A stretch of 64,000 nucleotides of DNA from Anaerolineae bacterium (GCA_039810085.1 JBDHWG010000009.1:12609-76608); one strand, 5' to 3'; positions 1 to 64,000 are shown, counted from the stretch's first letter. Translations and numbers: made by a program. The notes: generated from the sequence alone by a model not told the origin.

Positions 1-16
1 TAGAGTTATGCACCCG

Positions 17-67
17 TGAATAACCAGTTATGCAAGAATGAATATCTAGATATTCACTGGTGAATAT
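17..67. promoter_or_regulatory. Operator-like palindrome TGAATATCTAGATATTCA (39-56) flanked by additional TGAATA(A/T) half-sites (17-23, 61-67), immediately upstream of the minus-strand HTH gene 73-426
   Basis: Perfect 18-bp inverted repeat plus direct half-site repeats read directly in sequence; position matches an autoregulatory operator for the adjacent HTH protein. Confidence 0.4.
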
Positions 68-72
68 CAGCC

Positions 73-426
73 TCAAAATCTCTGTGTCACTCGGTATTTG
101 AGGCGATAGACATTCGTTTTTCCCTGACCTCTTCGCTCAATTTCCAACAATCCCGCTTCCTGCAACTCACTAATGGCACGCGCAATCGTCGGCTGAGACG
201 AGCCGATGTCTTTCGCCATGACGTCTTGCCCTGGGAACACGAGATCATTGTGCCAGGCGTACGAGAGGAGCTTGCTGTACACGACCTTCGCGTTGGACGA
301 GATACTTGGATTGTTCAAGATGAAGTTGGGAATCTGGGTGAAACCACCAGCGCTGATCGGGTCAAACCCTTCAAGGATGATGTTCTGACGTTCTTGAAAT
401 CGATTGATCTGGGCAAGTTTCTCCAT
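73..426 (-). CDS. Winged-helix/HTH_36-like DNA-binding protein (replication-initiator-like N-terminal domain)
   Basis: 117 aa; motif FTQIPNFIL...AKVVYSKLLSYA...FPGQDVMAKDIGSSQPTIARAISELQEAGLLEIERRG typical of PF13730-type HTH found in plasmid/phage Rep-like proteins. Confidence 0.55.
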   Translation of the reverse strand: MEKLAQINRFQERQNIILEGFDPISAGGFTQIPNFILNNPSISSNAKVVYSKLLSYAWHNDLVFPGQDVMAKDIGSSQPTIARAISELQEAGLLEIERRGQGKTNVYRLKYRVTQRF

Positions 427-461
427 GTTGTTGGGTTGCTGGTTTGCTGGCTAACTGGTTT

Positions 462-848
462 TTAGACACGTCTCCCGAGATACTCATCTACTGCTTCCTG
501 CAACACTTCATAATCGTTTCTATCTGTTTCAAGCGCAAGCCGCTTGATTGCCTTGATGCTCTCCGATGAGAGGTAGCTGGTAAACTTCTTTCCTGGTGAA
601 CTGACTTGCGGGCTTCCCTGCTTGATGGGTTGCCGACTTACCGGCTTCCCTCTTTGCTGGATAACTGGTTTGCTGGCAACCTGTCTTACTGGTTTAGAAG
701 GAATCTGGTTAACGGGTTTTATGGTTTGCGGACTAGTCGGCAAAACAGCGATCTGACTTTCTTCTTTACTGGTTTGCTGGTTTACAGGTTTGCTGGTAAA
801 CAGCTGCTGATCTAGGGCTGCTAGTCTTGAAAATGGGTCGTTGCTCAT
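462..848 (-). CDS. Hypothetical protein with KPV(N/R/I/S)Q tandem repeats and C-terminal ribbon-helix-helix-like segment
   Basis: 128 aa; repeats KPVNQ/KPVRQ/KPVIQ/KPVSRQ; C-term SESIKAIKRLALETDRNDYEVLQEAVDEYL resembles RHH/CopG-like DNA-binding fold; 12-bp gap to upstream ATPase gene. Confidence 0.4.
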   Translation of the reverse strand: MSNDPFSRLAALDQQLFTSKPVNQQTSKEESQIAVLPTSPQTIKPVNQIPSKPVRQVASKPVIQQRGKPVSRQPIKQGSPQVSSPGKKFTSYLSSESIKAIKRLALETDRNDYEVLQEAVDEYLGRRV

Positions 849-860
849 GGGCCTCCTTTC

Positions 861-1742
861 TTATTTTTTCTTTTTCGGCTTGCCAATATTATGTAATCGT
901 TCCTCGGCTGCGGTTTCAACCGTGGCGCGGTCAATGACTTTCTTGTCGTTGAGAAACGCTAAGAGTAAGGAATTGTCAGCCAAGATATTTGCTTCACGGG
1001 GAACACCTTCTGAGTGTCTAAAAAGAGCATCGAGCGCGGCCGGCTCGAATGGATGTGCTTGATTGCCACTGGCCACCCGCCAACGAAAATCTATCATCTG
1101 AGCGAGTTCCTCGGTGCCAATTGGATCAAGCGTCGAGGCCATGGCAATGCGCGATCGGAAGTTACGCGCCATTGGATGGGTGATCTTATTGCGCAGCTCC
1201 TCTTGTGCGAAGAGGACGAGCTGCAACAACTTCATCTCATTCGTTTCATAGTTGATTAGTTGACGCAGAAGCTCAAGTAAGGGGAGTCTGAGGGTCTGTG
1301 CCTCATCAATGATGAGTACAACCGTCTTGCCTTCCTCCACAGCCTTGTCGTAGAGAAACATCTTGAAGATGTCGAGATTGTCCTTGTACGACCTGGCAGT
1401 CTTATAGAGCTGAAACTCGGCGATGATCGAGCGGAGCAGATTGTTGGTGGTGGGATAGTTGGGGTTCGTCAATAAGACGGACTGGTAGCCTTTGTCTAGG
1501 AATTTCTGATGGAGTAGGCGAGCCAAGGATGATTTTCCAACGCCAGTGTCGCCAAAGACTATGGTGAGGCCCTTTTTCGAATCGACCGTGAATTCAGTTT
1601 TTCCAAGTGCAGTGGAGTGGATCGGGGTGAGGAAGAAGTAGCGCGGGTTGGGAACCGTGCTAAATGGCTCTTCTTTCAGACTGAAGTAACTTAGGTAGGG
1701 GACTGGCATAAGTTGCGCGAACTCACATACCAGCTTACGCAA
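861..1742 (-). CDS. AAA_22 family ATPase (ExeA/TniB-like, ORC/Cdc6 clade)
   Basis: 293 aa; Walker A GDTGVGKSS, Walker B VVLIIDEAQ, N-terminal FSLKEEPFSTVPNPRYFF motif typical of ExeA-like ATPases. Confidence 0.75.
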   Translation of the reverse strand: MRKLVCEFAQLMPVPYLSYFSLKEEPFSTVPNPRYFFLTPIHSTALGKTEFTVDSKKGLTIVFGDTGVGKSSLARLLHQKFLDKGYQSVLLTNPNYPTTNNLLRSIIAEFQLYKTARSYKDNLDIFKMFLYDKAVEEGKTVVLIIDEAQTLRLPLLELLRQLINYETNEMKLLQLVLFAQEELRNKITHPMARNFRSRIAMASTLDPIGTEELAQMIDFRWRVASGNQAHPFEPAALDALFRHSEGVPREANILADNSLLLAFLNDKKVIDRATVETAAEERLHNIGKPKKKK

Positions 1743-1784
1743 CTTGGGCCATTCATGTCAAGAAGGGAAATGAGAAACAAGACT

Positions 1785-2033
1785 TCAAAGCAAATCTTCC
1801 AGTTGCTCAGAAGAAAGACCGGCGTCTTTGATGATGCGCATTTGAAGACCTCGGCCAAGAGTGCGGTTGTGAATAGGGATAACCAGGGATTGAGGATGTC
1901 CAGGTTTCGACATTGAGAGATGGCTTCCGGTTTGCCTGCGTTTTATGAAACCGGCACGCTCAAGTGCTCGGATAAGTTCGGTGGGACGAAGAGCTTTCAG
2001 CCGGTCGGTCACGTCGGTCCTTGACGCGATCAA
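1785..2033 (-). CDS. hicA: HicA family toxin (mRNA interferase)
   Basis: 82 aa; LRPTELIRALERAGF...RQTGSHLSMSKPGHPQSLVIPIH..L..G.L..I.KDAGL matches HicA/YcfA fold; TTG start at 2033 (GTG alternative at 2012). Confidence 0.75.
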   Translation of the reverse strand: MIASRTDVTDRLKALRPTELIRALERAGFIKRRQTGSHLSMSKPGHPQSLVIPIHNRTLGRGLQMRIIKDAGLSSEQLEDLL

Positions 2034-2277
2034 GCCAGGCTTCCAAGTGCTCGGGGATTGTCCGTCCGTCTTCTTTATCCACCTCTAGCACCAATTGGAG
2101 TGCGTCCTCGATCATCGTCAAAGCCTCATCAATGGTTCGCCCCTCAGAGTACGCAGGCGGATAGTCAGCCACTTCGATGAGGTAGCCGCCTTCTTTCTCA
2201 GGGGTCAATCGGTAGGTCATACCGTCTTTGGTAATTTGGATAATTTCTGCTGGTTGTTTTTGGACCATATGCGTCAC
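1960..2277 (-). CDS. hicB: HicB family antitoxin
   Basis: 105 aa; YRLTPEKEGGYLIEVADYPPAYSEGRTIDEALTMIEDALQLVLE typical of HicB RNase H-like domain; overlaps hicA by 53-74 nt. Confidence 0.7.
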   Translation of the reverse strand: MTHMVQKQPAEIIQITKDGMTYRLTPEKEGGYLIEVADYPPAYSEGRTIDEALTMIEDALQLVLEVDKEDGRTIPEHLEAWLDRVKDRRDRPAESSSSHRTYPST

Positions 2278-2336
2278 TGCCTTTCAGCCACTATTATAAC
2301 ACGCGGCAGCTACCGCTGGCTTTCTTCCGATCCGGA

Positions 2337-2365
2337 TTGACAACGAAAAATAGGGTACATATACT
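2337..2365 (+). promoter_or_regulatory. Near-consensus sigma70-type promoter (TTGACA-N17-TATACT) upstream of DUF2321 gene
   Basis: TTGACA at 2337-2342, 17-nt spacer, TATACT at 2360-2365; about 80 nt upstream of ATG 2446. Confidence 0.4.
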
Positions 2366-2445
2366 TCTATAGCGACGAGGGATTTGTTGTACTAGCAAGC
2401 ATATTAAAGGCAAAATAACAGAAAGAGCGATGTCCGAGAGGCAGC

Positions 2446-2940
2446 ATGAGTAGAGGGTATTACGATACTGCACAGATTTGTCTCAACGGCCACCTCATCA
2501 ACGAGCGGGTCAATACGTTCCCCCCACATAACCAGGAGTATTGTTCTCTTTGCGGAGCCAAGACAATTACGAAGTGTCTGCATTGTCAGGCTGACATTCG
2601 AGGGGCGTATGACGTACCCGGAGTTGCGGTTTTTGGACTGCGGATTGCCGTTCCCAGATTTTGCCATGCCTGTGGTCATGCATACCCGTGGACAGAAGCC
2701 AGATTGCAAGCAGCAGAAGACTTGGCCGACGAGCTTGATAAACTCAACGATGAAGAGAAAACTTATCTGAAGGACAGCGTCAACGATATTGTGAGAGATA
2801 CTCCGCAAACACCGGTAGCAGCAACGCGATTTAAGCGCTTGGTTGCGAAAGCTGGCTCAGAAGCAGCATCGATGTTTCGTGATCTTCTTGTTGACATAGC
2901 AAGCGAAACCGCCAAGAAAATAATCTGGCCCGGGCCGTGA
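2446..2940 (+). CDS. DUF2321 family zinc-ribbon protein
   Basis: 164 aa; N-terminal MSRGYYDTAQICLNGH...CSLCGAK...CLHCQADIRGAYDV...FCHACGHAYPW matches the DUF2321 Cys-rich signature. Confidence 0.7.
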   Translation: MSRGYYDTAQICLNGHLINERVNTFPPHNQEYCSLCGAKTITKCLHCQADIRGAYDVPGVAVFGLRIAVPRFCHACGHAYPWTEARLQAAEDLADELDKLNDEEKTYLKDSVNDIVRDTPQTPVAATRFKRLVAKAGSEAASMFRDLLVDIASETAKKIIWPGP

Positions 2941-3062
2941 TTATGACAGCGAGTTCACTTCGATGTCCTCGAAAAGAACTCCGATTGACCCCTAGCTGAG
3001 TTCCGTTATAATCTGCCGACGTAACCGGCAAAGAACCCACTTCGATAGACCCGAGGACAAGC

Positions 3063-4343
3063 ATGGCCGAACCAACGAAATATGTCATGATGGACGATGC
3101 CGCTGAAATCCTAGGCTTGTCACCCGTCCGGATCCGAAAGCTGATTAAAGAGGGTGCCATTCGGACAGCCGGATCCAGCCGTGCACCCTTACTCGCCTGG
3201 GATGATGTTTGTCGGATAGCAGGAGCTCAACGTCCTCCTTGGGCACTTCTCACAAATGAGCTTGTTCATGGCTCTGTCTCGCCAGAAGGCTTGTTTCTCG
3301 CGAAACTAGAATCCGCGGATACCAACACTTCATTCGAGACCAACCAGGTCGCCAAAGGTCACTGCATTGACTGGATGAAAAAGATGCCGGCCGGTTCAGT
3401 TCAAACCGTTGTGACCTCTCCTCCATACTGGGGTGTACGCCGCTATAAAGGGGAGCAGGAGGTGCTCTGGTCTGATGGTACACGATGCGCATTTGGAGCA
3501 GAGGATACCCCTGAAGCGTATGTCCGGCATACAATGGATATCCTTAGGCACCTCAAGCGTGTGCTTCGCGATGATGGCGTCATCTGGTGGAATATTGGTG
3601 ACTCGTACCAAACGCGAACACACATTCGAGAGGGGAGTGTCGAACGGCTCCATGCCCTTGATGGACGTCGACAAGATGGGTGGAAGGACTATCCCCACAA
3701 GCGCTATTCAGCAGGGCACGATTACCTCAAGGACAAGGATCTCACCCTCGTGCCCTTCGCGGTCGCGATGGGTGCGCAACATTTAGGCTTCTGGGTGCGC
3801 TCAGTCATCATCTGGAGCAAAGAAAACACACTCCCTGAGCCGGTAAAAGATCGGCCGACCACCTCGCACGAGTATATTTTCATGCTAGTTAAGTCCCGCT
3901 TCTATTACTACGCGCATGACGTTGCTAAGGACCAAACCCGGTCAACGAAATGGGCACCCGAAGATATAGACGGCCAGCTAAAGAATTGGCGCACCGTTTG
4001 GACATTTGCGACTGCTGGGAGTGAAGACCGCAATCATACAGCAGCATTTCCTGAAGAGTTACCCAAGCGATGCATAGTAGTCAGTTCGAGACCGAACGAT
4101 CTCGTCTTTGATCCCTTTGCCGGTTCAGGAACAACGCTCGTAGTGGCAAAACGTCTTGGTCGTCAATACTTCGGCTGTGATCTGAGCGACGAATATGTTG
4201 ACGAGGCGTCTGCTCGACTGGAGCGAGAACGAGGAAGCCTTCAAGCCACACTTGAAGATGCGCTCCCACCAACAGAACTTGAGCGTGTTATAGACCAAGA
4301 GTCTGAAGCTCAGCCAAACAGAGAGCAGCTGCCACTCTTGTAA
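3063..4343 (+). CDS. DNA methyltransferase (beta-class N4-cytosine/N6-adenine) with N-terminal HTH_17/excisionase-like domain
   Basis: 426 aa; N-term DAAEILGLSPVRIRKLIKEGAIRT HTH; motif IV TSPPYWG precedes motif I FDPFAGSGTTLVVA (beta permutation). Confidence 0.85.
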   Translation: MAEPTKYVMMDDAAEILGLSPVRIRKLIKEGAIRTAGSSRAPLLAWDDVCRIAGAQRPPWALLTNELVHGSVSPEGLFLAKLESADTNTSFETNQVAKGHCIDWMKKMPAGSVQTVVTSPPYWGVRRYKGEQEVLWSDGTRCAFGAEDTPEAYVRHTMDILRHLKRVLRDDGVIWWNIGDSYQTRTHIREGSVERLHALDGRRQDGWKDYPHKRYSAGHDYLKDKDLTLVPFAVAMGAQHLGFWVRSVIIWSKENTLPEPVKDRPTTSHEYIFMLVKSRFYYYAHDVAKDQTRSTKWAPEDIDGQLKNWRTVWTFATAGSEDRNHTAAFPEELPKRCIVVSSRPNDLVFDPFAGSGTTLVVAKRLGRQYFGCDLSDEYVDEASARLERERGSLQATLEDALPPTELERVIDQESEAQPNREQLPLL

Positions 4344-4358
4344 GCTGTTGAGGAGAAT

Positions 4359-5678
4359 CTATAAAACTGTTCTAAGCCAGGAGCCCAGTCGAGTAACTTC
4401 TGCCGGTATCTGTGACAGGTCGAAGCCATACCCATATACCATACGGTCATCCGCTGTACGGGCTTCCTGGAGGGTCGCAGTCCCATCCGTGAGGAAGATG
4501 AAGCCTCCAATGGGCGCGTTGTATGCGCTCATGTAAGCCGCAAGCTGGTAATGATCACTGCTATCCGGTTCAAACTTATACTTCACATCAAGAAGTGCCG
4601 CTGTCGTCTGAAGGGTTGTGGACGGACGAATAACGATGTCTGGCTGAAGATTGGCGTTGAATCTGCTTGGCACGGCTCGCTGGTACATAAATGGGCGCCC
4701 GCCCAACCGCACATCATCGCGCCATGAGCGAACGGCGTACATTGGCTCAAGCGCACGCGCAACAATGTTGCGAACGGCTCGCTCAAACAACCGCTCCATC
4801 GGAAGACGCAACGGCGGATACTCAATCTCCGGATGACTCGCTTGGGTTAATGCAAATCGTTCCAGTAGAAGGCGACAGAAGCGCAACACCGGTTCATAGT
4901 ATTCACGGTTCGGCGGAATCCCTCCCCGCTCCTCCAGCAATCGACAGACCGACACCGCCTCGGCTGCGGATGCATACTCGGTGATCGGTGGTAGCGTAAG
5001 CATCTGAGAATACAGTCGTTCGCGGGTTGATGCGGTTAGGGTATCTGCAGAGGCGGCAAGAATAGAGAGCGTTGTTGCAATCACCTTGTTCAGGGAAATG
5101 TCGAGGGTATACCGAACAATACGTTGATCTATCAGGAGTTGACCTCGTTCAATGCTGGTCGTCAGACTCTCGAAAAAATCAATTTCCCCCTCGGGGAACG
5201 CAGAGAGAATCCGTCGGTCCTGATCACCACCCGCCCAACCAAGACGCACAACCTCCTCCAACGTACTCAGCAATTGATCCACCAAGACATCAAGAATGGT
5301 GACGTCGGCTTCAAGGCCATAGTACACCTGCTGATCGGGTATGGTCACGGTTGGTTCATCGGCGAGAAGAAGCAGGCGAACCAATGAGACCGGCCCGCAC
5401 TTGGCATCAACCTGGAGAATAACCCCGTCTCCCAGCAACTCGGTGGTTACGGTGGGTGGACTCTTGGCCGCAATCGTGTGATAGCCGGCAACGGTGGAGA
5501 GGGAAATATCAACAACGTCGAGGGCAAGTGGGTTGATAACTAAGGGCAATTGATCTGTGGGAACTAGATACCGACCAGTCTCGCTAATACGAATCCAGCG
5601 GACGAGCTTACCGCTTCTCGTCACGGCGTTTTCAATGGCAGCAAATTGAGTGTCGGGGGCCATACCAGTATTCGGCAA
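4359..5678 (-). CDS. mcrC: McrC-like 5-methylcytosine-specific restriction system nuclease subunit
   Basis: 439 aa; C-terminal PD-(D/E)xK signature PDIVIRP...LLDVKYKF; 1-bp gap to mcrB stop. Confidence 0.75.
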   Translation of the reverse strand: MPNTGMAPDTQFAAIENAVTRSGKLVRWIRISETGRYLVPTDQLPLVINPLALDVVDISLSTVAGYHTIAAKSPPTVTTELLGDGVILQVDAKCGPVSLVRLLLLADEPTVTIPDQQVYYGLEADVTILDVLVDQLLSTLEEVVRLGWAGGDQDRRILSAFPEGEIDFFESLTTSIERGQLLIDQRIVRYTLDISLNKVIATTLSILAASADTLTASTRERLYSQMLTLPPITEYASAAEAVSVCRLLEERGGIPPNREYYEPVLRFCRLLLERFALTQASHPEIEYPPLRLPMERLFERAVRNIVARALEPMYAVRSWRDDVRLGGRPFMYQRAVPSRFNANLQPDIVIRPSTTLQTTAALLDVKYKFEPDSSDHYQLAAYMSAYNAPIGGFIFLTDGTATLQEARTADDRMVYGYGFDLSQIPAEVTRLGSWLRTVL

Positions 5679-5679
5679 T

Positions 5680-7380
5680 CTATGATCGGAATGTAGCCAT
5701 CAACGGATCAACCTGATCGGTCACAACCGATTCCTGGCGTTGCGTCAAAAACAACTGAAGAGATGGTCGCAAAACGGTCATATACCAGTCCATCAGGTCT
5801 GGTTTATCCTTGATGTCGACGAAATGGGCGTGTCCGATTGGATACTTGGTCAACTCGGTGATCTGCCGCATGACGGCAACGATCTCCATTGCATCGTCCT
5901 CTGTGAATGTACTGTGATCCACAAGAAAATCAAACATCTGCTTGTAGCTAACGGCAAAATCGACAGTGCGAAATCGGGAGAGCAATGCGTAGTCGAGTGG
6001 GTACGTCAAGCGGTCGAGTGTGTTCATGGTTGCAATGAGCAGCAGTTGTTTGGGGATGACAATGTTGCCCCCGCCGTGTGGTAGCGGCAAAGACGTGCCC
6101 CGATAGCCCATCTCGATCAGATGAAACCCCTCTCCAAAGACGGCTGCAACATTGGCCCGATTCAGTTCTTCAATGATCACCACTGATGGTCGATCAGCAT
6201 TACGCTGACAATGCCGAAGAAACAGTCCGGGTTCAGCGGCGAAGTCGAGCGCACCTTGGGTCAGTTTCGGTGTGAGACGTTGGATAAAATCGCCATACCG
6301 CCATTCTTGATGAAACTGGACATGGAGAACGCGCTCCGCCCAGAGAGCGGGATCTGCTGCCTCGGTCGCCTGAAGGTAATCCTCCGCAATATGGACTGCG
6401 CTATACGACTTGCCCGTTCTGGGAGCGCCCGTCAACAGAACGTTCAGTTGACCCTTCTGGATTATTCGTCGCGTAAGTTCAATTGGATCAGTTGCATGCT
6501 CCTGGCTAATCCCCAGAAGCTGCGCGTTAAATTGCATTTGCGCCATGCTACTTGCCTCTCGTAGTCGGATCTCAAAAGGATCGACCTGGCCAAACAAGAT
6601 AAGGTGGTTGTATTCCTCTTCGTCACGATCTTGTTCGAAATCGTCTGTCTGAAGGTTAGGGGCTGATGATCGTTGCGTAAAAAGAAAATACAGTTCCTCG
6701 TCCGAAAGCGAGAGTCGTGACCGCACCAAATGCGCAAGCTGGTCAAAGTTCGGCTGGACCTCGAAAACTTCATTACGGCAACACCAAATGACAAATGGAA
6801 TCCAGGGGATACTACAAAGCCTATGCTCATCAGGCCCAAAGAAAATCGGTGCTGCATCAAGGTATTTAGGTCGCAGTCGAAGGCGCGCACCTTGACCTTG
6901 TTCAGCCTCGATAAGCTCGAAGAGAAACTCACGCGGTCTCAAACCGTATCGTTGCTCCTGCTTATCGAACCAATCGTTCTTGAGTCTGGTCCAGATAACG
7001 CTTCGGTTACTGTCCTCTTTGCGCAGGAGATACCGCCGGTTATCACTGATTGGGAAAAATAGGGGGTAGCCAACAGTTCTTGAAACGCCTTGAGGTGCAG
7101 AGGGGAGGGGCGGTTGATTATTCTGAAGGGTGCCATTTTCAACGCTTAATTGCACGAGTGAACTAAATGAGTCGCTGATCCACGCTAGATATCGAAGTGC
7201 GTCCGTCGGCTTGTTCGCTGACGTGATTTTTACCTCGCTGGCAATATTCCCCTCGATTCTAGCACCGTCATACTTCAATGCTAGAAAGACGATGATATCA
7301 CTATGTGCTGTTCCGAAGAGCGAGCGAGCTGCTCGGGCAATGAGTTTTGGTTTCAAGCGAAACACGGGACCGGACCTCAT
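5680..7380 (-). CDS. mcrB: McrB-like AAA+ GTPase subunit of type IV restriction system, with unassigned approximately 300-aa N-terminal DNA-reading domain
   Basis: 566 aa; LLTGAPRTGKS Walker A, VVIIEELNRANVAAVFGEGFHLIE and LLLIATMNTLDRL motifs characteristic of McrB. Confidence 0.85.
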   Translation of the reverse strand: MRSGPVFRLKPKLIARAARSLFGTAHSDIIVFLALKYDGARIEGNIASEVKITSANKPTDALRYLAWISDSFSSLVQLSVENGTLQNNQPPLPSAPQGVSRTVGYPLFFPISDNRRYLLRKEDSNRSVIWTRLKNDWFDKQEQRYGLRPREFLFELIEAEQGQGARLRLRPKYLDAAPIFFGPDEHRLCSIPWIPFVIWCCRNEVFEVQPNFDQLAHLVRSRLSLSDEELYFLFTQRSSAPNLQTDDFEQDRDEEEYNHLILFGQVDPFEIRLREASSMAQMQFNAQLLGISQEHATDPIELTRRIIQKGQLNVLLTGAPRTGKSYSAVHIAEDYLQATEAADPALWAERVLHVQFHQEWRYGDFIQRLTPKLTQGALDFAAEPGLFLRHCQRNADRPSVVIIEELNRANVAAVFGEGFHLIEMGYRGTSLPLPHGGGNIVIPKQLLLIATMNTLDRLTYPLDYALLSRFRTVDFAVSYKQMFDFLVDHSTFTEDDAMEIVAVMRQITELTKYPIGHAHFVDIKDKPDLMDWYMTVLRPSLQLFLTQRQESVVTDQVDPLMATFRS

Positions 7381-7664
7381 TCTGGGGGAGTGTCGGTGTC
7401 GAGAAAATAATCAATTGGCTTGCCGTACAGGGAAGCAAACGCCTCCAATTCGAGGGCATCCACGCGACGCTCGCCATTCTCGGATTTAGAGATAAACGAC
7501 TGGGGTTTGCCAAGCCGCTCAGCGACCTGTTCTTGCGTCAAGCTGGCGTCAAGTCGCGCTTGGCGAAGGCGCTTGAGAAACTGGCGATAGCGGCTGTCGT
7601 AATCCTGAAGGCTCACACCCTGCCTCAAATAGAGTGACATGAGAGTTGGCAAGTTGGCAGGCAT
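7377..7664 (-). CDS. XRE-family HTH transcriptional regulator, translationally coupled to mcrB (ATGA overlap)
   Basis: 95 aa; LTQEQVAERLGKPQSFISKSENGERRVDALELEAFASLYG is a canonical HTH_3 domain. Confidence 0.75.
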   Translation of the reverse strand: MPANLPTLMSLYLRQGVSLQDYDSRYRQFLKRLRQARLDASLTQEQVAERLGKPQSFISKSENGERRVDALELEAFASLYGKPIDYFLDTDTPPE

Positions 7665-7787
7665 TATGGCTCAGGGCAGAATTTATCCCAAGTTGGGATA
7701 TTGCTGATACAGGCAGTAGGATGACGGGCCTACCGACAGCAGCTGGGGGCAATGCACATTCATACTTGACAACGAGAGATAGAAATG

Positions 7788-7812
7788 GTACAACTCTACC
7801 ATGCAAGTTGTA
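7788..7812. promoter_or_regulatory. Inverted repeat GTACAACT-N9-AGTTGTAC upstream of vapB (putative operator)
   Basis: 8-bp perfect arms read in sequence about 22 nt upstream of the vapB RBS AGAGG. Confidence 0.3.
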
Positions 7813-7833
7813 CATGTTATTAGAGGTACAGAC

Positions 7834-8094
7834 ATGAAGGAATACATTAGCAGCGTCAGCCCGAAGGGGCAGATCACTATCCCCGCAGAGATTAGGGAAT
7901 TGCTAGGGATCAAGCCAAAGGATAAAGTGATCTTTGAAATGGGTGAGGAGGGAGTCAAAATCCGTCCTCTCGCTGCTCGGCTTGAAGCGAGCTATCAAGC
8001 GATACCCGCACTTACACCCGCGAGAACGCTCGAAGAGATGATGGAGATTGCTCATGAGGATCACGCACAGGAGGCTGCCCAAGAGGGCTTATAA
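7834..8094 (+). CDS. vapB: AbrB/MazE/SpoVT-type antitoxin (VapB-like)
   Basis: 86 aa from ATG 7834 (RBS AGAGG 8 nt upstream); GQITIPAEIRELLGIKPKDKVIFE swapped-hairpin motif. Confidence 0.75.
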   Translation: MKEYISSVSPKGQITIPAEIRELLGIKPKDKVIFEMGEEGVKIRPLAARLEASYQAIPALTPARTLEEMMEIAHEDHAQEAAQEGL

Positions 8095-8100
8095 CACATT

Positions 8101-8517
8101 ATGGCGGACCACTTTCTGGACACTAACCTCATTATCCGCTACTTGACCAAGGACAATACCGACCAGGCAGCTCGTGCCTATTATGTTTTCCAGAGGCTGG
8201 AGACCGGCCAATTAACAGTCGCAATGTGCGAAGGCGTGCTCATTGAAGCAGTGCAGGTACTTTCTTCCAAACGGCTCTATAATGTTTCGCGTCAAGACAT
8301 TCGCATGCATCTCTCGACCATCATCCAGCTCCAAGGAGTCAAAATCCCCAACAAGCGCACATACCTTCGCGCACTGGATCTGTACGCTTCAACAACTCTC
8401 GATTTTGTTGATGTGCTGATTGTCGCCCATATGGAGCGCACGAAGGTACGCAGCGTCCTTAGTTTCGACCAGGGCTTTGACAGTATCACGGGAATCAGCA
8501 GACAGGAACCCGAGTAG
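8101..8517 (+). CDS. vapC: PIN-domain toxin VapC
   Basis: 138 aa; FLDTNLIIRYL...VDVLIVAHME...SFD PIN acidic residues; 6-bp gap after vapB. Confidence 0.8.
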   Translation: MADHFLDTNLIIRYLTKDNTDQAARAYYVFQRLETGQLTVAMCEGVLIEAVQVLSSKRLYNVSRQDIRMHLSTIIQLQGVKIPNKRTYLRALDLYASTTLDFVDVLIVAHMERTKVRSVLSFDQGFDSITGISRQEPE

Positions 8518-8711
8518 TTGCGGTAAAGACGCGAAGGGATCGATTTTTTGGGACTCTGCTTCATCGTATGAAAGAGCAATGCCAATGTTGCTTGTTACAT
8601 AGTGTCAACATAGGCTGCGGTCACTCTCCCCATCGTTCAGCTGCGAGATAGTAGTGATCTCCACTTTGACCGAGGCTAATCAGTCCGGTATGAAAGGATG
8701 TTCTACAAAGA

Positions 8712-9977
8712 ATGGCCGCTCGCCTCTGGAAAGACGATAAACGAGCTGCGGTCCAGAAGGATATTTCCTTCCTACTCTCTGCCTACAATGGAACAGGTTG
8801 GAATGTCACCGTCGAGAACCGACTGGCAATGACTGAGTTAGGATGCTCCATTGACGGCACAAAACTCGAAAGAAATGTGGTGATGCAAGTCCTCCAGCAG
8901 ATGATAGCTGAACAAAAAACGAGTATTGACGACTTTGAGATTGTTCTAGAACAAGTAGTTCACGAACATGAACATCGCCGGCGAGCACAGGTCGGTAAGT
9001 GGACGTTCTTCATCCCTATTGAACTTGATGTAGCAGCAGACATTCCCCTTCCCACTACTCTACGTGTTTTTGGCAGGGATTTTGTGTTCCAGACACAAGC
9101 CGCGGTACGAGAACAAATGGATGCTGAAGCACTAGGGGAAATGCTACTGCGGTGGAAGTTCTATAACTCGTGGGAAGATATCCACCTGCCAGCCTGGTTC
9201 ATCTCTATTTCGACGTACGAGGCCGAATGGAATGCTGCCTGGAAGGACATCGAGCCAGCGTATGATGTATTCCGAGGTCTGATCGAGTTCACGCTCTGTT
9301 TTGGACCAACAGGATGGTCTTTCCCCCAACGAGAAGAGCCGCGTAGAAAAATACCGCATCCGTTATGGATGATTGCCAGCAAAGGTCGGCTTGCACTGGA
9401 GCCTATTCTGTTTGAGGCTGACGAATACCCTCTTAAAGAACGGTTTACTCTGACCCCAGATTGGCTGAACGCAATCTTGGAAAATGGCAAAGCTCTGCGC
9501 GAGCTTCCCGCAAAAAACTCAACCTTATCAGTTCTAGCGGACGCTCTCCGTCTATACGCGATAGCTATGGATGCACGTTCCAACTATGCCTGTTTCTTAG
9601 GATTATGGCAGATGGTAGAGGCAATCACGCGTTCAGAGACGACGAGAGGTAAGTCTGATGAGGTCGTCTCACGCCTAAGCTGGCATCGAGAGCGTATGAA
9701 ACTACCCACCTCCGGTTATGCAGCAATCCTAAAGCGACTGGCGGACAAGCGCAACAATCTTGTCCACAGAGGTATTCATGACATTACCCACGACGACGTA
9801 ATGTTCATGAAGTTCTTCGGCGACATAGTGCTTGTTTGGCTTCTGGGAGTTTACACATCCTTGCCAACCAAAACACATCTGGATGAGTTCTATAGATTGC
9901 GCTCTCAAGGAAAATACAGCGTTCGGGCAGCAAAGGAGACCGCTCAGTATCTCGAAGATTTCACCCAGGCTGAATAG
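8712..9977 (+). CDS. Hypothetical 421-aa protein with C-terminal HEPN-like Rx4HG motif (KRNNLVHRG)
   Basis: Rx4H motif embedded in predicted helical C-terminal approximately 120 aa; no other recognisable family; N-terminal 300 aa unassigned. Confidence 0.5.
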   Translation: MAARLWKDDKRAAVQKDISFLLSAYNGTGWNVTVENRLAMTELGCSIDGTKLERNVVMQVLQQMIAEQKTSIDDFEIVLEQVVHEHEHRRRAQVGKWTFFIPIELDVAADIPLPTTLRVFGRDFVFQTQAAVREQMDAEALGEMLLRWKFYNSWEDIHLPAWFISISTYEAEWNAAWKDIEPAYDVFRGLIEFTLCFGPTGWSFPQREEPRRKIPHPLWMIASKGRLALEPILFEADEYPLKERFTLTPDWLNAILENGKALRELPAKNSTLSVLADALRLYAIAMDARSNYACFLGLWQMVEAITRSETTRGKSDEVVSRLSWHRERMKLPTSGYAAILKRLADKRNNLVHRGIHDITHDDVMFMKFFGDIVLVWLLGVYTSLPTKTHLDEFYRLRSQGKYSVRAAKETAQYLEDFTQAE

Positions 9978-10032
9978 ACCCCCTCGGATGAAAGGAAACG
10001 ATTACCCTTGACCGGTTGCACAAGGTACAGCC

Positions 10033-11082
10033 TTACTGCGGCGTGAACGAGGTCCTCGCAGTATATAACGTACCGTTATATGTGACCTGCACGCCTATTG
10101 AAACTGTATAGCCAAGTGAAGCCCGCCCTATGTTGCGTGAGCAGCTTGCAAGCCCGTCGCTGCCCGTCACCCCATCGCATGATGAGGTCGTGGTCTTGTA
10201 GTTCCATACGGTGTGCATCGGCAGGCTTTCCACGCCGCGGCCGTTGTCGATCAGGCGCCCGTAGACCGTCTCTGTCGAATTCTGTGAGGGTGAAGCGTTC
10301 GAAACACTGGCACAGAGTTGGATGCTCCCTTGCTGTGTGCAAAGAAGATTCTGTCCTGGCGGTTGCGGCACCGCTGTTGGCTCCGGTGAGTTGGTTGATG
10401 TTGGTCGTGGGGTGCTGCTGGGGGTTTCGCTTGGAGATGGCGGCGGAAGGGGTGTCTCGGTTGGGGTCGGCGTGTTGGTCGGCAACATGATTGGCGAGAA
10501 TGCAGCACGTTGGATATAGGGAAGATATAACGGATAGGCGGTTGGGCTGATGGTGGCCGTTGGGGTAATCACTGGCGCGTCTGACCACTGGTAGAGAGGA
10601 TGCAACTCAGCCCATCCACCGTGCTCCAAGTCGAGCACATAGCGCCCTTGCATTACGACGTGCTGACCAATAGATGGGAACGGTCCGCTCATGGGGTGTG
10701 GGTCAGCAGCACAAACGGGGATCGCCGGCGCATAAGTTGGACTAATGACACAGACCGGCTCGACAACCAGGTCACCATGTTGGTTCGCATTGGCTGATGT
10801 AAGGTAATGCTGATAGGGAGGATCAAGCGTCACTCTGATGTGAAGGTCGCCGTCGTCCTCCTCAATAACGTTGGCAACCATCCCGCTCATTGTCAGACAT
10901 TGGTCGAGAACTTGGAGCCGGTCGGGATGATAGACGTAATTGTCCTGGTCGTTCGAGGTGCAGTCGGTTCTAGGAGCCGCCGTGAGCGGGAGTGTGGAGA
11001 GCGCAAGCCCATAGATGGCTAGACCGATTAGTCCAAGAAGGAGAAGACGAAGCATAATTTGGCGCATTGGAAGATCTCTCAT
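10033..11082 (-). CDS. Secreted/membrane-anchored protein with N-terminal signal/TM segment and Pro/Thr-rich linker
   Basis: 349 aa; N-term LRLLLLGLIGLAIYGLALSTLPLTAAP hydrophobic; TPTPTETPLPPPSPSETPSSTPRPTSTNSPEPT linker; Cys-containing flanking domains. Confidence 0.6.
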   Translation of the reverse strand: MRDLPMRQIMLRLLLLGLIGLAIYGLALSTLPLTAAPRTDCTSNDQDNYVYHPDRLQVLDQCLTMSGMVANVIEEDDGDLHIRVTLDPPYQHYLTSANANQHGDLVVEPVCVISPTYAPAIPVCAADPHPMSGPFPSIGQHVVMQGRYVLDLEHGGWAELHPLYQWSDAPVITPTATISPTAYPLYLPYIQRAAFSPIMLPTNTPTPTETPLPPPSPSETPSSTPRPTSTNSPEPTAVPQPPGQNLLCTQQGSIQLCASVSNASPSQNSTETVYGRLIDNGRGVESLPMHTVWNYKTTTSSCDGVTGSDGLASCSRNIGRASLGYTVSIGVQVTYNGTLYTARTSFTPQ

Positions 11083-11130
11083 GACTTACGTTCTGGGGAG
11101 TATAAATAAGTCTCACCCTGGAGTGAGGAA

Positions 11131-12588
11131 ATGGACGCATCCTTTCAGCAAATCAAAACCAATTTCCGTACGCTGCTCGTCGCCGCAGTAGACGAGGGTC
11201 TTGAACATGTTGCGCAGGTAATGAGTGACAGCAGATGGATCGGAACCTACTTCCAATGGCCGGTGATGTCGAAGTGGGAAAGCGGTCTTCCGAGTTTTAG
11301 ACTAAGTCAATTTGAAGGCCCGAAAGATTACAGCATGTTATTCACCGGCCCTGATCCAATAATCGATGCTGATACACTCAAATCATTCCAAGCGCTTGTG
11401 TCATACGTTAAGCAAGAGCCATTTTTGCAGGACAGGCTACTCCCAGTGACAGTGGGTCAGGACAGGCAGGGCGTTATCGAGGATGAGCGTCTTGTCCGGA
11501 TATTCGTGTACCAAATCCTCGAAGCGCTCATTGACCGATATATTCATACACACGCAAGAACCACCTTTGACATGACGGCGTTTGAGGTTGTTTACGAACC
11601 GTATGCCCGATATTTGTTCGAGGAGCAACTCTTAGCAGATATATATGTGCCAATCCTTTTTCTGAAATTTGCTGATGATACCATCACGATAGACGAAAAC
11701 ACAGCGATTGAGCGAATGAGCGATGCATTTCAGCTAGCACGCGCTCCTCTCAAAGCGTATGGGCCAGGTGTCCATGAAGCAGTTATGGGGGCAGCAACCC
11801 ACGCTCTAGTGCTTCGAAATTGGCCGGTCCGCAACGGGAACACGTGGGAGTTCTTACAGCGCCTTACAGAAGTGAGTGTATACCCGCTGGATGACATAGA
11901 CAACTTCTTCGCGGCTGTGAGAATTGTCACGGGCTTCGAAACGGGTTACGCACAACTGCTTGTGAACCCTAAGGGGTGGGCGGCTCACTATAAAGCTGAC
12001 CTCCCTCCGATTGAGGGAACGTCAAGACGAGCCTACCCTAATCGGTTCGAGAATTTCTACTGGCTAAGAAAAGAGGTGCCTGAGATAAACAAAGCAGGTG
12101 CTCAAGAAATAGGTCGTGTGTTCCTGAAGTTACTCCAAATTAAGGGAAATTCCGTGCAGATTGCCGCGAGACGGTTGAATCTTTGCTATCTCCGTGAGCA
12201 TGAAGAGGACTATATTCTTGACGCTACTATTGCGCTTGAAGCTCTTTTCTCTGACGATGAGCGAACAGAGATGACCCACAAACTAGCCTTGAGAGTTGCA
12301 GCACTAGCAACCATCTCCGACGTGTTTCGGCGCCCCCCAAAGCAAGTGTTTCGTGAGGTGAAGCAAATTTACGGGTATAGATCAGCCGTCGTCCATGGTA
12401 GCAAAAAGACTGACCGAGCACGAGACATTACGGTACATCATACGCAACGAGTACCCGCAGGTACTCTGGCCGTAGAATATCTCCGTCATGCATTGCTTAT
12501 CTTGATTGACCATCCCCAATATCGAGAGCCATCGCGCATTGATGAGGATTTGTTGCTTGGCAAAGGCGTCGATGAGCAATCTACATAA
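11131..12588 (+). CDS. Hypothetical 485-aa protein with C-terminal HEPN-like Rx4HG motif (YRSAVVHGS)
   Basis: Motif and surrounding helical pattern parallel the 8712-9977 protein; N-terminal region unassigned. Confidence 0.5.
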   Translation: MDASFQQIKTNFRTLLVAAVDEGLEHVAQVMSDSRWIGTYFQWPVMSKWESGLPSFRLSQFEGPKDYSMLFTGPDPIIDADTLKSFQALVSYVKQEPFLQDRLLPVTVGQDRQGVIEDERLVRIFVYQILEALIDRYIHTHARTTFDMTAFEVVYEPYARYLFEEQLLADIYVPILFLKFADDTITIDENTAIERMSDAFQLARAPLKAYGPGVHEAVMGAATHALVLRNWPVRNGNTWEFLQRLTEVSVYPLDDIDNFFAAVRIVTGFETGYAQLLVNPKGWAAHYKADLPPIEGTSRRAYPNRFENFYWLRKEVPEINKAGAQEIGRVFLKLLQIKGNSVQIAARRLNLCYLREHEEDYILDATIALEALFSDDERTEMTHKLALRVAALATISDVFRRPPKQVFREVKQIYGYRSAVVHGSKKTDRARDITVHHTQRVPAGTLAVEYLRHALLILIDHPQYREPSRIDEDLLLGKGVDEQST

Positions 12589-12781
12589 CGATGGTTGTTG
12601 CGTCAATCCTGATAGTCTTAATTTCGAAAAAAGGGACCAATATGAGGGTAGAGCAGAGAAGGCGACGCGCGTTGCGCAACATGGACGGCAACACCGTCGC
12701 GTTTCCACCTCTCTTTTCCATCCTCTGGTCCCTAGAATCATTCTCTGATCACCTCCTCTTGCGGTTGTGGTCGTTCATCGG

Positions 12782-13336
12782 TTATATCAGCCCCAACTCC
12801 GACAGCCACGACTTGCAGCCGTGTTCACAGATGCCGTCTGGTTCCACGGTGCAGCCATCGGTGGCCTCGCACTCGCCGTCCATCATCCACTCCATCAAAG
12901 TTTCCAAGTCTGGGACTTGCCGACGTTCATCGTTGAACGTGCTCACCCACAAGTGGGTGTTGGGATCCCAAGACATGCGGAAGCGTGGCTTCGGTGGATA
13001 TTCAAGAAAGCGCCTGAGCACGATCTCAATGTCCGCCATAAGTGGCGCCTGAACGATATGCACATACCGCCGGCTGGATTGCTCGATGTACATCTGACAA
13101 GCCACGGCTCGCGTGCCGTCCTCAGTCACCTGTAGGAGCTCGTACCCGCCAAAGGTCTCCTCAACGTCGCCAAGCCATGCGGGGTCCGCTGGCTGCGGTC
13201 TATCAACAACAAGCAACCCAACGAGCCAATCACGACGGCCGGGCTGCATCGCTAGGCCATAGCCGGAGAAGATATCCGGGACGTCGGGATGCCAAAGCCC
13301 GTAAACGGGGTCATTGGTCGAGGTCGCAAGCGTCAT
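12782..13336 (-). CDS. Hypothetical protein (184 aa, Cys-rich C-terminus)
   Basis: Last gene of a tightly coupled 4-gene minus-strand operon (ATGA overlap with upstream gene). Confidence 0.45.
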   Translation of the reverse strand: MTLATSTNDPVYGLWHPDVPDIFSGYGLAMQPGRRDWLVGLLVVDRPQPADPAWLGDVEETFGGYELLQVTEDGTRAVACQMYIEQSSRRYVHIVQAPLMADIEIVLRRFLEYPPKPRFRMSWDPNTHLWVSTFNDERRQVPDLETLMEWMMDGECEATDGCTVEPDGICEHGCKSWLSELGLI

Positions 13337-13545
13337 CGTTCCTCCTGAAGTGTGATGTTGATCGCCGCGGCGATCTCGGGTGGGAGATCATCGAGTGATT
13401 GCGTGTATTCCAGACCGATATAGTCGTCTCCCCAATTCGCTTCGTCGAGGTCGACCACGGCAAACATGACGGGGTTATCGCCGCAGAACACCGCAGCCAC
13501 GATGCCGTTCTCGACCTCAATCACGATCTGCGGCACATCATTCAT
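13333..13545 (-). CDS. Hypothetical small acidic protein (about 70 aa, start MNDVPQ)
   Basis: Start ATG overlaps stop of upstream gene (GATGAATGA); acidic composition. Confidence 0.4.
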   Translation of the reverse strand: MNDVPQIVIEVENGIVAAVFCGDNPVMFAVVDLDEANWGDDYIGLEYTQSLDDLPPEIAAAINITLQEER

Positions 13546-13768
13546 CAAGTTCCTCCTTGAGTATTGGCAGTCGAATACGGAACGTGTAGGACACAACGAG
13601 GTCGGCGTCCAGCTCCTCATCTGGTTGGACCACACCACGTTGTAGGTCGAATAGCAGGTTCTCAATCGCCTCCTCTCGGTCTTCTGCTTCGTTGTTGACC
13701 ACGACAACGGTCGCATCGGACCGCTTCAACTCATCCAGCATCTGTAGCGCCGTTATGGTTCGGATCAT
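13538..13768 (-). CDS. Hypothetical small acidic protein (about 76 aa, start MIRTITAL)
   Basis: 1-nt gap to upstream gene; internal start chosen over long ORF extension. Confidence 0.4.
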   Translation of the reverse strand: MIRTITALQMLDELKRSDATVVVVNNEAEDREEAIENLLFDLQRGVVQPDEELDADLVVSYTFRIRLPILKEELDE

Positions 13769-13769
13769 C

Positions 13770-14126
13770 TCAGTAGTCCTCCGGGAGCAAAATGGTTGTG
13801 ACTGAGCGATCCGCCTCGGTGATGACGTAGATCTTCGTCCCCGTTCTGAGGTGATAGGCACTCAAGATCCGAAAGCCCCGTTTGACGGACAATTCGTTCT
13901 CCGCCTTGTCCTCGTCATCGAGGTCTCCCCAATCACCACCAATATGGCGGCCGAGAAACTCCGCAGGGTGTTGCCCTGCCTCCTCTAGCGCCGCTAAGGC
14001 GCCAGGGGTAGCCACAATCTGGCCGAGGTCAAAGAGCTGTCTTGCCATAGATAGGTCTCCTTTGGGCAGAATGCCCGGTAGGTAATCTACTACCCCCGAA
14101 ATGGAGTAGCGCCCCGAGAACCTCAC
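13770..14126 (-). CDS. Conserved hypothetical protein (118 aa) of a type recurrently seen on plasmids/ICEs
   Basis: Motifs LGRHIGGDWGDLDDEDKAENE and KIYVITEADRSVTTILLPEDY; family not assigned with certainty. Confidence 0.45.
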   Translation of the reverse strand: MRFSGRYSISGVVDYLPGILPKGDLSMARQLFDLGQIVATPGALAALEEAGQHPAEFLGRHIGGDWGDLDDEDKAENELSVKRGFRILSAYHLRTGTKIYVITEADRSVTTILLPEDY

Positions 14127-14290
14127 GAAGAGATACCCAGAGCGCTACACCAACTGGGAAAGAAGCTATTCAGGTTCACCGCAAGGTTTCAAGGTGCAGA
14201 AATCAATGTGTGTCAGAAACGCAACAATCAGAGAGCCATCTCCCTGGTGTTACAGTCTCAAACACTCTCCAGTATATCCTGTTTCAGAAC

Positions 14291-14875
14291 TCAAAATCCC
14301 AGGCCACGCTCTTTCAGACTTGTGAAACCGCTTCGGCCAACAACAATGTGGTCGAGCAACTCCACTTCAAGGATCCGCCCGGCTTCAACTAGGGTCTTGG
14401 TCACCCGAACGTCATCTCTGCTGGGCGTCACATCGCCCGATGGGTGATTATGAACCATGATAATGGCGTGGGCGTTGTCGAGAATGGCCGGCCGAAACAC
14501 CTCAGCGGGGCGAACGGGGCTGCTATTGAGGGTGCCCTGGTACACCATCGGACAGGAGATGATCCGGTTCTTGGTGTCGAGTGTAATGACGCGGACCTGT
14601 TCTTGGTCAAGATCCTCCATCTCAACCCGAACAAATTCATAGGCATCACGGGGACTGGTGATCTGAAGTGCATCCTCCCGAGGTCGCCCGGTCTTTGCCT
14701 CATAAAGGCGTGAGGCTTCGGCGATAAACCAGCGTAGGAGGTGGACAAACTCGGCTTCATCGGGCCGCAAGAAACTCATTTGGGCTTCATGGACTCGTCG
14801 GACTCGTCGTTCTTGGGGCAGCGGCATAGTCGAGCCAGTATAGCATATGGGGTGTAGGACTGGTGTTGATATCAC
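14291..14875 (-). CDS. radC: RadC-like JAB/MPN domain protein
   Basis: 194 aa; JAMM motif HNHPSGDVTPSRDD and C-terminal LKERGLGF; start uncertain (GTG 14875 or ATG 14827). Confidence 0.8.
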   Translation of the reverse strand: MISTPVLHPICYTGSTMPLPQERRVRRVHEAQMSFLRPDEAEFVHLLRWFIAEASRLYEAKTGRPREDALQITSPRDAYEFVRVEMEDLDQEQVRVITLDTKNRIISCPMVYQGTLNSSPVRPAEVFRPAILDNAHAIIMVHNHPSGDVTPSRDDVRVTKTLVEAGRILEVELLDHIVVGRSGFTSLKERGLGF

Positions 14876-15068
14876 GAGTTAGTGCTCGGGACCTCCCCGA
14901 TGGGCGGGCCTCCACCTGACAAACGGGCAAGGCGTATCCGCGTGAGAGACGACCTTACAATCCGTTCTCGGGTGGAAGTATAGGAACTCATCTCTCATCC
15001 GGCGATTGGCGTCGTTGCTTGTGTGTTGACTACCGTCAGTCTTGGTGGAATCATACGGATGAGGTTGT

Positions 15069-15353
15069 GTGGCGAGGTCACGAGAAAAAGGGGGGGCTGT
15101 GGGGTTCGTCGCTGTGTTCGCGATCCTGCTGGTTGGTGGCTTCATTGCCAGCAGATTACACGGTCGTATCGTGGTCAGCAATCTAGCGATCTCCATCGTT
15201 TCGATTGCTCTGCTGCTGCTCGTCTACCTGATGCTCGCAAAGCTCATACTACCGGCGGTCTGGCCAAGCGCTGATGTCATCTCGACGCTGTTATTGACGA
15301 TTGTGATTGTAGGGCTCCTCTCGCGTGGTATCTTTCGGTGGCCGGGTATGTAG
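15069..15353 (+). CDS. Possible small membrane protein (94 aa, about 3 hydrophobic helices)
   Basis: Only hydrophobicity pattern; no family. Confidence 0.2.
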   Translation: MARSREKGGAVGFVAVFAILLVGGFIASRLHGRIVVSNLAISIVSIALLLLVYLMLAKLILPAVWPSADVISTLLLTIVIVGLLSRGIFRWPGM

Positions 15354-15554
15354 AGGGCGTGATTGAGGTACGTTTCTCGTGTAGCGGGTCGCCGTGTACA
15401 AGATGGTTCTGTTGCGCCAGAGCTGCCGCACTCCGCTCTCTCACTCCTCGTTAGTCGCCTATCGGCTCCCTCCTCGTCGTTCGCTCGCTCCGTTTGACCT
15501 TGGTAGGGTTGATGCAATGTATGACTAACCACGTACAGACGGGATATTGACCAT

Positions 15555-16535
15555 GTGACTTATAATGTCTGCATGACTACAGAACATGGTCGCCAAGTCT
15601 ATGACGAACAATTTAAGGACGAAACAGTACGGGCTCTCGGTGAAAGTGGAATGACACTTACTGCATTTGCTCGGGTTCGAGGGATACCACGAACAACCTT
15701 GTGGGATTGGAAACACGGAGGCATTCAGGGAGAAGAAGCTGTAGGAAGTCCAAGAAGCCTCCTATCCACTGAAGATGGGGAACGACTGCCAACTCGTCCT
15801 AAATTAGGTATATTTATTGACGACGAACCACTCAAATTTAAAAAATGGGAGAGAGTTTTTACACTGGAAGGCTTTGAAAGTCTCACTCCAGATCAAATGC
15901 TCCATGATGGCATGTCGGATACTCAAACTATTCAAGCTTTAGATCAATGGATGGATTTACTAATTCATCTTCCTGACCGAGCTCTCAAAGATGTTGAGAT
16001 TGTGGTCATCGATCAGTTCAATTTCTCTCAGTATCTACAGATGAAAGCAAAACACTTAATAAATCGACTTCGTAGCGTTAACACAATGGCATGGGTTTTG
16101 GAAACTAGTGGAGTGGTTGAGCCACATGTATATGAGGGAACAAATGCTGTTCTTGACGCGCTTGATACCACTCAGGCAATTGACCTAGTAGAAGATGCTC
16201 CATTAACTTTATCAGCTCGTATTCAAGCATTTAAAATATTTACATTGACCCCATTCCTTGAAGCACAAAAGGCCGATACAGTAAATGATGATGAAAAATA
16301 TAGTCCTTCGGAAGGATTGAACAAATTAATAAGTCACAGGAAATTCAATGAAGCACTGGCTGCTATAGGGATATCTGAGAGAGAGTTTTTTAGCATTTTA
16401 GCACTTAAGCGAGATGATGACCTGCGCCCTATTGTGCATGATTTAGGGAATCTCATGGGGCATATGATACTTGATCATGGTGATGAATATTACACAATGT
16501 CGGTAGACAAGCTGCGACGGCTTCTTCGAAGGTAA
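15555..16535 (+). CDS. Hypothetical protein with N-terminal IS3-OrfA-like HTH (HTH_Tnp_1-like) fused to an unassigned AT-rich-encoded domain
   Basis: 326 aa; YDEQFKDETVRALGESGMTLTAFARVRGIPRTTLWDWK resembles IS3/IS911 OrfA HTH; remainder of gene markedly AT-rich relative to surroundings. Confidence 0.5.
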   Translation: MTYNVCMTTEHGRQVYDEQFKDETVRALGESGMTLTAFARVRGIPRTTLWDWKHGGIQGEEAVGSPRSLLSTEDGERLPTRPKLGIFIDDEPLKFKKWERVFTLEGFESLTPDQMLHDGMSDTQTIQALDQWMDLLIHLPDRALKDVEIVVIDQFNFSQYLQMKAKHLINRLRSVNTMAWVLETSGVVEPHVYEGTNAVLDALDTTQAIDLVEDAPLTLSARIQAFKIFTLTPFLEAQKADTVNDDEKYSPSEGLNKLISHRKFNEALAAIGISEREFFSILALKRDDDLRPIVHDLGNLMGHMILDHGDEYYTMSVDKLRRLLRR

Positions 16536-16588
16536 TTCTTCTGACCAGCGCAATTCTTCTGGACGGCTCGGCAGGTCGTCATTCTGCT

Positions 16589-16987
16589 TTACCGTCGTGC
16601 CCATTGTTCCAGTGTATCTATGACACGTTTGATAGCCGAAACGCACCTTTGTGCATCGCTTACCGACACGTCACGCTCTGCGTTATGAATAATGTTGTTC
16701 CTCTTCTTGATGGCCTCAGCAACGACTTCAATATCGGTCTCATTTATACCTGCTAGTCCTTTGATCGTGCCAAGGCCAATGTTCACAAACGCGCTTAGCC
16801 CCATGTGTTCAATGAGTTTATCGAGGTGGTCCTGATTGAGCGAGGAAGCACCTGGAAGCCGGGTGATGGCCGTCGGAGCAACTTGTCGTGCAGTTGCCTC
16901 CAATGCTATGACAGCCTCTATAATCGCTATACGTCCGTTGCCTTCCTCTAGGTGGCTAATACTATTCGCTATAAGAACCTCACGCAC
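16589..16987 (-). CDS. Small HEPN-motif protein (KKRNNIIHN, Rx4H)
   Basis: 132 aa, all-helical; Rx4H motif near C-terminus as in HepT/DUF86-like HEPN toxins. Confidence 0.5.
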   Translation of the reverse strand: MREVLIANSISHLEEGNGRIAIIEAVIALEATARQVAPTAITRLPGASSLNQDHLDKLIEHMGLSAFVNIGLGTIKGLAGINETDIEVVAEAIKKRNNIIHNAERDVSVSDAQRCVSAIKRVIDTLEQWARR

Positions 16988-17101
16988 GGGAGGCTTCTTG
17001 TTACTGTCAACAAGTTGTTGAAGCTCCTGCCAGTTCGTGCTACCTAGTGGAGTCGATAACCTGGTGCCTACTTTTGCCCCTGCTCGGGAACCGATCTCGT
17101 G

Positions 17102-17644
17102 CTATTCGTGCTCGCTGTAGTAAGTCAAGCCAACATCGCCTATCCTTCTCATCGGAGGTTCAAAAACCAATGGACGCCATTTGCCATCTTCATCTAGCCA
17201 GAGTGAATGACCACAACTGTTAAATAGTTCGACGTATGGGCTTACTGGATCAACCGGGAGCGTCTCAAGCCAGTATTGTTTCAGGACGTTTCGAACGTAA
17301 CCTGCGAAGCGGTTGTAGGTTGTCGAGACAATCACCCAGACCAGCCGATAAAACTCCTTTAGCTCGTCAGTTATCTCGCCATCTCGAAGTGCTTGTATTA
17401 CTCTGGCATTTGGTGTCGGAAGATCTGTTTCGATAACGAGATCGTGCCAAAAATAGGCGGTTTGATCGGTCGGATCGTCGGTGTAGAGGATATTGCCTGA
17501 AGGCGCTCGGACAGAGAGCCAAACGGAGTATATTCCATTCTCGATGGTGAACTGCAATCGATTAGTTTCTACGAGTGGATCAGAAGGTGAGATCCACAAG
17601 GACTCCCACAGCATGAGGGATATCTTCAACTGCATGGTTGTCAC
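17102..17644 (-). CDS. Hypothetical protein (180 aa), upstream partner of small HEPN gene
   Basis: No recognisable motif (no GSx9-13DxD nucleotidyltransferase signature). Confidence 0.45.
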   Translation of the reverse strand: MTTMQLKISLMLWESLWISPSDPLVETNRLQFTIENGIYSVWLSVRAPSGNILYTDDPTDQTAYFWHDLVIETDLPTPNARVIQALRDGEITDELKEFYRLVWVIVSTTYNRFAGYVRNVLKQYWLETLPVDPVSPYVELFNSCGHSLWLDEDGKWRPLVFEPPMRRIGDVGLTYYSEHE

Positions 17645-17707
17645 CTGGCTTTAGTGAACGGAGAGCTCAAGCCGTAATTATAGCCTCGCCTCACGAATTG
17701 TCGAAGG

Positions 17708-18001
17708 TTAGGTGGTCTGATGCTGCCTCTTGAGTTCGTCTAGGCGCTCCAAAATCCACATACGAGCCAATGTGGTTGGCCCAATCCCTTTCTTTTTCGC
17801 CAGAGTGCGGAGTTCCTCCAATGTATCTGGGTCAAGCCGAACGGTCACACCGCCAGAGAGATTCTTGGCAAACCTAACATCTACGGGCTTCCATTGATGC
17901 CAGTAGTCAGTAAAGCTATGCGTATCCCAAAACGCTGCCTCTTCCTCCCTAGTTTTGAAGTCTGGGATTGGCAGTGATGTCTTCTTTGATGTATCGGTCA
18001 T
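17708..18001 (-). CDS. brnA: BrnA antitoxin (CopG/RHH-like)
   Basis: 97 aa; DPDTLEELRTLAKKKGIGPTTLARMWILERL typical of BrnA. Confidence 0.75.
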   Translation of the reverse strand: MTDTSKKTSLPIPDFKTREEEAAFWDTHSFTDYWHQWKPVDVRFAKNLSGGVTVRLDPDTLEELRTLAKKKGIGPTTLARMWILERLDELKRQHQTT

Positions 18002-18285
18002 GCTGCGTGTTCACCCCCTTTGTCTCTTTGGTAATCTCTTCTCTCTTTCTTATCTGCGGATCGAGCGGTGACGGGATAATAAACGCCCTGACCCTCTGGA
18101 TCGAGAACAACGGCAAGCATACGTCCATCGAGCGTTGGCCCAATGACCATAATGCGCCCTTTGTAGCTCTCGCGAATGATATAATCGCCCTGGCAAACAT
18201 CTTCAACGTCCTGCTGTGTGACCCCGTGCCGTGCAATATGCTCCGTGTTCCAGGTATCCCAAAGAAGGCGAGCAATGACTATCAT
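17998..18285 (-). CDS. brnT: BrnT toxin (RelE-like fold, DUF497)
   Basis: 95 aa; WDTWNTEHIARHGVTQQDVEDV...RIMVIG...RMLAVV typical BrnT; ATGA overlap with brnA. Confidence 0.75.
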   Translation of the reverse strand: MIVIARLLWDTWNTEHIARHGVTQQDVEDVCQGDYIIRESYKGRIMVIGPTLDGRMLAVVLDPEGQGVYYPVTARSADKKERRDYQRDKGGEHAA

Positions 18286-18287
18286 AC

Positions 18288-18318
18288 AACGAACGCATCA
18301 TAACATAATGCGTTCGTT
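18288..18318. promoter_or_regulatory. Inverted repeat AACGAACGCAT-N9-ATGCGTTCGTT immediately upstream of brnT start (putative operator)
   Basis: 11-bp perfect arms read in sequence, 3 nt from brnT ATG. Confidence 0.3.
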
Positions 18319-18652
18319 GAAACAAGGGGTTCGGTTGTACTCTATGTCGCCTAATGCTCATTTTACGTCATGAGGGCATAGTGGGGTTTTAGGCGTTGGG
18401 ATGAGGTTTTTTCAATTATGGAGAAGACGGGCGCAAGAGGGATGAGCCGAGTTTCAACCTATAACCGTCGGTCGAGCTGGCTCTAGGCCACAAAAAAAGA
18501 GAACTGACGACAGGAAGACTTGGGAGTAAAGAGAGCGCGTTTCGCGCAGAAGCACCAGTTGGCGCACTCTTCGTCCATTGTCGATCCTTTTTCTTGTCGT
18601 AGTTCTCTTTCTTCAGCGCTCCAAGCGCTGACCTCATTCCTCGCGGATGATT

Positions 18653-19471
18653 TTACTCGGCCGGGGTCGCGCCCGCGTTCTGATCGCGCATGTGGTTCTC
18701 AAGGATCTCCACAAGAAGGTGGACTTCAGCAGAACTGAGGAGGTACCACCACCCGGCAAGGTTGACCACTTTGGTAGCAGTCTGAGTAGTAGGCTCGTCT
18801 TCGCCCCGGAAAACGCTCATCGTCGCCCTCCTCTCATCCAGAGCCTTCCCAAGCTTCACTTGGAGGTCCGCATCCAGAAGGTACTCCTTGCCCTGGAGGG
18901 TGATCGTCACATGTGGGGGCTGAAGCGTCTCGGGGATCTCGAAGGGCTCGATGATCTCGTTCTCCCTCTCGGTCTTGAGTCTGAGCGCCCATGGCTCCCA
19001 ACTCTCCCAGAGGTCGGAGATGATCTTGTTGTCCGGGGTGCGCTTCCGCGGCAGCTTGTTCTCCTTCAGAGGTGTATCGAGGTAGGTGTGAAAGATGTCC
19101 GGTATGCGCGTCGGCGTGTACTTGTTGTTCTCGTACACGCTTTTCTCAATCAACGCGTTGATCAGCACCTGTTGGCTCGGACTGGCAGAGTCATAGATTT
19201 CGAGCATCGATGAGATCAGGTCGAAAGTGGAGGGACCGGCCTCCTCATCGGCGTTGATGCCTAGCGCCTTCTTCTCCACCAGGTCGACCTCCAGCTCATA
19301 TGAGATCACCACCTTTCCGCGCACGGTCTGCACCTCTCCCGCTTTGATTCTGCGGTTGAGCTCCTCTCTGGAGATCCCCAGGTGATTCGCCGCCTCATTC
19401 AAAGTCATGTTCTTGCTATCTACCGCCGTCATAGCCATCGCTGTCTCCTTCGGGCATTCTGCCCTTTGCAT
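18653..19471 (-). CDS. Hypothetical protein with N-terminal HTH_17/MerR-excisionase-like HTH
   Basis: 272 aa; MTLNEAANHLGISREELNRRIKAGEV; remainder unassigned. Confidence 0.5.
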   Translation of the reverse strand: MQRAECPKETAMAMTAVDSKNMTLNEAANHLGISREELNRRIKAGEVQTVRGKVVISYELEVDLVEKKALGINADEEAGPSTFDLISSMLEIYDSASPSQQVLINALIEKSVYENNKYTPTRIPDIFHTYLDTPLKENKLPRKRTPDNKIISDLWESWEPWALRLKTERENEIIEPFEIPETLQPPHVTITLQGKEYLLDADLQVKLGKALDERRATMSVFRGEDEPTTQTATKVVNLAGWWYLLSSAEVHLLVEILENHMRDQNAGATPAE

Positions 19472-19869
19472 GTTGTTACTGTCCCAAATAGAACAGCGCC
19501 CAGAGACCTCATTGTGAGATATCCAAGCGCTGTCCTATTCAGGCAAGGAGACGGTTGAACCGATTGAGTCAATTATTTGTCCGCAAAGAATTAATGTGCA
19601 TGCAAAACAGAGAAACATCTGAGACGCACTGCCTCTGTTTCTCAATCCGCAACCTCATATTATACCCTATAGTCTGATTTATGTCAATACCAACTCCCTC
19701 TCGTTCCCTACAGTCCCCCCTCTTCCTAACCACAGTCGAGGCAAAACCACCCCTATGGCCTCCACTTCCCCGCTCTCATCTTCCTGGCAGCGGCCACACT
19801 GACTGCCTGCGGCAGTCAGACCTCTTCGGCAAACCGCCGAAGGAGCACCCGGAGCCCGAAGCGCCGTAG

Positions 19870-20140
19870 CGGAGCCGTCCTGTGGCGAAGCGGTCAGCCG
19901 GAGCGAGCAAGCGACCGGCGCGAAACGAGCGGGGTACAAGCGGACGAGGCCAGGCGAGCAGTCTGACGAGGTTCGGGGAGTCAGTCTGCGAGCCGACTAG
20001 GGCCGAAGGCCGCAGCCCGCGAGTGCAGCAGAGGAAGCAGCGAGCGAAGGCCAGCGAAGCCACGAAGACCGGCGCAGTGGAGGCGCGAAGGGTCGCCGCG
20101 AAGCGAGCGAAAGCCCCGTGCTAACGGGGCTTCAGAGGGC
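19870..20140. repeat. GC-rich non-coding tract with at least 6 GCGAAG/GAGCGAA motif repeats and several hairpins
   Basis: Direct reading: GGCGAAGCGG, GCGAGCGAAGGCC, CAGCGAAGCC, GCGCGAAGGG, CGCGAAGCGAGCGAAAGCC; hairpins CTGACTGCC-TGC-GGCAGTCAG (about 19797) and GCCCCG-TGCTAA-CGGGGC (about 20115). Confidence 0.3.
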
Positions 20141-20275
20141 GCGGACGGAGGCGGTAGCTGGTTTGCCGGCTGTCAATACGTGTGTATACTCAGAGGTGAG
20201 GCCACTATCACATCTGGAACCGGATGGTTGTCCGAAACGGCACGGCAATTTGAGAGACCACATTGCGTATCAAAC

Positions 20276-20620
20276 ATGGTGATGCTGGAAATGTCGCTGC
20301 TCGACCATGAGCAGCTGCGCGTTTTGCTGCTCGACACAAAGAACAAGGTGCATGGCATTGTCACTGTCTATAAAGGCACAGTCAACAGTAGCCAGGTGCG
20401 CGTCGCCGAGGTATTCAAGGACGCCGTGCGCCACAATCACCCAGCGATCATCGTCGTCCACAACCACCCGTCGGGCGACCCGACGCCGAGCCGTGACGAC
20501 GTGCGCGTGACGCGAGAAATGGTGCAGGCGGGCGAGCTGCTGGGCATTAACGTGCTGGACCACATCGTCATCGGCCAGCAGAAGTTCGTCAGCATGAAAG
20601 AGCGCGGGCTAGGCTTTTGA
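20276..20620 (+). CDS. radC: RadC-like JAB domain protein, N-terminally truncated paralog
   Basis: 114 aa from ATG 20276; [18 protein letters not shown]...MKERGLGF, roughly two-thirds identical by eye to 14291-14875 product over the JAB domain. Confidence 0.7.
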
Positions 20621-20625
20621 CAGAT

Positions 20626-21282
20626 TTACGTCGATGACTTTTCGATGTCCGTCTTAGTCAGCATTTCCGACGCGTGGAGGATGAGTTCGACGCAGCGGTC
20701 TTCGCCCAAGAGCGACGTGTTCAACACGAAGTGGAACGGGCTGGGGTCGTGCCAATCAGCGTGGTAGAACTGGCGCAGGTAGTTGGCACGCCGCGTGTCT
20801 TCCTGGCGAATGTACTTCTCCGCCTCCGCCTGCTTCCAGTTGCGCAGCCGCATCATGCGCTGGACCCGGTAGGCGAGGGGCGCGATGCACTGGACGTGCA
20901 AGACACCTGGCTCGCCCGCCAGGACAAACTGCGAGCCGTGCCCGAAGATGACGACGTTGCCATGCTTCGTCGCTTCCCGAATCATCTGTTGCGTGATTTG
21001 CACTTCCTGCTGCGCCGGCGACTCAAAATCGACCGATACCTGCCCCATGTCCATCGGCACCAGGGTGGTGTTCGAGAGCCACATCACGCGGGTTAGACGG
21101 TCGATGAACGAGTCAGCGCGCTCTTCGCGCGCCTGCGCCGCCTGCTGCGAAATGCCCAGCCGACGGGCGACTTCCTGCACAATCTGGGTGTCGAGGTATT
21201 CCGCCCCCAGACGCTCGGCCACCTTCTGACCAATCGACTGTCCACCACTTCCCGTATAACGCGAAATCGTGATAACTGGCAT
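20626..21282 (-). CDS. Cytidylate kinase-like family protein (AAA_33-type P-loop)
   Basis: 218 aa from ATG 21282 (RBS AGGAAGGA); N-term MPVITISRYTGSGGQSIGQKVAERLG. Confidence 0.7.
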   Translation of the reverse strand: MPVITISRYTGSGGQSIGQKVAERLGAEYLDTQIVQEVARRLGISQQAAQAREERADSFIDRLTRVMWLSNTTLVPMDMGQVSVDFESPAQQEVQITQQMIREATKHGNVVIFGHGSQFVLAGEPGVLHVQCIAPLAYRVQRMMRLRNWKQAEAEKYIRQEDTRRANYLRQFYHADWHDPSPFHFVLNTSLLGEDRCVELILHASEMLTKTDIEKSST

Positions 21283-21320
21283 GCGTCTAAATCCTTCCTG
21301 AAAACGACGCCTCGCCCCAC

Positions 21321-22673
21321 TCAGGCGAGGGTGCGCAACCTGGGTGTGAATGCCCAGAACACAGCGGCCAAGGCGAGGGAGATGACGGCGCTGACGACGA
21401 TGGTCCAGGGGGCGCCGATGTAGTTCGCCAGGGCGCCCGCCCACAGCGCGCCGAGCGGCATGCCGCCGAAGAACGTCAGGCTATAGACCCCCATCGTCCG
21501 TCCGCGCATCTCGTCGGTCACCTGTGTCTGCACCAACGTATTCGCCATGTTGAACAGGACCATCGTCCCCCAACCGACCCCAGCCAACACGAGCAGCGAT
21601 AGCGAGAGGACCTGCGTCACGGCGAAAAGAATGAGCAGGATCGGATACACGATTGTTCCGATGGTCAGCAATTTGCCGCGCCGCAAGAACGGGCCCATCG
21701 AGGCAATCATCAACGCACCGACGAGTGAGCCAGCGCCGCGCGCCGATTGGAGCAAGCCGTTGGTCATCGCATCGCCCTTAAGCACATCGACAGCCCAGGC
21801 CGGCAGGAGGGTCGCGTATGCGCTGCCAAAGAGCGCGCCAACGGCTGCCACGGCGATGAGTGTCCGAATGATCGAGTGAGACATCGTATACCGCAGGCCC
21901 TCCTTGAGCTGGTCAAGCGCTCGGCCGTGGCGCGGCGCCCGGGCGATCTGCTGAATGTGCATCAGCGCCAGGGCGACGATGACGGCGATGAACGACAGGC
22001 CGTTAATCGTGAAGCACCACGCCGCGCCAAACGCTGCGTACGTCAGGCCCGCGACGGCCGGCCCCACGACGGTGGCCGCGTTGAACATGCCGGAGTTGAG
22101 CGCAATGGCGTTCGTCAGCGCCCGCCGGTCCACCAGCTCTAGAACGAACGCCTGGCGCGCTGGCGCATCGAAAGCGTTGGCGATGCCGAGCAGGAACGCC
22201 AGGACCACGATCTCCCACGGCTGGATGATGTTGAGGAACGTCAGGATGGCCTGGATGAACGCCAGGACCATCATCGTCGCCTGGGTGATGATGAGCAAGT
22301 TGCGGCGCGACATGCGGTCCGCGATCACGCCGCCGTAGAGCATGAAAATCCACGCGGGCGCGCCCGCCGCGAAGCCGACGTAGCCCAGATAGGCCGTCGA
22401 GTGCGTGAGCTGGAACACGAGGAAGCCCTGCGCGGTCGTCTGCATCCACGTCCCGACGAGAGAGACGAGCTGTCCGGCGAACCACAAGCGATAGTTCGGA
22501 TACTGCAACGCTTCAAAAGTACGCCCCATGACCCCGGCCTGGCTGCGCTCCTCGACTCGTCGGTCGAGCGCGTCGGCCTGGGCGGGAACGATAGCCTGGG
22601 AGGTTGCACGCGCTTGCGAGGCGTCTCCGCGCGCTGGGAGGTCCTGGGGAGAAACCGCTTCATTCTTGGACAT
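21321..22673 (-). CDS. MFS transporter
   Basis: 450 aa, about 12 TM helices, MFS-typical loops (GVIADRMSRRNLLI). Confidence 0.8.
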   Translation of the reverse strand: MSKNEAVSPQDLPARGDASQARATSQAIVPAQADALDRRVEERSQAGVMGRTFEALQYPNYRLWFAGQLVSLVGTWMQTTAQGFLVFQLTHSTAYLGYVGFAAGAPAWIFMLYGGVIADRMSRRNLLIITQATMMVLAFIQAILTFLNIIQPWEIVVLAFLLGIANAFDAPARQAFVLELVDRRALTNAIALNSGMFNAATVVGPAVAGLTYAAFGAAWCFTINGLSFIAVIVALALMHIQQIARAPRHGRALDQLKEGLRYTMSHSIIRTLIAVAAVGALFGSAYATLLPAWAVDVLKGDAMTNGLLQSARGAGSLVGALMIASMGPFLRRGKLLTIGTIVYPILLILFAVTQVLSLSLLVLAGVGWGTMVLFNMANTLVQTQVTDEMRGRTMGVYSLTFFGGMPLGALWAGALANYIGAPWTIVVSAVISLALAAVFWAFTPRLRTLA

Positions 22674-22773
22674 TGTCTTCGTCTACCCATCTTGCTTTTA
22701 TCAAACTGTCTTGAGCATAATATAGGCCAACAGACGCCAGACGTCGAAAATCCGTTCGCGGACGGGAGGCAGT

Positions 22774-23217
22774 TTGAAAACCAGCATCGTCCTTGGTCTC
22801 CTGCGCTCAGGCGACCGCGTGCTATTCGTGAAGCAGAACTACGGCAGCTACTCGTGGATGCTGCCCGGCGGCCACGTCCGCCCCGACGAGAGCCTGGCCC
22901 AGGCGATCATGCGCAAGATAGGTGAGGAGGTCGGCCTGGAGGTCAATGTGCAGGGCCTCGTCGCCTTGCGTGACCAGGCGGATGCCCAGGTAGCCGTGCT
23001 CGCCGTCGCGCCGCGTGGCGGAACGATGCACACTGAAACGCCGGTCGGCCTGGCTGGGATGCAGTGGCTCGACGTGTCCGACCTGAAAGCCCTCCAGGAG
23101 CCTGTGTTCGAATTCGACCGCTTCATTGCCCACCGCGCCTTGCAGCAAGGCTCCAACATGCTGCTCCATCAAATGTGGGAGGTCCCCGACGACCTGCCGA
23201 CGGACGCATACTACTGA
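22774..23217 (+). CDS. NUDIX hydrolase
   Basis: Nudix box [26 protein letters not shown]. Confidence 0.85.
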
Positions 23218-23254
23218 GATCGCCCCTCGCCCGTTATAAGGGAGGCCCCATGCG

Positions 23255-24148
23255 GTGGCCTCCTTTTTGCTTCCATCCGACTGCATGACAGAGCAGCGAC
23301 ACAGCCCTGAACCGCATCCGCAGCGAGACGAGCAGCCGGGGCGCTCCTGGCTGCGCATCGTCGCCGTCCTCGCTATGGGCGCGGCTCTTGTAATCCTCGC
23401 GTGGCGGCTGTATGCCGTACCCTGGACGGGCTTTGCAAGCAAGACGCTGTGGGACTGGCTGGACTTGCTCATCGTCCCCATCGTCCTGGCGATTGGCGGC
23501 TGGCTCCTCAACCGCTCCGAGAAGGAGCGCGAGGAAGCCGTCACGGGGAAGCGCGAGGCTATCAACCGCGACATCGCAAACGACACGCAGCGCGAGACAA
23601 CGCTACAGACGTATTTCGACCGGATGTCCGACCTGTTGCTGACCGAGGGATTACGAACGTCGGCGGAGAAATCTGAAGCGCGCGCCGTCGCGCGTGTGTG
23701 GACGCTCACCGTGCTGCGGCGGATGGACTACGAGCGCAAAGTCATCGTGCTGCGCTTTCTCTACGAAGCCGACCTGATCCACGCCGGCCGCAGTATCGTC
23801 AACCTGAACGGCGCCGATTTCGCCAGGGCCAATCTCGCCCACATCAATCTGGGCCAGGCCGACCTGCACCGCATTGACCTGACCCGTGCCAGTCTCTTCG
23901 AGACCTATCTGCGCAACGCCGACCTGCGCGGGGCGACGCTTCGGGCGGCCAACCTGCGGGGCACAAAGCTCTACAACGCGGCGCTCCAGGGCGCCGACTT
24001 ACGCAGCGCCGACCTGACCGGGGCCAAGCTCAAGAATGCCTCCCTGCAAGGCGCTAACCTGCGCGGCGCCCAGGTCACGGAGCAGCAACTTGCCGAAGCT
24101 CGCTCGCTGCGCGGCACGATCATGCCCGACGGGTCGCAGCACCCGTAG
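23255..24148 (+). CDS. Pentapeptide-repeat protein with N-terminal TM segment
   Basis: Tandem A(D/N)LxxA(D/N)L repeats: ANLAHINLGQADLHRIDLTRASL...ADLRGATLRAANLRG. Confidence 0.8.
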   Translation: MASFLLPSDCMTEQRHSPEPHPQRDEQPGRSWLRIVAVLAMGAALVILAWRLYAVPWTGFASKTLWDWLDLLIVPIVLAIGGWLLNRSEKEREEAVTGKREAINRDIANDTQRETTLQTYFDRMSDLLLTEGLRTSAEKSEARAVARVWTLTVLRRMDYERKVIVLRFLYEADLIHAGRSIVNLNGADFARANLAHINLGQADLHRIDLTRASLFETYLRNADLRGATLRAANLRGTKLYNAALQGADLRSADLTGAKLKNASLQGANLRGAQVTEQQLAEARSLRGTIMPDGSQHP

Positions 24149-24635
24149 CACCCTCGGCCTTCGCCATGTTGGCCGCCCCGCTACGCCCCCGGCGCACCAG
24201 CAGCCAGCCGACAATGGCAAGGAGCGCGCCGAACGCGAGAAACCCCATGTCGTAGGCGAACTCATTCGGCCCGGATCGCACGTGGTGAATGCCGAGAATC
24301 TGGTGGTCGATCAGACCCTCGACCAGGTCGAACAAGCCCCAGCCCATCAGCAGCGCCCCGACAAAGACGCTCGGCGACCAGAGGACATCGCTCCGCTGCC
24401 CCGCGCGCCAAAGCATCGCCAGGCCAATCGCCGTGATTACCCATGTCGCGGCATGGAACAGGCCGTCGGCGAGAGTATTCAGTTCTAGACTTGCGACAGA
24501 CGTGGGTGGAAAGCCGGCGCTCGTGAGCATGTGATGCCACTGTAGAATCTGATGCAACACGATGCCGTCCACGAAGCCGCCCAACCCAATCCCCAGGACA
24601 ATCCCTGCCCAGAACACGGGCTTATAGCTCTTCAT
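24120..24635 (-). CDS. DUF2243-like integral membrane protein
   Basis: 171 aa from ATG 24635 (RBS GGGG); MKSYKPVFWAGIVLGIGLGGFVDGIVLHQILQWHHM. Confidence 0.55.
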   Translation of the reverse strand: MKSYKPVFWAGIVLGIGLGGFVDGIVLHQILQWHHMLTSAGFPPTSVASLELNTLADGLFHAATWVITAIGLAMLWRAGQRSDVLWSPSVFVGALLMGWGLFDLVEGLIDHQILGIHHVRSGPNEFAYDMGFLAFGALLAIVGWLLVRRGRSGAANMAKAEGATGAATRRA

Positions 24636-24799
24636 TCCCCAACCTCTCTTGCATGGCGAGTCCCTACTGCGGCTGGGCCGGTGCAAGGAGTATGCCAGGT
24701 TGGATATCAGGGCCAGGAATGCAGCCGGGGCCAGGCGGCCACCCTGCCGTCTAGCCCCGCTCGGCTCACGTTTCGAATTTCGATTTGTGCCGTGAATAA

Positions 24800-25012
24800 T
24801 TAGTCGCGGCGGCCTATGCAGTGAACGTGCGACAGGCTTTCGAGCCAATCCACCGCCTGCTCACTCAGCTTCTGGGGAATAGCGATGGTCACCGGGCCTT
24901 GCCGTTCAAACGGAACGTGCTGATCTTTCAAAGCCTTCTCGAAGAGATTAGCCTCCAGCTGCGACCCAAAGCGTAGCTTGGTCATACTGTCCATAGCCCT
25001 TTCTAGGTCCAA
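24800..25012 (-). CDS. Hypothetical small protein (70 aa)
   Basis: ORF only. Confidence 0.2.
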   Translation of the reverse strand: MDLERAMDSMTKLRFGSQLEANLFEKALKDQHVPFERQGPVTIAIPQKLSEQAVDWLESLSHVHCIGRRD

Positions 25013-25284
25013 CCCAACGGACCGTCACTCCGTTAGACGCATAGCTCAGCAACATTTTACGCTTGACGAAAACTTGCTTTTCCGACCCATAGGGTATACA
25101 ATTCGGCTGTTGTAGAACAATGTCATAGAAGACATCGCGTCGCCTGGTACTTCTTGAGCGGCGCATTCACTCGGCCGTGAGCACTCGTCTCACGGCTGTA
25201 TTTGTTTGAGGGGACAGAGCGACCGATACGGACACCGTGTTCAACAACCAATATGGGTCGCGGTCCAGGAAGGAGTCGTTTGTG

Positions 25285-25752
25285 ATGGATTACACGAGTA
25301 TTCCTATCGAGCCGAAGCATATCGCCCTGGTGGCCCACGACAACAAGAAGAAGGAGTTGCTCGAGTGGGCCGAGTACAACCGTTTCGTCCTCGCGCAGCA
25401 CCACCTGTACGCGACCGGCACGACGGGCCGCCTGCTCGATGAGGTCCTCGGGGTCGAGGTCACCAAGCTACAGAGCGGTCCGCTCGGCGGGGACCAGCAG
25501 ATCGGTGCGAAAATCTCTGAGGGTGAAATCGACTTTCTCATCTTCTTCTGGGATCCGCTGGATGCGCATCCCCATGACCCTGACGTCAAGGCGCTGCTGC
25601 GCATCGCCGTGGTGTGGAACATCCCCGTCGCATGTAACCGCGCCACTGCCGACTTCATGATCGCCTCGCCGCTGCTGTCGAGCGAATATCAGCGCATTCT
25701 CCCCGACTATAACGACTATCGGGAGCGCCTGACGCCAGCCGTGCCCGCCTGA
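25285..25752 (+). CDS. mgsA: Methylglyoxal synthase
   Basis: [21 protein letters not shown]...ATGTTGRLL...[10 protein letters not shown] signature of MgsA. Confidence 0.9.
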
Positions 25753-25844
25753 TCCCCCGGCCCGTTGTCCGGGTTACATAGCCTGACAAAACACGCGGCC
25801 CTGAGCCATGATGCTCAGGGCCGTTCACGTTAAGTGCAAGTGGG

Positions 25845-28640
25845 CTAACGTGTTACGTCCAGCGGACCTAGAAATACCTGGTCACCTGGAACAGCCGCGC
25901 CGTCCACCCTCACCGGCAGCCGCTCGCCCGTCGCCGCATCGTACAGACCGACTTCGATCCGGTATTGCCCCGGCGCAGCATTGCGATCCAGCGGGATGAC
26001 GTAGCGGTCGGCGATGTATTCGCCTGGCCGCCAACCTGTCGTCGGGCGGCTCCCCTCGACGGGAATGGTGTCAAGCTGGCCGACGATTTTCCCGTCTGGC
26101 CCGACGACGTGGGTAAACACCTTGAGGCTCTTGTCGAGCCGCCCCTGCGGATGCCAGTACAACGTTAGATCGACAGTGCTACCCGGCTTCACGCTCGGCT
26201 GTGCGATGTCGTAGCCGGCCAGCGTCACCCGATCCCCCAACGTCGCACTCAACGGGTGGCCGATGGGCGGCGGCTGTAGATTGACGGCCACCGGGCGCAC
26301 CGTCAGCCGCCCGATCTCCGCCGCTTCACCCTGGGGCTGACCATCCCCGCCAACAAGCGACACTACAACGGCATAGTCGCCGCCGGGCGTGTCTGCGTCA
26401 ACAAGGTAGTTATACTGGCCGAGCACCGTCTGGCCGGATTCCGAGGTCAGTGCGTATGTCTGGCTGCTGATGCTCGTGCCATCTGCGCCCACCAATGCAA
26501 TTTGCGCGTTGGCGTTGGGCTGCTTCACCTGCCAGCCCAATTCAAGGTGGACACTGTCGCCCGCGTCAACCGACGTTCGCTCCTGCCCCGCGCCGATGAG
26601 TCGCGCTGCGCCGAGGTCCTTGTCCAGGGGCCGCGACAGCTTGAGCGCGTCGGCCGACGGCGGACGGGCGGGCGCCATCACATTCAGTTCGGCAATCTTG
26701 TACTCTGTGCCGACCGGATTGCCCGACTCGTTCAGAATGTTCAGCCGCTTGAGGTCCGGGCTGTAGACGCCGACGACCACGGAGTAGCGGCCGGCCGGCG
26801 TGCCGGGGCGCACGTAGAGCCGCATCCTGTCGCTGTTCAGCTCGTTCGCCATCCAGCTTGCCGTCTGCTTGCGCACCGAGTTGGTCAACGCGCCGTCGCC
26901 CTGCCCCCAGACATTCCCCTCCGCATCGACCAGGTGGATGAAGGCAAGGTAGTTCTGGTCCAGGGGTGAGCGGTCGGGGTCAGCAGGGGCGGGCGCGCGC
27001 ACGCCGAAGCGCAGCCCCACGTCCAGGTCGCCGCCGCTGGGCACGGCGTCCGTCGACAGGCTGCCGCTGAACAGGGTGAGCTTATTGTCGAAGTTCAACT
27101 CCGGCCCCAGCGGCGGCGCATCTTTGCGGCGGTAGATTTGCAGCAGTTGCGGCCCGCGTCGGAAGACGCCCAGCGGCTTGAAGTTCTGGTCGATGTACGC
27201 CTGGAACTCCTTGAGGTCGCGCAGGAAACGCAGCTTCCCGAACTCCGACTGGTCCACCACGACGGCCCGCGCCCCGTCCGCCTCCATCTCCTGGACAAGC
27301 CTTGCGCCGGTGGTCTGCCCACTCGACGCCGCGCCCTGGGAGAGCGACGCCGCCGCATAGCCCGCCGGACGCTGCGCGAAGTAGTTCAGCCCCGCGTAAT
27401 CTGAGAGGAAGGTCGCGTCTGGCCCAACCTCGTACTTGAGGAACTCTGCCACGCGCCACGTTCCGTCCTCGCTGTAGCTCGCCACAACGTTGTCGGCGAC
27501 GCCCCACGGCAAGATGATGGCAGCGACGATGGCAGGCAGCAGAAAGCCGCGCTTCGTCCAGGCGAGCATCGGCTCCAGGCTCATGGCGAATAGCCCGACG
27601 AGCGCCGGCACGAGGTAGACCAGGTGACGCGACCATAGTTCCCGCGACAGAAAGATGAACGCGATCAGGCTTGGCAGCTGCCACGCCAGGAGCGTTCGCC
27701 GCCCGCCCTGCCGCCACGTGACGATTGCCATGGGCAGCGCGAACACCAGGAGCGACGCGTACTGCGCCCCATACGTCCAGTAGAACTCGATGCCCTTGCG
27801 GAAGACTTCCCAGCGCGAGAGCTGGCTGCCCTGCATAAGCTGGTGGCCGAAGATGGCCGTCCATGTCTCCGGTATCAGCAGGATCAGCAAGCCCATGACG
27901 CCGCCCGCTAACATTGCGGCGGGCAGCCCAATCGCAAGCGTGTCGTAGATAGCGCCTTTGAGCGTCCAGGTCGGGCGCCCGCGCCAGGCCTTCGGCCACA
28001 GGAGGTAGAGGATGACACCTCCCAGGGCCAGCACGCCGAACAGCTTCGTCAAGATAGCGAGGCCGAACAGCAGGCCGGAGAACACCAGCCAGCGGCGCGA
28101 CTTCCGCTCCTCGGCGATGACGAAGACCCACAACCCCATTGCGATGAAGAAGAGCATGTAGTCTTCGGGGCGATACACCCGGGCGACCTGGTAGACATCC
28201 GGGTGGGCAAGGAATGCGGCCAGCGCGGCCAGCGCCAGCGCCGGACTCATCAGGCGGCGGAAGACGCGATAGAAGCCCCAGCCCGCGCCGCCAATGAGCA
28301 GGGCGCTCAGAATGCGTAGCGGCGCCGGTGTCGGCCCAAAGATGTGCTCCACCAACCCGCCGATGCCGAGAAACAGGGGAAGCTGAGGCGTCAGCAGGTC
28401 GCGGTACGGCAGCTCACCCAGGCTGACGCGCCAGGCCTGGTACAGGTACAGCCCTTCGTCATCGACGATGAACCAGCCCATCATGTTGTACAGGATGGCG
28501 GCGACCGCGACAAGGATGATGACCAGCGCAGCGATATCGGCGTGGTCGATGACGAACGCCCACACGCGGCTCCAGGAGAGCGCGCCGAGAGTTGGGCGCG
28601 AGGAGCGAGAGATTGATTCGGTCCGCGACTCAGTACTCAT
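25845..28640 (-). CDS. GT-C fold membrane glycosyltransferase (PMT_2/ArnT-like) with three tandem C-terminal beta-domain repeats (paralog 1)
   Basis: N-term TM1 + DDEGLY motif, multiple TM helices; C-term repeats ...LTLYWHPQG...VFTHVVGPDG...GQYRIEVGLYDAATGERLP; start ATG 28640 chosen (longer ORF would overlap upstream gene). Confidence 0.75.
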   Translation of the reverse strand: MSTESRTESISRSSRPTLGALSWSRVWAFVIDHADIAALVIILVAVAAILYNMMGWFIVDDEGLYLYQAWRVSLGELPYRDLLTPQLPLFLGIGGLVEHIFGPTPAPLRILSALLIGGAGWGFYRVFRRLMSPALALAALAAFLAHPDVYQVARVYRPEDYMLFFIAMGLWVFVIAEERKSRRWLVFSGLLFGLAILTKLFGVLALGGVILYLLWPKAWRGRPTWTLKGAIYDTLAIGLPAAMLAGGVMGLLILLIPETWTAIFGHQLMQGSQLSRWEVFRKGIEFYWTYGAQYASLLVFALPMAIVTWRQGGRRTLLAWQLPSLIAFIFLSRELWSRHLVYLVPALVGLFAMSLEPMLAWTKRGFLLPAIVAAIILPWGVADNVVASYSEDGTWRVAEFLKYEVGPDATFLSDYAGLNYFAQRPAGYAAASLSQGAASSGQTTGARLVQEMEADGARAVVVDQSEFGKLRFLRDLKEFQAYIDQNFKPLGVFRRGPQLLQIYRRKDAPPLGPELNFDNKLTLFSGSLSTDAVPSGGDLDVGLRFGVRAPAPADPDRSPLDQNYLAFIHLVDAEGNVWGQGDGALTNSVRKQTASWMANELNSDRMRLYVRPGTPAGRYSVVVGVYSPDLKRLNILNESGNPVGTEYKIAELNVMAPARPPSADALKLSRPLDKDLGAARLIGAGQERTSVDAGDSVHLELGWQVKQPNANAQIALVGADGTSISSQTYALTSESGQTVLGQYNYLVDADTPGGDYAVVVSLVGGDGQPQGEAAEIGRLTVRPVAVNLQPPPIGHPLSATLGDRVTLAGYDIAQPSVKPGSTVDLTLYWHPQGRLDKSLKVFTHVVGPDGKIVGQLDTIPVEGSRPTTGWRPGEYIADRYVIPLDRNAAPGQYRIEVGLYDAATGERLPVRVDGAAVPGDQVFLGPLDVTR

Positions 28641-28666
28641 TCGATAAAGACAACGCTTCTGCTCTC

Positions 28667-28703
28667 CAAGACCTGACAGGTTTTGGAAACCTGTCAGGTC
28701 TTG
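28667..28703. repeat. Perfect 37-bp palindrome CAAGACCTGACAGGTTTTGGAAACCTGTCAGGTCTTG in the 68-bp intergenic gap between two GT-C genes
   Basis: 17-bp arms read directly; core shared with 39372-39400. Confidence 0.5.
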
Positions 28704-28708
28704 CTTGC

Positions 28709-31700
28709 CTACTGAACATCCACATCCAGCAGCAGGCGATTGTCCGGCTGCGCTGCGCCCGACGTGTCCCGTATGGGAAGCCGCGCCCCAGCCGCGTCGT
28801 ACCACCCAACCGCGATTTGATACTTACCTGGCGCTGTGCCAGGCGGAACAGTGAGGGTGTAGGGGTCCACGACAACCTCGCCCGCCTGCCACCTGCTTGT
28901 CGGATAGTGGCCGAGGCCCGGCGCGCGGTCGACCTGGCTGATAATCGAGCCATCCGGCGCGAGCATATGCACGAAGACCTTATAGTCCACCGGCGTGGGC
29001 GCGTCAGCCTTCCAGTAGAGCGTCACATCCAACGGCGCGCCCGGCGTTGCCTGCACCGCATCGTAGCCGAGCAGATGCGTTGACGCGCCGATAGTCGCGC
29101 CCGCTGCGTGTTGCGGCGGTCGGGGCGGCTGCGTCAGCGCCGTCGGCCCATCTACCCACACCCGGCCTAACACGACCGGCGACGGGAGTAGCGTCGTTCC
29201 GCTCTCGTCGACGACCTGCAACTCCACCGTCGCCGGACCACGCACTGCATCCGCCGCGACCTTGGCATGGCGAATGCCGTTGAAGACGTCGCCCGGCTGC
29301 CAGGCTTCAGGCGCGAGTTGTACCGGCAACAGGCTCTGCGGTGTCTGGGCTGCCGCGCCGCGCGCGTCGCGCACGCTCAGCACGACCCGCGCACCCTTCA
29401 CCGGCCCCGTTGCCTGCCACCACAGCGGCACGTCCACGGTGTCCCCCGGCTTGACGTCCCTATCGCCCTGGAAGCCATGCCCCAGTAAACGCAGGCCCAC
29501 CAGCGTCAGGTCCGCGTCCAGCCGCGCCGGCACGTCCACCTTCGTCGGCGCAGCCCCACGAGCGACGGATACCTTGCCTAAGGTCACGCTCTCCACCGGC
29601 CCGACCGCCTCGTTGTTGTTCGGCTTTTTGAGCCGGACGCGTAGTGTATACTCGCCTGGCGGCGTCGTGGCGGGCAGTGTCAAAGGCATCAGAGTCGTGT
29701 TAGTCGTACCGAGCGCCCAGGTGGTCGCCGGACGCAGTGCGCTATCCCGCAATGGCCGCTCGGCTGTCAACACAATGCCGCCCTCGGGGTCGAGCACATC
29801 GACGGCAGCAACCAGCGGCTCGCTCACCGGCGCGTTGACGCGCCAGGCCAGGCTCACGCCCTCTGGCTTACCAGCTTGCAACGCCGCGCCGCCTGCCCCC
29901 CAGCCGCCAAGGCTCAGCGGCCCCAGGGCCGCATTGGCAGGTTGGCTCGCAGCGGGCGCCGTGCGGAAGCGCCACACTTCCACGTCGGGGAACTTCCTCG
30001 GACCGGACTCAAGTATAGCCGCTTCCCTGAGCGCGTCCAGGGCTGCGCCTGGGTCGCCTTCTGGATAGCGCAGATACCACAGGCGTTGGACGGGCGGCAG
30101 CGCCGCCAATGCCCCCGCCACATCTGACGCCTGGAAGTGGCCGAAGACCTGCGCCACGGGCATCCCCGGCGGCGTCGAGCGCGCCGCCAGCGATGCTCCG
30201 TTGACCACGAAGCCATCGCCGGGTTGCGCCGCCTGCGTGATATACGCCAGGGGGGCGGTCGCCGTCGTGTTGGTGTAGATCCAGGCGTAGTCGATGCCGT
30301 CGATGCTGACCACCTTCAGCGGCTTCTCATCCGGGTTGTCATAGTAGCGGTTCACGAGGCTCTGGTTGCGCTGGCGCTGTACTTCGTTGAGATAAAGGAC
30401 GATGTAGTCCGTCTGGTAGGGGCGAAAGCCCGGCGCGCTGCGTGTCTCGCCGACGAACAGCGGCGCGAACTGCGATACACCCCGCGCCGCCACCTGGAGG
30501 TCGTTCGCATTCGGCAGGGTGTTCAGAAACGCCGCTGCCTGGTCGTAGCCCTCACCCCACCCCACCAGCAGCCAGCGCACGGCCGCCTGCCCGCCACCGA
30601 GGAGCGGGTTGTAGTACGTCAGGTAGTAGGGCGCGTGGGAGACGGCTATCGCCGCTTCCGTCACCAACACCAGCACGACCGCCACGACAGGCAACCACCG
30701 AGCCAGGCTCAGGCTGGCCCGCGCCCGCCGCGCCGCCACCCACCCGGCCAGCCACGTGACAGCGGCGGCAAGCCCCGCGCCCGCCACGAGGTCCAGCGGC
30801 GGGAACATCGGCAGGATGTAGCGGTCGAATTTCTTCGGGCTGAAAGAAATGAGGACGGCGAAGATGAGAGCGTAGCTCGCCAACCCGACAACGGCGTAGA
30901 CGAACGGGGAGGGTGACAGAACGAGCTGGCGCAGCGATCTCCGCGCCCGATACACTGCCGTGCCGACGCCAACGACCACGATGCCCAGCCCCAGCAGCGT
31001 CCAGGGAGAGGCGCGGAAGCCGTAGGCGACGATATACATGAACGGGCCGGGGTCGTCCACAACCTCTTCGTCGAACACGTTGCCGCCCGCGTGGGGGTTA
31101 CCGCCCTCGACCGCCGCTTTGTCCGCCACGCCGCGCACCGTTCCGACCGGGTTACTCCACGCCGACGGCCAGATGAGCAGGACGGCGATCAGCCCACCGA
31201 CGGCGAACAGCAGTGTCGCTCGAATCACCCCCCGCAGCCGCCGGTCGCGCCAGCCGAGGTAGACCAGCATGAGAACGGCCCACGGCCATAGGAACACCGC
31301 CGCCACCTTCTGCACCAGGGCCGCGCCCGCGAGGGCTCCCGCTGCGATGAGCCAGCGCCACGAAGATTCCCCACCCTCGCTCAGATAGGACAGAAACGCC
31401 GAGGCGCTGAGGCGCTCAGAAGAAACGTTTTGATGTTCTTCCTCTGCGTCTCTGCGTCTCTGCGTTTCTATCCTCTTAGCGTCCTCGACTTGTGGGCGAG
31501 TCGTCAGCAGCGTGAGGACGCTCAGCACGAGCAGGCTGCTGAGCGTCGCGTCGAGGTGGAACACGCGACTGTGCGCCATCACGAACGGATCAAAGGCCAG
31601 CAGCGCCAGTCCCAACACCGCCGCGAGCGCGCCGAGCAGCCGCCGCGCCAGCCAGTAGATGGGGATGAGCAGGAGCCAGTTGAACAGGGCGGGCGCGAAG

Positions 31701-32038
31701 CGCATGCGGAACAGAAGCGCCGCCAGGCCAGCGAGCGCCTGGGCATCGACGCCGGACGGCGCGCTCGCATTCTCCGTCGCCCGGCACGTGGCGAGGACAT
31801 CGGGCGCAGCGCCGGGCGGAACGGCCAGCGTGCCCAGCCACATTGTAATGACGCCAGGGTGGCCGGTCAGAAACGTGCTGCGCGGTTGAAGCGACGCGAG
31901 CGCCTGGCCGAACGACAGCGAGCGGCACACCCAACGCAACTCGTCGGCGGCGACGAACACATCGAGGCGGCTCAGTCTTGCCATCAGCGCCGCGAGGAGG
32001 ATGACGACGGCCAGCGCGTCCAGCCAGCGACCTTTCAA
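28709..32038 (-). CDS. GT-C fold membrane glycosyltransferase (PMT_2/ArnT-like) with tandem C-terminal beta-domain repeats (paralog 2)
   Basis: 1109 aa; DEL motif after TM1, many TM helices, C-term repeats (GYDAVQATPGAPLDVTLYWKA...YKVFVHMLAPDG...GKYQIAVGWYDAAGARLP); ATGA overlap with upstream paralog. Confidence 0.75.
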   Translation of the reverse strand: MKGRWLDALAVVILLAALMARLSRLDVFVAADELRWVCRSLSFGQALASLQPRSTFLTGHPGVITMWLGTLAVPPGAAPDVLATCRATENASAPSGVDAQALAGLAALLFRMRFAPALFNWLLLIPIYWLARRLLGALAAVLGLALLAFDPFVMAHSRVFHLDATLSSLLVLSVLTLLTTRPQVEDAKRIETQRRRDAEEEHQNVSSERLSASAFLSYLSEGGESSWRWLIAAGALAGAALVQKVAAVFLWPWAVLMLVYLGWRDRRLRGVIRATLLFAVGGLIAVLLIWPSAWSNPVGTVRGVADKAAVEGGNPHAGGNVFDEEVVDDPGPFMYIVAYGFRASPWTLLGLGIVVVGVGTAVYRARRSLRQLVLSPSPFVYAVVGLASYALIFAVLISFSPKKFDRYILPMFPPLDLVAGAGLAAAVTWLAGWVAARRARASLSLARWLPVVAVVLVLVTEAAIAVSHAPYYLTYYNPLLGGGQAAVRWLLVGWGEGYDQAAAFLNTLPNANDLQVAARGVSQFAPLFVGETRSAPGFRPYQTDYIVLYLNEVQRQRNQSLVNRYYDNPDEKPLKVVSIDGIDYAWIYTNTTATAPLAYITQAAQPGDGFVVNGASLAARSTPPGMPVAQVFGHFQASDVAGALAALPPVQRLWYLRYPEGDPGAALDALREAAILESGPRKFPDVEVWRFRTAPAASQPANAALGPLSLGGWGAGGAALQAGKPEGVSLAWRVNAPVSEPLVAAVDVLDPEGGIVLTAERPLRDSALRPATTWALGTTNTTLMPLTLPATTPPGEYTLRVRLKKPNNNEAVGPVESVTLGKVSVARGAAPTKVDVPARLDADLTLVGLRLLGHGFQGDRDVKPGDTVDVPLWWQATGPVKGARVVLSVRDARGAAAQTPQSLLPVQLAPEAWQPGDVFNGIRHAKVAADAVRGPATVELQVVDESGTTLLPSPVVLGRVWVDGPTALTQPPRPPQHAAGATIGASTHLLGYDAVQATPGAPLDVTLYWKADAPTPVDYKVFVHMLAPDGSIISQVDRAPGLGHYPTSRWQAGEVVVDPYTLTVPPGTAPGKYQIAVGWYDAAGARLPIRDTSGAAQPDNRLLLDVDVQ

Positions 32039-34731
32039 GGCTTCACCGTAATGTGGCCCAGGACAGCGTGGTCGCCCTCGGTATCCGCGCCCTGAGCAAG
32101 CAGGCGCTGGAGCGTTTTGGCATCGTAGAGACCGACGCGCAAGGGGTAGCTGCCCGGCAGCGTGGACGGGTCAATCGAGATACTGCGCGACTCGATAATC
32201 GTCTCGCCCGGCTGCCACTGTGACGTGGGGCTGGCGCCGGATGCGGGCCAGCTGTCACTCTGGCCGTGAATAATGTCGTCCTCGACGTGGGCAAAAACAC
32301 TCAGGTCTGCCCCCACTTTATCCGTTGGCTGCCAGAAGAGCGTCAGGCCGAACGGCTCACCGGCTTTCACAATCGACGAGGTCAGCTCATAGCCCAACAA
32401 CCGCACCGAGCCGAGCATGGCGTCTGTGCGCATGGCGGGCGGCGCTTCCGCGAGCGCCTGGCCGATGGGGAAGGTCGGGCCGAGATATGGGTCGAAGCGC
32501 GCAGCATCCGCCAGGGTGTAGTAGCGCGGGGCAGCCACCGGGTCCCGGCTGTAGATGCGCAGCTTGGGCGCGCCGTCGGCATCCACGTCCGCCAACAGGT
32601 GATACTCCTTCTCGATGCGGTTGAGCGGAATTTTCACCGCGTCCTGCACATCCTGGGCAACGATGTAGTAGCGCGGGTTGGCGGCGGAGCGCACCGCTCC
32701 GCGCGTGTACCAGCCCGTGACCAGCGGCTCCTCGTTGCTGTCGTAGTCGCCCTGGAGCGTGCCGTCGGCGAAAAGCGAGCCGACGATGCTCCAGCCCGCC
32801 TGGTACGGGAAGCCGAAGTAGCCGCTACTCGGGGGACGATCACCATAGACGGCGGGGTACAACGGGCTGCGCGCCGCGGGATAGATGCGTTTATACTCTG
32901 GGCTGTGGCTCACGAACGCTATCCAGATGTAGCCGCCGAGCAACAAAACGAGTAGCCCGCCGACAGCCATGAGGGCAAAGCGCGCCGAGCGCCCGAATCG
33001 CGCCTGGACACCTTGCGCCAGTGCCGCCACGCCAAGGCCCGCGAGAAGCGCCGCGCCGGGCATCATGGTGTAGAAATGGGTGGTCGGCTTCTGCGTCAAG
33101 AAGCTCGCCACCAGGAACGGCCCCAGGAACCACAGGAGTGTCGCCTTCACGCCGTCGTCGAGGCGCGGCGCCAGCGCCCACAGCAAGAGCGGCAGAAAGA
33201 GAAATAGCGAGAGGTTGTACTTGCCAACGCGCAACGCTTCCGGCGCGGCGGCAGCGACCGCCAGGGCCAGCACAGGCCAGGCCAGGGCAAGCCACCGCCC
33301 GTGGCGGAAGCCACGCCAGCCGAGCCAGGCAAACACCGCGACGAGCGCCACGGCGAGCAGGACAATGTACCACGTCGAGTTGTAGAATGTCGCGCGCAGG
33401 AAGTAGTCGGCCAGCTTGTTATACAGCGGCCCACCAGCCGCCGCCGCATTGCCGACGCCGACGCGGCGGTTGATGATATAGTCAACTGTCTCACGGAAGT
33501 GGGGGTGCAGCGCGAACGGCGCGTAGAAGAAGGCCGCAATGGCCGCACATACCGCCGTCGGCGCCATCAGCCCACGCAGCCCACCCCGCCGCCACAGCAG
33601 GTACGCCACCGGCGGGATGGCGAAGACGGCCTCGTAGTGGCCCAGGCTCCCCGCCGCGACGAGCGCCCCTGCGACGACAGCCCACCGCATTCGCCCGCCC
33701 TGGTAGTAGCGCCACGCCGCCCATACCGCGACAATCGATGTGAGCGCGACGATGCTCTGGTACTGCACGATGCGGCCAAACGCCACAAAGTAGCCATCCA
33801 GCGCCAGGATCAGCGCAGCGACCAGCCCCTCACCCCCTAGCCCCCTCTCCCAAAATGGGAGAGGGGGAACAAGAGGGGCGTTCTGGCTCCCCTTCCCCGC
33901 TTGTGGGGGAAGGGGCTGCAAGAGCATGTCATCGCGAGCAGAGCGAAGCGATCCCTCACCGGGAGATTGCTTCGCTGACGCTCGCAATGACACATCAGGG
34001 CCTGACGAGAACAGCCGCCAGCCGAGCGCGCCGATGCCAAATACAGCGGCGACGTTCATCAGGGCGAAGGGCAACCGCGCCGAGGACTCGTCGATGCCAT
34101 CCGTCGCCGCCCAGACGAGCGCCGGCATGAGCACCTCGCCCGGCGCTTTCTTGTGGAAGAACAGGATTTCGCTGCGTCCCTGCCCCAACCCCGCCGCCAT
34201 CAGCATGGCGCGCGCCTCGTCGCCCTGGAACTCGGAGTAGCTCAGGAACGTCAGGCGGAAGACCAGGGCCAGGGCGACCGGGACCGCCAGCCACCACAGA
34301 GCGCGCACGCGAACAATTGCCGGACGCGCGGCGGTCGTTCCGAGGGCCAGCCAGCCCGCCAGAACGAGCAGCGCGCCGTCGAAAGCAAGTAGCACCGGGG
34401 CGCGGGTCATGGGCGTCGGCAGGTAAGCGACCGCGAGGCTCAAGACCAGAGCGCCCGCTACCGCTAGCGCCGCATCGAGGGCGAGGCGCTCCGGCCACGC
34501 GACGCTTTCGCCAGCCATCAACCGCTCGGCGACAAGCACACCGGGCAGAGCAAACAGAACGATGGCAGCCGTAGCGCGGACGAACAAGGGAACGGGGAGG
34601 AAGAGGAGGAGGTTCGCAACCAGCGCGACAGCAAGCGCAACCAGGGCAAACCATGCCCAAGGCCGCGCGGCGAGGCGTGTCGCGGGAGAAGCGGGGCCGG
34701 CGCCGGCCATCGGGAGACCCGAATCGGCCAT
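32035..34731 (-). CDS. GT-C fold membrane glycosyltransferase (paralog 3) carrying an approximately 57-aa low-complexity in-frame insertion
   Basis: 898 aa; GDE motif, TM-rich N-half, C-term LGYELTSSIVKAGEPFGLTLFWQP...VFAHVEDD...GSYPLRVGLYD repeat. Confidence 0.75.
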   Translation of the reverse strand: MADSGLPMAGAGPASPATRLAARPWAWFALVALAVALVANLLLFLPVPLFVRATAAIVLFALPGVLVAERLMAGESVAWPERLALDAALAVAGALVLSLAVAYLPTPMTRAPVLLAFDGALLVLAGWLALGTTAARPAIVRVRALWWLAVPVALALVFRLTFLSYSEFQGDEARAMLMAAGLGQGRSEILFFHKKAPGEVLMPALVWAATDGIDESSARLPFALMNVAAVFGIGALGWRLFSSGPDVSLRASAKQSPGEGSLRSARDDMLLQPLPPQAGKGSQNAPLVPPLPFWERGLGGEGLVAALILALDGYFVAFGRIVQYQSIVALTSIVAVWAAWRYYQGGRMRWAVVAGALVAAGSLGHYEAVFAIPPVAYLLWRRGGLRGLMAPTAVCAAIAAFFYAPFALHPHFRETVDYIINRRVGVGNAAAAGGPLYNKLADYFLRATFYNSTWYIVLLAVALVAVFAWLGWRGFRHGRWLALAWPVLALAVAAAAPEALRVGKYNLSLFLFLPLLLWALAPRLDDGVKATLLWFLGPFLVASFLTQKPTTHFYTMMPGAALLAGLGVAALAQGVQARFGRSARFALMAVGGLLVLLLGGYIWIAFVSHSPEYKRIYPAARSPLYPAVYGDRPPSSGYFGFPYQAGWSIVGSLFADGTLQGDYDSNEEPLVTGWYTRGAVRSAANPRYYIVAQDVQDAVKIPLNRIEKEYHLLADVDADGAPKLRIYSRDPVAAPRYYTLADAARFDPYLGPTFPIGQALAEAPPAMRTDAMLGSVRLLGYELTSSIVKAGEPFGLTLFWQPTDKVGADLSVFAHVEDDIIHGQSDSWPASGASPTSQWQPGETIIESRSISIDPSTLPGSYPLRVGLYDAKTLQRLLAQGADTEGDHAVLGHITVKP
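33826..33995. repeat. Composite palindromic element inside GT-C paralog 3 CDS: G-rich hairpins (33841-33867, 33889-33915) plus a 64-bp imperfect palindrome (33928-33991)
   Basis: CCCCCTCTCCCA-AAA-TGGGAGAGGGGG; CCCCTTCCCC-GCTTGT-GGGGGAAGGGG; GTCATCGCGAGC...GCTCGCAATGAC also seen at 50548-50610 and 59213-59249. Confidence 0.5.
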
Positions 34732-34735
34732 CGCG

Positions 34736-35728
34736 TTACGTCGCAGCGCCTACGGACTGCGGCGCTGCATCAATTGCGTCGTCGGCCAGGATTTCCCGCA
34801 CGGCGTAGATGGGCTTGTCCTGCGCTTCGTAATAGGTGCGCGTGAGAATCTCGGCCAGCAAGCCGGTGCTGATGAACTGGACGGCAAGGATGATGAGTAG
34901 GATCGCCAGCCACAGCAGCGGCCGGTCGCCGATGTTCTGGCCCAGGAACAGCTTGACGAAGGTGAGATACAGCGCGATGAGGATGCCCAGCCCGCCGGTC
35001 AAGAGGCCGATGGTGCCGAAGACGTACATCGGGCGCGTGTCGTAGGTGAGCAGGAAGCGCACCGTGAGCAGGTCCAGAAAGACGCGCACGGTGCGCGAGA
35101 TGCCGTACTTCGAGGAGCCGAACTTGCGCGCGCGGTGGTTAACGGGCATCTCGGCGACGTTGACGCCGAGCCGGTTGGCGAGGGCCGGGATGAAACGGTG
35201 CATCTCGCCGTACAGCCGCACACCCTTGACCACGTCGCGGTGATACACTTTGAGCGAGCAGCCGTAGTCGTGCAGCTTCACACCGGTGACGTTGCCGATG
35301 AGACGGTTCGCCATCATTGACGGCAGGCGGCGGCTGAGGAACTTGTCCTGGCGGTTGACGCGCCAGCCGCTGACAATGTCGTAGCCCGACTCGGCCTTCG
35401 CCACAAGCTCCGGGATGTTGTGCGGGTCATTCTGGAGGTCCGCGTCCATCGTGATGACCCAGGTTCCCCGCGCCTGGGCGAAGCCGGCGGCAAAGCCCGC
35501 TGTCTGCCCGAAGTTGCGGCGGAAGCGGATGACCTTCAACCGCGGGTCTTCCTGGTGCAGCCGCTTCAGGATCGAGAAACTCTTGTCCTTGCTACCGTCG
35601 TCGATGACGATGATCTCGTACGAGCGGCCATATTCTTCCAGGACTGACGTCAGCTCGTCGTACATCGCCTGAACGGACTCTTCCTCGTTGTAGAGAGGAA
35701 TCACGATGGAAATGTAGGGATCAGCCAC
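34736..35728 (-). CDS. GT2 polyprenyl-phosphate sugar synthase (GtrB/ArnC/DPM1-like) with C-terminal TM helices
   Basis: 330 aa from GTG 35728 (GGTGGAG RBS, 2 nt after epimerase stop); [11 protein letters not shown]...IVIDDGSKD...DADLQNDP motifs. Confidence 0.8.
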
Positions 35729-36644
35729 GTTGCCACTCCACCTGGGCGCGCAGCCCGGTTTCGATGTCGACCATTGGCTGCCAGCCCAAGACTCGCTGCG
35801 CTTTTGAGGTATCGGCGAGGGCGTGACGCTGTCCGCCCGGGCGCGGCGGACCGGGAATACGCGCCAGCTTTCGGCCGACAATCTCTTCGACCAGGGCAAT
35901 CGTTCGGTTCCAGCTAATGTTGCTCCCGCCACCGATGTTGAATGCCTCGCGCGTCGGGCCATGAGCCAGGGCCAGCAGATTGGCAGCGACGGCATCCGAG
36001 ATGTACGTATTACCCCGCGTCTGCTCCCCGTCGCCGAAGATCGTCATCGGCTTGCCGTTCATCACAGCGTCGATCAGGATATAGATTCCCATGTCGGGGC
36101 GCTGGCGCGGCCCGTACACCGAGAAGTAGCGCAGCATCGTGAACGGGACGCCGAACGTCTCGCCGTAGCTGCGCACAAGGTTCTCAGCGGCGAGCTTGGT
36201 GACGCCGTAGGGCGACACCGGGTTGAGGGGCCGAGTCTCGTCGCCCGTTGCCTCGCGCCCGTACACTGAGGACGTCGAGGCGTGGACGAAGTGTTTCACC
36301 CCAGCCCCTTTCGCCGCCTCCAGCAGGCGCTGCGTCGCCAACAGGTTACACGTCATGTACGACCCGAACTCGGTCCAGCTCCGCAGCAGGCCCGCCATCG
36401 CCGCTTCGTGGAAGATGACGTCTACGCCATCCACCATCGGCGCAAGGTCCGCCGAGCGCAGGTCGGCCTCGTAGAACGTGAAGCCGGGCGACTCGCGCAG
36501 ACACGCCAGGTTCGCCTCTTTGACCGGCCGCGGGTAGTAGTCGGTGAAACAGTCTACCCCGACGACGCTGTGGCCCTGGGCGACCAGCGCCTCCGCCAAA
36601 TGGCTGCCGATGAAACCCGCCGCGCCTGTGACAAGACACCGCAT
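35721..36644 (-). CDS. NAD-dependent epimerase/dehydratase (SDR; UDP-sugar 4-epimerase/UDP-glucuronate decarboxylase-like)
   Basis: [11 protein letters not shown] Rossmann motif; catalytic YGVTKLAAE. Confidence 0.85.
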
Positions 36645-36645
36645 G

Positions 36646-37638
36646 CTAGGCCCGCTTCGTGGAGGCCGTCTCGGCCGGCGCTGTGTCCTCGCGCGCGCCG
36701 CGAATGCCAGCCATCAAGTACAAAACACCGCCGACCGCGCCGGTCAAGAGGTTCACAGCGTAGAACGCCAACGACAGGGCGAGCGCCTGGTCCGACGGGA
36801 CGCCGACGCTGGTGAACAGGATGACGTACGCCGTCTCTCGCGCGCCCAGGCCACCCCACGAAATGGGCAGCGACAACACGAAAGACACGATGGGCACGAA
36901 CAGGAGGTAGTACACGAAGGGCAGGCTGATGTGCAGCGCCAGCCCCAGGCAGTAGTTGACGGCCACGAGCTGGAGGTTGAATAGGAACGACACCGCCAGG
37001 GCGCGATACAGGGCCGACCCGCGGTACGAGTTGAACGACTCGGCGAAGCGGTGGATGCCAGGCTTGTCCATCCAGTGCCCCAGGCCCGGCACAACCCTGA
37101 GCCAGCGCCGCAGGTAGTCCGCTCCCAATAGGCCAACCGTGCCGATGAGTGTGCCAACTGAGATGACGATAATTGCCAGGGCCACCGACGGCTGGATGAT
37201 GCCCGGCCAGACCGCCCAGGCGACAATGAGCGTGATGAGCGCCTGGGCCATGAGCGTTACGAGGCCGGTGGCGCGGTCCATCAGCACCGAGCTTGTGGCA
37301 TTCGCCGCGCCGCGCCCGTCCTTGCTCAGCTCGTAGATGCGCACCACGTCGCCGCCGACACCTGACGGCAGCATGACGTTGAAGAACATGCCGACAAAGT
37401 AGAGGTTGGTCAGCAGCCCAAGGCTGACGTGGAGATCGAGGGCGCGCAGGAGACCCTGCCAGCGCCATGCCCGCAGCCAGACGCCCAGGAAGTACAGCGC
37501 CACACCCAGGGCAAACCAGAGCGGGTCCATGTGGAGCAGGCGGTCAACCGTCTGCTGCGCGCCGACGCGCCAAAGCAGGAGGGCGAGCAGACCCAGGCTA
37601 ACGACAATTTTCGCCCAGTCAATCAGGCGTTTGCGCAT
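36646..37638 (-). CDS. Flippase-like membrane protein (lysyl-PG synthase TM-region / UPF0104 family)
   Basis: 330 aa, 8+ TM helices; family frequently partners GT2 polyprenyl-P-sugar synthases. Confidence 0.65.
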
Positions 37639-37768
37639 GAAGAATACTCACGGTAGACCATGAAAACGCCCGCTCGGCCGTCGCCTGGCGGGCCTGACGG
37701 TATGCGGCGGGCATAAGCAAGCCGTAATTATACTCCGCTACGTCTCGTTCGCAAAGTTACACGCGGAA

Positions 37769-37826
37769 TCCCCCTCATCCCCCGACCCCTTCTCCCACTG
37801 GGGAGCAGGGGAGTCGGAGTGGGGAA
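37769..37826. terminator. Nested G/C-rich hairpin overlapping the stop codon of GT-C paralog 4
   Basis: CCCCTCATCCCC...CCCCTTCTCCCA-CTG-GGGAGCAGGGG...GGGGTGAGGG; no T-tract, so terminator function is uncertain. Confidence 0.3.
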
Positions 37827-39878
37827 CTAGGGGTGAGGGACCGGCGTCGCCAACTGCACGTAATCGCCTTCGACGCGCTGCCCGTCCACTGTGACCGGCA
37901 GCCGCGCGCCGCTCGCCAGGTCATACATGCCTACCTGGAGCCATAGCTCGCTCGGCGCGTCAGGCGGGAGGGTGATGGAGCGTTCGTCGACGATAATCTG
38001 CCCTGGGTCCCAGGTCGAGGCTGGCGAGACGCCATGCTCGGGCTGGCCGTCGCTCTGCCCGTAGCCCTTGCCACTCGCATCCACCAGGTGCGCGAACACC
38101 GTGTAGTCGATGTCTTGCCCCGCAATGGCGCGCGAGTAGAGCGTGAGGTTAACCTTCTTGCCGTCGGTCGCCAGGGCATAGCCGAGCAGGTCGGCGGCAT
38201 CGCCGAGACGGGCACTCTGCGGGTGCTGAATCTCGGCCGGGTCGAAGCGGCGATAGAGAACGCGGTCCTTCTCGCGCATCGCCGGCACGTAGCGCGCCTT
38301 GATCCAGGCCATGTAACCGTCGAGGCGGTCCAGCCGTCCGTTCCAGAGGACGATGGCGGGCGGATTATACTTAGCCACCGTTGCGATGGCTTCCTCGTTG
38401 GTGAGCTGCCCGGTCTCGATGCGCTTGGAACTTTGCGCCGCAAGCCACGGAATCTGCGTGCGACCGGCGCGAAAAGCAATCATGGGCGGGTCGGCGACGA
38501 TGATGTCCGTCGGCGTCGTGTGCGTCTTGACCCAGTCGGCCGCCGCCAGGAGCGAGCGGTACGGGCCAGGGTCAATCAGATCGCCCAGGTCGGACGCCTG
38601 CCCCGGCGCACGCACCGCGATGAGCGCCAGGGCCGCCAGGGTAACGGCGACCGACACCGCGCCCGATTGACGCGGCGCACGCAGGCTGTCCCATACCCCG
38701 GCGACACCGACAGCGGCCAGAGCGACCAGGGGAAAAAGGAACAGCATGAAGTGATGCTTGGCGAACAGCGGGCGCTGATTGACCAGGACAAGCGCCGTGA
38801 GCGCCAGCCAGCCGAGCATGACCAGGCCGGCATAGCTCCGCCGCCGCAAGAGCGTCCACGCGCCGACAACCGCGAGCGCCGTCACGCCCAGGTTCTCGAC
38901 GGTCATGTACTCCAGAAGCCACTGGGCATACTCCGGCGTCCGGTTAGGCCAAACGTCTCGCGCGGCGAGAGGTGTTGCAAGCGCCTGCGCCATGAAGCCG
39001 CGTACATCGAAAAACAGGAGAAAGGGCGCCCCCACGAGAAGTAGGCCGACGGCCAGGGCAGCCATGCCGCGCCCCGCCTCGCGTACGCGGTTCGGCGCGC
39101 GCCAGACGCCGGGTAGGGCAAAGGCGGCGAGCGGCGCGCTGTAGAGCGCGGCGGTCAGCTTGAGCCACAGCCCCCCGCTGAGGAACACACCCGCCAGGAA
39201 CAGCCAACGCGCCCGTCCCGTATGACCATAGATCAATGCCAGAGCTACCGCCAGCGTTGCCAGACTGACAGAGGGAATGTCGTGGCTGACGGAGCGCGCC
39301 AGCCAGAAGAAATTGGGCGCGAGCGCCATAAGCAGAGGCGCGGCGACAGCGGCGATACCCGGGTTGAGCAGACCTGACAGGTTTTGAAAACCTGTCAGGT
39401 ATGTGCCGGTAATGCGATCCCGCCGCGCCGAGACGCAGATGCCGGCGGCGAGACTCGCGACGGCGGCCAGGCCGAGCAGCCCATACAGAAGAACGACGAG
39501 CCGCCCGCTCTCGACACTCTCACCGAAGACGCGGAAGCCAGCCAACAGCGACAGGGGAACGCCCGGCGGCTGGTCCAGCCAGATGTCGCTGTACAGCCGA
39601 TACCCCTGTCCCATGAGCTGCGCCTGCACAAGCTGGATGCCCTCGTCCGCGTCCCACTGCGTCGCCGACAGCCAGCGCGAGTAGACAAGCCCGACGACGA
39701 CAACCACAAGCGCAACGCCAATTACCGCCACTACCGTCGCCAGCCCCCATTGTACAAGTGGCTTATTGAATTCTTTCGTCTGGACCTCGGTAGCCAGCTT
39801 CTCTCTCCCTACCCCGCCGTTTTTCCTCTGTGTCCTCTGTGACATCTCTCCGTTCACAACGGCTTCAATGGTACGCAA
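37827..39878 (-). CDS. GT-C fold membrane glycosyltransferase (PMT_2/ArnT-like, paralog 4) with one C-terminal beta-domain
   Basis: 683 aa; WDADEGIQL motif after TM1; C-term NLTLYSRAIAGQDIDYTVFAHLVDASG...WLQVGMYDLASGARLP. Confidence 0.75.
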   Translation of the reverse strand: MRTIEAVVNGEMSQRTQRKNGGVGREKLATEVQTKEFNKPLVQWGLATVVAVIGVALVVVVVGLVYSRWLSATQWDADEGIQLVQAQLMGQGYRLYSDIWLDQPPGVPLSLLAGFRVFGESVESGRLVVLLYGLLGLAAVASLAAGICVSARRDRITGTYLTGFQNLSGLLNPGIAAVAAPLLMALAPNFFWLARSVSHDIPSVSLATLAVALALIYGHTGRARWLFLAGVFLSGGLWLKLTAALYSAPLAAFALPGVWRAPNRVREAGRGMAALAVGLLLVGAPFLLFFDVRGFMAQALATPLAARDVWPNRTPEYAQWLLEYMTVENLGVTALAVVGAWTLLRRRSYAGLVMLGWLALTALVLVNQRPLFAKHHFMLFLFPLVALAAVGVAGVWDSLRAPRQSGAVSVAVTLAALALIAVRAPGQASDLGDLIDPGPYRSLLAAADWVKTHTTPTDIIVADPPMIAFRAGRTQIPWLAAQSSKRIETGQLTNEEAIATVAKYNPPAIVLWNGRLDRLDGYMAWIKARYVPAMREKDRVLYRRFDPAEIQHPQSARLGDAADLLGYALATDGKKVNLTLYSRAIAGQDIDYTVFAHLVDASGKGYGQSDGQPEHGVSPASTWDPGQIIVDERSITLPPDAPSELWLQVGMYDLASGARLPVTVDGQRVEGDYVQLATPVPHP
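39372..39400. repeat. Perfect 29-bp palindrome ACCTGACAGGTTTT-G-AAAACCTGTCAGGT embedded in-frame in GT-C paralog 4 (encodes TGFQNLSGL)
   Basis: 14-bp arms read directly; same core as 28667-28703. Confidence 0.5.
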
Positions 39879-40018
39879 GATGTTCCGAAATCGCCAATTA
39901 GGGCAGGATTTTGACTTCGCGCCACGAGAACTCTACAATAGCCTGTCTTTTCCGCGAGCCACGCCTATGCAACCCGTTCAGCCCAGTTACACGCACACCC
40001 CGCGCCGGCAGCCCCAAT

Positions 40019-42820
40019 ATGCCGGATAATACCCTCGACCGCCTCAGCAAGCGCCTGGACGCGCACCCCCGCTGGCGCGACGTCGCCCTGGTTGCGCTGC
40101 TATGGCTCGTCGCTGCGACGTTCCTCGGCCCGGCGCTCCTGCCGGACAAGGCGCTCGTCCCCTTCGACCTGCTGACGATTACAAAGCCGTGGACGAATGT
40201 GGGCCTGCCGCCGGCGCACAACATATTGCCATCGGACGTCCTGTTCGAGAACTATCCCAACCGGGTCTTCTTCGATGAGAGCCTGCGCCAGGGGCAGCTG
40301 CCGCTGTGGGACCCCAACGCCCTCGCCGGACGCTCCCTCATGGGTGACCCCAACGCCCAGCCGTTCTACCCACTGAACTATCTGCTGTTCTGGCTGCCCG
40401 CAGCGCGGGGCATGACCCTCGCCGTGTTCATCAACCTGGGCCTGGCCGGCAGCCTGATGTTCGCTTTCCTGCGTGTGTCTGGCCTGGGCGGCCTGGCCGC
40501 CTTCCTGGGCGCGGTCACGTACATGCTCAACGGCGCGCTCGTCGTCTGGCTGGAGTACCCGCCCTTCTCTGCGACGAGCGCCTGGATACCCGGCGCGCTC
40601 CTGGGCTACGCGATAGCCGTGCGGCGGCAGCGCTGGCTCTACGCGGGCCTGGGCGGTCTGGCGCTGGGTCTTGCCTTCCTCGGCGGCCAGATCGAATACC
40701 CGGTGCTGCTCGGCCTCATCATCGGCGCGTATGGCATCCTGCTCGCGGCGACGGCCCGCCGCTGGCAGCCCTTCGGCATGGCCGTGCTCCTGGGCATCGT
40801 GGGCATTGCCACCGCAGCGGTGCAAATTCTCCCCGCCTGGGAAGCCATCCGCCTCAGCGAGCGCGTCCTCAACGACTACGCGGGCCTATTGGCAACGCGC
40901 GTGCCCCTCTCCAGCCTCGTCCTGCTCCTTGCGCCGGACTTCTTCGGCAACCAGGTCACAAGCCATTACTGGGGCGCGAGCAACTACAACGAGCAGACGG
41001 CCTACTTCGCCGTTGCGCCACTACTCCTGGCCGTCGCCGCGCCCTTCCTGCGCCGCAACCTCACCACGCTGTTCTGGGCGGCCATCGCCGTCCTTACGAC
41101 GCTGTGGGTGACCGGGACACCCCTGCTGCGCCTGGCCGAGCTAGTGCCGGGCCTGGGTTACTTTGGCCTCTCACGCCTGGTCTTCCTCTATCCCCTTGCC
41201 GGCGCGATCCTCGCCGCCAATGCGCTGGATGCCCTGATGAAGCCCCAGCCGCGCGGCAGGGTAATGCACGTGCTGGCCTTCGCCGCCGTCGCGCTGGCCC
41301 TCGCCTACGCTGCCAGTCTCGCCTACCATGCCAGGGACCTCCAGGCGCAGTGGCCTCTGCCCGTGCGCTCCTACGTCGGCCCGCTGGTCTGGCTCGGCCT
41401 TGTCACGGCAGCCGCGCTGCTGGCGGTTCGCTTCCCTCGCGCCATTGTCCTCGTCGTCGCCCTTACGGTCGTGGATCTGTTTGTATTCGGCGCGGGCTAC
41501 AACACGGTCTCAGACACCGCCTGGGCTTACCCGACCACAGATCTCATTACACATCTACGCGCCGACCGCGAGAAAGAAGTCTTCCGCATCGCCACGCTCC
41601 AGGCCGAACAGCTTGTCTTCGGCCCCAACATCCCGAATGCCCTGGGCCTTGCCGAGCTAGGCGGCTACACGTCGATCCCGCCGGCGCGCACGCGGCGGCT
41701 CTGGAGCCAGGCCGAAAACTTCGTGCCAATCCCGTGGATCAACGACAACACGCTGATCCTGCAATTCGGGCAGGTGCGCGAGCGCCTCATGGGCATGCTC
41801 AACGTGAAGTACTTCGTCGTCCCCGGCGACCCCAGTCTGCCTGAGTTCAAACTCACTGACCGCTGCGACGGCGACACGGGCGAAATCTACGGGGCACGGC
41901 GCGTCGGCCAGACGTTCACCCCGGTTCAGAACGGCCTGCACCGCATCGACGTGCGCTTCCAAACCTATGGCCGCCCCAACATAGGCAAGATCGGCCTGCA
42001 CCTTACCAACGGCCCGACGAGTGACAACCACCTGGCCTATATGCAGGTGGATGCAGCCACGATCAAGGACAACGCGCCGGTCACTCTCTTCTTCGACAAG
42101 ATCCCCGACTCGGAGAACCGGCCGTTCTACTTTTATGTCGATGCGCCCAACAGCGCGCCTGGCTCGGCCGTTGGAGTGTGCCTGGCGAACACGGGCATCC
42201 CGCGCAAGGGCCAGCGGTTCGACAACGGCCAGCCTGTCAGTGGCGCTAGTAGCCTGGCGCTCGGCGTGTACAGCCTGCCGACGCCGCTCCTCAAGCGCCG
42301 TGGCACGTGGGACGACGTGCGCGTCTACCACAACCCGGCCTATCTACCTCGCGCTTATGTCGTCTACCACGTCCAGGGCGTCGAGAGCGACGGCGAAGCG
42401 CGCGAAACGGTTCTCAATCCAGCGTTCGACCCCGGCACCAGCGCCGTCGTGGAAGCCCCGCTGCCCCCCGACATCGCCGCCCTGACCCAGAATGCGGCCA
42501 CCCCCTACAGCGAAGTTGAGGACATCGAGCACACGGCGCAGCGCGTGACCCTCGACGTCGAGACGCAACAGCCGGGGTTGCTCGTCCTCTCCGACCAATA
42601 CTGGCCCGGCTGGGAGGCGACGGTGGACAATCAGCCGACCGCCATCGTCCACGCCAACTATGTTGTGCGCGGCGTTTACCTACCCGCCGGCAAGCACCAG
42701 GTTGTGTTCGCGTTCCGCCCCCTCTCGTTCTATCTGGGCCTGGCGATAAGCCTGGCGACCGTTGCCTTCGTCGCAGCACTCGGATTGTGGGAAAGACAAC
42801 GCCGTCGAGCGTCACTGTAG
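40019..42820 (+). CDS. YfhO-family membrane glycosyltransferase-like protein
   Basis: 934 aa from ATG 40019; DPNAQPFYPLNYLLFWLP motif and multi-TM N-half typical of YfhO; large extracytoplasmic C-terminal domain. Confidence 0.7.
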   Translation: MPDNTLDRLSKRLDAHPRWRDVALVALLWLVAATFLGPALLPDKALVPFDLLTITKPWTNVGLPPAHNILPSDVLFENYPNRVFFDESLRQGQLPLWDPNALAGRSLMGDPNAQPFYPLNYLLFWLPAARGMTLAVFINLGLAGSLMFAFLRVSGLGGLAAFLGAVTYMLNGALVVWLEYPPFSATSAWIPGALLGYAIAVRRQRWLYAGLGGLALGLAFLGGQIEYPVLLGLIIGAYGILLAATARRWQPFGMAVLLGIVGIATAAVQILPAWEAIRLSERVLNDYAGLLATRVPLSSLVLLLAPDFFGNQVTSHYWGASNYNEQTAYFAVAPLLLAVAAPFLRRNLTTLFWAAIAVLTTLWVTGTPLLRLAELVPGLGYFGLSRLVFLYPLAGAILAANALDALMKPQPRGRVMHVLAFAAVALALAYAASLAYHARDLQAQWPLPVRSYVGPLVWLGLVTAAALLAVRFPRAIVLVVALTVVDLFVFGAGYNTVSDTAWAYPTTDLITHLRADREKEVFRIATLQAEQLVFGPNIPNALGLAELGGYTSIPPARTRRLWSQAENFVPIPWINDNTLILQFGQVRERLMGMLNVKYFVVPGDPSLPEFKLTDRCDGDTGEIYGARRVGQTFTPVQNGLHRIDVRFQTYGRPNIGKIGLHLTNGPTSDNHLAYMQVDAATIKDNAPVTLFFDKIPDSENRPFYFYVDAPNSAPGSAVGVCLANTGIPRKGQRFDNGQPVSGASSLALGVYSLPTPLLKRRGTWDDVRVYHNPAYLPRAYVVYHVQGVESDGEARETVLNPAFDPGTSAVVEAPLPPDIAALTQNAATPYSEVEDIEHTAQRVTLDVETQQPGLLVLSDQYWPGWEATVDNQPTAIVHANYVVRGVYLPAGKHQVVFAFRPLSFYLGLAISLATVAFVAALGLWERQRRRASL

Positions 42821-42858
42821 TGTCCCACTCAGCCAGCTCCGCGCCCAAGAACACTCTG

Positions 42859-44863
42859 TCATTTTAGTAGCATCTCCGGTGTCACCTGGACTTTGCCCAG
42901 CGACACGCTCTCGCCCAACGGTCTGCCATCCGGCCCACTCACCGCCAGGTTGTGCTGCTCGCGCGCGTCCCACATGCGCACCTGCACGTCATACCCGCCA
43001 GGCGCCAGGTCTTTCGGGAGGTCGAGGACGGTCACACCGCGCACGGGCACACCGACGGGAAAGGCGGCGGTCGCCAGCCAGGCCGTGCTCGGCGCCTGGT
43101 TGTGTGTCGCCACAACGCGGCCCGAGGCATCCACCAGGTTGACGGTAACGGTGTAGTCTCGGTCGAGCGTCTGCTCAGCCCGCCAGTAGAAGATCCAGCG
43201 CAGCGCGCCCGGCTCGTCGCCGAACGGATCGACGCCGGTGAGCGTGAGCCGGTCGGCGTATGTCGCGCCCACTGGCTGCTGCGGCGTCGGGATGGCGACG
43301 ACGGGCGACCAGTCCTTGATGTTGAAGCGCATCAGGGTGTAGCCCGGTATCTGGGTGCGGATGAACGGCTCCCCCTCGCTGCGCCGGGACAGCTCAGCCA
43401 GCACCATCCCCGTGGGATCGGCAAACTCGTGGTGCCACAGGATGACCCAGACGCGCCCGGGGTGACGCGCCAGGAGATCGTTCAGCACACGCGCGCCGTT
43501 CTCGAAGTCGTAGCCAACGTGGATGCCCCACTGGGGCGTCGTGCCCTTGTAGTAATAGTTGAAGGCATACGGCGCATCTTCGACCAGCACGATGGCGTCA
43601 TCGTCGGCGCGGGCGCGGTCCATGAGGTACTGCGCCATCCGACGCGCGTCCTCCTGCGGCGACCACGAGGTTTGCGCAGCGCGCACGGCCTCGCGTCCTG
43701 AGAAGGCGAGCGCTGCGACGAGAATGACAACGTAGGCCAGGCGAAAGACCTGCTGACGCCGCCACAGGGCCTCGAACGCGAGCATCACCAGCGCCACGTA
43801 GAGCGCCGGCGCAGCGACGATGGCATAGCGCGCCGCGAACTTGGGCGCAAGCGTTACGGCCACCCCTGTGAGAGCAATCGGAATCGCCGCCGCGAGGACG
43901 ACCAACAGCTCACGCCGCGCCAGGCTCTTGTCTCGCAGCCAGCGTCGAATCAGGAACAGCGCCGCGCCCACGACCGCGAGCCCCAGCAAGAGCAGCGCCA
44001 GACGTGTCGAACCGATGGCGAGGAAGCTGCCCAGGATGCGGCCAATGACGCCTAGCGGATCCAACTCCGCCGGGAAGAAGTCGGGGTGGGCGGCCAGCCG
44101 CGCCATCTGGGCTGCCGTAGGCGCAAGCCACGGGAGATAGGCGATGAACGCCAGGGATGCAGCCGCCAGCCAGCGCAGGAACACACGGCGTCCGGCTAGC
44201 GCCGCATAGATGAACAGGGCGGGCAGCAGAAGCGCGGTGAGGTAGAGCGTGTACAGCATCCCGGCCAGCGCCGCGCCATGCAACGCCCACGGCCACACGT
44301 CTATCCAGTTTCTGATACCCCTCTGCTCCCCCTCTCCCTTTGTGGGAGAGGGGGGTGGGGGGGGGGGTACTCCGCGTCGCCCGCAGCAGGGTTGCCACGG
44401 CTAGTAGACCCCACATCGCAGCCAGGCTGTACATGCGCGCTTCCTGCGACGTGTAGATGAGGAACGGCGATAGGGCGACCAGGAGCGCGGCGGGAACGGC
44501 CGCGAACAGCGCTGCGATGCTCGAGCGCGTGCGGCCCGCGTAGACTTCGGCCAGGGTGACGTAGGCGAGGGGAATCAGCAGAACGCCGGGCGCGAGGCTG
44601 ACCCAGCGCACGGCAAACTCGCTCTGGCCCGCGACAAGCATCCAGGCATGGAGGAGCAGATAGTACAGCGGGGGGTGCAGGTCCTCCCGCACCAGGGTGG
44701 TCATCATGGCGGGCAAGGGGCGGCCCGCGAAATTGACGCTCAACCCCTCGTCAAACCACAGGCTCGCATCGCCCAGGGACCAGACCCTAGCAGTGAAGGC
44801 GACAAGTGTCACCCCCAGCATCGCCAAGGATGCCCAGCGCAACGGGCCAAACGATTTCGTCAT
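42859..44863 (-). pseudogene. GT-C fold glycosyltransferase (paralog 5) interrupted by a single frameshift at a G11/C11 homopolymer; N-part 44368-44863, C-part 42859-44367
   Basis: ORF 43910-44863 has WFDEGLSVNFA GT-C N-terminus then loses frame at TPPPTPLS (poly-C); ORF 42859-44298 continues the TM-rich body in another frame. Confidence 0.6.
44350..44367. repeat. Homopolymeric tract G6-T-G11
   Basis: Read directly: GGGGGGTGGGGGGGGGGG; coincides with the frame switch between ORFs 43910-44863 and 42859-44298. Confidence 0.6.
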
Positions 44864-46044
44864 GTCACGCTCAGAACTTCTCGATACAGCGCCATGTGCT
44901 GCCGCGCGATATTCTCCCAGCGAAATTGCGCCGCGAGTTTCCGCGCGCCTTCACCCAGGCGAGCACGGCGCGCTGGATCCGCCAGCAGCGCTGCAATGGT
45001 GTCCGCCAGCGCCGCCGCATCCTCAGCTAGCGCGAGAGCCGCATCCACACCATCGGTCAGGCCAGGGAGCGGTCCAGGCGTCGGGTTCGTCGGGCGCGTC
45101 GCAATGATGGGCAGGCCGTGGGCCAGCGCCGCCATGAGTGTGCCGCGCTGGAGCGACACACCACCGCGATACGGTAGCACCGCGATATCGGCGGCCGTGA
45201 GCGCCGCTGAGACCTCGGCCTCCGGCAGAAAGTCGGTCCAGAGCATGGCGTCACCGACACTCAGATGGTCGGCCTGGGCGCGAACCTGCGCCAGAAAGGC
45301 GCGATTCGTCGGGTCGCTTGCCCCTACCTGGCCGCCCAGCATCAGCAGGCGTGCCGGCGTTCCCGCCGCGCGCAGCCGCGCCAGCGCATCCACCAGGATG
45401 TCGGCGCCCTTCGCGCGATTCACAAAACCGAAGTATACCAGGAGGGGAACGGCTGGGCTAATTCCGAGGCGTCCTCTGAACGCGACGCCGTCGGCTGGTG
45501 TGGCCGTCGGCGTGATGTTCGAGCCGATGGGGATGACGGCAAGGCGGCGGGCCACCGGGCGCAGCACGGCGGCATCCTCATTGTTGGTGGCGATGGTGAT
45601 GTCCGACCAGCGCGCCAGGGCGAGGGTCACCCAGTTGCGCACAGGGCCGGCTTTCGGGAACAGGTAGGGAATTCGCGTGTCGTGGTACGTGGTGACGACG
45701 GGGATGCGCTGGCGGCGCAGAAGCCAGGGCAGGGCGTTGGCGACCGGGTGCATCCCATATGCCGCCGTCTGGTACTGGATGTGGACGATGCCGGCCTTGG
45801 CCGCCGCGCCGCGCACCTGGGGCCACGCACGCCAGTTCCAGCGGCGTACAGTCCGAGAGACGGGCGGGTCGTGCGGGGCGTCAATCACAGTCTCCAACGA
45901 ACTGGAGCCGGACAGGGTCATCACTTGGCACGCCTGACCCGCCGCAATCAGCGCCCGCCCCAATTCACGCGTGTAGTCGCCCAGGCCGCCCTGGACCGGC
46001 GGGTACTCGCCCGCCACGAACAGCACCGTCGGTGGACGGATCAC
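44860..46044 (-). CDS. GT4 (GT1-like) family glycosyltransferase
   Basis: 394 aa from GTG 46044 (GTGA overlap with upstream GT2 stop); N-term VLFVAGEYPPVQGGLGDY; C-term EGLP-type motif region. Confidence 0.8.
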   Translation of the reverse strand: MIRPPTVLFVAGEYPPVQGGLGDYTRELGRALIAAGQACQVMTLSGSSSLETVIDAPHDPPVSRTVRRWNWRAWPQVRGAAAKAGIVHIQYQTAAYGMHPVANALPWLLRRQRIPVVTTYHDTRIPYLFPKAGPVRNWVTLALARWSDITIATNNEDAAVLRPVARRLAVIPIGSNITPTATPADGVAFRGRLGISPAVPLLVYFGFVNRAKGADILVDALARLRAAGTPARLLMLGGQVGASDPTNRAFLAQVRAQADHLSVGDAMLWTDFLPEAEVSAALTAADIAVLPYRGGVSLQRGTLMAALAHGLPIIATRPTNPTPGPLPGLTDGVDAALALAEDAAALADTIAALLADPARRARLGEGARKLAAQFRWENIARQHMALYREVLSVT

Positions 46045-47057
46045 GAACGCAGCCTCGACCGGAGCACCTGGGCGTAGGCGCGCATCCGTTCCCGGCGCAT
46101 CGCCCGCTTGTGGCCGAGGAGCCACTTGGCGCCCTCCTCCACCATCTGCCACACGTAGGTGGCAAGGAGGAACAGCCGCAACGTTTCGGCCATGCCCGGC
46201 CCATGCCACTTGCGATAGTAGCGCACCTTGCTCGTCTGAAAGTAGATGTGCCGCTGTGCGACGACCTGCTCAGTGCTGCGACCCTCGTAGTGTATGACTT
46301 CGGCTGTGGGTAGGTAGACGACGCGCCAGCCCGCCTGCTTGAGACGCCTACCCCAATCGACCTCTTCCGAGTACATGAAAAAGCCTTCGTCCAGCAGCCC
46401 CACATCGGTGAGCGCTGCACCGCGCACGAGCATGCACGCGCCAGTGAGCCAGTCCACGTCCTGGACGATATCGTCGGAACGGTCCGCGACGTAGAAACGG
46501 CGCAGCGACGGCTGGTTCGGCCACCACTGCTGGAAGAGGGTGCTTTCGAGAAAGGCGGTCTGTCGAGTCGGGAAGCGCCGCCGCGCGGGCTGAATGCTAC
46601 CATCGGCATAGCGCAGGCGCGGTCCAAGCAGCCCGACATCCGGGTGCGCCGCCATGTAGGCGAGCATGGTCCCCAGCGCGTCGCCGACAATCTCCGTGTC
46701 GGGGTTGAGCAGCATGACATACGGGGGCGTCGAAGCCGCGATAGCAGTGTGCGCACTACTGATGTCGGCCGTGAATACATCAGTGCGAGGCGTCTCACCG
46801 CCCTGGGGACCAAAGCCCAGCGCGCGCAGCGCCAGGTTGTTGCCGGCCGTAAAGCCCAGGTTTTGCTCGGCGCGAACCAGGTGAACCCAGGGAAACTCGA
46901 CACGCACCATGTCGGCGCTGCCGTCGGTCGATGCGTTGTCTACGACGATAACAGCCACTGCTGCCCGAGTCGCCGCGCGTGCGGCTTCCAGCGACCGCAG
47001 GCACTGCCGCAGCAGGTCACGCACATTCCAGTTGAGAACGATAATTGCGAGGTCCAC
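46041..47057 (-). CDS. GT2 family glycosyltransferase (WbbL/rhamnosyltransferase-like)
   Basis: IIVLNWN...VIVVDNASTDGS...DTE motifs. Confidence 0.8.
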   Translation of the reverse strand: MDLAIIVLNWNVRDLLRQCLRSLEAARAATRAAVAVIVVDNASTDGSADMVRVEFPWVHLVRAEQNLGFTAGNNLALRALGFGPQGGETPRTDVFTADISSAHTAIAASTPPYVMLLNPDTEIVGDALGTMLAYMAAHPDVGLLGPRLRYADGSIQPARRRFPTRQTAFLESTLFQQWWPNQPSLRRFYVADRSDDIVQDVDWLTGACMLVRGAALTDVGLLDEGFFMYSEEVDWGRRLKQAGWRVVYLPTAEVIHYEGRSTEQVVAQRHIYFQTSKVRYYRKWHGPGMAETLRLFLLATYVWQMVEEGAKWLLGHKRAMRRERMRAYAQVLRSRLRS

Positions 47058-47087
47058 GGGAGTCAGGAACGCGGGGGAGCCACGGAG

Positions 47088-48158
47088 CTACTCGTGGCGG
47101 GCCACGGTGTACGCGCCGATGTCTTCGAGCACGCGGCGCGCGGGCACATCGGGGAGAGAAGCGAGCGCAGCATTTGCACGCTCGACGAACTCGGCCGCGA
47201 CCGAGCGCGCCGCCTCGATGGCGGGCGACTCGCGCACAGCAGCGACGAGCGCATCGACCGCGGCAAGCCTGTCTGCGCCTGGCGCCGCATCGAAGTAACG
47301 GCGCAGGAAGGGCGACTCTGGTTCGGCCTCGGCGTAGAGCATCACCGGCAGTGTCACGATGCCCTCGCGGAGGTCGCCGCCGACTGGCTTGCCGACCTGA
47401 GCCTGCGAGCCGGTGAAATCCAGGATGTCGTCGATAATCTGGAACGCCATGCCCAGGTTGTAGCCGTAGTCGTGCAAACGGGCGACGATATCCGGCGATG
47501 CGCCGCCCAGCTCGCCTGCCGCTTCCGCAGCGGTTGTAAACAGCGCCGCCGTCTTGCCGTAGATGCGCTCCAGGTACGCCTCACGGCTTGGCAGGCCGAC
47601 CGGACGATTGTAGAGCTGTTGCAATTCGCCGCCGACAATTGTCTTGAGGGTCTCGGCGAATAGACTAATCACCCGCGGGTTGTCGGTCTCGGCCACGTAG
47701 CGTGCGGCCCGCCCGAACATGTAGTCGCCAGCGAGGATTGTGGCGACCGGCGTCCAGACGGTGTTGAGGGTGGGGATGCCCCGGCGGAGAACAGCCTGGT
47801 CGATGAGGTCATCGTGGACGAGGGTCGCGGTATGCAGCATCTCAAGACCAGCCGCCAGGGACAGGGCGCGCTCGGTATCGCAGGGATAGATTTTGCACAC
47901 CAGGAGGGAGACGGCGGGACGCAGCCGCTTACCGCCTGCGCTCACTAGGTGAGTCAGGACTTCGGCGAGGGGCTGGTAGGGTACGTCGGACATGTTCCGC
48001 AGTTTGGCTTCGAGCCGCGTCATCTCGTCGCGGACGAGGCCGAGGTCCGGGTGGCCGACAACGCGCGTCGGTGCGGACGAGATGTTTACCCCGCCCCCAT
48101 CGTTCGCAGTCACACCATTATTATGTCCGCCGCCCATCATCGGATGTTGCTCGTTCAT
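47088..48158 (-). CDS. Polyprenyl diphosphate synthase (trans-IPPS, IspB/hepta-octaprenyl-like)
   Basis: First and second Asp-rich motifs LVHDDLID and QIIDDILDF. Confidence 0.85.
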   Translation of the reverse strand: MNEQHPMMGGGHNNGVTANDGGGVNISSAPTRVVGHPDLGLVRDEMTRLEAKLRNMSDVPYQPLAEVLTHLVSAGGKRLRPAVSLLVCKIYPCDTERALSLAAGLEMLHTATLVHDDLIDQAVLRRGIPTLNTVWTPVATILAGDYMFGRAARYVAETDNPRVISLFAETLKTIVGGELQQLYNRPVGLPSREAYLERIYGKTAALFTTAAEAAGELGGASPDIVARLHDYGYNLGMAFQIIDDILDFTGSQAQVGKPVGGDLREGIVTLPVMLYAEAEPESPFLRRYFDAAPGADRLAAVDALVAAVRESPAIEAARSVAAEFVERANAALASLPDVPARRVLEDIGAYTVARHE

Positions 48159-48244
48159 GCCCTATCGGTTTCCCCCGCAGCTACAATTCCACCCCGCATC
48201 CTATCCTCTGATGCAATGACCACGCCGCATATTTCGTCGCGGCG

Positions 48245-49057
48245 CTAGGCGCTGAGTCGGAAGAGCCGCTCCGCCGCCGTCGTCGTTTCCTGGGCGACCT
48301 GCTCCAGCGACACGCCCCGCAGCTCGGCCAGCTTCTCCGCCACCAAGCGCACATAGACCGGCTCGTTGCGCTTGCCCCGGTGTGGATGCGGTGTCAGGTA
48401 TGGGGAGTCTGTCTCTACGACGACCCGCTCGGCGGGCCATGTCGCCGCCATCGCTTGGAGCGCTCGCGAGCTTTTGTATGTCAGCGGCCCGTCCAGACCG
48501 AGACAGAAGCCCGCCGCGAGCGCGGCATCGGCGAGCGCCGCGTCGCCCGAGAAGCAGTGCAGCACACCTAGTGGGCGACGGCGGCCATGCCACGGGTGGT
48601 GCGCTGCCCACGCCGCCAGAATGTCCCACGTCGCGGCGTGGGCGTCGTGGCCTGGCTCGTCTTTACTGCGCATGTGGATGACAATGGGCAAGCCCATCTC
48701 CACCGCCAGGTCGAGCTGCGCCTGGAATACCTGGACCTGGACATCGCGCGGCGCGGCATCCCAATAGTAGTCAAGCCCAATCTCGCCGATGGCGACGACT
48801 TCCGGATGCGCGGCCAACTCGCGCAGCTCGTCCAGCGTCGTCGGTTCCCACTCCGCTGCTGAGTTCGGGTGCAGGCCAACCGTGGCGTAGACGCCCTCAT
48901 AGCGCTTCGCAAGGGCGATAGCGGCGCGGCTCGACGGCATGTCGCTGGCAATCGTGACGATGCGCGTGACCCCAGCTTTGGCGGCGCGGGCGATCACTTC
49001 GTCGCGGTCCGCGTCGAAATGCGGCATGTCGAGGTGGGCGTGGGTGTCAACCAGCAT
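48245..49057 (-). CDS. tatD: TatD family metal-dependent hydrolase
   Basis: MLVDTHAHLDMPHFDADRDEVIARA N-terminus and conserved His/Asp pattern. Confidence 0.85.
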   Translation of the reverse strand: MLVDTHAHLDMPHFDADRDEVIARAAKAGVTRIVTIASDMPSSRAAIALAKRYEGVYATVGLHPNSAAEWEPTTLDELRELAAHPEVVAIGEIGLDYYWDAAPRDVQVQVFQAQLDLAVEMGLPIVIHMRSKDEPGHDAHAATWDILAAWAAHHPWHGRRRPLGVLHCFSGDAALADAALAAGFCLGLDGPLTYKSSRALQAMAATWPAERVVVETDSPYLTPHPHRGKRNEPVYVRLVAEKLAELRGVSLEQVAQETTTAAERLFRLSA

Positions 49058-49084
49058 CGCGTCCGCCAGTGTCCACGGTTCCGG

Positions 49085-50536
49085 TCACGCCTCAGCCTTG
49101 ACGCCGGCCAGCGCCACGCCGGCCCGCAAGATATCCTGCACCTTGTCCTGGCGCGTCGTCTCGGTGTACACGCGCATCAACGGCTCGGTGCCGGAGAAGC
49201 GAATGAGCAGCCAGCCCGCTCCGTCCAACTCGTACTTGTAGCCATCCATGCGGTTGACACGGTTGACCTTGATTCCCGCAATCTCCTGGGGGTCGTCGCC
49301 ATCAAGCCTGGCCTTGATTTCCGCCCGCTGCGATGAGGGGAAGGTCATGTCAATGCGGTCGTAGTAGTGCGCTCCGACTTTGTCGAAGAGCATCTGCACG
49401 AGCTGCGACGGCGTCTTGCCTGTGCGCACCATGAAGTCCATGAGGTACAGGCCCGCCAGGATGCCGTCGCGCTCCGGCAGGCCACGGAAGGCGAAGCCGC
49501 CGCTCTCCTCGCCGCCCATCATCGCGTTCGTCTCGACCATCTTGGGGCCGACGTACTTAAAGCCAACGCCCGTCTCATACACCGGCACGTCATACAGCCG
49601 CCCTAGGCTCTCCAACATGGAAGTGGTCGAGAGTGTCTTCACAATCGGGCCGCGCTCGCCGCGATACTCCAGGAGATACAGGGCGAGCAGGCCGTAGACC
49701 TGCAACTGGTTGATGAAGACGCCGTGTTCGTCGCCCGCGCCGACCCGGTCGGCGTCGCCGTCGGTCATGATGGCGATATCGGCGCCTACCTCGCGCACCT
49801 TCGCCAGCGCCACGTCGATGTTGGGTGGAATTGGCTCCGGCCGCGACATCTCGGGAAACACCGGGTTGCGCACATCGTGCAGGAACGTCGGTTGCGTCTT
49901 GCCACCGACCAGCAGGCGCTTCCAGTAGGGCGCGCCCACGCCCCACATCGGCTCGATCACCACCTTCAGCCCGGCGTCGCGGATCTTCTCGACGTCCACG
50001 TTGGGGTAGATGCGGCGCTCGAAGTAGGCCGGCGCCGGGTCGAACAGCTCCACCAGGCCCTTCGCCTGGGCCTCCTTAAGCGGCATCCGCCGGGCGTTCG
50101 CCGCGTCGCCGATGCGCGCCTCGATCTCTTTCAAGGCATCAGGGGCAATCGCCGCGCCAGTCTCCGAGCGCACCTTGTAGCCACAGTCCCACGGCGGGTT
50201 GTGGCTGGCGGTGATGTTAATGGCCGCCGCCGCGCCCCGGTCGACGACCGAGAACGAGATCACCGGCGTCGGCGTGCCGCGGTCGGTCAGGTGCGCCTTG
50301 ATGCCGTTCCCCGCCATGACCTCGGCAGCAGCGGCGGCGAAGAACTCGGCCTCGAAACGGTTGTCGTAGCCGACGATGACACCGCCATCGGCCGCACCGA
50401 TCAGCTTGAGATAGTCTGCGAACGCCTGGCTGACGCGGCGAACGTTGTCGAATGTGTAATCCTCGGCGATGCGGGCGCGCCAGCCGTCCGTGCCGAAAAC
50501 AATATTACCGGCCATTCCGCTCTCCACTTGTGACAA
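49085..50536 (-). CDS. Phosphomannomutase/phosphoglucomutase (alpha-D-phosphohexomutase)
   Basis: Active-site [12 protein letters not shown]; four-domain length (483 aa). Confidence 0.85.
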
Positions 50537-50547
50537 AGTATATTACC

Positions 50548-50610
50548 GTCGTTGCGAGCGTCAGCGAAGCAACCTCCCGTCGCGGGATCGCGTCGCTCCG
50601 CTCGCGATGA
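50548..50610. repeat. 63-bp imperfect-palindromic repeat filling the PMM-gmd intergenic gap (copy 2 of family)
   Basis: Reverse complement GTCATCGCGAGCGGAGCGACGCGATCCC...GGGAGGTTGCTTCGCTGACGCTCGCAACGAC roughly 90% identical by eye to 33928-33991. Confidence 0.5.
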
Positions 50611-50611
50611 C

Positions 50612-51628
50612 TTAAACCCGGCTTGGGACGCGCTCGTTGCGCAGCGCCGTCAGGTCCGCCTCGACCATCATCTCCACCATCTGCTCGAACGAGACGTCCG
50701 GTGTCCACCCCAACTCCGTCCGCGCCTTGGTCGCGTCGCCAACCAGCAAATCCACCTCGGCCGGGCGCAAGTCCGACGGGTTGACGTAGACGTAGTCTTC
50801 CCAATTGAGGCCCACACACCCAAACGCCACCTCGCACAGCCGACGGACCGAGTGGGTCATCCCCGTCGCCACAACGTAGTCGCCGGGCGCGGGCTGCTGG
50901 AGCATCAGCCACATGGCGCGAACGTAGTCCGGCGCGAAGCCCCAGTCGCGCTGCGCCTCCAGGTTGCCCAGGGGCAGGCGGTCGACCAGGCCGAGCTTGA
51001 TCTTGGCGGCGTGATACGTCACCTTGTGGGTCACGAACTCAAGGCCACGGCGCGGCGACTCGTGGTTGAACAGAATGCCGGAGCAGGCGAACAGGTCGTA
51101 GCTCTCGCGGTAGTTGACCGTGATCCAGTGGCCGTAGACCTTTGCCACGCCGTAGGGACTGCGCGGGTAGAACGGCGTGCGCTCAGTCTGCGGCACCTCC
51201 TGCACCTTGCCGAACATCTCGGAGCTGGATGCCTGGTAAAACCGGATGTCCGGATCCACCATCCGAATCGCGTCGAGGACGCGCGTGACGCCAAGCGCGG
51301 TCGCCTCGCCGGTGAACACCGGCTGCACCCATGACGTTGGCACGAAGCTCTGCGCGGCAAGATTGTAGACCTCGTGGGGCCGCGTCTCACGGAGGATGGA
51401 CATGAGCGACACTTCGTCCATCAAGTCGCCCGGTACGAGGGTAATCTGATCCTGGATGTGGCGGATGCGGTCGAAGTTGACGGTGCTGGTGCGCCGCACC
51501 ATGCCGATGACCTCGTAGCCCTGCTCCAGGAGCAGTTCTGCCAGATACGAACCATCCTGGCCGGTGATTCCGGTAATCAATGCGCGCTTTCGCTGCGACA
51601 CGCTTGGTACTCCCTTCTTGTGCCCCAC
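50612..51628 (-). CDS. gmd: GDP-mannose 4,6-dehydratase
   Basis: [25 protein letters not shown]...[11 protein letters not shown]...[10 protein letters not shown] canonical GMD. Confidence 0.9.
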
Positions 51629-51668
51629 AACGGGACGAGCGCCGCCGAATGAATGCTTGGACCACGAC

Positions 51669-52634
51669 CTACACTTCTGGCCGCGTCACCTGACTCACTC
51701 GGCCACGCCAATAATCCAGGATATCCTGGAGACTCTGTTGGAATGGAATTTCAGGCTCCCACCCCGTGGCCGCTTTGAGACGACGCGGGTCACACACCGT
51801 CAGGGGCATGTCGACCGGGCGGAAGCGCGCCGGGTCAACCTCCACGCGAATCTCGGCATGGCTGAGAGCAATCAAACCTTCGAGCAAACTCCGCACACTG
51901 CGTGCAACCCCGCTGCCGACATTGTAGACCTCGCCAGGCTCGCCGTGGAGAGCGAGCAGCCAGTAGGCGCGCACAACGTCCCGCACGTCCGTGTAATCGC
52001 GTTCGGCCGCCAGGTTGCCCACCTTTACCACCGCGTCCCGCTCGCCCGCCTCGATCTGTGCAATCTGCTCCGCAAACGCAGCGGCAACGAAGTCTGGCCG
52101 CTGGCGCGGGCCGATATGCGGGAAGGGGCGCACACGAATGGCGGGAATGCCGTGGCTGAGGAAGTATTGCAGACCTAGCAAGTCCTGCGTCACCTTACTC
52201 ACGGCATACGGGCTTGTCGGGCGCAGCGGCGTGTCCTCGTCGATGGGCAGGTCCGCCGGGCGAACAGCGCCATACTCTTGCTCAGAGCCGACGACGATGA
52301 TACGCGCGCCTAGGCCCAGCTCGGCCATAACAGAGAGGAGGTTGACCTGGGTATGGATATTCGTCTCCAGGGTGTCCCACGGGTCACGCCAGGAGATGGC
52401 AACAGCCGCCTGAGCCGCCAGGTGGAAGATGACGTCCGGCATGGCGGCGCGCAAGATGGCGACCACCGCATCTCGGTCGCGGAGGTCGCCGTATAAGAGC
52501 TTCACATCGGCTGGTAGGGGCGCTAATGGCGCTTCGAGGACGACGCCCCACACCTGGCATTCTGTGTGGGATGTCAGATAATCCGCCAGATGGCTGCCGG
52601 CAAAGCCGGCGATACCGGTCACTAAAGCACGCAC
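51669..52634 (-). CDS. NAD-dependent epimerase/dehydratase, GDP-4-keto-6-deoxy-D-mannose reductase (Rmd)-like
   Basis: 321 aa from GTG 52634 (RBS AAGGGGG); [14 protein letters not shown], catalytic SPYAVSKV; adjacent to gmd. Confidence 0.7.
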
Positions 52635-52701
52635 GTCGCCCCCTTTCGGGTCAATCCTATGCAAAATGAGCGCAGAACGCAAAATACCATTGGACAAACT
52701 G

Positions 52702-52730
52702 CTTGACAAGTGGTTATGTATGCGATACAA
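52702..52730 (+). promoter_or_regulatory. Consensus sigma70-type promoter TTGACA-N17-TACAAT upstream of DUF4332 gene
   Basis: TTGACA 52702-52707, 17-nt spacer, TACAAT 52725-52730; RBS GAAGGAGG precedes ATG 52793. Confidence 0.5.
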
Positions 52731-52792
52731 TGCCTAGTGAGTAGTCGCCACTTTACTACCCTACTACCTAGCTTGGGCGAAGGAGGCCCGCG

Positions 52793-53200
52793 ATGGCAAA
52801 CATGCGCATTGGTGAGATTCGGGGGATGACCGCGGATGTAGCGACGAAGCTGAAAGCCCTCGGCATCACCGACTCCAACAGACTCTTCGAGAAAGCCCAC
52901 ACTCTTGTCGACCGTCGAAATCTAGCGAAGGAATTGGGGGTGGAGGCCAGCCAGGTCCTCGAGTACTTCAACCGCGCCGACCTGGCTCGTATCAAAGGTA
53001 TCGGGCCGCAGTTCTCGAACCTCCTCGAGGACGCCGGCGTCGATAGTGTCAAGGAACTGGCTCACCGCCGCGCCGACAACCTCTATCAGAAGCTGACAGA
53101 GGTGGCGAAGGCCGGCGGCCAGGTCAAGCGTCTGCCGCGCCCGGCTGACGTTGAGAAGTGGATCGATCAGGCGAAGGAGATAGCGAAAGCCGGCGAATAG
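52793..53200 (+). CDS. DUF4332-like HhH-containing protein
   Basis: 135 aa; two LxxIKGIGPxxxxxLxxAGV-like helix-hairpin-helix segments. Confidence 0.55.
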   Translation: MANMRIGEIRGMTADVATKLKALGITDSNRLFEKAHTLVDRRNLAKELGVEASQVLEYFNRADLARIKGIGPQFSNLLEDAGVDSVKELAHRRADNLYQKLTEVAKAGGQVKRLPRPADVEKWIDQAKEIAKAGE

Positions 53201-53302
53201 CCCGCCTGTCGCCCTGAGCCTTGTCCTTGAGCTATGCGAAGGAAGTGCGAAGGGCCTCGACGGACAGGGGATGTTTCGCTTACCATGACATCGGCGCAGA
53301 GA

Positions 53303-53333
53303 GTGGCCCGCGCATGCGCGCGGGCCACTTTGC
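53303..53333. terminator. Hairpin GTGGCCCGCGC-ATG-GCGCGGGCCAC followed by TTTG between convergent DUF4332 and metK genes
   Basis: 11-bp GC stem read directly; T-tract short. Confidence 0.45.
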
Positions 53334-53345
53334 ATTCGCAGTCAC

Positions 53346-54587
53346 TCAGTCGCCCACCGGCACGCCAACCTCGGCGGGCAGGCCCGCTTCACGGCGCAGC
53401 GTCTCGGCCTTATCCGTCGCTTCCCAGGGCGCATCGATGTCCGTTCGACCGAAGTGGCCGTACGCCGCCGTCGCACGATAAATCGGCCGGCGCAGGCGCA
53501 GGTCACGGATGATCGCGCCGGGGCGCAGATCAAAGTGCGCGAAGATGAGGTCCCGAATCGTCGCCTCGGACACGCGCGCCGTGTCGAACGTCTCGAAGGT
53601 AATGGAGACAGGGTGCGCCACACCGATGGCGTAGGCCAGTTGAACCTCAAAGCGGTCCGCCAGGCCCGCCGCGACGACGTTCTTCGCCACGTAGCGCGCC
53701 GCGTACGCTGCGGAGCGGTCCACCTTCGTCGGGTCCTTGCCGGAGAACGCGCCGCCGCCGTGCCGCGCCATGCCGCCGTACGTGTCGGCGATAATCTTGC
53801 GGCCGGTCACGCCGGAGTCACCCATCGGGCCGCCGGTTACGAAGCGGCCGGTGGGGTTGATATAGTAGTGCGTCTTGTCGTCCAGCAGGTACGCGGGAAC
53901 GGCGTGCTTGACGACTGTATCGATGACTGCATCGGTCAACGCGCGGTGACTAATCTCCGGGCTGTGCTGGGTGGAGACGACGATGGTGTCCACGCGCACC
54001 GGACGGCCGCGCTTGTACTCCACGGTGACCTGCGACTTGCCGTCGGGGCGCAGGAAGGGTAGCTCGCCCGACTTGCGTACCGCCGACAGGCGGCGGGTGA
54101 TGTCGTGGGCGAGGGAGATGGGCATGGGCATAAGCGTGTCGGTCTCGCGGCACGCGAAGCCGAACATCATCCCCTGATCGCCCGCGCCCACCGCCTCGAC
54201 GTCTTCCTCGGTCATGTGGCCGACCTTCGCCTCCAGGGCTTTGTCGACGCCGAGGGCGATGTCGGGTGACTGCTCGTGGATCGAGCTAATGACCGCGCAG
54301 GTATTGAAGTCGAACCCGTAGTCGGCGTGGGTATAGCCGATATCCCGGACCGTCTCACGAATCAGGGTCGGCACATCCGCCCAGGCGTTGGTCGTCACCT
54401 CGCCGATGACCATGACCATGCCCGTCGTCGTGGCCGTCTCGACAGCGACGCGGGACAGCGGGTCCTGGGCGATGAGGGCGTCGAGAATAGCGTCCGACAC
54501 CTGGTCGCAAATCTTGTCCGGGTGCCCCTCCGTCACCGACTCGGAGGTAAACACGTATCGATCCGCCGACATGAAAGAATCTGACAT
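53346..54587 (-). CDS. metK: S-adenosylmethionine synthetase
   Basis: [25 protein letters not shown]...[12 protein letters not shown]...hexapeptide [19 protein letters not shown]. Confidence 0.95.
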
Positions 54588-54668
54588 GGCAATCCTCTTA
54601 AGGCTTCAAAGGCGTCGCTCAATGGGTGCCGCGCCGGAGCGACCCGCGGCGCGCGTCGATGGGTCGGA

Positions 54669-55943
<1,275 letters not shown>

Positions 55944-55987
55944 TCATTCTCCTTCAACAGTTCGTTGTAATTAGCTTAGTTATGCGG

Positions 55988-56776
55988 TCACGGGCGGCGG
56001 ACGCCGCTGACCTCGATGAACTCGCACCACGGGCGAAAGCCCAATCGCGTGTATGCTGCGCGAGCCGGCGCGTTGTCGCGAGCGACGTTCAGCACCACAT
56101 CCTGCACGCCCAACTCATAACACGCCGCGACGACGGCGCTCGTGCATGTCTGCGCCAGGCCGCGCCCGCGATAGGTCGGCGCGGTGTAGACGTTGCCCAC
56201 GGCCGCGACGCCCATCTCCGGCGCTACCAGGTGCGTCCCTGCCACGGCCACAAGCCCGCCGTCGCTCTCGATTCCATAAAACAGCCCTTGCGCGACCTGG
56301 AACGGCGCGAAAGCATCAGGCCCATCGCCCATGCCCGACGCGTACAACCGCGTCAGCGCCGCCATGTCCGACGCCACAAGCCGTCGGGGCGCGTCGCCGT
56401 TCACGGCCGGCGGGCGGAAGTCCGCCCGCGACAGCCCCATGCGCAACATCGCGTCGGGCCGGCCTAGCTCATAAGCATTGTCGATAGGGGGCCAGTGGCC
56501 CGGCTCCATCACAAAGTGCAGCCACTCCGGCAGGCCGCCTTCGGCAATCAGCGCCGCGACGCCGTTTACTGCACCGATGGTGAGGCAAATCGACGGCGTC
56601 AGGCCGCGGAACAGTAGCGCCAATGCCACATCCTGCCCTGCCTCAACCGCGAACGTCCATTCGCATAACGCGAACAGCGACGGCTCCAGGTCGCCCAGGG
56701 CATACGCGCCCCAGACGCGGTCCTGGTTCAGGAACGCCTCGATACGCGCGCGGTCCGCCGTGCGCTGAATCTCCAC
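55988..56776 (-). CDS. GNAT family N-acetyltransferase
   Basis: Motif A YRGRGLAQTCTSAVVAAC...NAPARAAYTRLGF. Confidence 0.7.
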   Translation of the reverse strand: MEIQRTADRARIEAFLNQDRVWGAYALGDLEPSLFALCEWTFAVEAGQDVALALLFRGLTPSICLTIGAVNGVAALIAEGGLPEWLHFVMEPGHWPPIDNAYELGRPDAMLRMGLSRADFRPPAVNGDAPRRLVASDMAALTRLYASGMGDGPDAFAPFQVAQGLFYGIESDGGLVAVAGTHLVAPEMGVAAVGNVYTAPTYRGRGLAQTCTSAVVAACYELGVQDVVLNVARDNAPARAAYTRLGFRPWCEFIEVSGVRRP

Positions 56777-57753
56777 TAGCCGCGCACCGCCAGCCGCTCC
56801 CAGACCTGGCCGGTCGGGCGCATGTCGTAGGCGAAGTGCTCGAAGTGGGTGAAGTGCTTGAACTCCTCGTAGCGAGCAGCAATTTCCTCCGTCTCGAGAG
56901 TCTTGAGACGGTTGACGCTGAAATCTTCGACGACGAACGAGGCGACGACGCTGCCATGCACGATAGCCCGCTTCATGGCGCCAATCGTGATCGCCCCGCT
57001 GCGCGCCAGGTAGCCCATGAAGCCGCCGGCGAAGGAGTCGCCCGCGCCCGTCGGGTCCTGGATTTTCTCTAGAGGGTAGGCAGGAATAAAGAAGTTGGAC
57101 GAGATGGGATTCTCGCCGTTGGCGAACATGGCCGCGCCGTACTCGCCCTTCTTGATAATCAGCACGCTCGGCCCCAGGTCCAAAATCTTGCGCGCCGCGC
57201 GGATGAGACTGAACGTCTTGGCGAACTGCTTGGTCTCAGCCTCGTTGATAATGATGACATCGGCCAGGCGGAATGCCTCGGTCAAGACATCACGCTTGTA
57301 GTCGATCCAGTAATTCATCGTGTCCAGGACGACGAGCTTGGGCTTGCGCACCTGCTGGAGCACTTCGATCTGAACCTCCGGGTCGATGTTCGCCAGGAAC
57401 ACGTACTCCGCGTCCTTGTACGACTCGGGCAGCGTCGGGTGGAACGTGGCGAACACGTTGAGCTGCGTGTCGAGCGTCTGGGCGGTGTTCATGTCGTAGT
57501 CGTAGCGGCCCGACCAGCGGAAAGTCTTGCCGTCGGCCACCTGTAGCCCCGACAGGTCAATGTTGCGCGAGCGCAAGAAGTCGATGCCTTCAGCCGGAAA
57601 GTCCGCGCCAACCACCCCGACAAGATCAACTTGGTCGAACAGGCTGGCTGCCGCTGAGAAGTAGACGGCCGAGCCGCCCAGGGCATCCTTGACCTTGCCG
57701 AAAGGTGTCTGGATCGAGTCCAGCGCCAGTGAACCCACAACGAGAATACTCAC
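56776..57753 (-). CDS. PfkB-family carbohydrate/nucleoside kinase (adenosine kinase-like)
   Basis: N-term GSLALDSI...GGSA and C-term DPTGAGDSFAGGF signature; lies between mtnA and ahcY/metK. Confidence 0.8.
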   Translation of the reverse strand: MSILVVGSLALDSIQTPFGKVKDALGGSAVYFSAAASLFDQVDLVGVVGADFPAEGIDFLRSRNIDLSGLQVADGKTFRWSGRYDYDMNTAQTLDTQLNVFATFHPTLPESYKDAEYVFLANIDPEVQIEVLQQVRKPKLVVLDTMNYWIDYKRDVLTEAFRLADVIIINEAETKQFAKTFSLIRAARKILDLGPSVLIIKKGEYGAAMFANGENPISSNFFIPAYPLEKIQDPTGAGDSFAGGFMGYLARSGAITIGAMKRAIVHGSVVASFVVEDFSVNRLKTLETEEIAARYEEFKHFTHFEHFAYDMRPTGQVWERLAVRG

Positions 57754-57765
57754 GAGCGACTCCCC

Positions 57766-58830
57766 TTACTCTGCGATGTTCGAGCTTGACCGCTGGCGGG
57801 CGCGCTCGACGGCTTCGCGCAGGCCCGTCTCATACGGCGGGCGCACAACGCCCTCCTCGGTAATGATAGCCGTGATGTAGCGCGCAGGCGTCACATCAAA
57901 GGCCGGGTTTGCCACAGCCACACCCTCCGGCGCGACACGTTCGCTCCCGACGTGGGTCACTTCACGCGGGTCGCGCTCCTCGATGGGAATGTCCGCGCCG
58001 GTCGGCGTGTTGAGGTCAACAGTCGATGTCGGCGCAACGACGTAGAACGGGATGCCGTTCTCTTTCGCCACGACCGCCAGCTTGTACGTGCCAATCTTGT
58101 TGGCCGTGTCGCCGTTGGCCGCGATGCGGTCCGCGCCGACGAGGCACAGGTCCACCTTGCCCGACGCCAGGAAGTAGCCGGACGCGTTGTCGGCGATGAG
58201 GGTCTGGGGAATGCCCATCTCCTTCAGCTCCCACGCCGTGAGCTTGGCCCCCTGGAGCCGGGGGCGCGTCTCGTCCACCAGGACGTGCAGGTGCTTGCCT
58301 TGCTCGTGGGCCGCCCGGACGACGCCCAGCGCCGTCCCGAAGTCTACCGTCGCTAGTGCGCCGGTGTTGCAGTGGTGGATGACCGTCGCGCCATCCGGGA
58401 CGAGATCCGCGCCGAACGTGCCCATGCGCCGGTTCAAGGCGACGTCTTCATCCGCCAGAGCCTCGGCCTCGTCGAGCACCGCCGCGCGAATCGCGTCCGC
58501 GTCGCCTTCGGTAGCCTGCGCCCGCCGCAGCAGACGGTCCAGGCCCCAGCGCAGATTGGCCGCCGTGGGTCGCGCGGCGTCAATCTCGTCGGCTGCCCGC
58601 TCCAACTCGGTCAGCAGGGCAGCGCGGTCTGTCGCAGGGCTGCTGGCCGCCGCGAGGGCCAGAGCGAACGCGCCCGTTGCCCCAATCGCCGGCGCACCGC
58701 GCACCACCATGTCCTTGATCGCCGCGGCCACGTCCCGGTAGTCGGTGTACTCGACGACGACAAACTGGTTGGGCAGCGCCCGCTGGTCGATCATTCTCAC
58801 TTTGCCGTCATGCCAATCGACGGTTCGCAT
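57766..58830 (-). CDS. mtnA: Methylthioribose-1-phosphate isomerase (eIF-2B alpha/beta/delta family)
   Basis: [56 protein letters not shown]. Confidence 0.85.
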
Positions 58831-58861
58831 CAGCCTTCTCTTGTCGTTGGTGCGTCAACAC

Positions 58862-59049
58862 AAAAAAATGTCTCTCCATGCGCACAGAGAGACACTGCTG
58901 CAAGGTCTCTCATCTTTCAGGCGCTTCGCCTGCCGGAGTTGGCACCAGGCGCGGATGATCTCGGCTGGCGAGCTTACGCTCGCGTCACGATCCGGGCTGG
59001 TTGCCGGGGCTTCACAGGGCCGTTCCCTCCACCCCTCTGGATAAGAGCC
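58862..59049 (-). ncRNA. SAM-I (S-box) riboswitch with intrinsic terminator, in the leader of the mtnA-pfkB-GNAT-ahcY-metK operon
   Basis: Minus-strand RNA reads CUCUUAUCCAGAGGGGUGGAGGGAACGGCCCUGUGAAGCCCCGGCAACC...GGUGCCAACUCCGGCAGGCGAAGCGCCUGAAAGAUGAGAG, then terminator GUCUCUC-N10-GAGAGAC-AUUUUUUU. Confidence 0.8.
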
Positions 59050-59212
59050 AATCTTTAATTGTCGCAGAATACTAGCACACTCACGCCGCCGGGTCAAATT
59101 AGGGCCGGCCCTTGTGAAGAGGACGGCCGGGGTGCGGGGGCGATAGCCCCTGCCGACAAAGCAATCTTTCGGCAGGCGACAGACGGTCTGAGCGGTTATA
59201 GCGTGACTATCA

Positions 59213-59249
59213 CCCGTCGGGAGATTGCTTCGCGTTCGCTCGCAACGAC
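59213..59249. repeat. Partial (3-prime half) copy of the 64-bp palindromic repeat family, just downstream of ccmC stop
   Basis: CCCGTCGGGAGATTGCTTCGCGTTCGCTCGCAACGAC matches CGGGAGATTGCTTCGCTGACGCTCGCAATGAC of copy 1. Confidence 0.35.
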
Positions 59250-59253
59250 GCGG

Positions 59254-59967
59254 TTAGCTCGGTTGCACTTCAGCCGTGACGGGCTGCGGGTGGGCAGCGA
59301 CCTCGATCCGGTCGCGCTCCACTTCCAGGGACACGCGCAGCGCCATCAAGAAGACATACACCAGGGTGAACGAGAGCATGCCGGCCACCAGGGCCAAGAC
59401 CATCGGCTCGCTCATCGCCGGGCCGCCGGGCCGCACGACAATGGGCTGCGGGTGCAGCGTGCGCCACCAGAGGACGGCGAAGTGGATGATGGGGATGTCC
59501 AGCGCCCCGACGATACCAACGATGGCGGCGAGGCGGGCGCGGCGCTCCGGGTCGTCCAGCGCGCTGCGCAGCATCAGGTAGCCCACGTAGATGAGCCACA
59601 TGATGAGGAAGCTGGTCAGGCGCGCATCCCAGGTCCAGTACGTGCCCCACTCCAGCTTACCCCACAGCATGCCGGAAATGAGGGTAATCGTCGTGAACAG
59701 CACGCCGATTTCGGCTGACGCCAGGGCGATAATATCCCAGACATGGGTGCGCCGCCACAGGTAGAGGATGCTGGCGATAGCGACGACGCCAACGGCGAGA
59801 TACGACGCCCAGGCGGATGGCGCGTGGAAATACAGAATGCGGATCGTGTCCCCCATCGTGCGCTCTGGGGGCGACCAGACCAGGCCCAGGTAGAGGGTAA
59901 CGAGCATCGAGATGGCCGTGGCAATCCCCAGACCCCCCACAATCGGTCTCAAACGTTTGGTGGTCAT
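59254..59967 (-). CDS. ccmC: Cytochrome c-type biogenesis heme exporter protein C
   Basis: WWD domain LWGKLEWGTYWTWDARLTSF. Confidence 0.85.
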   Translation of the reverse strand: MTTKRLRPIVGGLGIATAISMLVTLYLGLVWSPPERTMGDTIRILYFHAPSAWASYLAVGVVAIASILYLWRRTHVWDIIALASAEIGVLFTTITLISGMLWGKLEWGTYWTWDARLTSFLIMWLIYVGYLMLRSALDDPERRARLAAIVGIVGALDIPIIHFAVLWWRTLHPQPIVVRPGGPAMSEPMVLALVAGMLSFTLVYVFLMALRVSLEVERDRIEVAAHPQPVTAEVQPS

Positions 59968-59969
59968 GT

Positions 59970-60755
59970 TTACTCCTCAATCACATAGCCAAAGACAAGC
60001 ATACCGACAACCAGGAACACGATATCGAAGGCGGCCAGCATTGTCAACGGCGGGCCGAGGTCCTCACCGCCGCCCCGCAGAACGATGCCCGTCGCGCCGA
60101 CCGCCGTGATGACGACGGGCACGAGAATCGGGAAGAGCAGGATGGGCAAAAGGACCTCGCGGGTGCGCGTATTGGCGGCAATCGCCGCGAAGATCGTCCC
60201 GGCCGCCACGAAACCAAGCGTTCCCATGAATATTACGGGAATCAGGTCGAGTCGGATGGGTTGGTTGTTGAGCAGGCTGTAGACCGGCACAATCACCAGC
60301 TCCATGACTGACATGAAGATGAGCGTGCTGATGAGCTTGCCCAGGTAGATGGCGCTGCGGTCCATCGGGGCGAGCATCAGCCCCTCCAGCGCGCCGCGAT
60401 CCTTTTCCAAGGCAAAGCTGCGGTTCAGGCCCAGGATACCTGCGAAGATGAAGGCCACCCAGAGAATACCCGGCCCGATGAGGTCCATCTCCGCTCGGCG
60501 CAGGTCGAACGCGAAGTTGAAGATGAGCACGACGAGCAGGCCGAAGACCAGCGTCGCCGACAGAATCTCTTTGGTGCGCCGCTCGGCGAGGAGGTCCTTC
60601 CAGACCAAGGCCCATACCTGGCGCGCATACTGCGTCGGCCCGTAGGCCGGGGCGGGGCGGGCCGTCCAGCGCTCGGCCGGCGCAGGAAACACCTCCGGCG
60701 CGTCCACCGCCATCTCCGGCGCATCAGACATCGCCGGGCTAGGAGGGCGGCTCAC
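59970..60755 (-). CDS. ccmB: Heme exporter protein B (ABC permease)
   Basis: 261 aa, 6 TM; 4-nt overlap with ccmA and 2-nt gap to ccmC. Confidence 0.8.
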   Translation of the reverse strand: MSRPPSPAMSDAPEMAVDAPEVFPAPAERWTARPAPAYGPTQYARQVWALVWKDLLAERRTKEILSATLVFGLLVVLIFNFAFDLRRAEMDLIGPGILWVAFIFAGILGLNRSFALEKDRGALEGLMLAPMDRSAIYLGKLISTLIFMSVMELVIVPVYSLLNNQPIRLDLIPVIFMGTLGFVAAGTIFAAIAANTRTREVLLPILLFPILVPVVITAVGATGIVLRGGGEDLGPPLTMLAAFDIVFLVVGMLVFGYVIEE

Positions 60756-61513
60756 GCGCTAGCTCCTGCAGCGGCGTGGGACGCAGCGACATACGCCTCA
60801 GCCAGCTCGCCTGGTCGTAGCGACGCGCAGTCGGCGGCGTACACCAGGCGGCCGCCCGCCAGAATCGCAACGCGGTCCGCGATGGCAGCGCCGCGATCCA
60901 GGTCGTGGCTTGTCATGAGAATGGTGTGGCCCTGGCGCTTCAGCACCCCGAGCATCTCCGTCAGCCAGTCCATCGCCGCCGGGTCCAGCCCTGTATACGG
61001 CTCGTCTAGCAAGAGGAGGCGTGGGTCATGGAGCAGAGCACGAGCAATGGCAACACGCTGCTGCATGCCGCGCGAGAACTGCCGCACCGGCTGGTTGGCG
61101 CGGTGGATAAGGCCAACGCGCTCCAGAAGCTCGGCGGCTCGGATTGTTCCCTGGGGCAAATCATACAGTCGGGCGAAGAAGACGAGGTTTTCCCGCGCGG
61201 TCAGGTCGGGGTAGAGCAAGGGCTGATGCGAGACGAAGCCCAGGAGGCGACGCGCGGCGATATCGTTGGCCTGCGCCACCATCCCGCTCAGGCGAATCTC
61301 GCCGCCGGTCGCTTTGCCGAGGCCGGCGACGATGCGCATCAACGTTGTCTTGCCCGCGCCGTTGGGGCCAAAGAGCGTCACGACCTCGCCGTCGCGGATA
61401 TCCACGTCAACCTCGCGCAGCGCCCAGAAGCTGCCAAAACGCTTGGAGAGACGCCGAACGCTGAGGAGCGCGGGAGCATCGGAAACTGGGGTGGAAGAGA
61501 ATACCTGACTCAT
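60752..61513 (-). CDS. ccmA: Heme exporter ATP-binding protein A (ABC ATPase)
   Basis: Walker A FGPNGAGKTTL, signature/Walker B LLLDEPYTGLD. Confidence 0.85.
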   Translation of the reverse strand: MSQVFSSTPVSDAPALLSVRRLSKRFGSFWALREVDVDIRDGEVVTLFGPNGAGKTTLMRIVAGLGKATGGEIRLSGMVAQANDIAARRLLGFVSHQPLLYPDLTARENLVFFARLYDLPQGTIRAAELLERVGLIHRANQPVRQFSRGMQQRVAIARALLHDPRLLLLDEPYTGLDPAAMDWLTEMLGVLKRQGHTILMTSHDLDRGAAIADRVAILAGGRLVYAADCASLRPGELAEAYVAASHAAAGASA

Positions 61514-61563
61514 ACCACCCTAAGTATAGGATGACGCAGCGCGCGGGTCAACGTCTGCGACAG

Positions 61564-63387
61564 CTACGGCGTAGGCTGCGGCGCGGCCACATAGATGAGC
61601 GGCAAATAGACAAGATGCGGCGTCGGTGTGGGCGTCGGTGTGGCCGTCGAGGTATGCGTTGGCGTGACCGTCGACGTGCTCGTCACCGTCCGCGTCGGTG
61701 TTGACGGGCGCGTCGACGTCGGGGTGGTCGTCGCCGTTAGCGTACTCGTCGGCGTCAGTGTGATTGTCGCCGTTTCGGTCGGCGTCTCGGTGAGGAGCGG
61801 AGTCGGCGTGAGCGTAGCCGTCTCTGTCGGAGTGAGAGTCAGCGTAGCCGTTGGGGTTACCGTCGGCGTCTTGGTGGCCGTTGCCGTGGGTGTCACGGTG
61901 GGTGTGAATGTGGCTGTCGGTGTGGACGTCACCGTCGGAGTCGTGGTCAAGGTTGGCGTGCGCGTCACCGTGGGTGTGTTGGCGGCCACGATGTTTGTGA
62001 TGGTTGTCGAGCCGACCATGCCTTGCCTCGGCACAAAGCTGACATTCAGCGTCGTGGGGCTTGAAGTGACCGGCGGGCTGCTGGCAATAGCTTCATACGT
62101 CACGCCGACATAGCTGTAGCCAGACGCCGCCGATGGGACATGCACCTCGGACAGGACGCACGAGCTAATCGCCGGAATGTACGGGATGTTGAAGAGAACG
62201 GCGCCATTGGGGGCGACATTCTGGGTGGCGTTGGTTCCGGCGACGGGCTGGCCGTTACTATCAAAGCAGCCGAGGAACAACGTGAAGACGTCGCCGGCCA
62301 CATAGCCCTCCACAGGCCCTTGCAGCCGCTTCGTAACCGTCAATACGCCGAGGCCAAACGGCGTGGCGGTGGGCGTCATCGTGCTGGTCGGCGTCACCGT
62401 CGCGGTTGCCGTGTGCGTCGGCGTGTGGGATGGGGTTGATGTGCTGGTCGGTGTGGCGGTGGACGTGGGCATGGGCGTATTGGTCGGGGTAGGCGTATCC
62501 GTCGTGGTAGGCGTATCGGTCGCGGTGGCTGTGGCTGTGTTCGGTAGCGTGGGTGTAATGGACGGTGTGTAGGTCGTTGTCGGGGTCAGCGTGATCGTCG
62601 GCGTGAGCGTGATGGTCGGGGTCGGCAGGTCAGGCTCGAAGTCATACGCCGTGCTGTTGTCGTCCAGGCCAACGGTCAGGGCGTCGACATTCCCGTCGAA
62701 CGAGTTCCAGCCTGTCCCCGCCCGGAGCGCCAGGCTACCCACAACGTAGCGGATGCCTGCGTTGGGGAAGCGCTCAAGGAAGTCGTGAAGGGTGCAGGGC
62801 AGGGCAGGGACGCAATAGTTGTTGCCGGGCGAATCGGTGGCGTACCAGCCCGCTGTGTGAAGGGCGTCCCACGTCTGCCACGCGCCGGTGTTGACGGTCG
62901 CCCCCGTCACCGACGGGTCGAAGATGAAATCGCCCTGGTAAGAGTTGTCGGCGTCGAGAAGATTATAGTCAATGCTCAAGTGGAGCTTGGCGGCCTGGCC
63001 GGGCGGATCGCTGGCAGTTTGATACGTGCTGTACGTCAGTTGAGTGAGTCGGCTCAGAGGAGTTCCCGCGTAGGATCGTGTATATATAGCGCCGCTGGCC
63101 CATGCGCTGTTGATGAGGAAGTGGAAGCTGCCAATGCCCATCGGCGGAATGTCAGGCCCGGTAACGAATTCCAGCACGGGCGCTAGAGCGTCAGGCGCGT
63201 ACGCCCAACCGTTCAGGGCCAAGGGCCGTACCGTGACCGTGGACAGGCTCTTGGGTGTCACCGTTGGGGTCGGGGTAAAGAAAGGGCCTTGGGCCGCCGC
63301 AGGTAACGGCCCAGTGGCCGCCAGGCATACGCCCACGAGCAAGCCACACCCCATCAGCCACAGCAGTGGATGCTGCCACATTTTCAT
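61564..63387 (-). CDS. Secreted protein with signal peptide and long (T/P)TxTPT linker repeats
   Basis: 607 aa; MKMWQHPLLWLMGCGLLVGVCLAATG signal; three PT-rich tracts separating globular segments. Confidence 0.65.
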   Translation of the reverse strand: MKMWQHPLLWLMGCGLLVGVCLAATGPLPAAAQGPFFTPTPTVTPKSLSTVTVRPLALNGWAYAPDALAPVLEFVTGPDIPPMGIGSFHFLINSAWASGAIYTRSYAGTPLSRLTQLTYSTYQTASDPPGQAAKLHLSIDYNLLDADNSYQGDFIFDPSVTGATVNTGAWQTWDALHTAGWYATDSPGNNYCVPALPCTLHDFLERFPNAGIRYVVGSLALRAGTGWNSFDGNVDALTVGLDDNSTAYDFEPDLPTPTITLTPTITLTPTTTYTPSITPTLPNTATATATDTPTTTDTPTPTNTPMPTSTATPTSTSTPSHTPTHTATATVTPTSTMTPTATPFGLGVLTVTKRLQGPVEGYVAGDVFTLFLGCFDSNGQPVAGTNATQNVAPNGAVLFNIPYIPAISSCVLSEVHVPSAASGYSYVGVTYEAIASSPPVTSSPTTLNVSFVPRQGMVGSTTITNIVAANTPTVTRTPTLTTTPTVTSTPTATFTPTVTPTATATKTPTVTPTATLTLTPTETATLTPTPLLTETPTETATITLTPTSTLTATTTPTSTRPSTPTRTVTSTSTVTPTHTSTATPTPTPTPHLVYLPLIYVAAPQPTP

Positions 63388-63543
63388 GTTTCCCCCGCGC
63401 CCCGACTATGTTAGGCTCTTCAAGCTGTCCCAGGGCTGGAACCATGCTCAGCTAAGAGCCGATGTGAGTGCTCTCTGAAGGACCGCCTCCTTCACAGGCA
63501 TGGTAAGATGCCTGATTGGTATAACGAACGAGCGCGTGAAGTG

Positions 63544-64000
63544 TTATTCACCGACTGGCTCAGGCGCACGGCGCTGCAAACGCTGCATGAGGATACGCGG
63601 CAGCAGGCGGGCTTCGTCCAGCCCGAGCAGCAGGACACCCGCCCCGTAGACAATCGCGCCGGCGAGACCGGCGACGACGAGAACAATGATGGAGCGCTGG
63701 TCGGCGAGCATGGTGCGCAGGACGAGCATGACGACACCGGCGACGGCGGCGCTCCCCGTGATCTTCGCCAGGCCGCCCAACAGCCAAGGGCCAGCAATGC
63801 CGTCAATCCGTCGGCGGAGAATCACAAGCAGCACCAGCGTCTCAATTGAGAAGGCGATGGAGTTGGCGAGGGCGAGGCCGGTCACGCCGAGCGGGCCACG
63901 CAGGGCGAAGGCAAGGCCCATGTTGATGAGCATCGAGACAACGGCGACCTTGAGCGGCGTCAGCGTGTCCTTCGTGGCGAAGAAGGTGCGGGCCACGATT
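63544..64000 (-). CDS. murJ: Lipid II flippase MurJ (C-terminal part; gene continues beyond window end)
   Basis: RTFFATKDTLTPLKVAVVSMLINMGLAFAL...GLALANSIAFSIETLVLLVILRRRI matches MurJ TM11-14. Confidence 0.7.
   Translation of the reverse strand, partial: IVARTFFATKDTLTPLKVAVVSMLINMGLAFALRGPLGVTGLALANSIAFSIETLVLLVILRRRIDGIAGPWLLGGLAKITGSAAVAGVVMLVLRTMLADQRSIIVLVVAGLAGAIVYGAGVLLLGLDEARLLPRILMQRLQRRAPEPVGE

Follow-up and report, generated by a model that had tools for sequence, protein, structure and literature searches.

The S-box leaders of metK and mtnKA (ykrTS) in Bacillus subtilis are the founding SAM-I riboswitches. Bacillus itself lacks ahcY, because Firmicutes use the Pfs/LuxS route. 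S-box control of metK is long established (PMC4239095), and S-box control of mtnA (COG0182) has also been noted (PMC2211319). For the Chloroflexi, the SAM regulon was first reconstructed from five cultured genomes (Sun et al. 2013, BMC Genomics 14:597; PMC3766115). Additional file 1 of that study lists, for Herpetosiphon and Chloroflexus, an operon of the type described below under a SAM riboswitch, with the kinase slot labelled 'adk', and Additional file 5 places ahcY and mtnA among the SAM-regulated recycling genes.

Other RNA elements also stand ahead of ahcY. The SAH riboswitch is an ON switch, through which SAH induces ahcY. This element (RF01057) has been described as preceding ahcY in beta/gamma-Proteobacteria and in Mycobacteriaceae (PMC3766115, PMC4239095). 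The SAM-Chlorobi motif (RF01724) is found upstream of metK-ahcY in Chlorobi, and in-line probing of this motif was negative (Weinberg et al. 2010, PMC2864571).

We analyzed a stretch of 64,000 nucleotides (64 kb) from an Anaerolineae bacterium, referred to as the window. On its minus strand, a SAM-I leader precedes five closely spaced genes, which were assigned by family profiles as follows.

57766-58830, minus strand: mtnA, S-methyl-5-thioribose-1-phosphate isomerase (TIGR00512, 432.9 bits against a cut-off of 279; NF004326, 464.5 bits; PF01008)
56776-57753, minus strand: PfkB-family kinase (PF00294)
55988-56776, minus strand: tandem-GNAT acyltransferase (PF00583 and related families over residues 160-250)
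54669-55943, minus strand: ahcY, S-adenosylhomocysteine hydrolase (TIGR00936, 642.1 bits against a cut-off of 497.6)
53346-54587, minus strand: metK, bacterial-type SAM synthetase (TIGR01034, 589.2 bits against a cut-off of 309.4)

The order that marks membership in the published operon type (Sun et al. 2013; RegPrecise), with SAM-I upstream of mtnA and then kinase, ahcY and metK, was found in the window. The likeness to the Chloroflexi operon of Sun et al. extends to the phylum, to the position of SAM-I directly upstream of mtnA, to the kinase in the 'adk' slot, to ahcY-metK as the last genes and to the presence of an extra gene between kinase and ahcY; judged from position only, Cagg_3563 would correspond to the GNAT gene. 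Unlike the published operon, the window has no Cagg_3561-type gene, and mtnA and the PfkB gene are 12 nt apart. A tblastn search with the approximately 350-aa proteins of two related loci, L004 and L034 (related loci are numbered from L001), detected no such gene in the window. L002, L019 and L087 lack it too, which makes it a variable component. The kinase differs as well, being a 3kd6-like PfkB protein with 24% identity to the M. tuberculosis (Mtb)-type adenosine kinase of L002 and L034. The combined operon described in the first-pass annotation is not new, as it was already catalogued for Chloroflexi in 2013 (PMC3766115, Additional file 1). The riboswitch-operon arrangement is already known for the phylum, and the window shows this architecture without the Cagg_3561-type gene; the regulon known from cultured Chloroflexi is now extended to uncultured Anaerolineae.

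Compared with the B. subtilis S-box leaders, the leader in the window belongs to the same family (RF00162), follows the classical S-box logic of terminator and antiterminator, with a P1 3' strand that is common to the antiterminator, and precedes targets of the same kinds, metK and mtnA. In Bacillus, however, metK and the salvage genes form separate S-box units, whereas in the window one leader precedes all of them; the window leader further differs by a 50-nt insert in P3 and by a short (9 bp) antiterminator. The SAH riboswitch is similar in being an RNA sensor ahead of ahcY and methyl-cycle genes, but it belongs to another family, responds to another ligand and acts as an ON switch, whereas in the window ahcY would be repressed by SAM. 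This contrast with the many Proteobacteria in which ahcY is induced by an SAH-sensing ON switch is implicit in the published regulon tables. The SAM-Chlorobi motif shares with the window the placement of a leader element before an operon joining metK and ahcY, but it is an unrelated RNA with an unproven ligand, the gene order is metK-ahcY, and mtnA is missing.

The leader was identified with cmscan (Rfam 15, gathering thresholds), which returned a single match in the 64-kb window, to RF00162 (SAM-I/S-box) at 58907-59047 on the minus strand. The match covered model positions 1-108 of 108 with 85.8 bits (E = 6.5e-19), about twice the gathering score of 44.4, and RF00162 was the best family of clan CL00012 for this segment. 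Rfam scans gave no match to the SAH riboswitch (RF01057) in the window. A permissive scan of 52500-59300 (E ≤ 1) revealed no second RNA element other than a chance-level match to CRISPR-DR36 (19.6 bits, below the gathering score of 38; E = 0.97), and an internal SAH, SAM-II or similar RNA within the operon was rejected on this basis. The aptamer and its variable part are located as follows.

58907-59047, minus strand: SAM-I (S-box) aptamer, four-way junction P1-P4 (RF00162; covariation in 11 sequences)
58949-58998, minus strand: extended P3, an insert of 50 nt against 15 nt in the Rfam consensus (cmscan alignment; MFE fold)

P1 is formed by 59047-59040 and 58914-58907. The S-box motifs that the first-pass annotation had quoted, CUCUUAUC (59047-59040), GGUGGAGGGA, GGCCC, GCAACC, GGUGCCAA and GAAAGAUGAGAG (ending at 58907), were all present on the minus strand; the segment it had delimited, 58862-59049, matches the aptamer plus terminator almost exactly, and the Rfam scan it had suggested as a check gave the score reported above. 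The putative P2 kink-turn (GGUGGAGGGA...UGAAGCC, with tandem G.A) and the residues of J1/2, J3/4 and J4/1 fit the consensus at the sequence level, and the residues assigned to the kink-turn and junction, G18 G19 A20 and G35 A36 A37, were unchanged in the aligned sequences of 7 aptamers. The P2 loop and J3/4 are complementary as the SAM-I pseudoknot requires, the window allowing three Watson-Crick pairs (C26-G, G27-C and G28-C), with A.G at the fourth position. The aptamer differs from the RF00162 consensus only by the 50-nt P3 insert, which in the MFE fold is an unbroken continuation of the P3 helix. Judged by these sequence features, 58907-59047 is a SAM-I riboswitch, an ordinary and well-formed member of a textbook class, and would be expected to bind SAM.

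The P3 insert varies greatly in size among relatives: it measures only a few nt in L002 but exceeds 100 nt in L004 and L005 (P3 compared at 58949-58998 in the window, L004 1704-1912, L005 7738-7939 and L008 2604-2792). In L004 the insert includes GAAATTA/GAGATTA-like repeats in tandem, which pair with repeats resembling CCAA(C/T)TT.

Conservation of the aptamer was evaluated in a sample of 80 loci with relatives of the downstream MtnA, taken from GTDB species representatives. The nearest relatives of the window were Anaerolineae and other Chloroflexota MAGs, the closest being L001, with an MtnA 91% identical to that of the window. Rfam placed SAM-I immediately ahead of mtnA in six of the 12 nearest loci. 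These aptamers were used to build a covariance model (R1), which, when run on the 80 MtnA loci, matched upstream of mtnA in 9 of them as well as in the window; one unrelated copy was found in L042, and 2 further matches came from loci fetched later. In an alignment of 11 aptamers, which was fitted to the model and is thus biased toward pairing, 98.4% of the cells were standard pairs, compared with 40-49% when partners were slid by 1-3 columns. Ten pairs had changed on both sides in a compensatory manner (2 in P1, 3 in P2 and 5 in P4), the basal pairs of P3 were unchanged, and none of 500 shuffles reached the observed covariation values. The P1 and P4 covariation on which the first-pass annotation had made its reading depend is therefore present. 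For the pseudoknot, 88.6% of the cells paired across the 11 sequences; two of its four columns were invariant, and 119-146 of 500 shuffles did equally well, so that covariation of the pseudoknot is without significance in a set of this size.

The elements flanking the aptamer correspond to a promoter and to two alternative hairpins.

59069-59097, minus strand: sigma-70-type promoter (promoter scan; 9 of 12 matches plus TG)
58887-58911, minus strand: antiterminator hairpin (fold of the isolated segment)
58862-58896, minus strand: intrinsic terminator (terminator scan, with a 13-pair hairpin at 58896-58867 plus T-run; fold)

The promoter is composed of a -35 box TTGACC (59097-59092), a 17-nt spacer, an extended -10 TG (59077-59076) and a -10 box TAGTAT (59074-59069), and the predicted transcription start lies about 15 nt before P1. 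When the window was aligned with L001, similarity started exactly at the -35 box, upstream of which the sequences were unalignable; identity covered the -35 and -10 boxes, aptamer, antiterminator, terminator and U-run, and was then lost until the ribosome binding site (RBS) and start codon. The terminator stem of 12-13 bp (58896/58895-58884 with 58879-58868/58867) encloses a GCGC loop, and the hairpin has a predicted energy of -15.2 kcal/mol. On the minus strand it reads GUCUCUC...GAGAGAC, followed by A and then U7 (58868-58862), which ends 31 nt upstream of the mtnA ATG. The terminator sequence is nearly identical in L001, and a hairpin with a U-run was found in all 12 of 12 related leaders, 7-21 nt past P1.

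In the antiterminator, 58911-58903 pairs with 58896-58887 (9 bp and one bulge, -11.1 kcal/mol). The first of these segments is made up of the final five nt of the P1 3' strand and the next 4 nt, the second belongs to the terminator 5' arm, and through these common nucleotides the antiterminator is mutually exclusive with both P1 and the terminator. An equivalent pairing between P1 3' strand and terminator 5' arm was predicted for 11 of the 12 related leaders. The terminator with its U7 tract, as well as the alternative pairing of its 5' arm with the 3' strand of the aptamer, had both been proposed in the first-pass annotation and were recovered here by terminator scan and folding.

In a nearest-neighbour model without ligand, P1 plus terminator reached -79.8 kcal/mol compared with -72.7 kcal/mol for the antiterminated form, and the terminator hairpin by itself was stronger than the antiterminator. 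A thermodynamically dominant antiterminator was rejected, as forcing it costs approximately 7 kcal/mol. Given that the terminator state is favored in silico even without ligand, any switching must be kinetic, i.e. co-transcriptional, and the modelled energies thus point to a kinetic choice between antiterminator and terminator.

We consider it highly probable that this SAM-I leader, with its promoter and its terminator/antiterminator, controls mtnA-PfkB-GNAT-ahcY-metK by SAM negative feedback. The leader RNA would start from the promoter at 59097-59069, and its first approximately 140 nt would fold as a canonical SAM-I aptamer. At high SAM, the ligand would bind the aptamer and lock P1, leaving 58896-58884 free to pair with 58879-58867, so that the hairpin and U7 would halt RNA polymerase before mtnA. 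At low SAM, P1 would stay unlocked during elongation and 58911-58903 would capture 58896-58887 once the latter had emerged; the antiterminator formed in this way would block the terminator and permit read-through of all five genes as far as the GC hairpin at 53329-53302. The functions brought under SAM feedback would be SAM synthesis (MetK), SAH hydrolysis (AhcY), probable adenosine removal (PfkB) and one step of MTA salvage (MtnA). The most likely role of the riboswitch is to switch off a SAM-recycling operon of five genes.

The extent of the operon was assessed from the gene borders and from the region beyond metK. In the order mtnA-PfkB-GNAT-ahcY-metK, a 12-nt gap follows mtnA, the PfkB and GNAT genes overlap by 1 nt, and gaps of 44 nt and 81 nt precede ahcY and metK, in line with the minimal spacing claimed in the first-pass annotation; the family profiles likewise confirmed the five gene identities it had given. 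The mtnA gene has an RBS, GAGAAGG, at 58840-58834 and its ATG at 58830 on the minus strand, the RBS being outside both alternative leader structures. The intergenic gaps are unstructured (z from -0.7 to +0.7) with an RBS in each, and internal terminators or other structures were rejected because the gaps folded no better than their shuffles. On the minus strand, a consensus scan for sigma-70-type sites detected nothing promoter-like within the operon; as the scan is limited to sites of this type, internal promoters may still exist before ahcY or metK. The features at the end of the operon are listed below.

53302-53329, minus strand: operon-end hairpin, perfect 12 bp and GC-rich (fold)
52793-53200, plus strand: DUF4332 gene, 135 aa (120 bits), convergent with metK

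The hairpin begins 17 nt past the metK stop codon, between metK and the convergent DUF4332 gene, for which a near-consensus promoter (TTGACA-17-TACAAT, 11 of 12 matches) is found at 52703-52731 on the plus strand. The operon-end region of 81 nt folds with -37.2 kcal/mol (z = -3.5), and none of 200 shuffles was as stable. No U-tract follows the hairpin on the minus strand. The element is likely the 3' end of the operon, and it is the sole strong hairpin predicted beyond the leader. An ORF of 137 aa at 52922-53335 on the minus strand was rejected as a sixth operon gene: it is Arg-rich, has no family match, runs antisense to the DUF4332 gene and should be discarded from the annotation as spurious. 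The arrangement of the genes suggests co-transcription of all five, from mtnA to metK.

The same linkage of SAM-I, mtnA, ahcY and metK was found in L002, L005, L008, L019, L034, L070, L083 and L087, and the full layout of the window (SAM-I, mtnA, kinase, ahcY and metK in order) in L002, L008, L019, L034, L083 and L087. The riboswitch-operon design is common to 11 other Chloroflexota loci. The genes inserted after the SAM-I/mtnA leaders vary and include the approximately 350-aa protein, MtnP, an archaeal-type SAM synthetase, DUF5671 and others. In nine related loci (L013, L015, L020, L022, L030, L033, L038, L060 and L071), mtnA is followed by ahcY a few kb downstream, with neither SAM-I nor any other Rfam riboswitch detected at gathering score; some of these loci also have a GNAT gene or metK. 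That R1 was too narrow and had missed riboswitches was rejected, because the standard Rfam scan of these nine R1-negative loci was also without SAM-I. The absence of SAM-I is thus real there, and mtnA and ahcY can be linked without the riboswitch.

These nine loci bear on an alternative that we regard as unlikely, namely that the riboswitch is real but limited to the promoter-proximal genes (mtnA and perhaps PfkB-GNAT), with ahcY and metK expressed mainly from internal promoters. Such a division would also suit the highly variable gene content between mtnA and ahcY in the relatives and the position of the two largest gaps, 44 nt and 81 nt, directly before ahcY and metK, where the scan would have detected sigma-70 consensus sites only. 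Against it, neither gap has a promoter-like site on the minus strand, the gaps are short and unstructured and contain an RBS only with no internal terminator, at least 8 loci show the order that ends in ahcY-metK behind a SAM-I/mtnA leader, and the sole strong hairpin after the leader is located downstream of metK. Control of all five genes by the SAM-I leader is the reading we retain.

Several sibling loci had features of their own. L003, an Anaerolineaceae locus without SAM-I, has a cobalamin riboswitch (RF00174, 58.7 bits) at 9115-9257 on the plus strand, directly downstream of mtnA, which suggests that the neighbouring gene is under a different regulatory layout. An archaeal-type SAM synthetase (PF01941; NF003363, 656 bits) is present in some sibling operons (L008 7148-8362 and 9806-11011, L005 11231-12436 and L011 4394-5602 for the sibling SAM synthetase genes), and in L008 the archaeal-type enzyme and a bacterial metK both lie behind one SAM-I leader. 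The approximately 350-aa protein, marked by a GS(L/I/V)PH motif, recurs directly after mtnA in sibling loci (L004 3007-4047, L008 4076-5116, L011 1416-2450, L034 9143-10195 and L005 9104-10171). Of two copies subjected to a family scan, that of L004 matched methionine synthase weakly and below threshold (NF002119, 33 bits, cut-off 258), and that of L005 gave no family match. This protein is probably Cagg_3561 of Sun et al. 2013.

AhcY releases adenosine and depends on the removal of its reaction products, so that an adenosine kinase is in keeping with the methyl cycle. The best solved relative of the PfkB protein in the window is PDB 3kd6, with 324 bits and about 55% identity over 306 residues. 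This structure was deposited as 'Carbohydrate kinase, PfkB family', and we take it to be that of a nucleoside kinase from Chlorobium tepidum, solved with AMP; the literature searched contained no mention of 3kd6. The protein scored below every NCBIfam equivalog cut-off, the best being nucleoside kinase with 63.7 bits against 450. In L002, the kinase in the same slot matched the M. tuberculosis adenosine kinase structures (2pkf/4o1g) with 244 bits, and the slot of L013 and L034 belongs by N-terminal similarity to the same Mtb-type PfkB subfamily. Close homology to an experimentally characterized adenosine kinase was not found for the PfkB protein of the window, whose identity to the Mtb-type kinase of L002, a member of a different PfkB subfamily, is just 24% (44 bits). 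Gene context and slot equivalence, rather than family membership, indicate that it is probably an adenosine/nucleoside kinase serving the AhcY reaction, with adenosine as the presumed substrate, and we suggest annotating the gene provisionally in this way. The first-pass annotation had grouped methionine salvage and the activated-methyl cycle in one operon; its gene content holds, while the PfkB protein is better read as a probable adenosine kinase of the methyl cycle than as part of MTA salvage.

The PfkB protein might instead be a non-orthologous 5-methylthioribose (MTR) kinase that feeds MtnA, an assignment we find improbable. The 12-nt gap that places it directly after mtnA, and its failure to reach any NCBIfam equivalog cut-off, would both be compatible with such a role, as would the content of the 64-kb window, in which neither mtnP nor mtnK was found (tblastn searches of the window with MtnP, a MetE-like protein, archaeal MAT and Mtb-type AdoK were all negative). 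In L019, however, mtnP and a PfkB gene of the window type share one operon; MtnP makes MTR-1-P directly, so that an MTR kinase would be redundant there. Homologs of the M. tuberculosis adenosine kinase moreover occupy the slot in L002 and, as N-terminal similarity indicates, those of L013 and L034, and the PfkB-GNAT pair also occurs away from mtnA (L085). The similarity to 3kd6, presumably a nucleoside kinase with AMP, speaks against the assignment too, as does the 'adk' label given to this slot by Sun et al. (PMC3766115). The L019 operon and the adenosine kinase homologs of the sibling slots led us to disfavor an MTR kinase and to keep the reading as a probable adenosine/nucleoside kinase.

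The GNAT gene starts within the PfkB gene, overlapping its stop codon by 1 nt. The family of the encoded protein has over 800 members, most of them from Chloroflexota, which bear generic names only. Its AlphaFold model (pLDDT 93.7) has a two-lobed tandem-GNAT fold, in which the N-terminal lobe is conserved but without Pfam match, and the predicted acyl-CoA-binding loop, R-G-R-G-x-A, is conserved. The closest fold matches were 3ec4 (uncharacterized), the bovine glycine N-acyltransferase GLYAT (7pk1, TM 0.75), VipF and MshD; deducing a specific function from them was rejected, as they are generic tandem-GNAT proteins only. The tightly abutting PfkB-GNAT pair is kept in three other loci at 45-48% identity (48% for the GNAT of L083).

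55988-57753, minus strand: PfkB-GNAT pair of the window
L083, 5015-6888: PfkB-GNAT pair
L085, 5016-6774: PfkB-GNAT pair
L087, 5010-6810: PfkB-GNAT pair

In L083 and L087 the pair lies inside SAM-I/mtnA...ahcY-metK operons, and in L085 it lies among unrelated genes. It is conceivable, though doubtful, that PfkB and GNAT, as a translationally coupled pair, form a two-enzyme module for an undescribed step in the recycling of SAM, adenosine or methionine by-products; such a module may, for example, phosphorylate and N-acylate a by-product that resembles a nucleoside or an amino acid. Otherwise, the two would be an ordinary adenosine kinase beside an unrelated acetyltransferase. Any potential for novelty at this locus is confined to this conserved pair, and the GNAT gene is flagged here as a conserved, methyl-cycle-associated gene without assigned substrate.

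Translational or Rho-dependent control, or an additional action in trans of the terminated leader of approximately 185 nt as a small RNA, is very improbable. In its favor, the in silico energetics do not favor the antiterminator, a stable terminated leader would be made whenever SAM is high, and trans action is reported for other SAM-I leaders (for example in the Desulfovibrio vulgaris preprint 10.1101/803072). Against it, a canonical hairpin-U7 lies 31 nt before the start codon with the RBS outside both alternative structures, hairpin and U-run are kept in 12 of 12 related leaders, and nothing points to a trans target. SAM-dependent termination ahead of mtnA is thus the mechanism we prefer for this leader.

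Outside the operon, ccmA/B/C-like heme-exporter genes (59254-61513, minus strand) are located directly upstream of the riboswitch promoter. Genes of this type are also found upstream in L001 (6937-7647) and L083 (499-2715), and the neighbourhood is thus conserved beyond the operon. Near the start of the window, an N6/N4 DNA methylase gene (3063-4343, plus strand) adjoins a pair of McrC-like (4359-5678, minus strand) and AAA_5 McrB-like (5680-7380, minus strand) genes, and four large ORFs without Pfam match are found at 8712-9977, 10033-11082, 11131-12588 and 15555-16535; the regions 3063-7380 and 8712-16535 may represent a defence island. Three tandem genes at 25845-34731 on the minus strand encode PMT_2-type glycosyltransferase membrane proteins of about 900-1100 aa, and further along the window there are sugar-nucleotide genes, gmd at 50612-51628 and an epimerase/dehydratase gene at 51669-52730.
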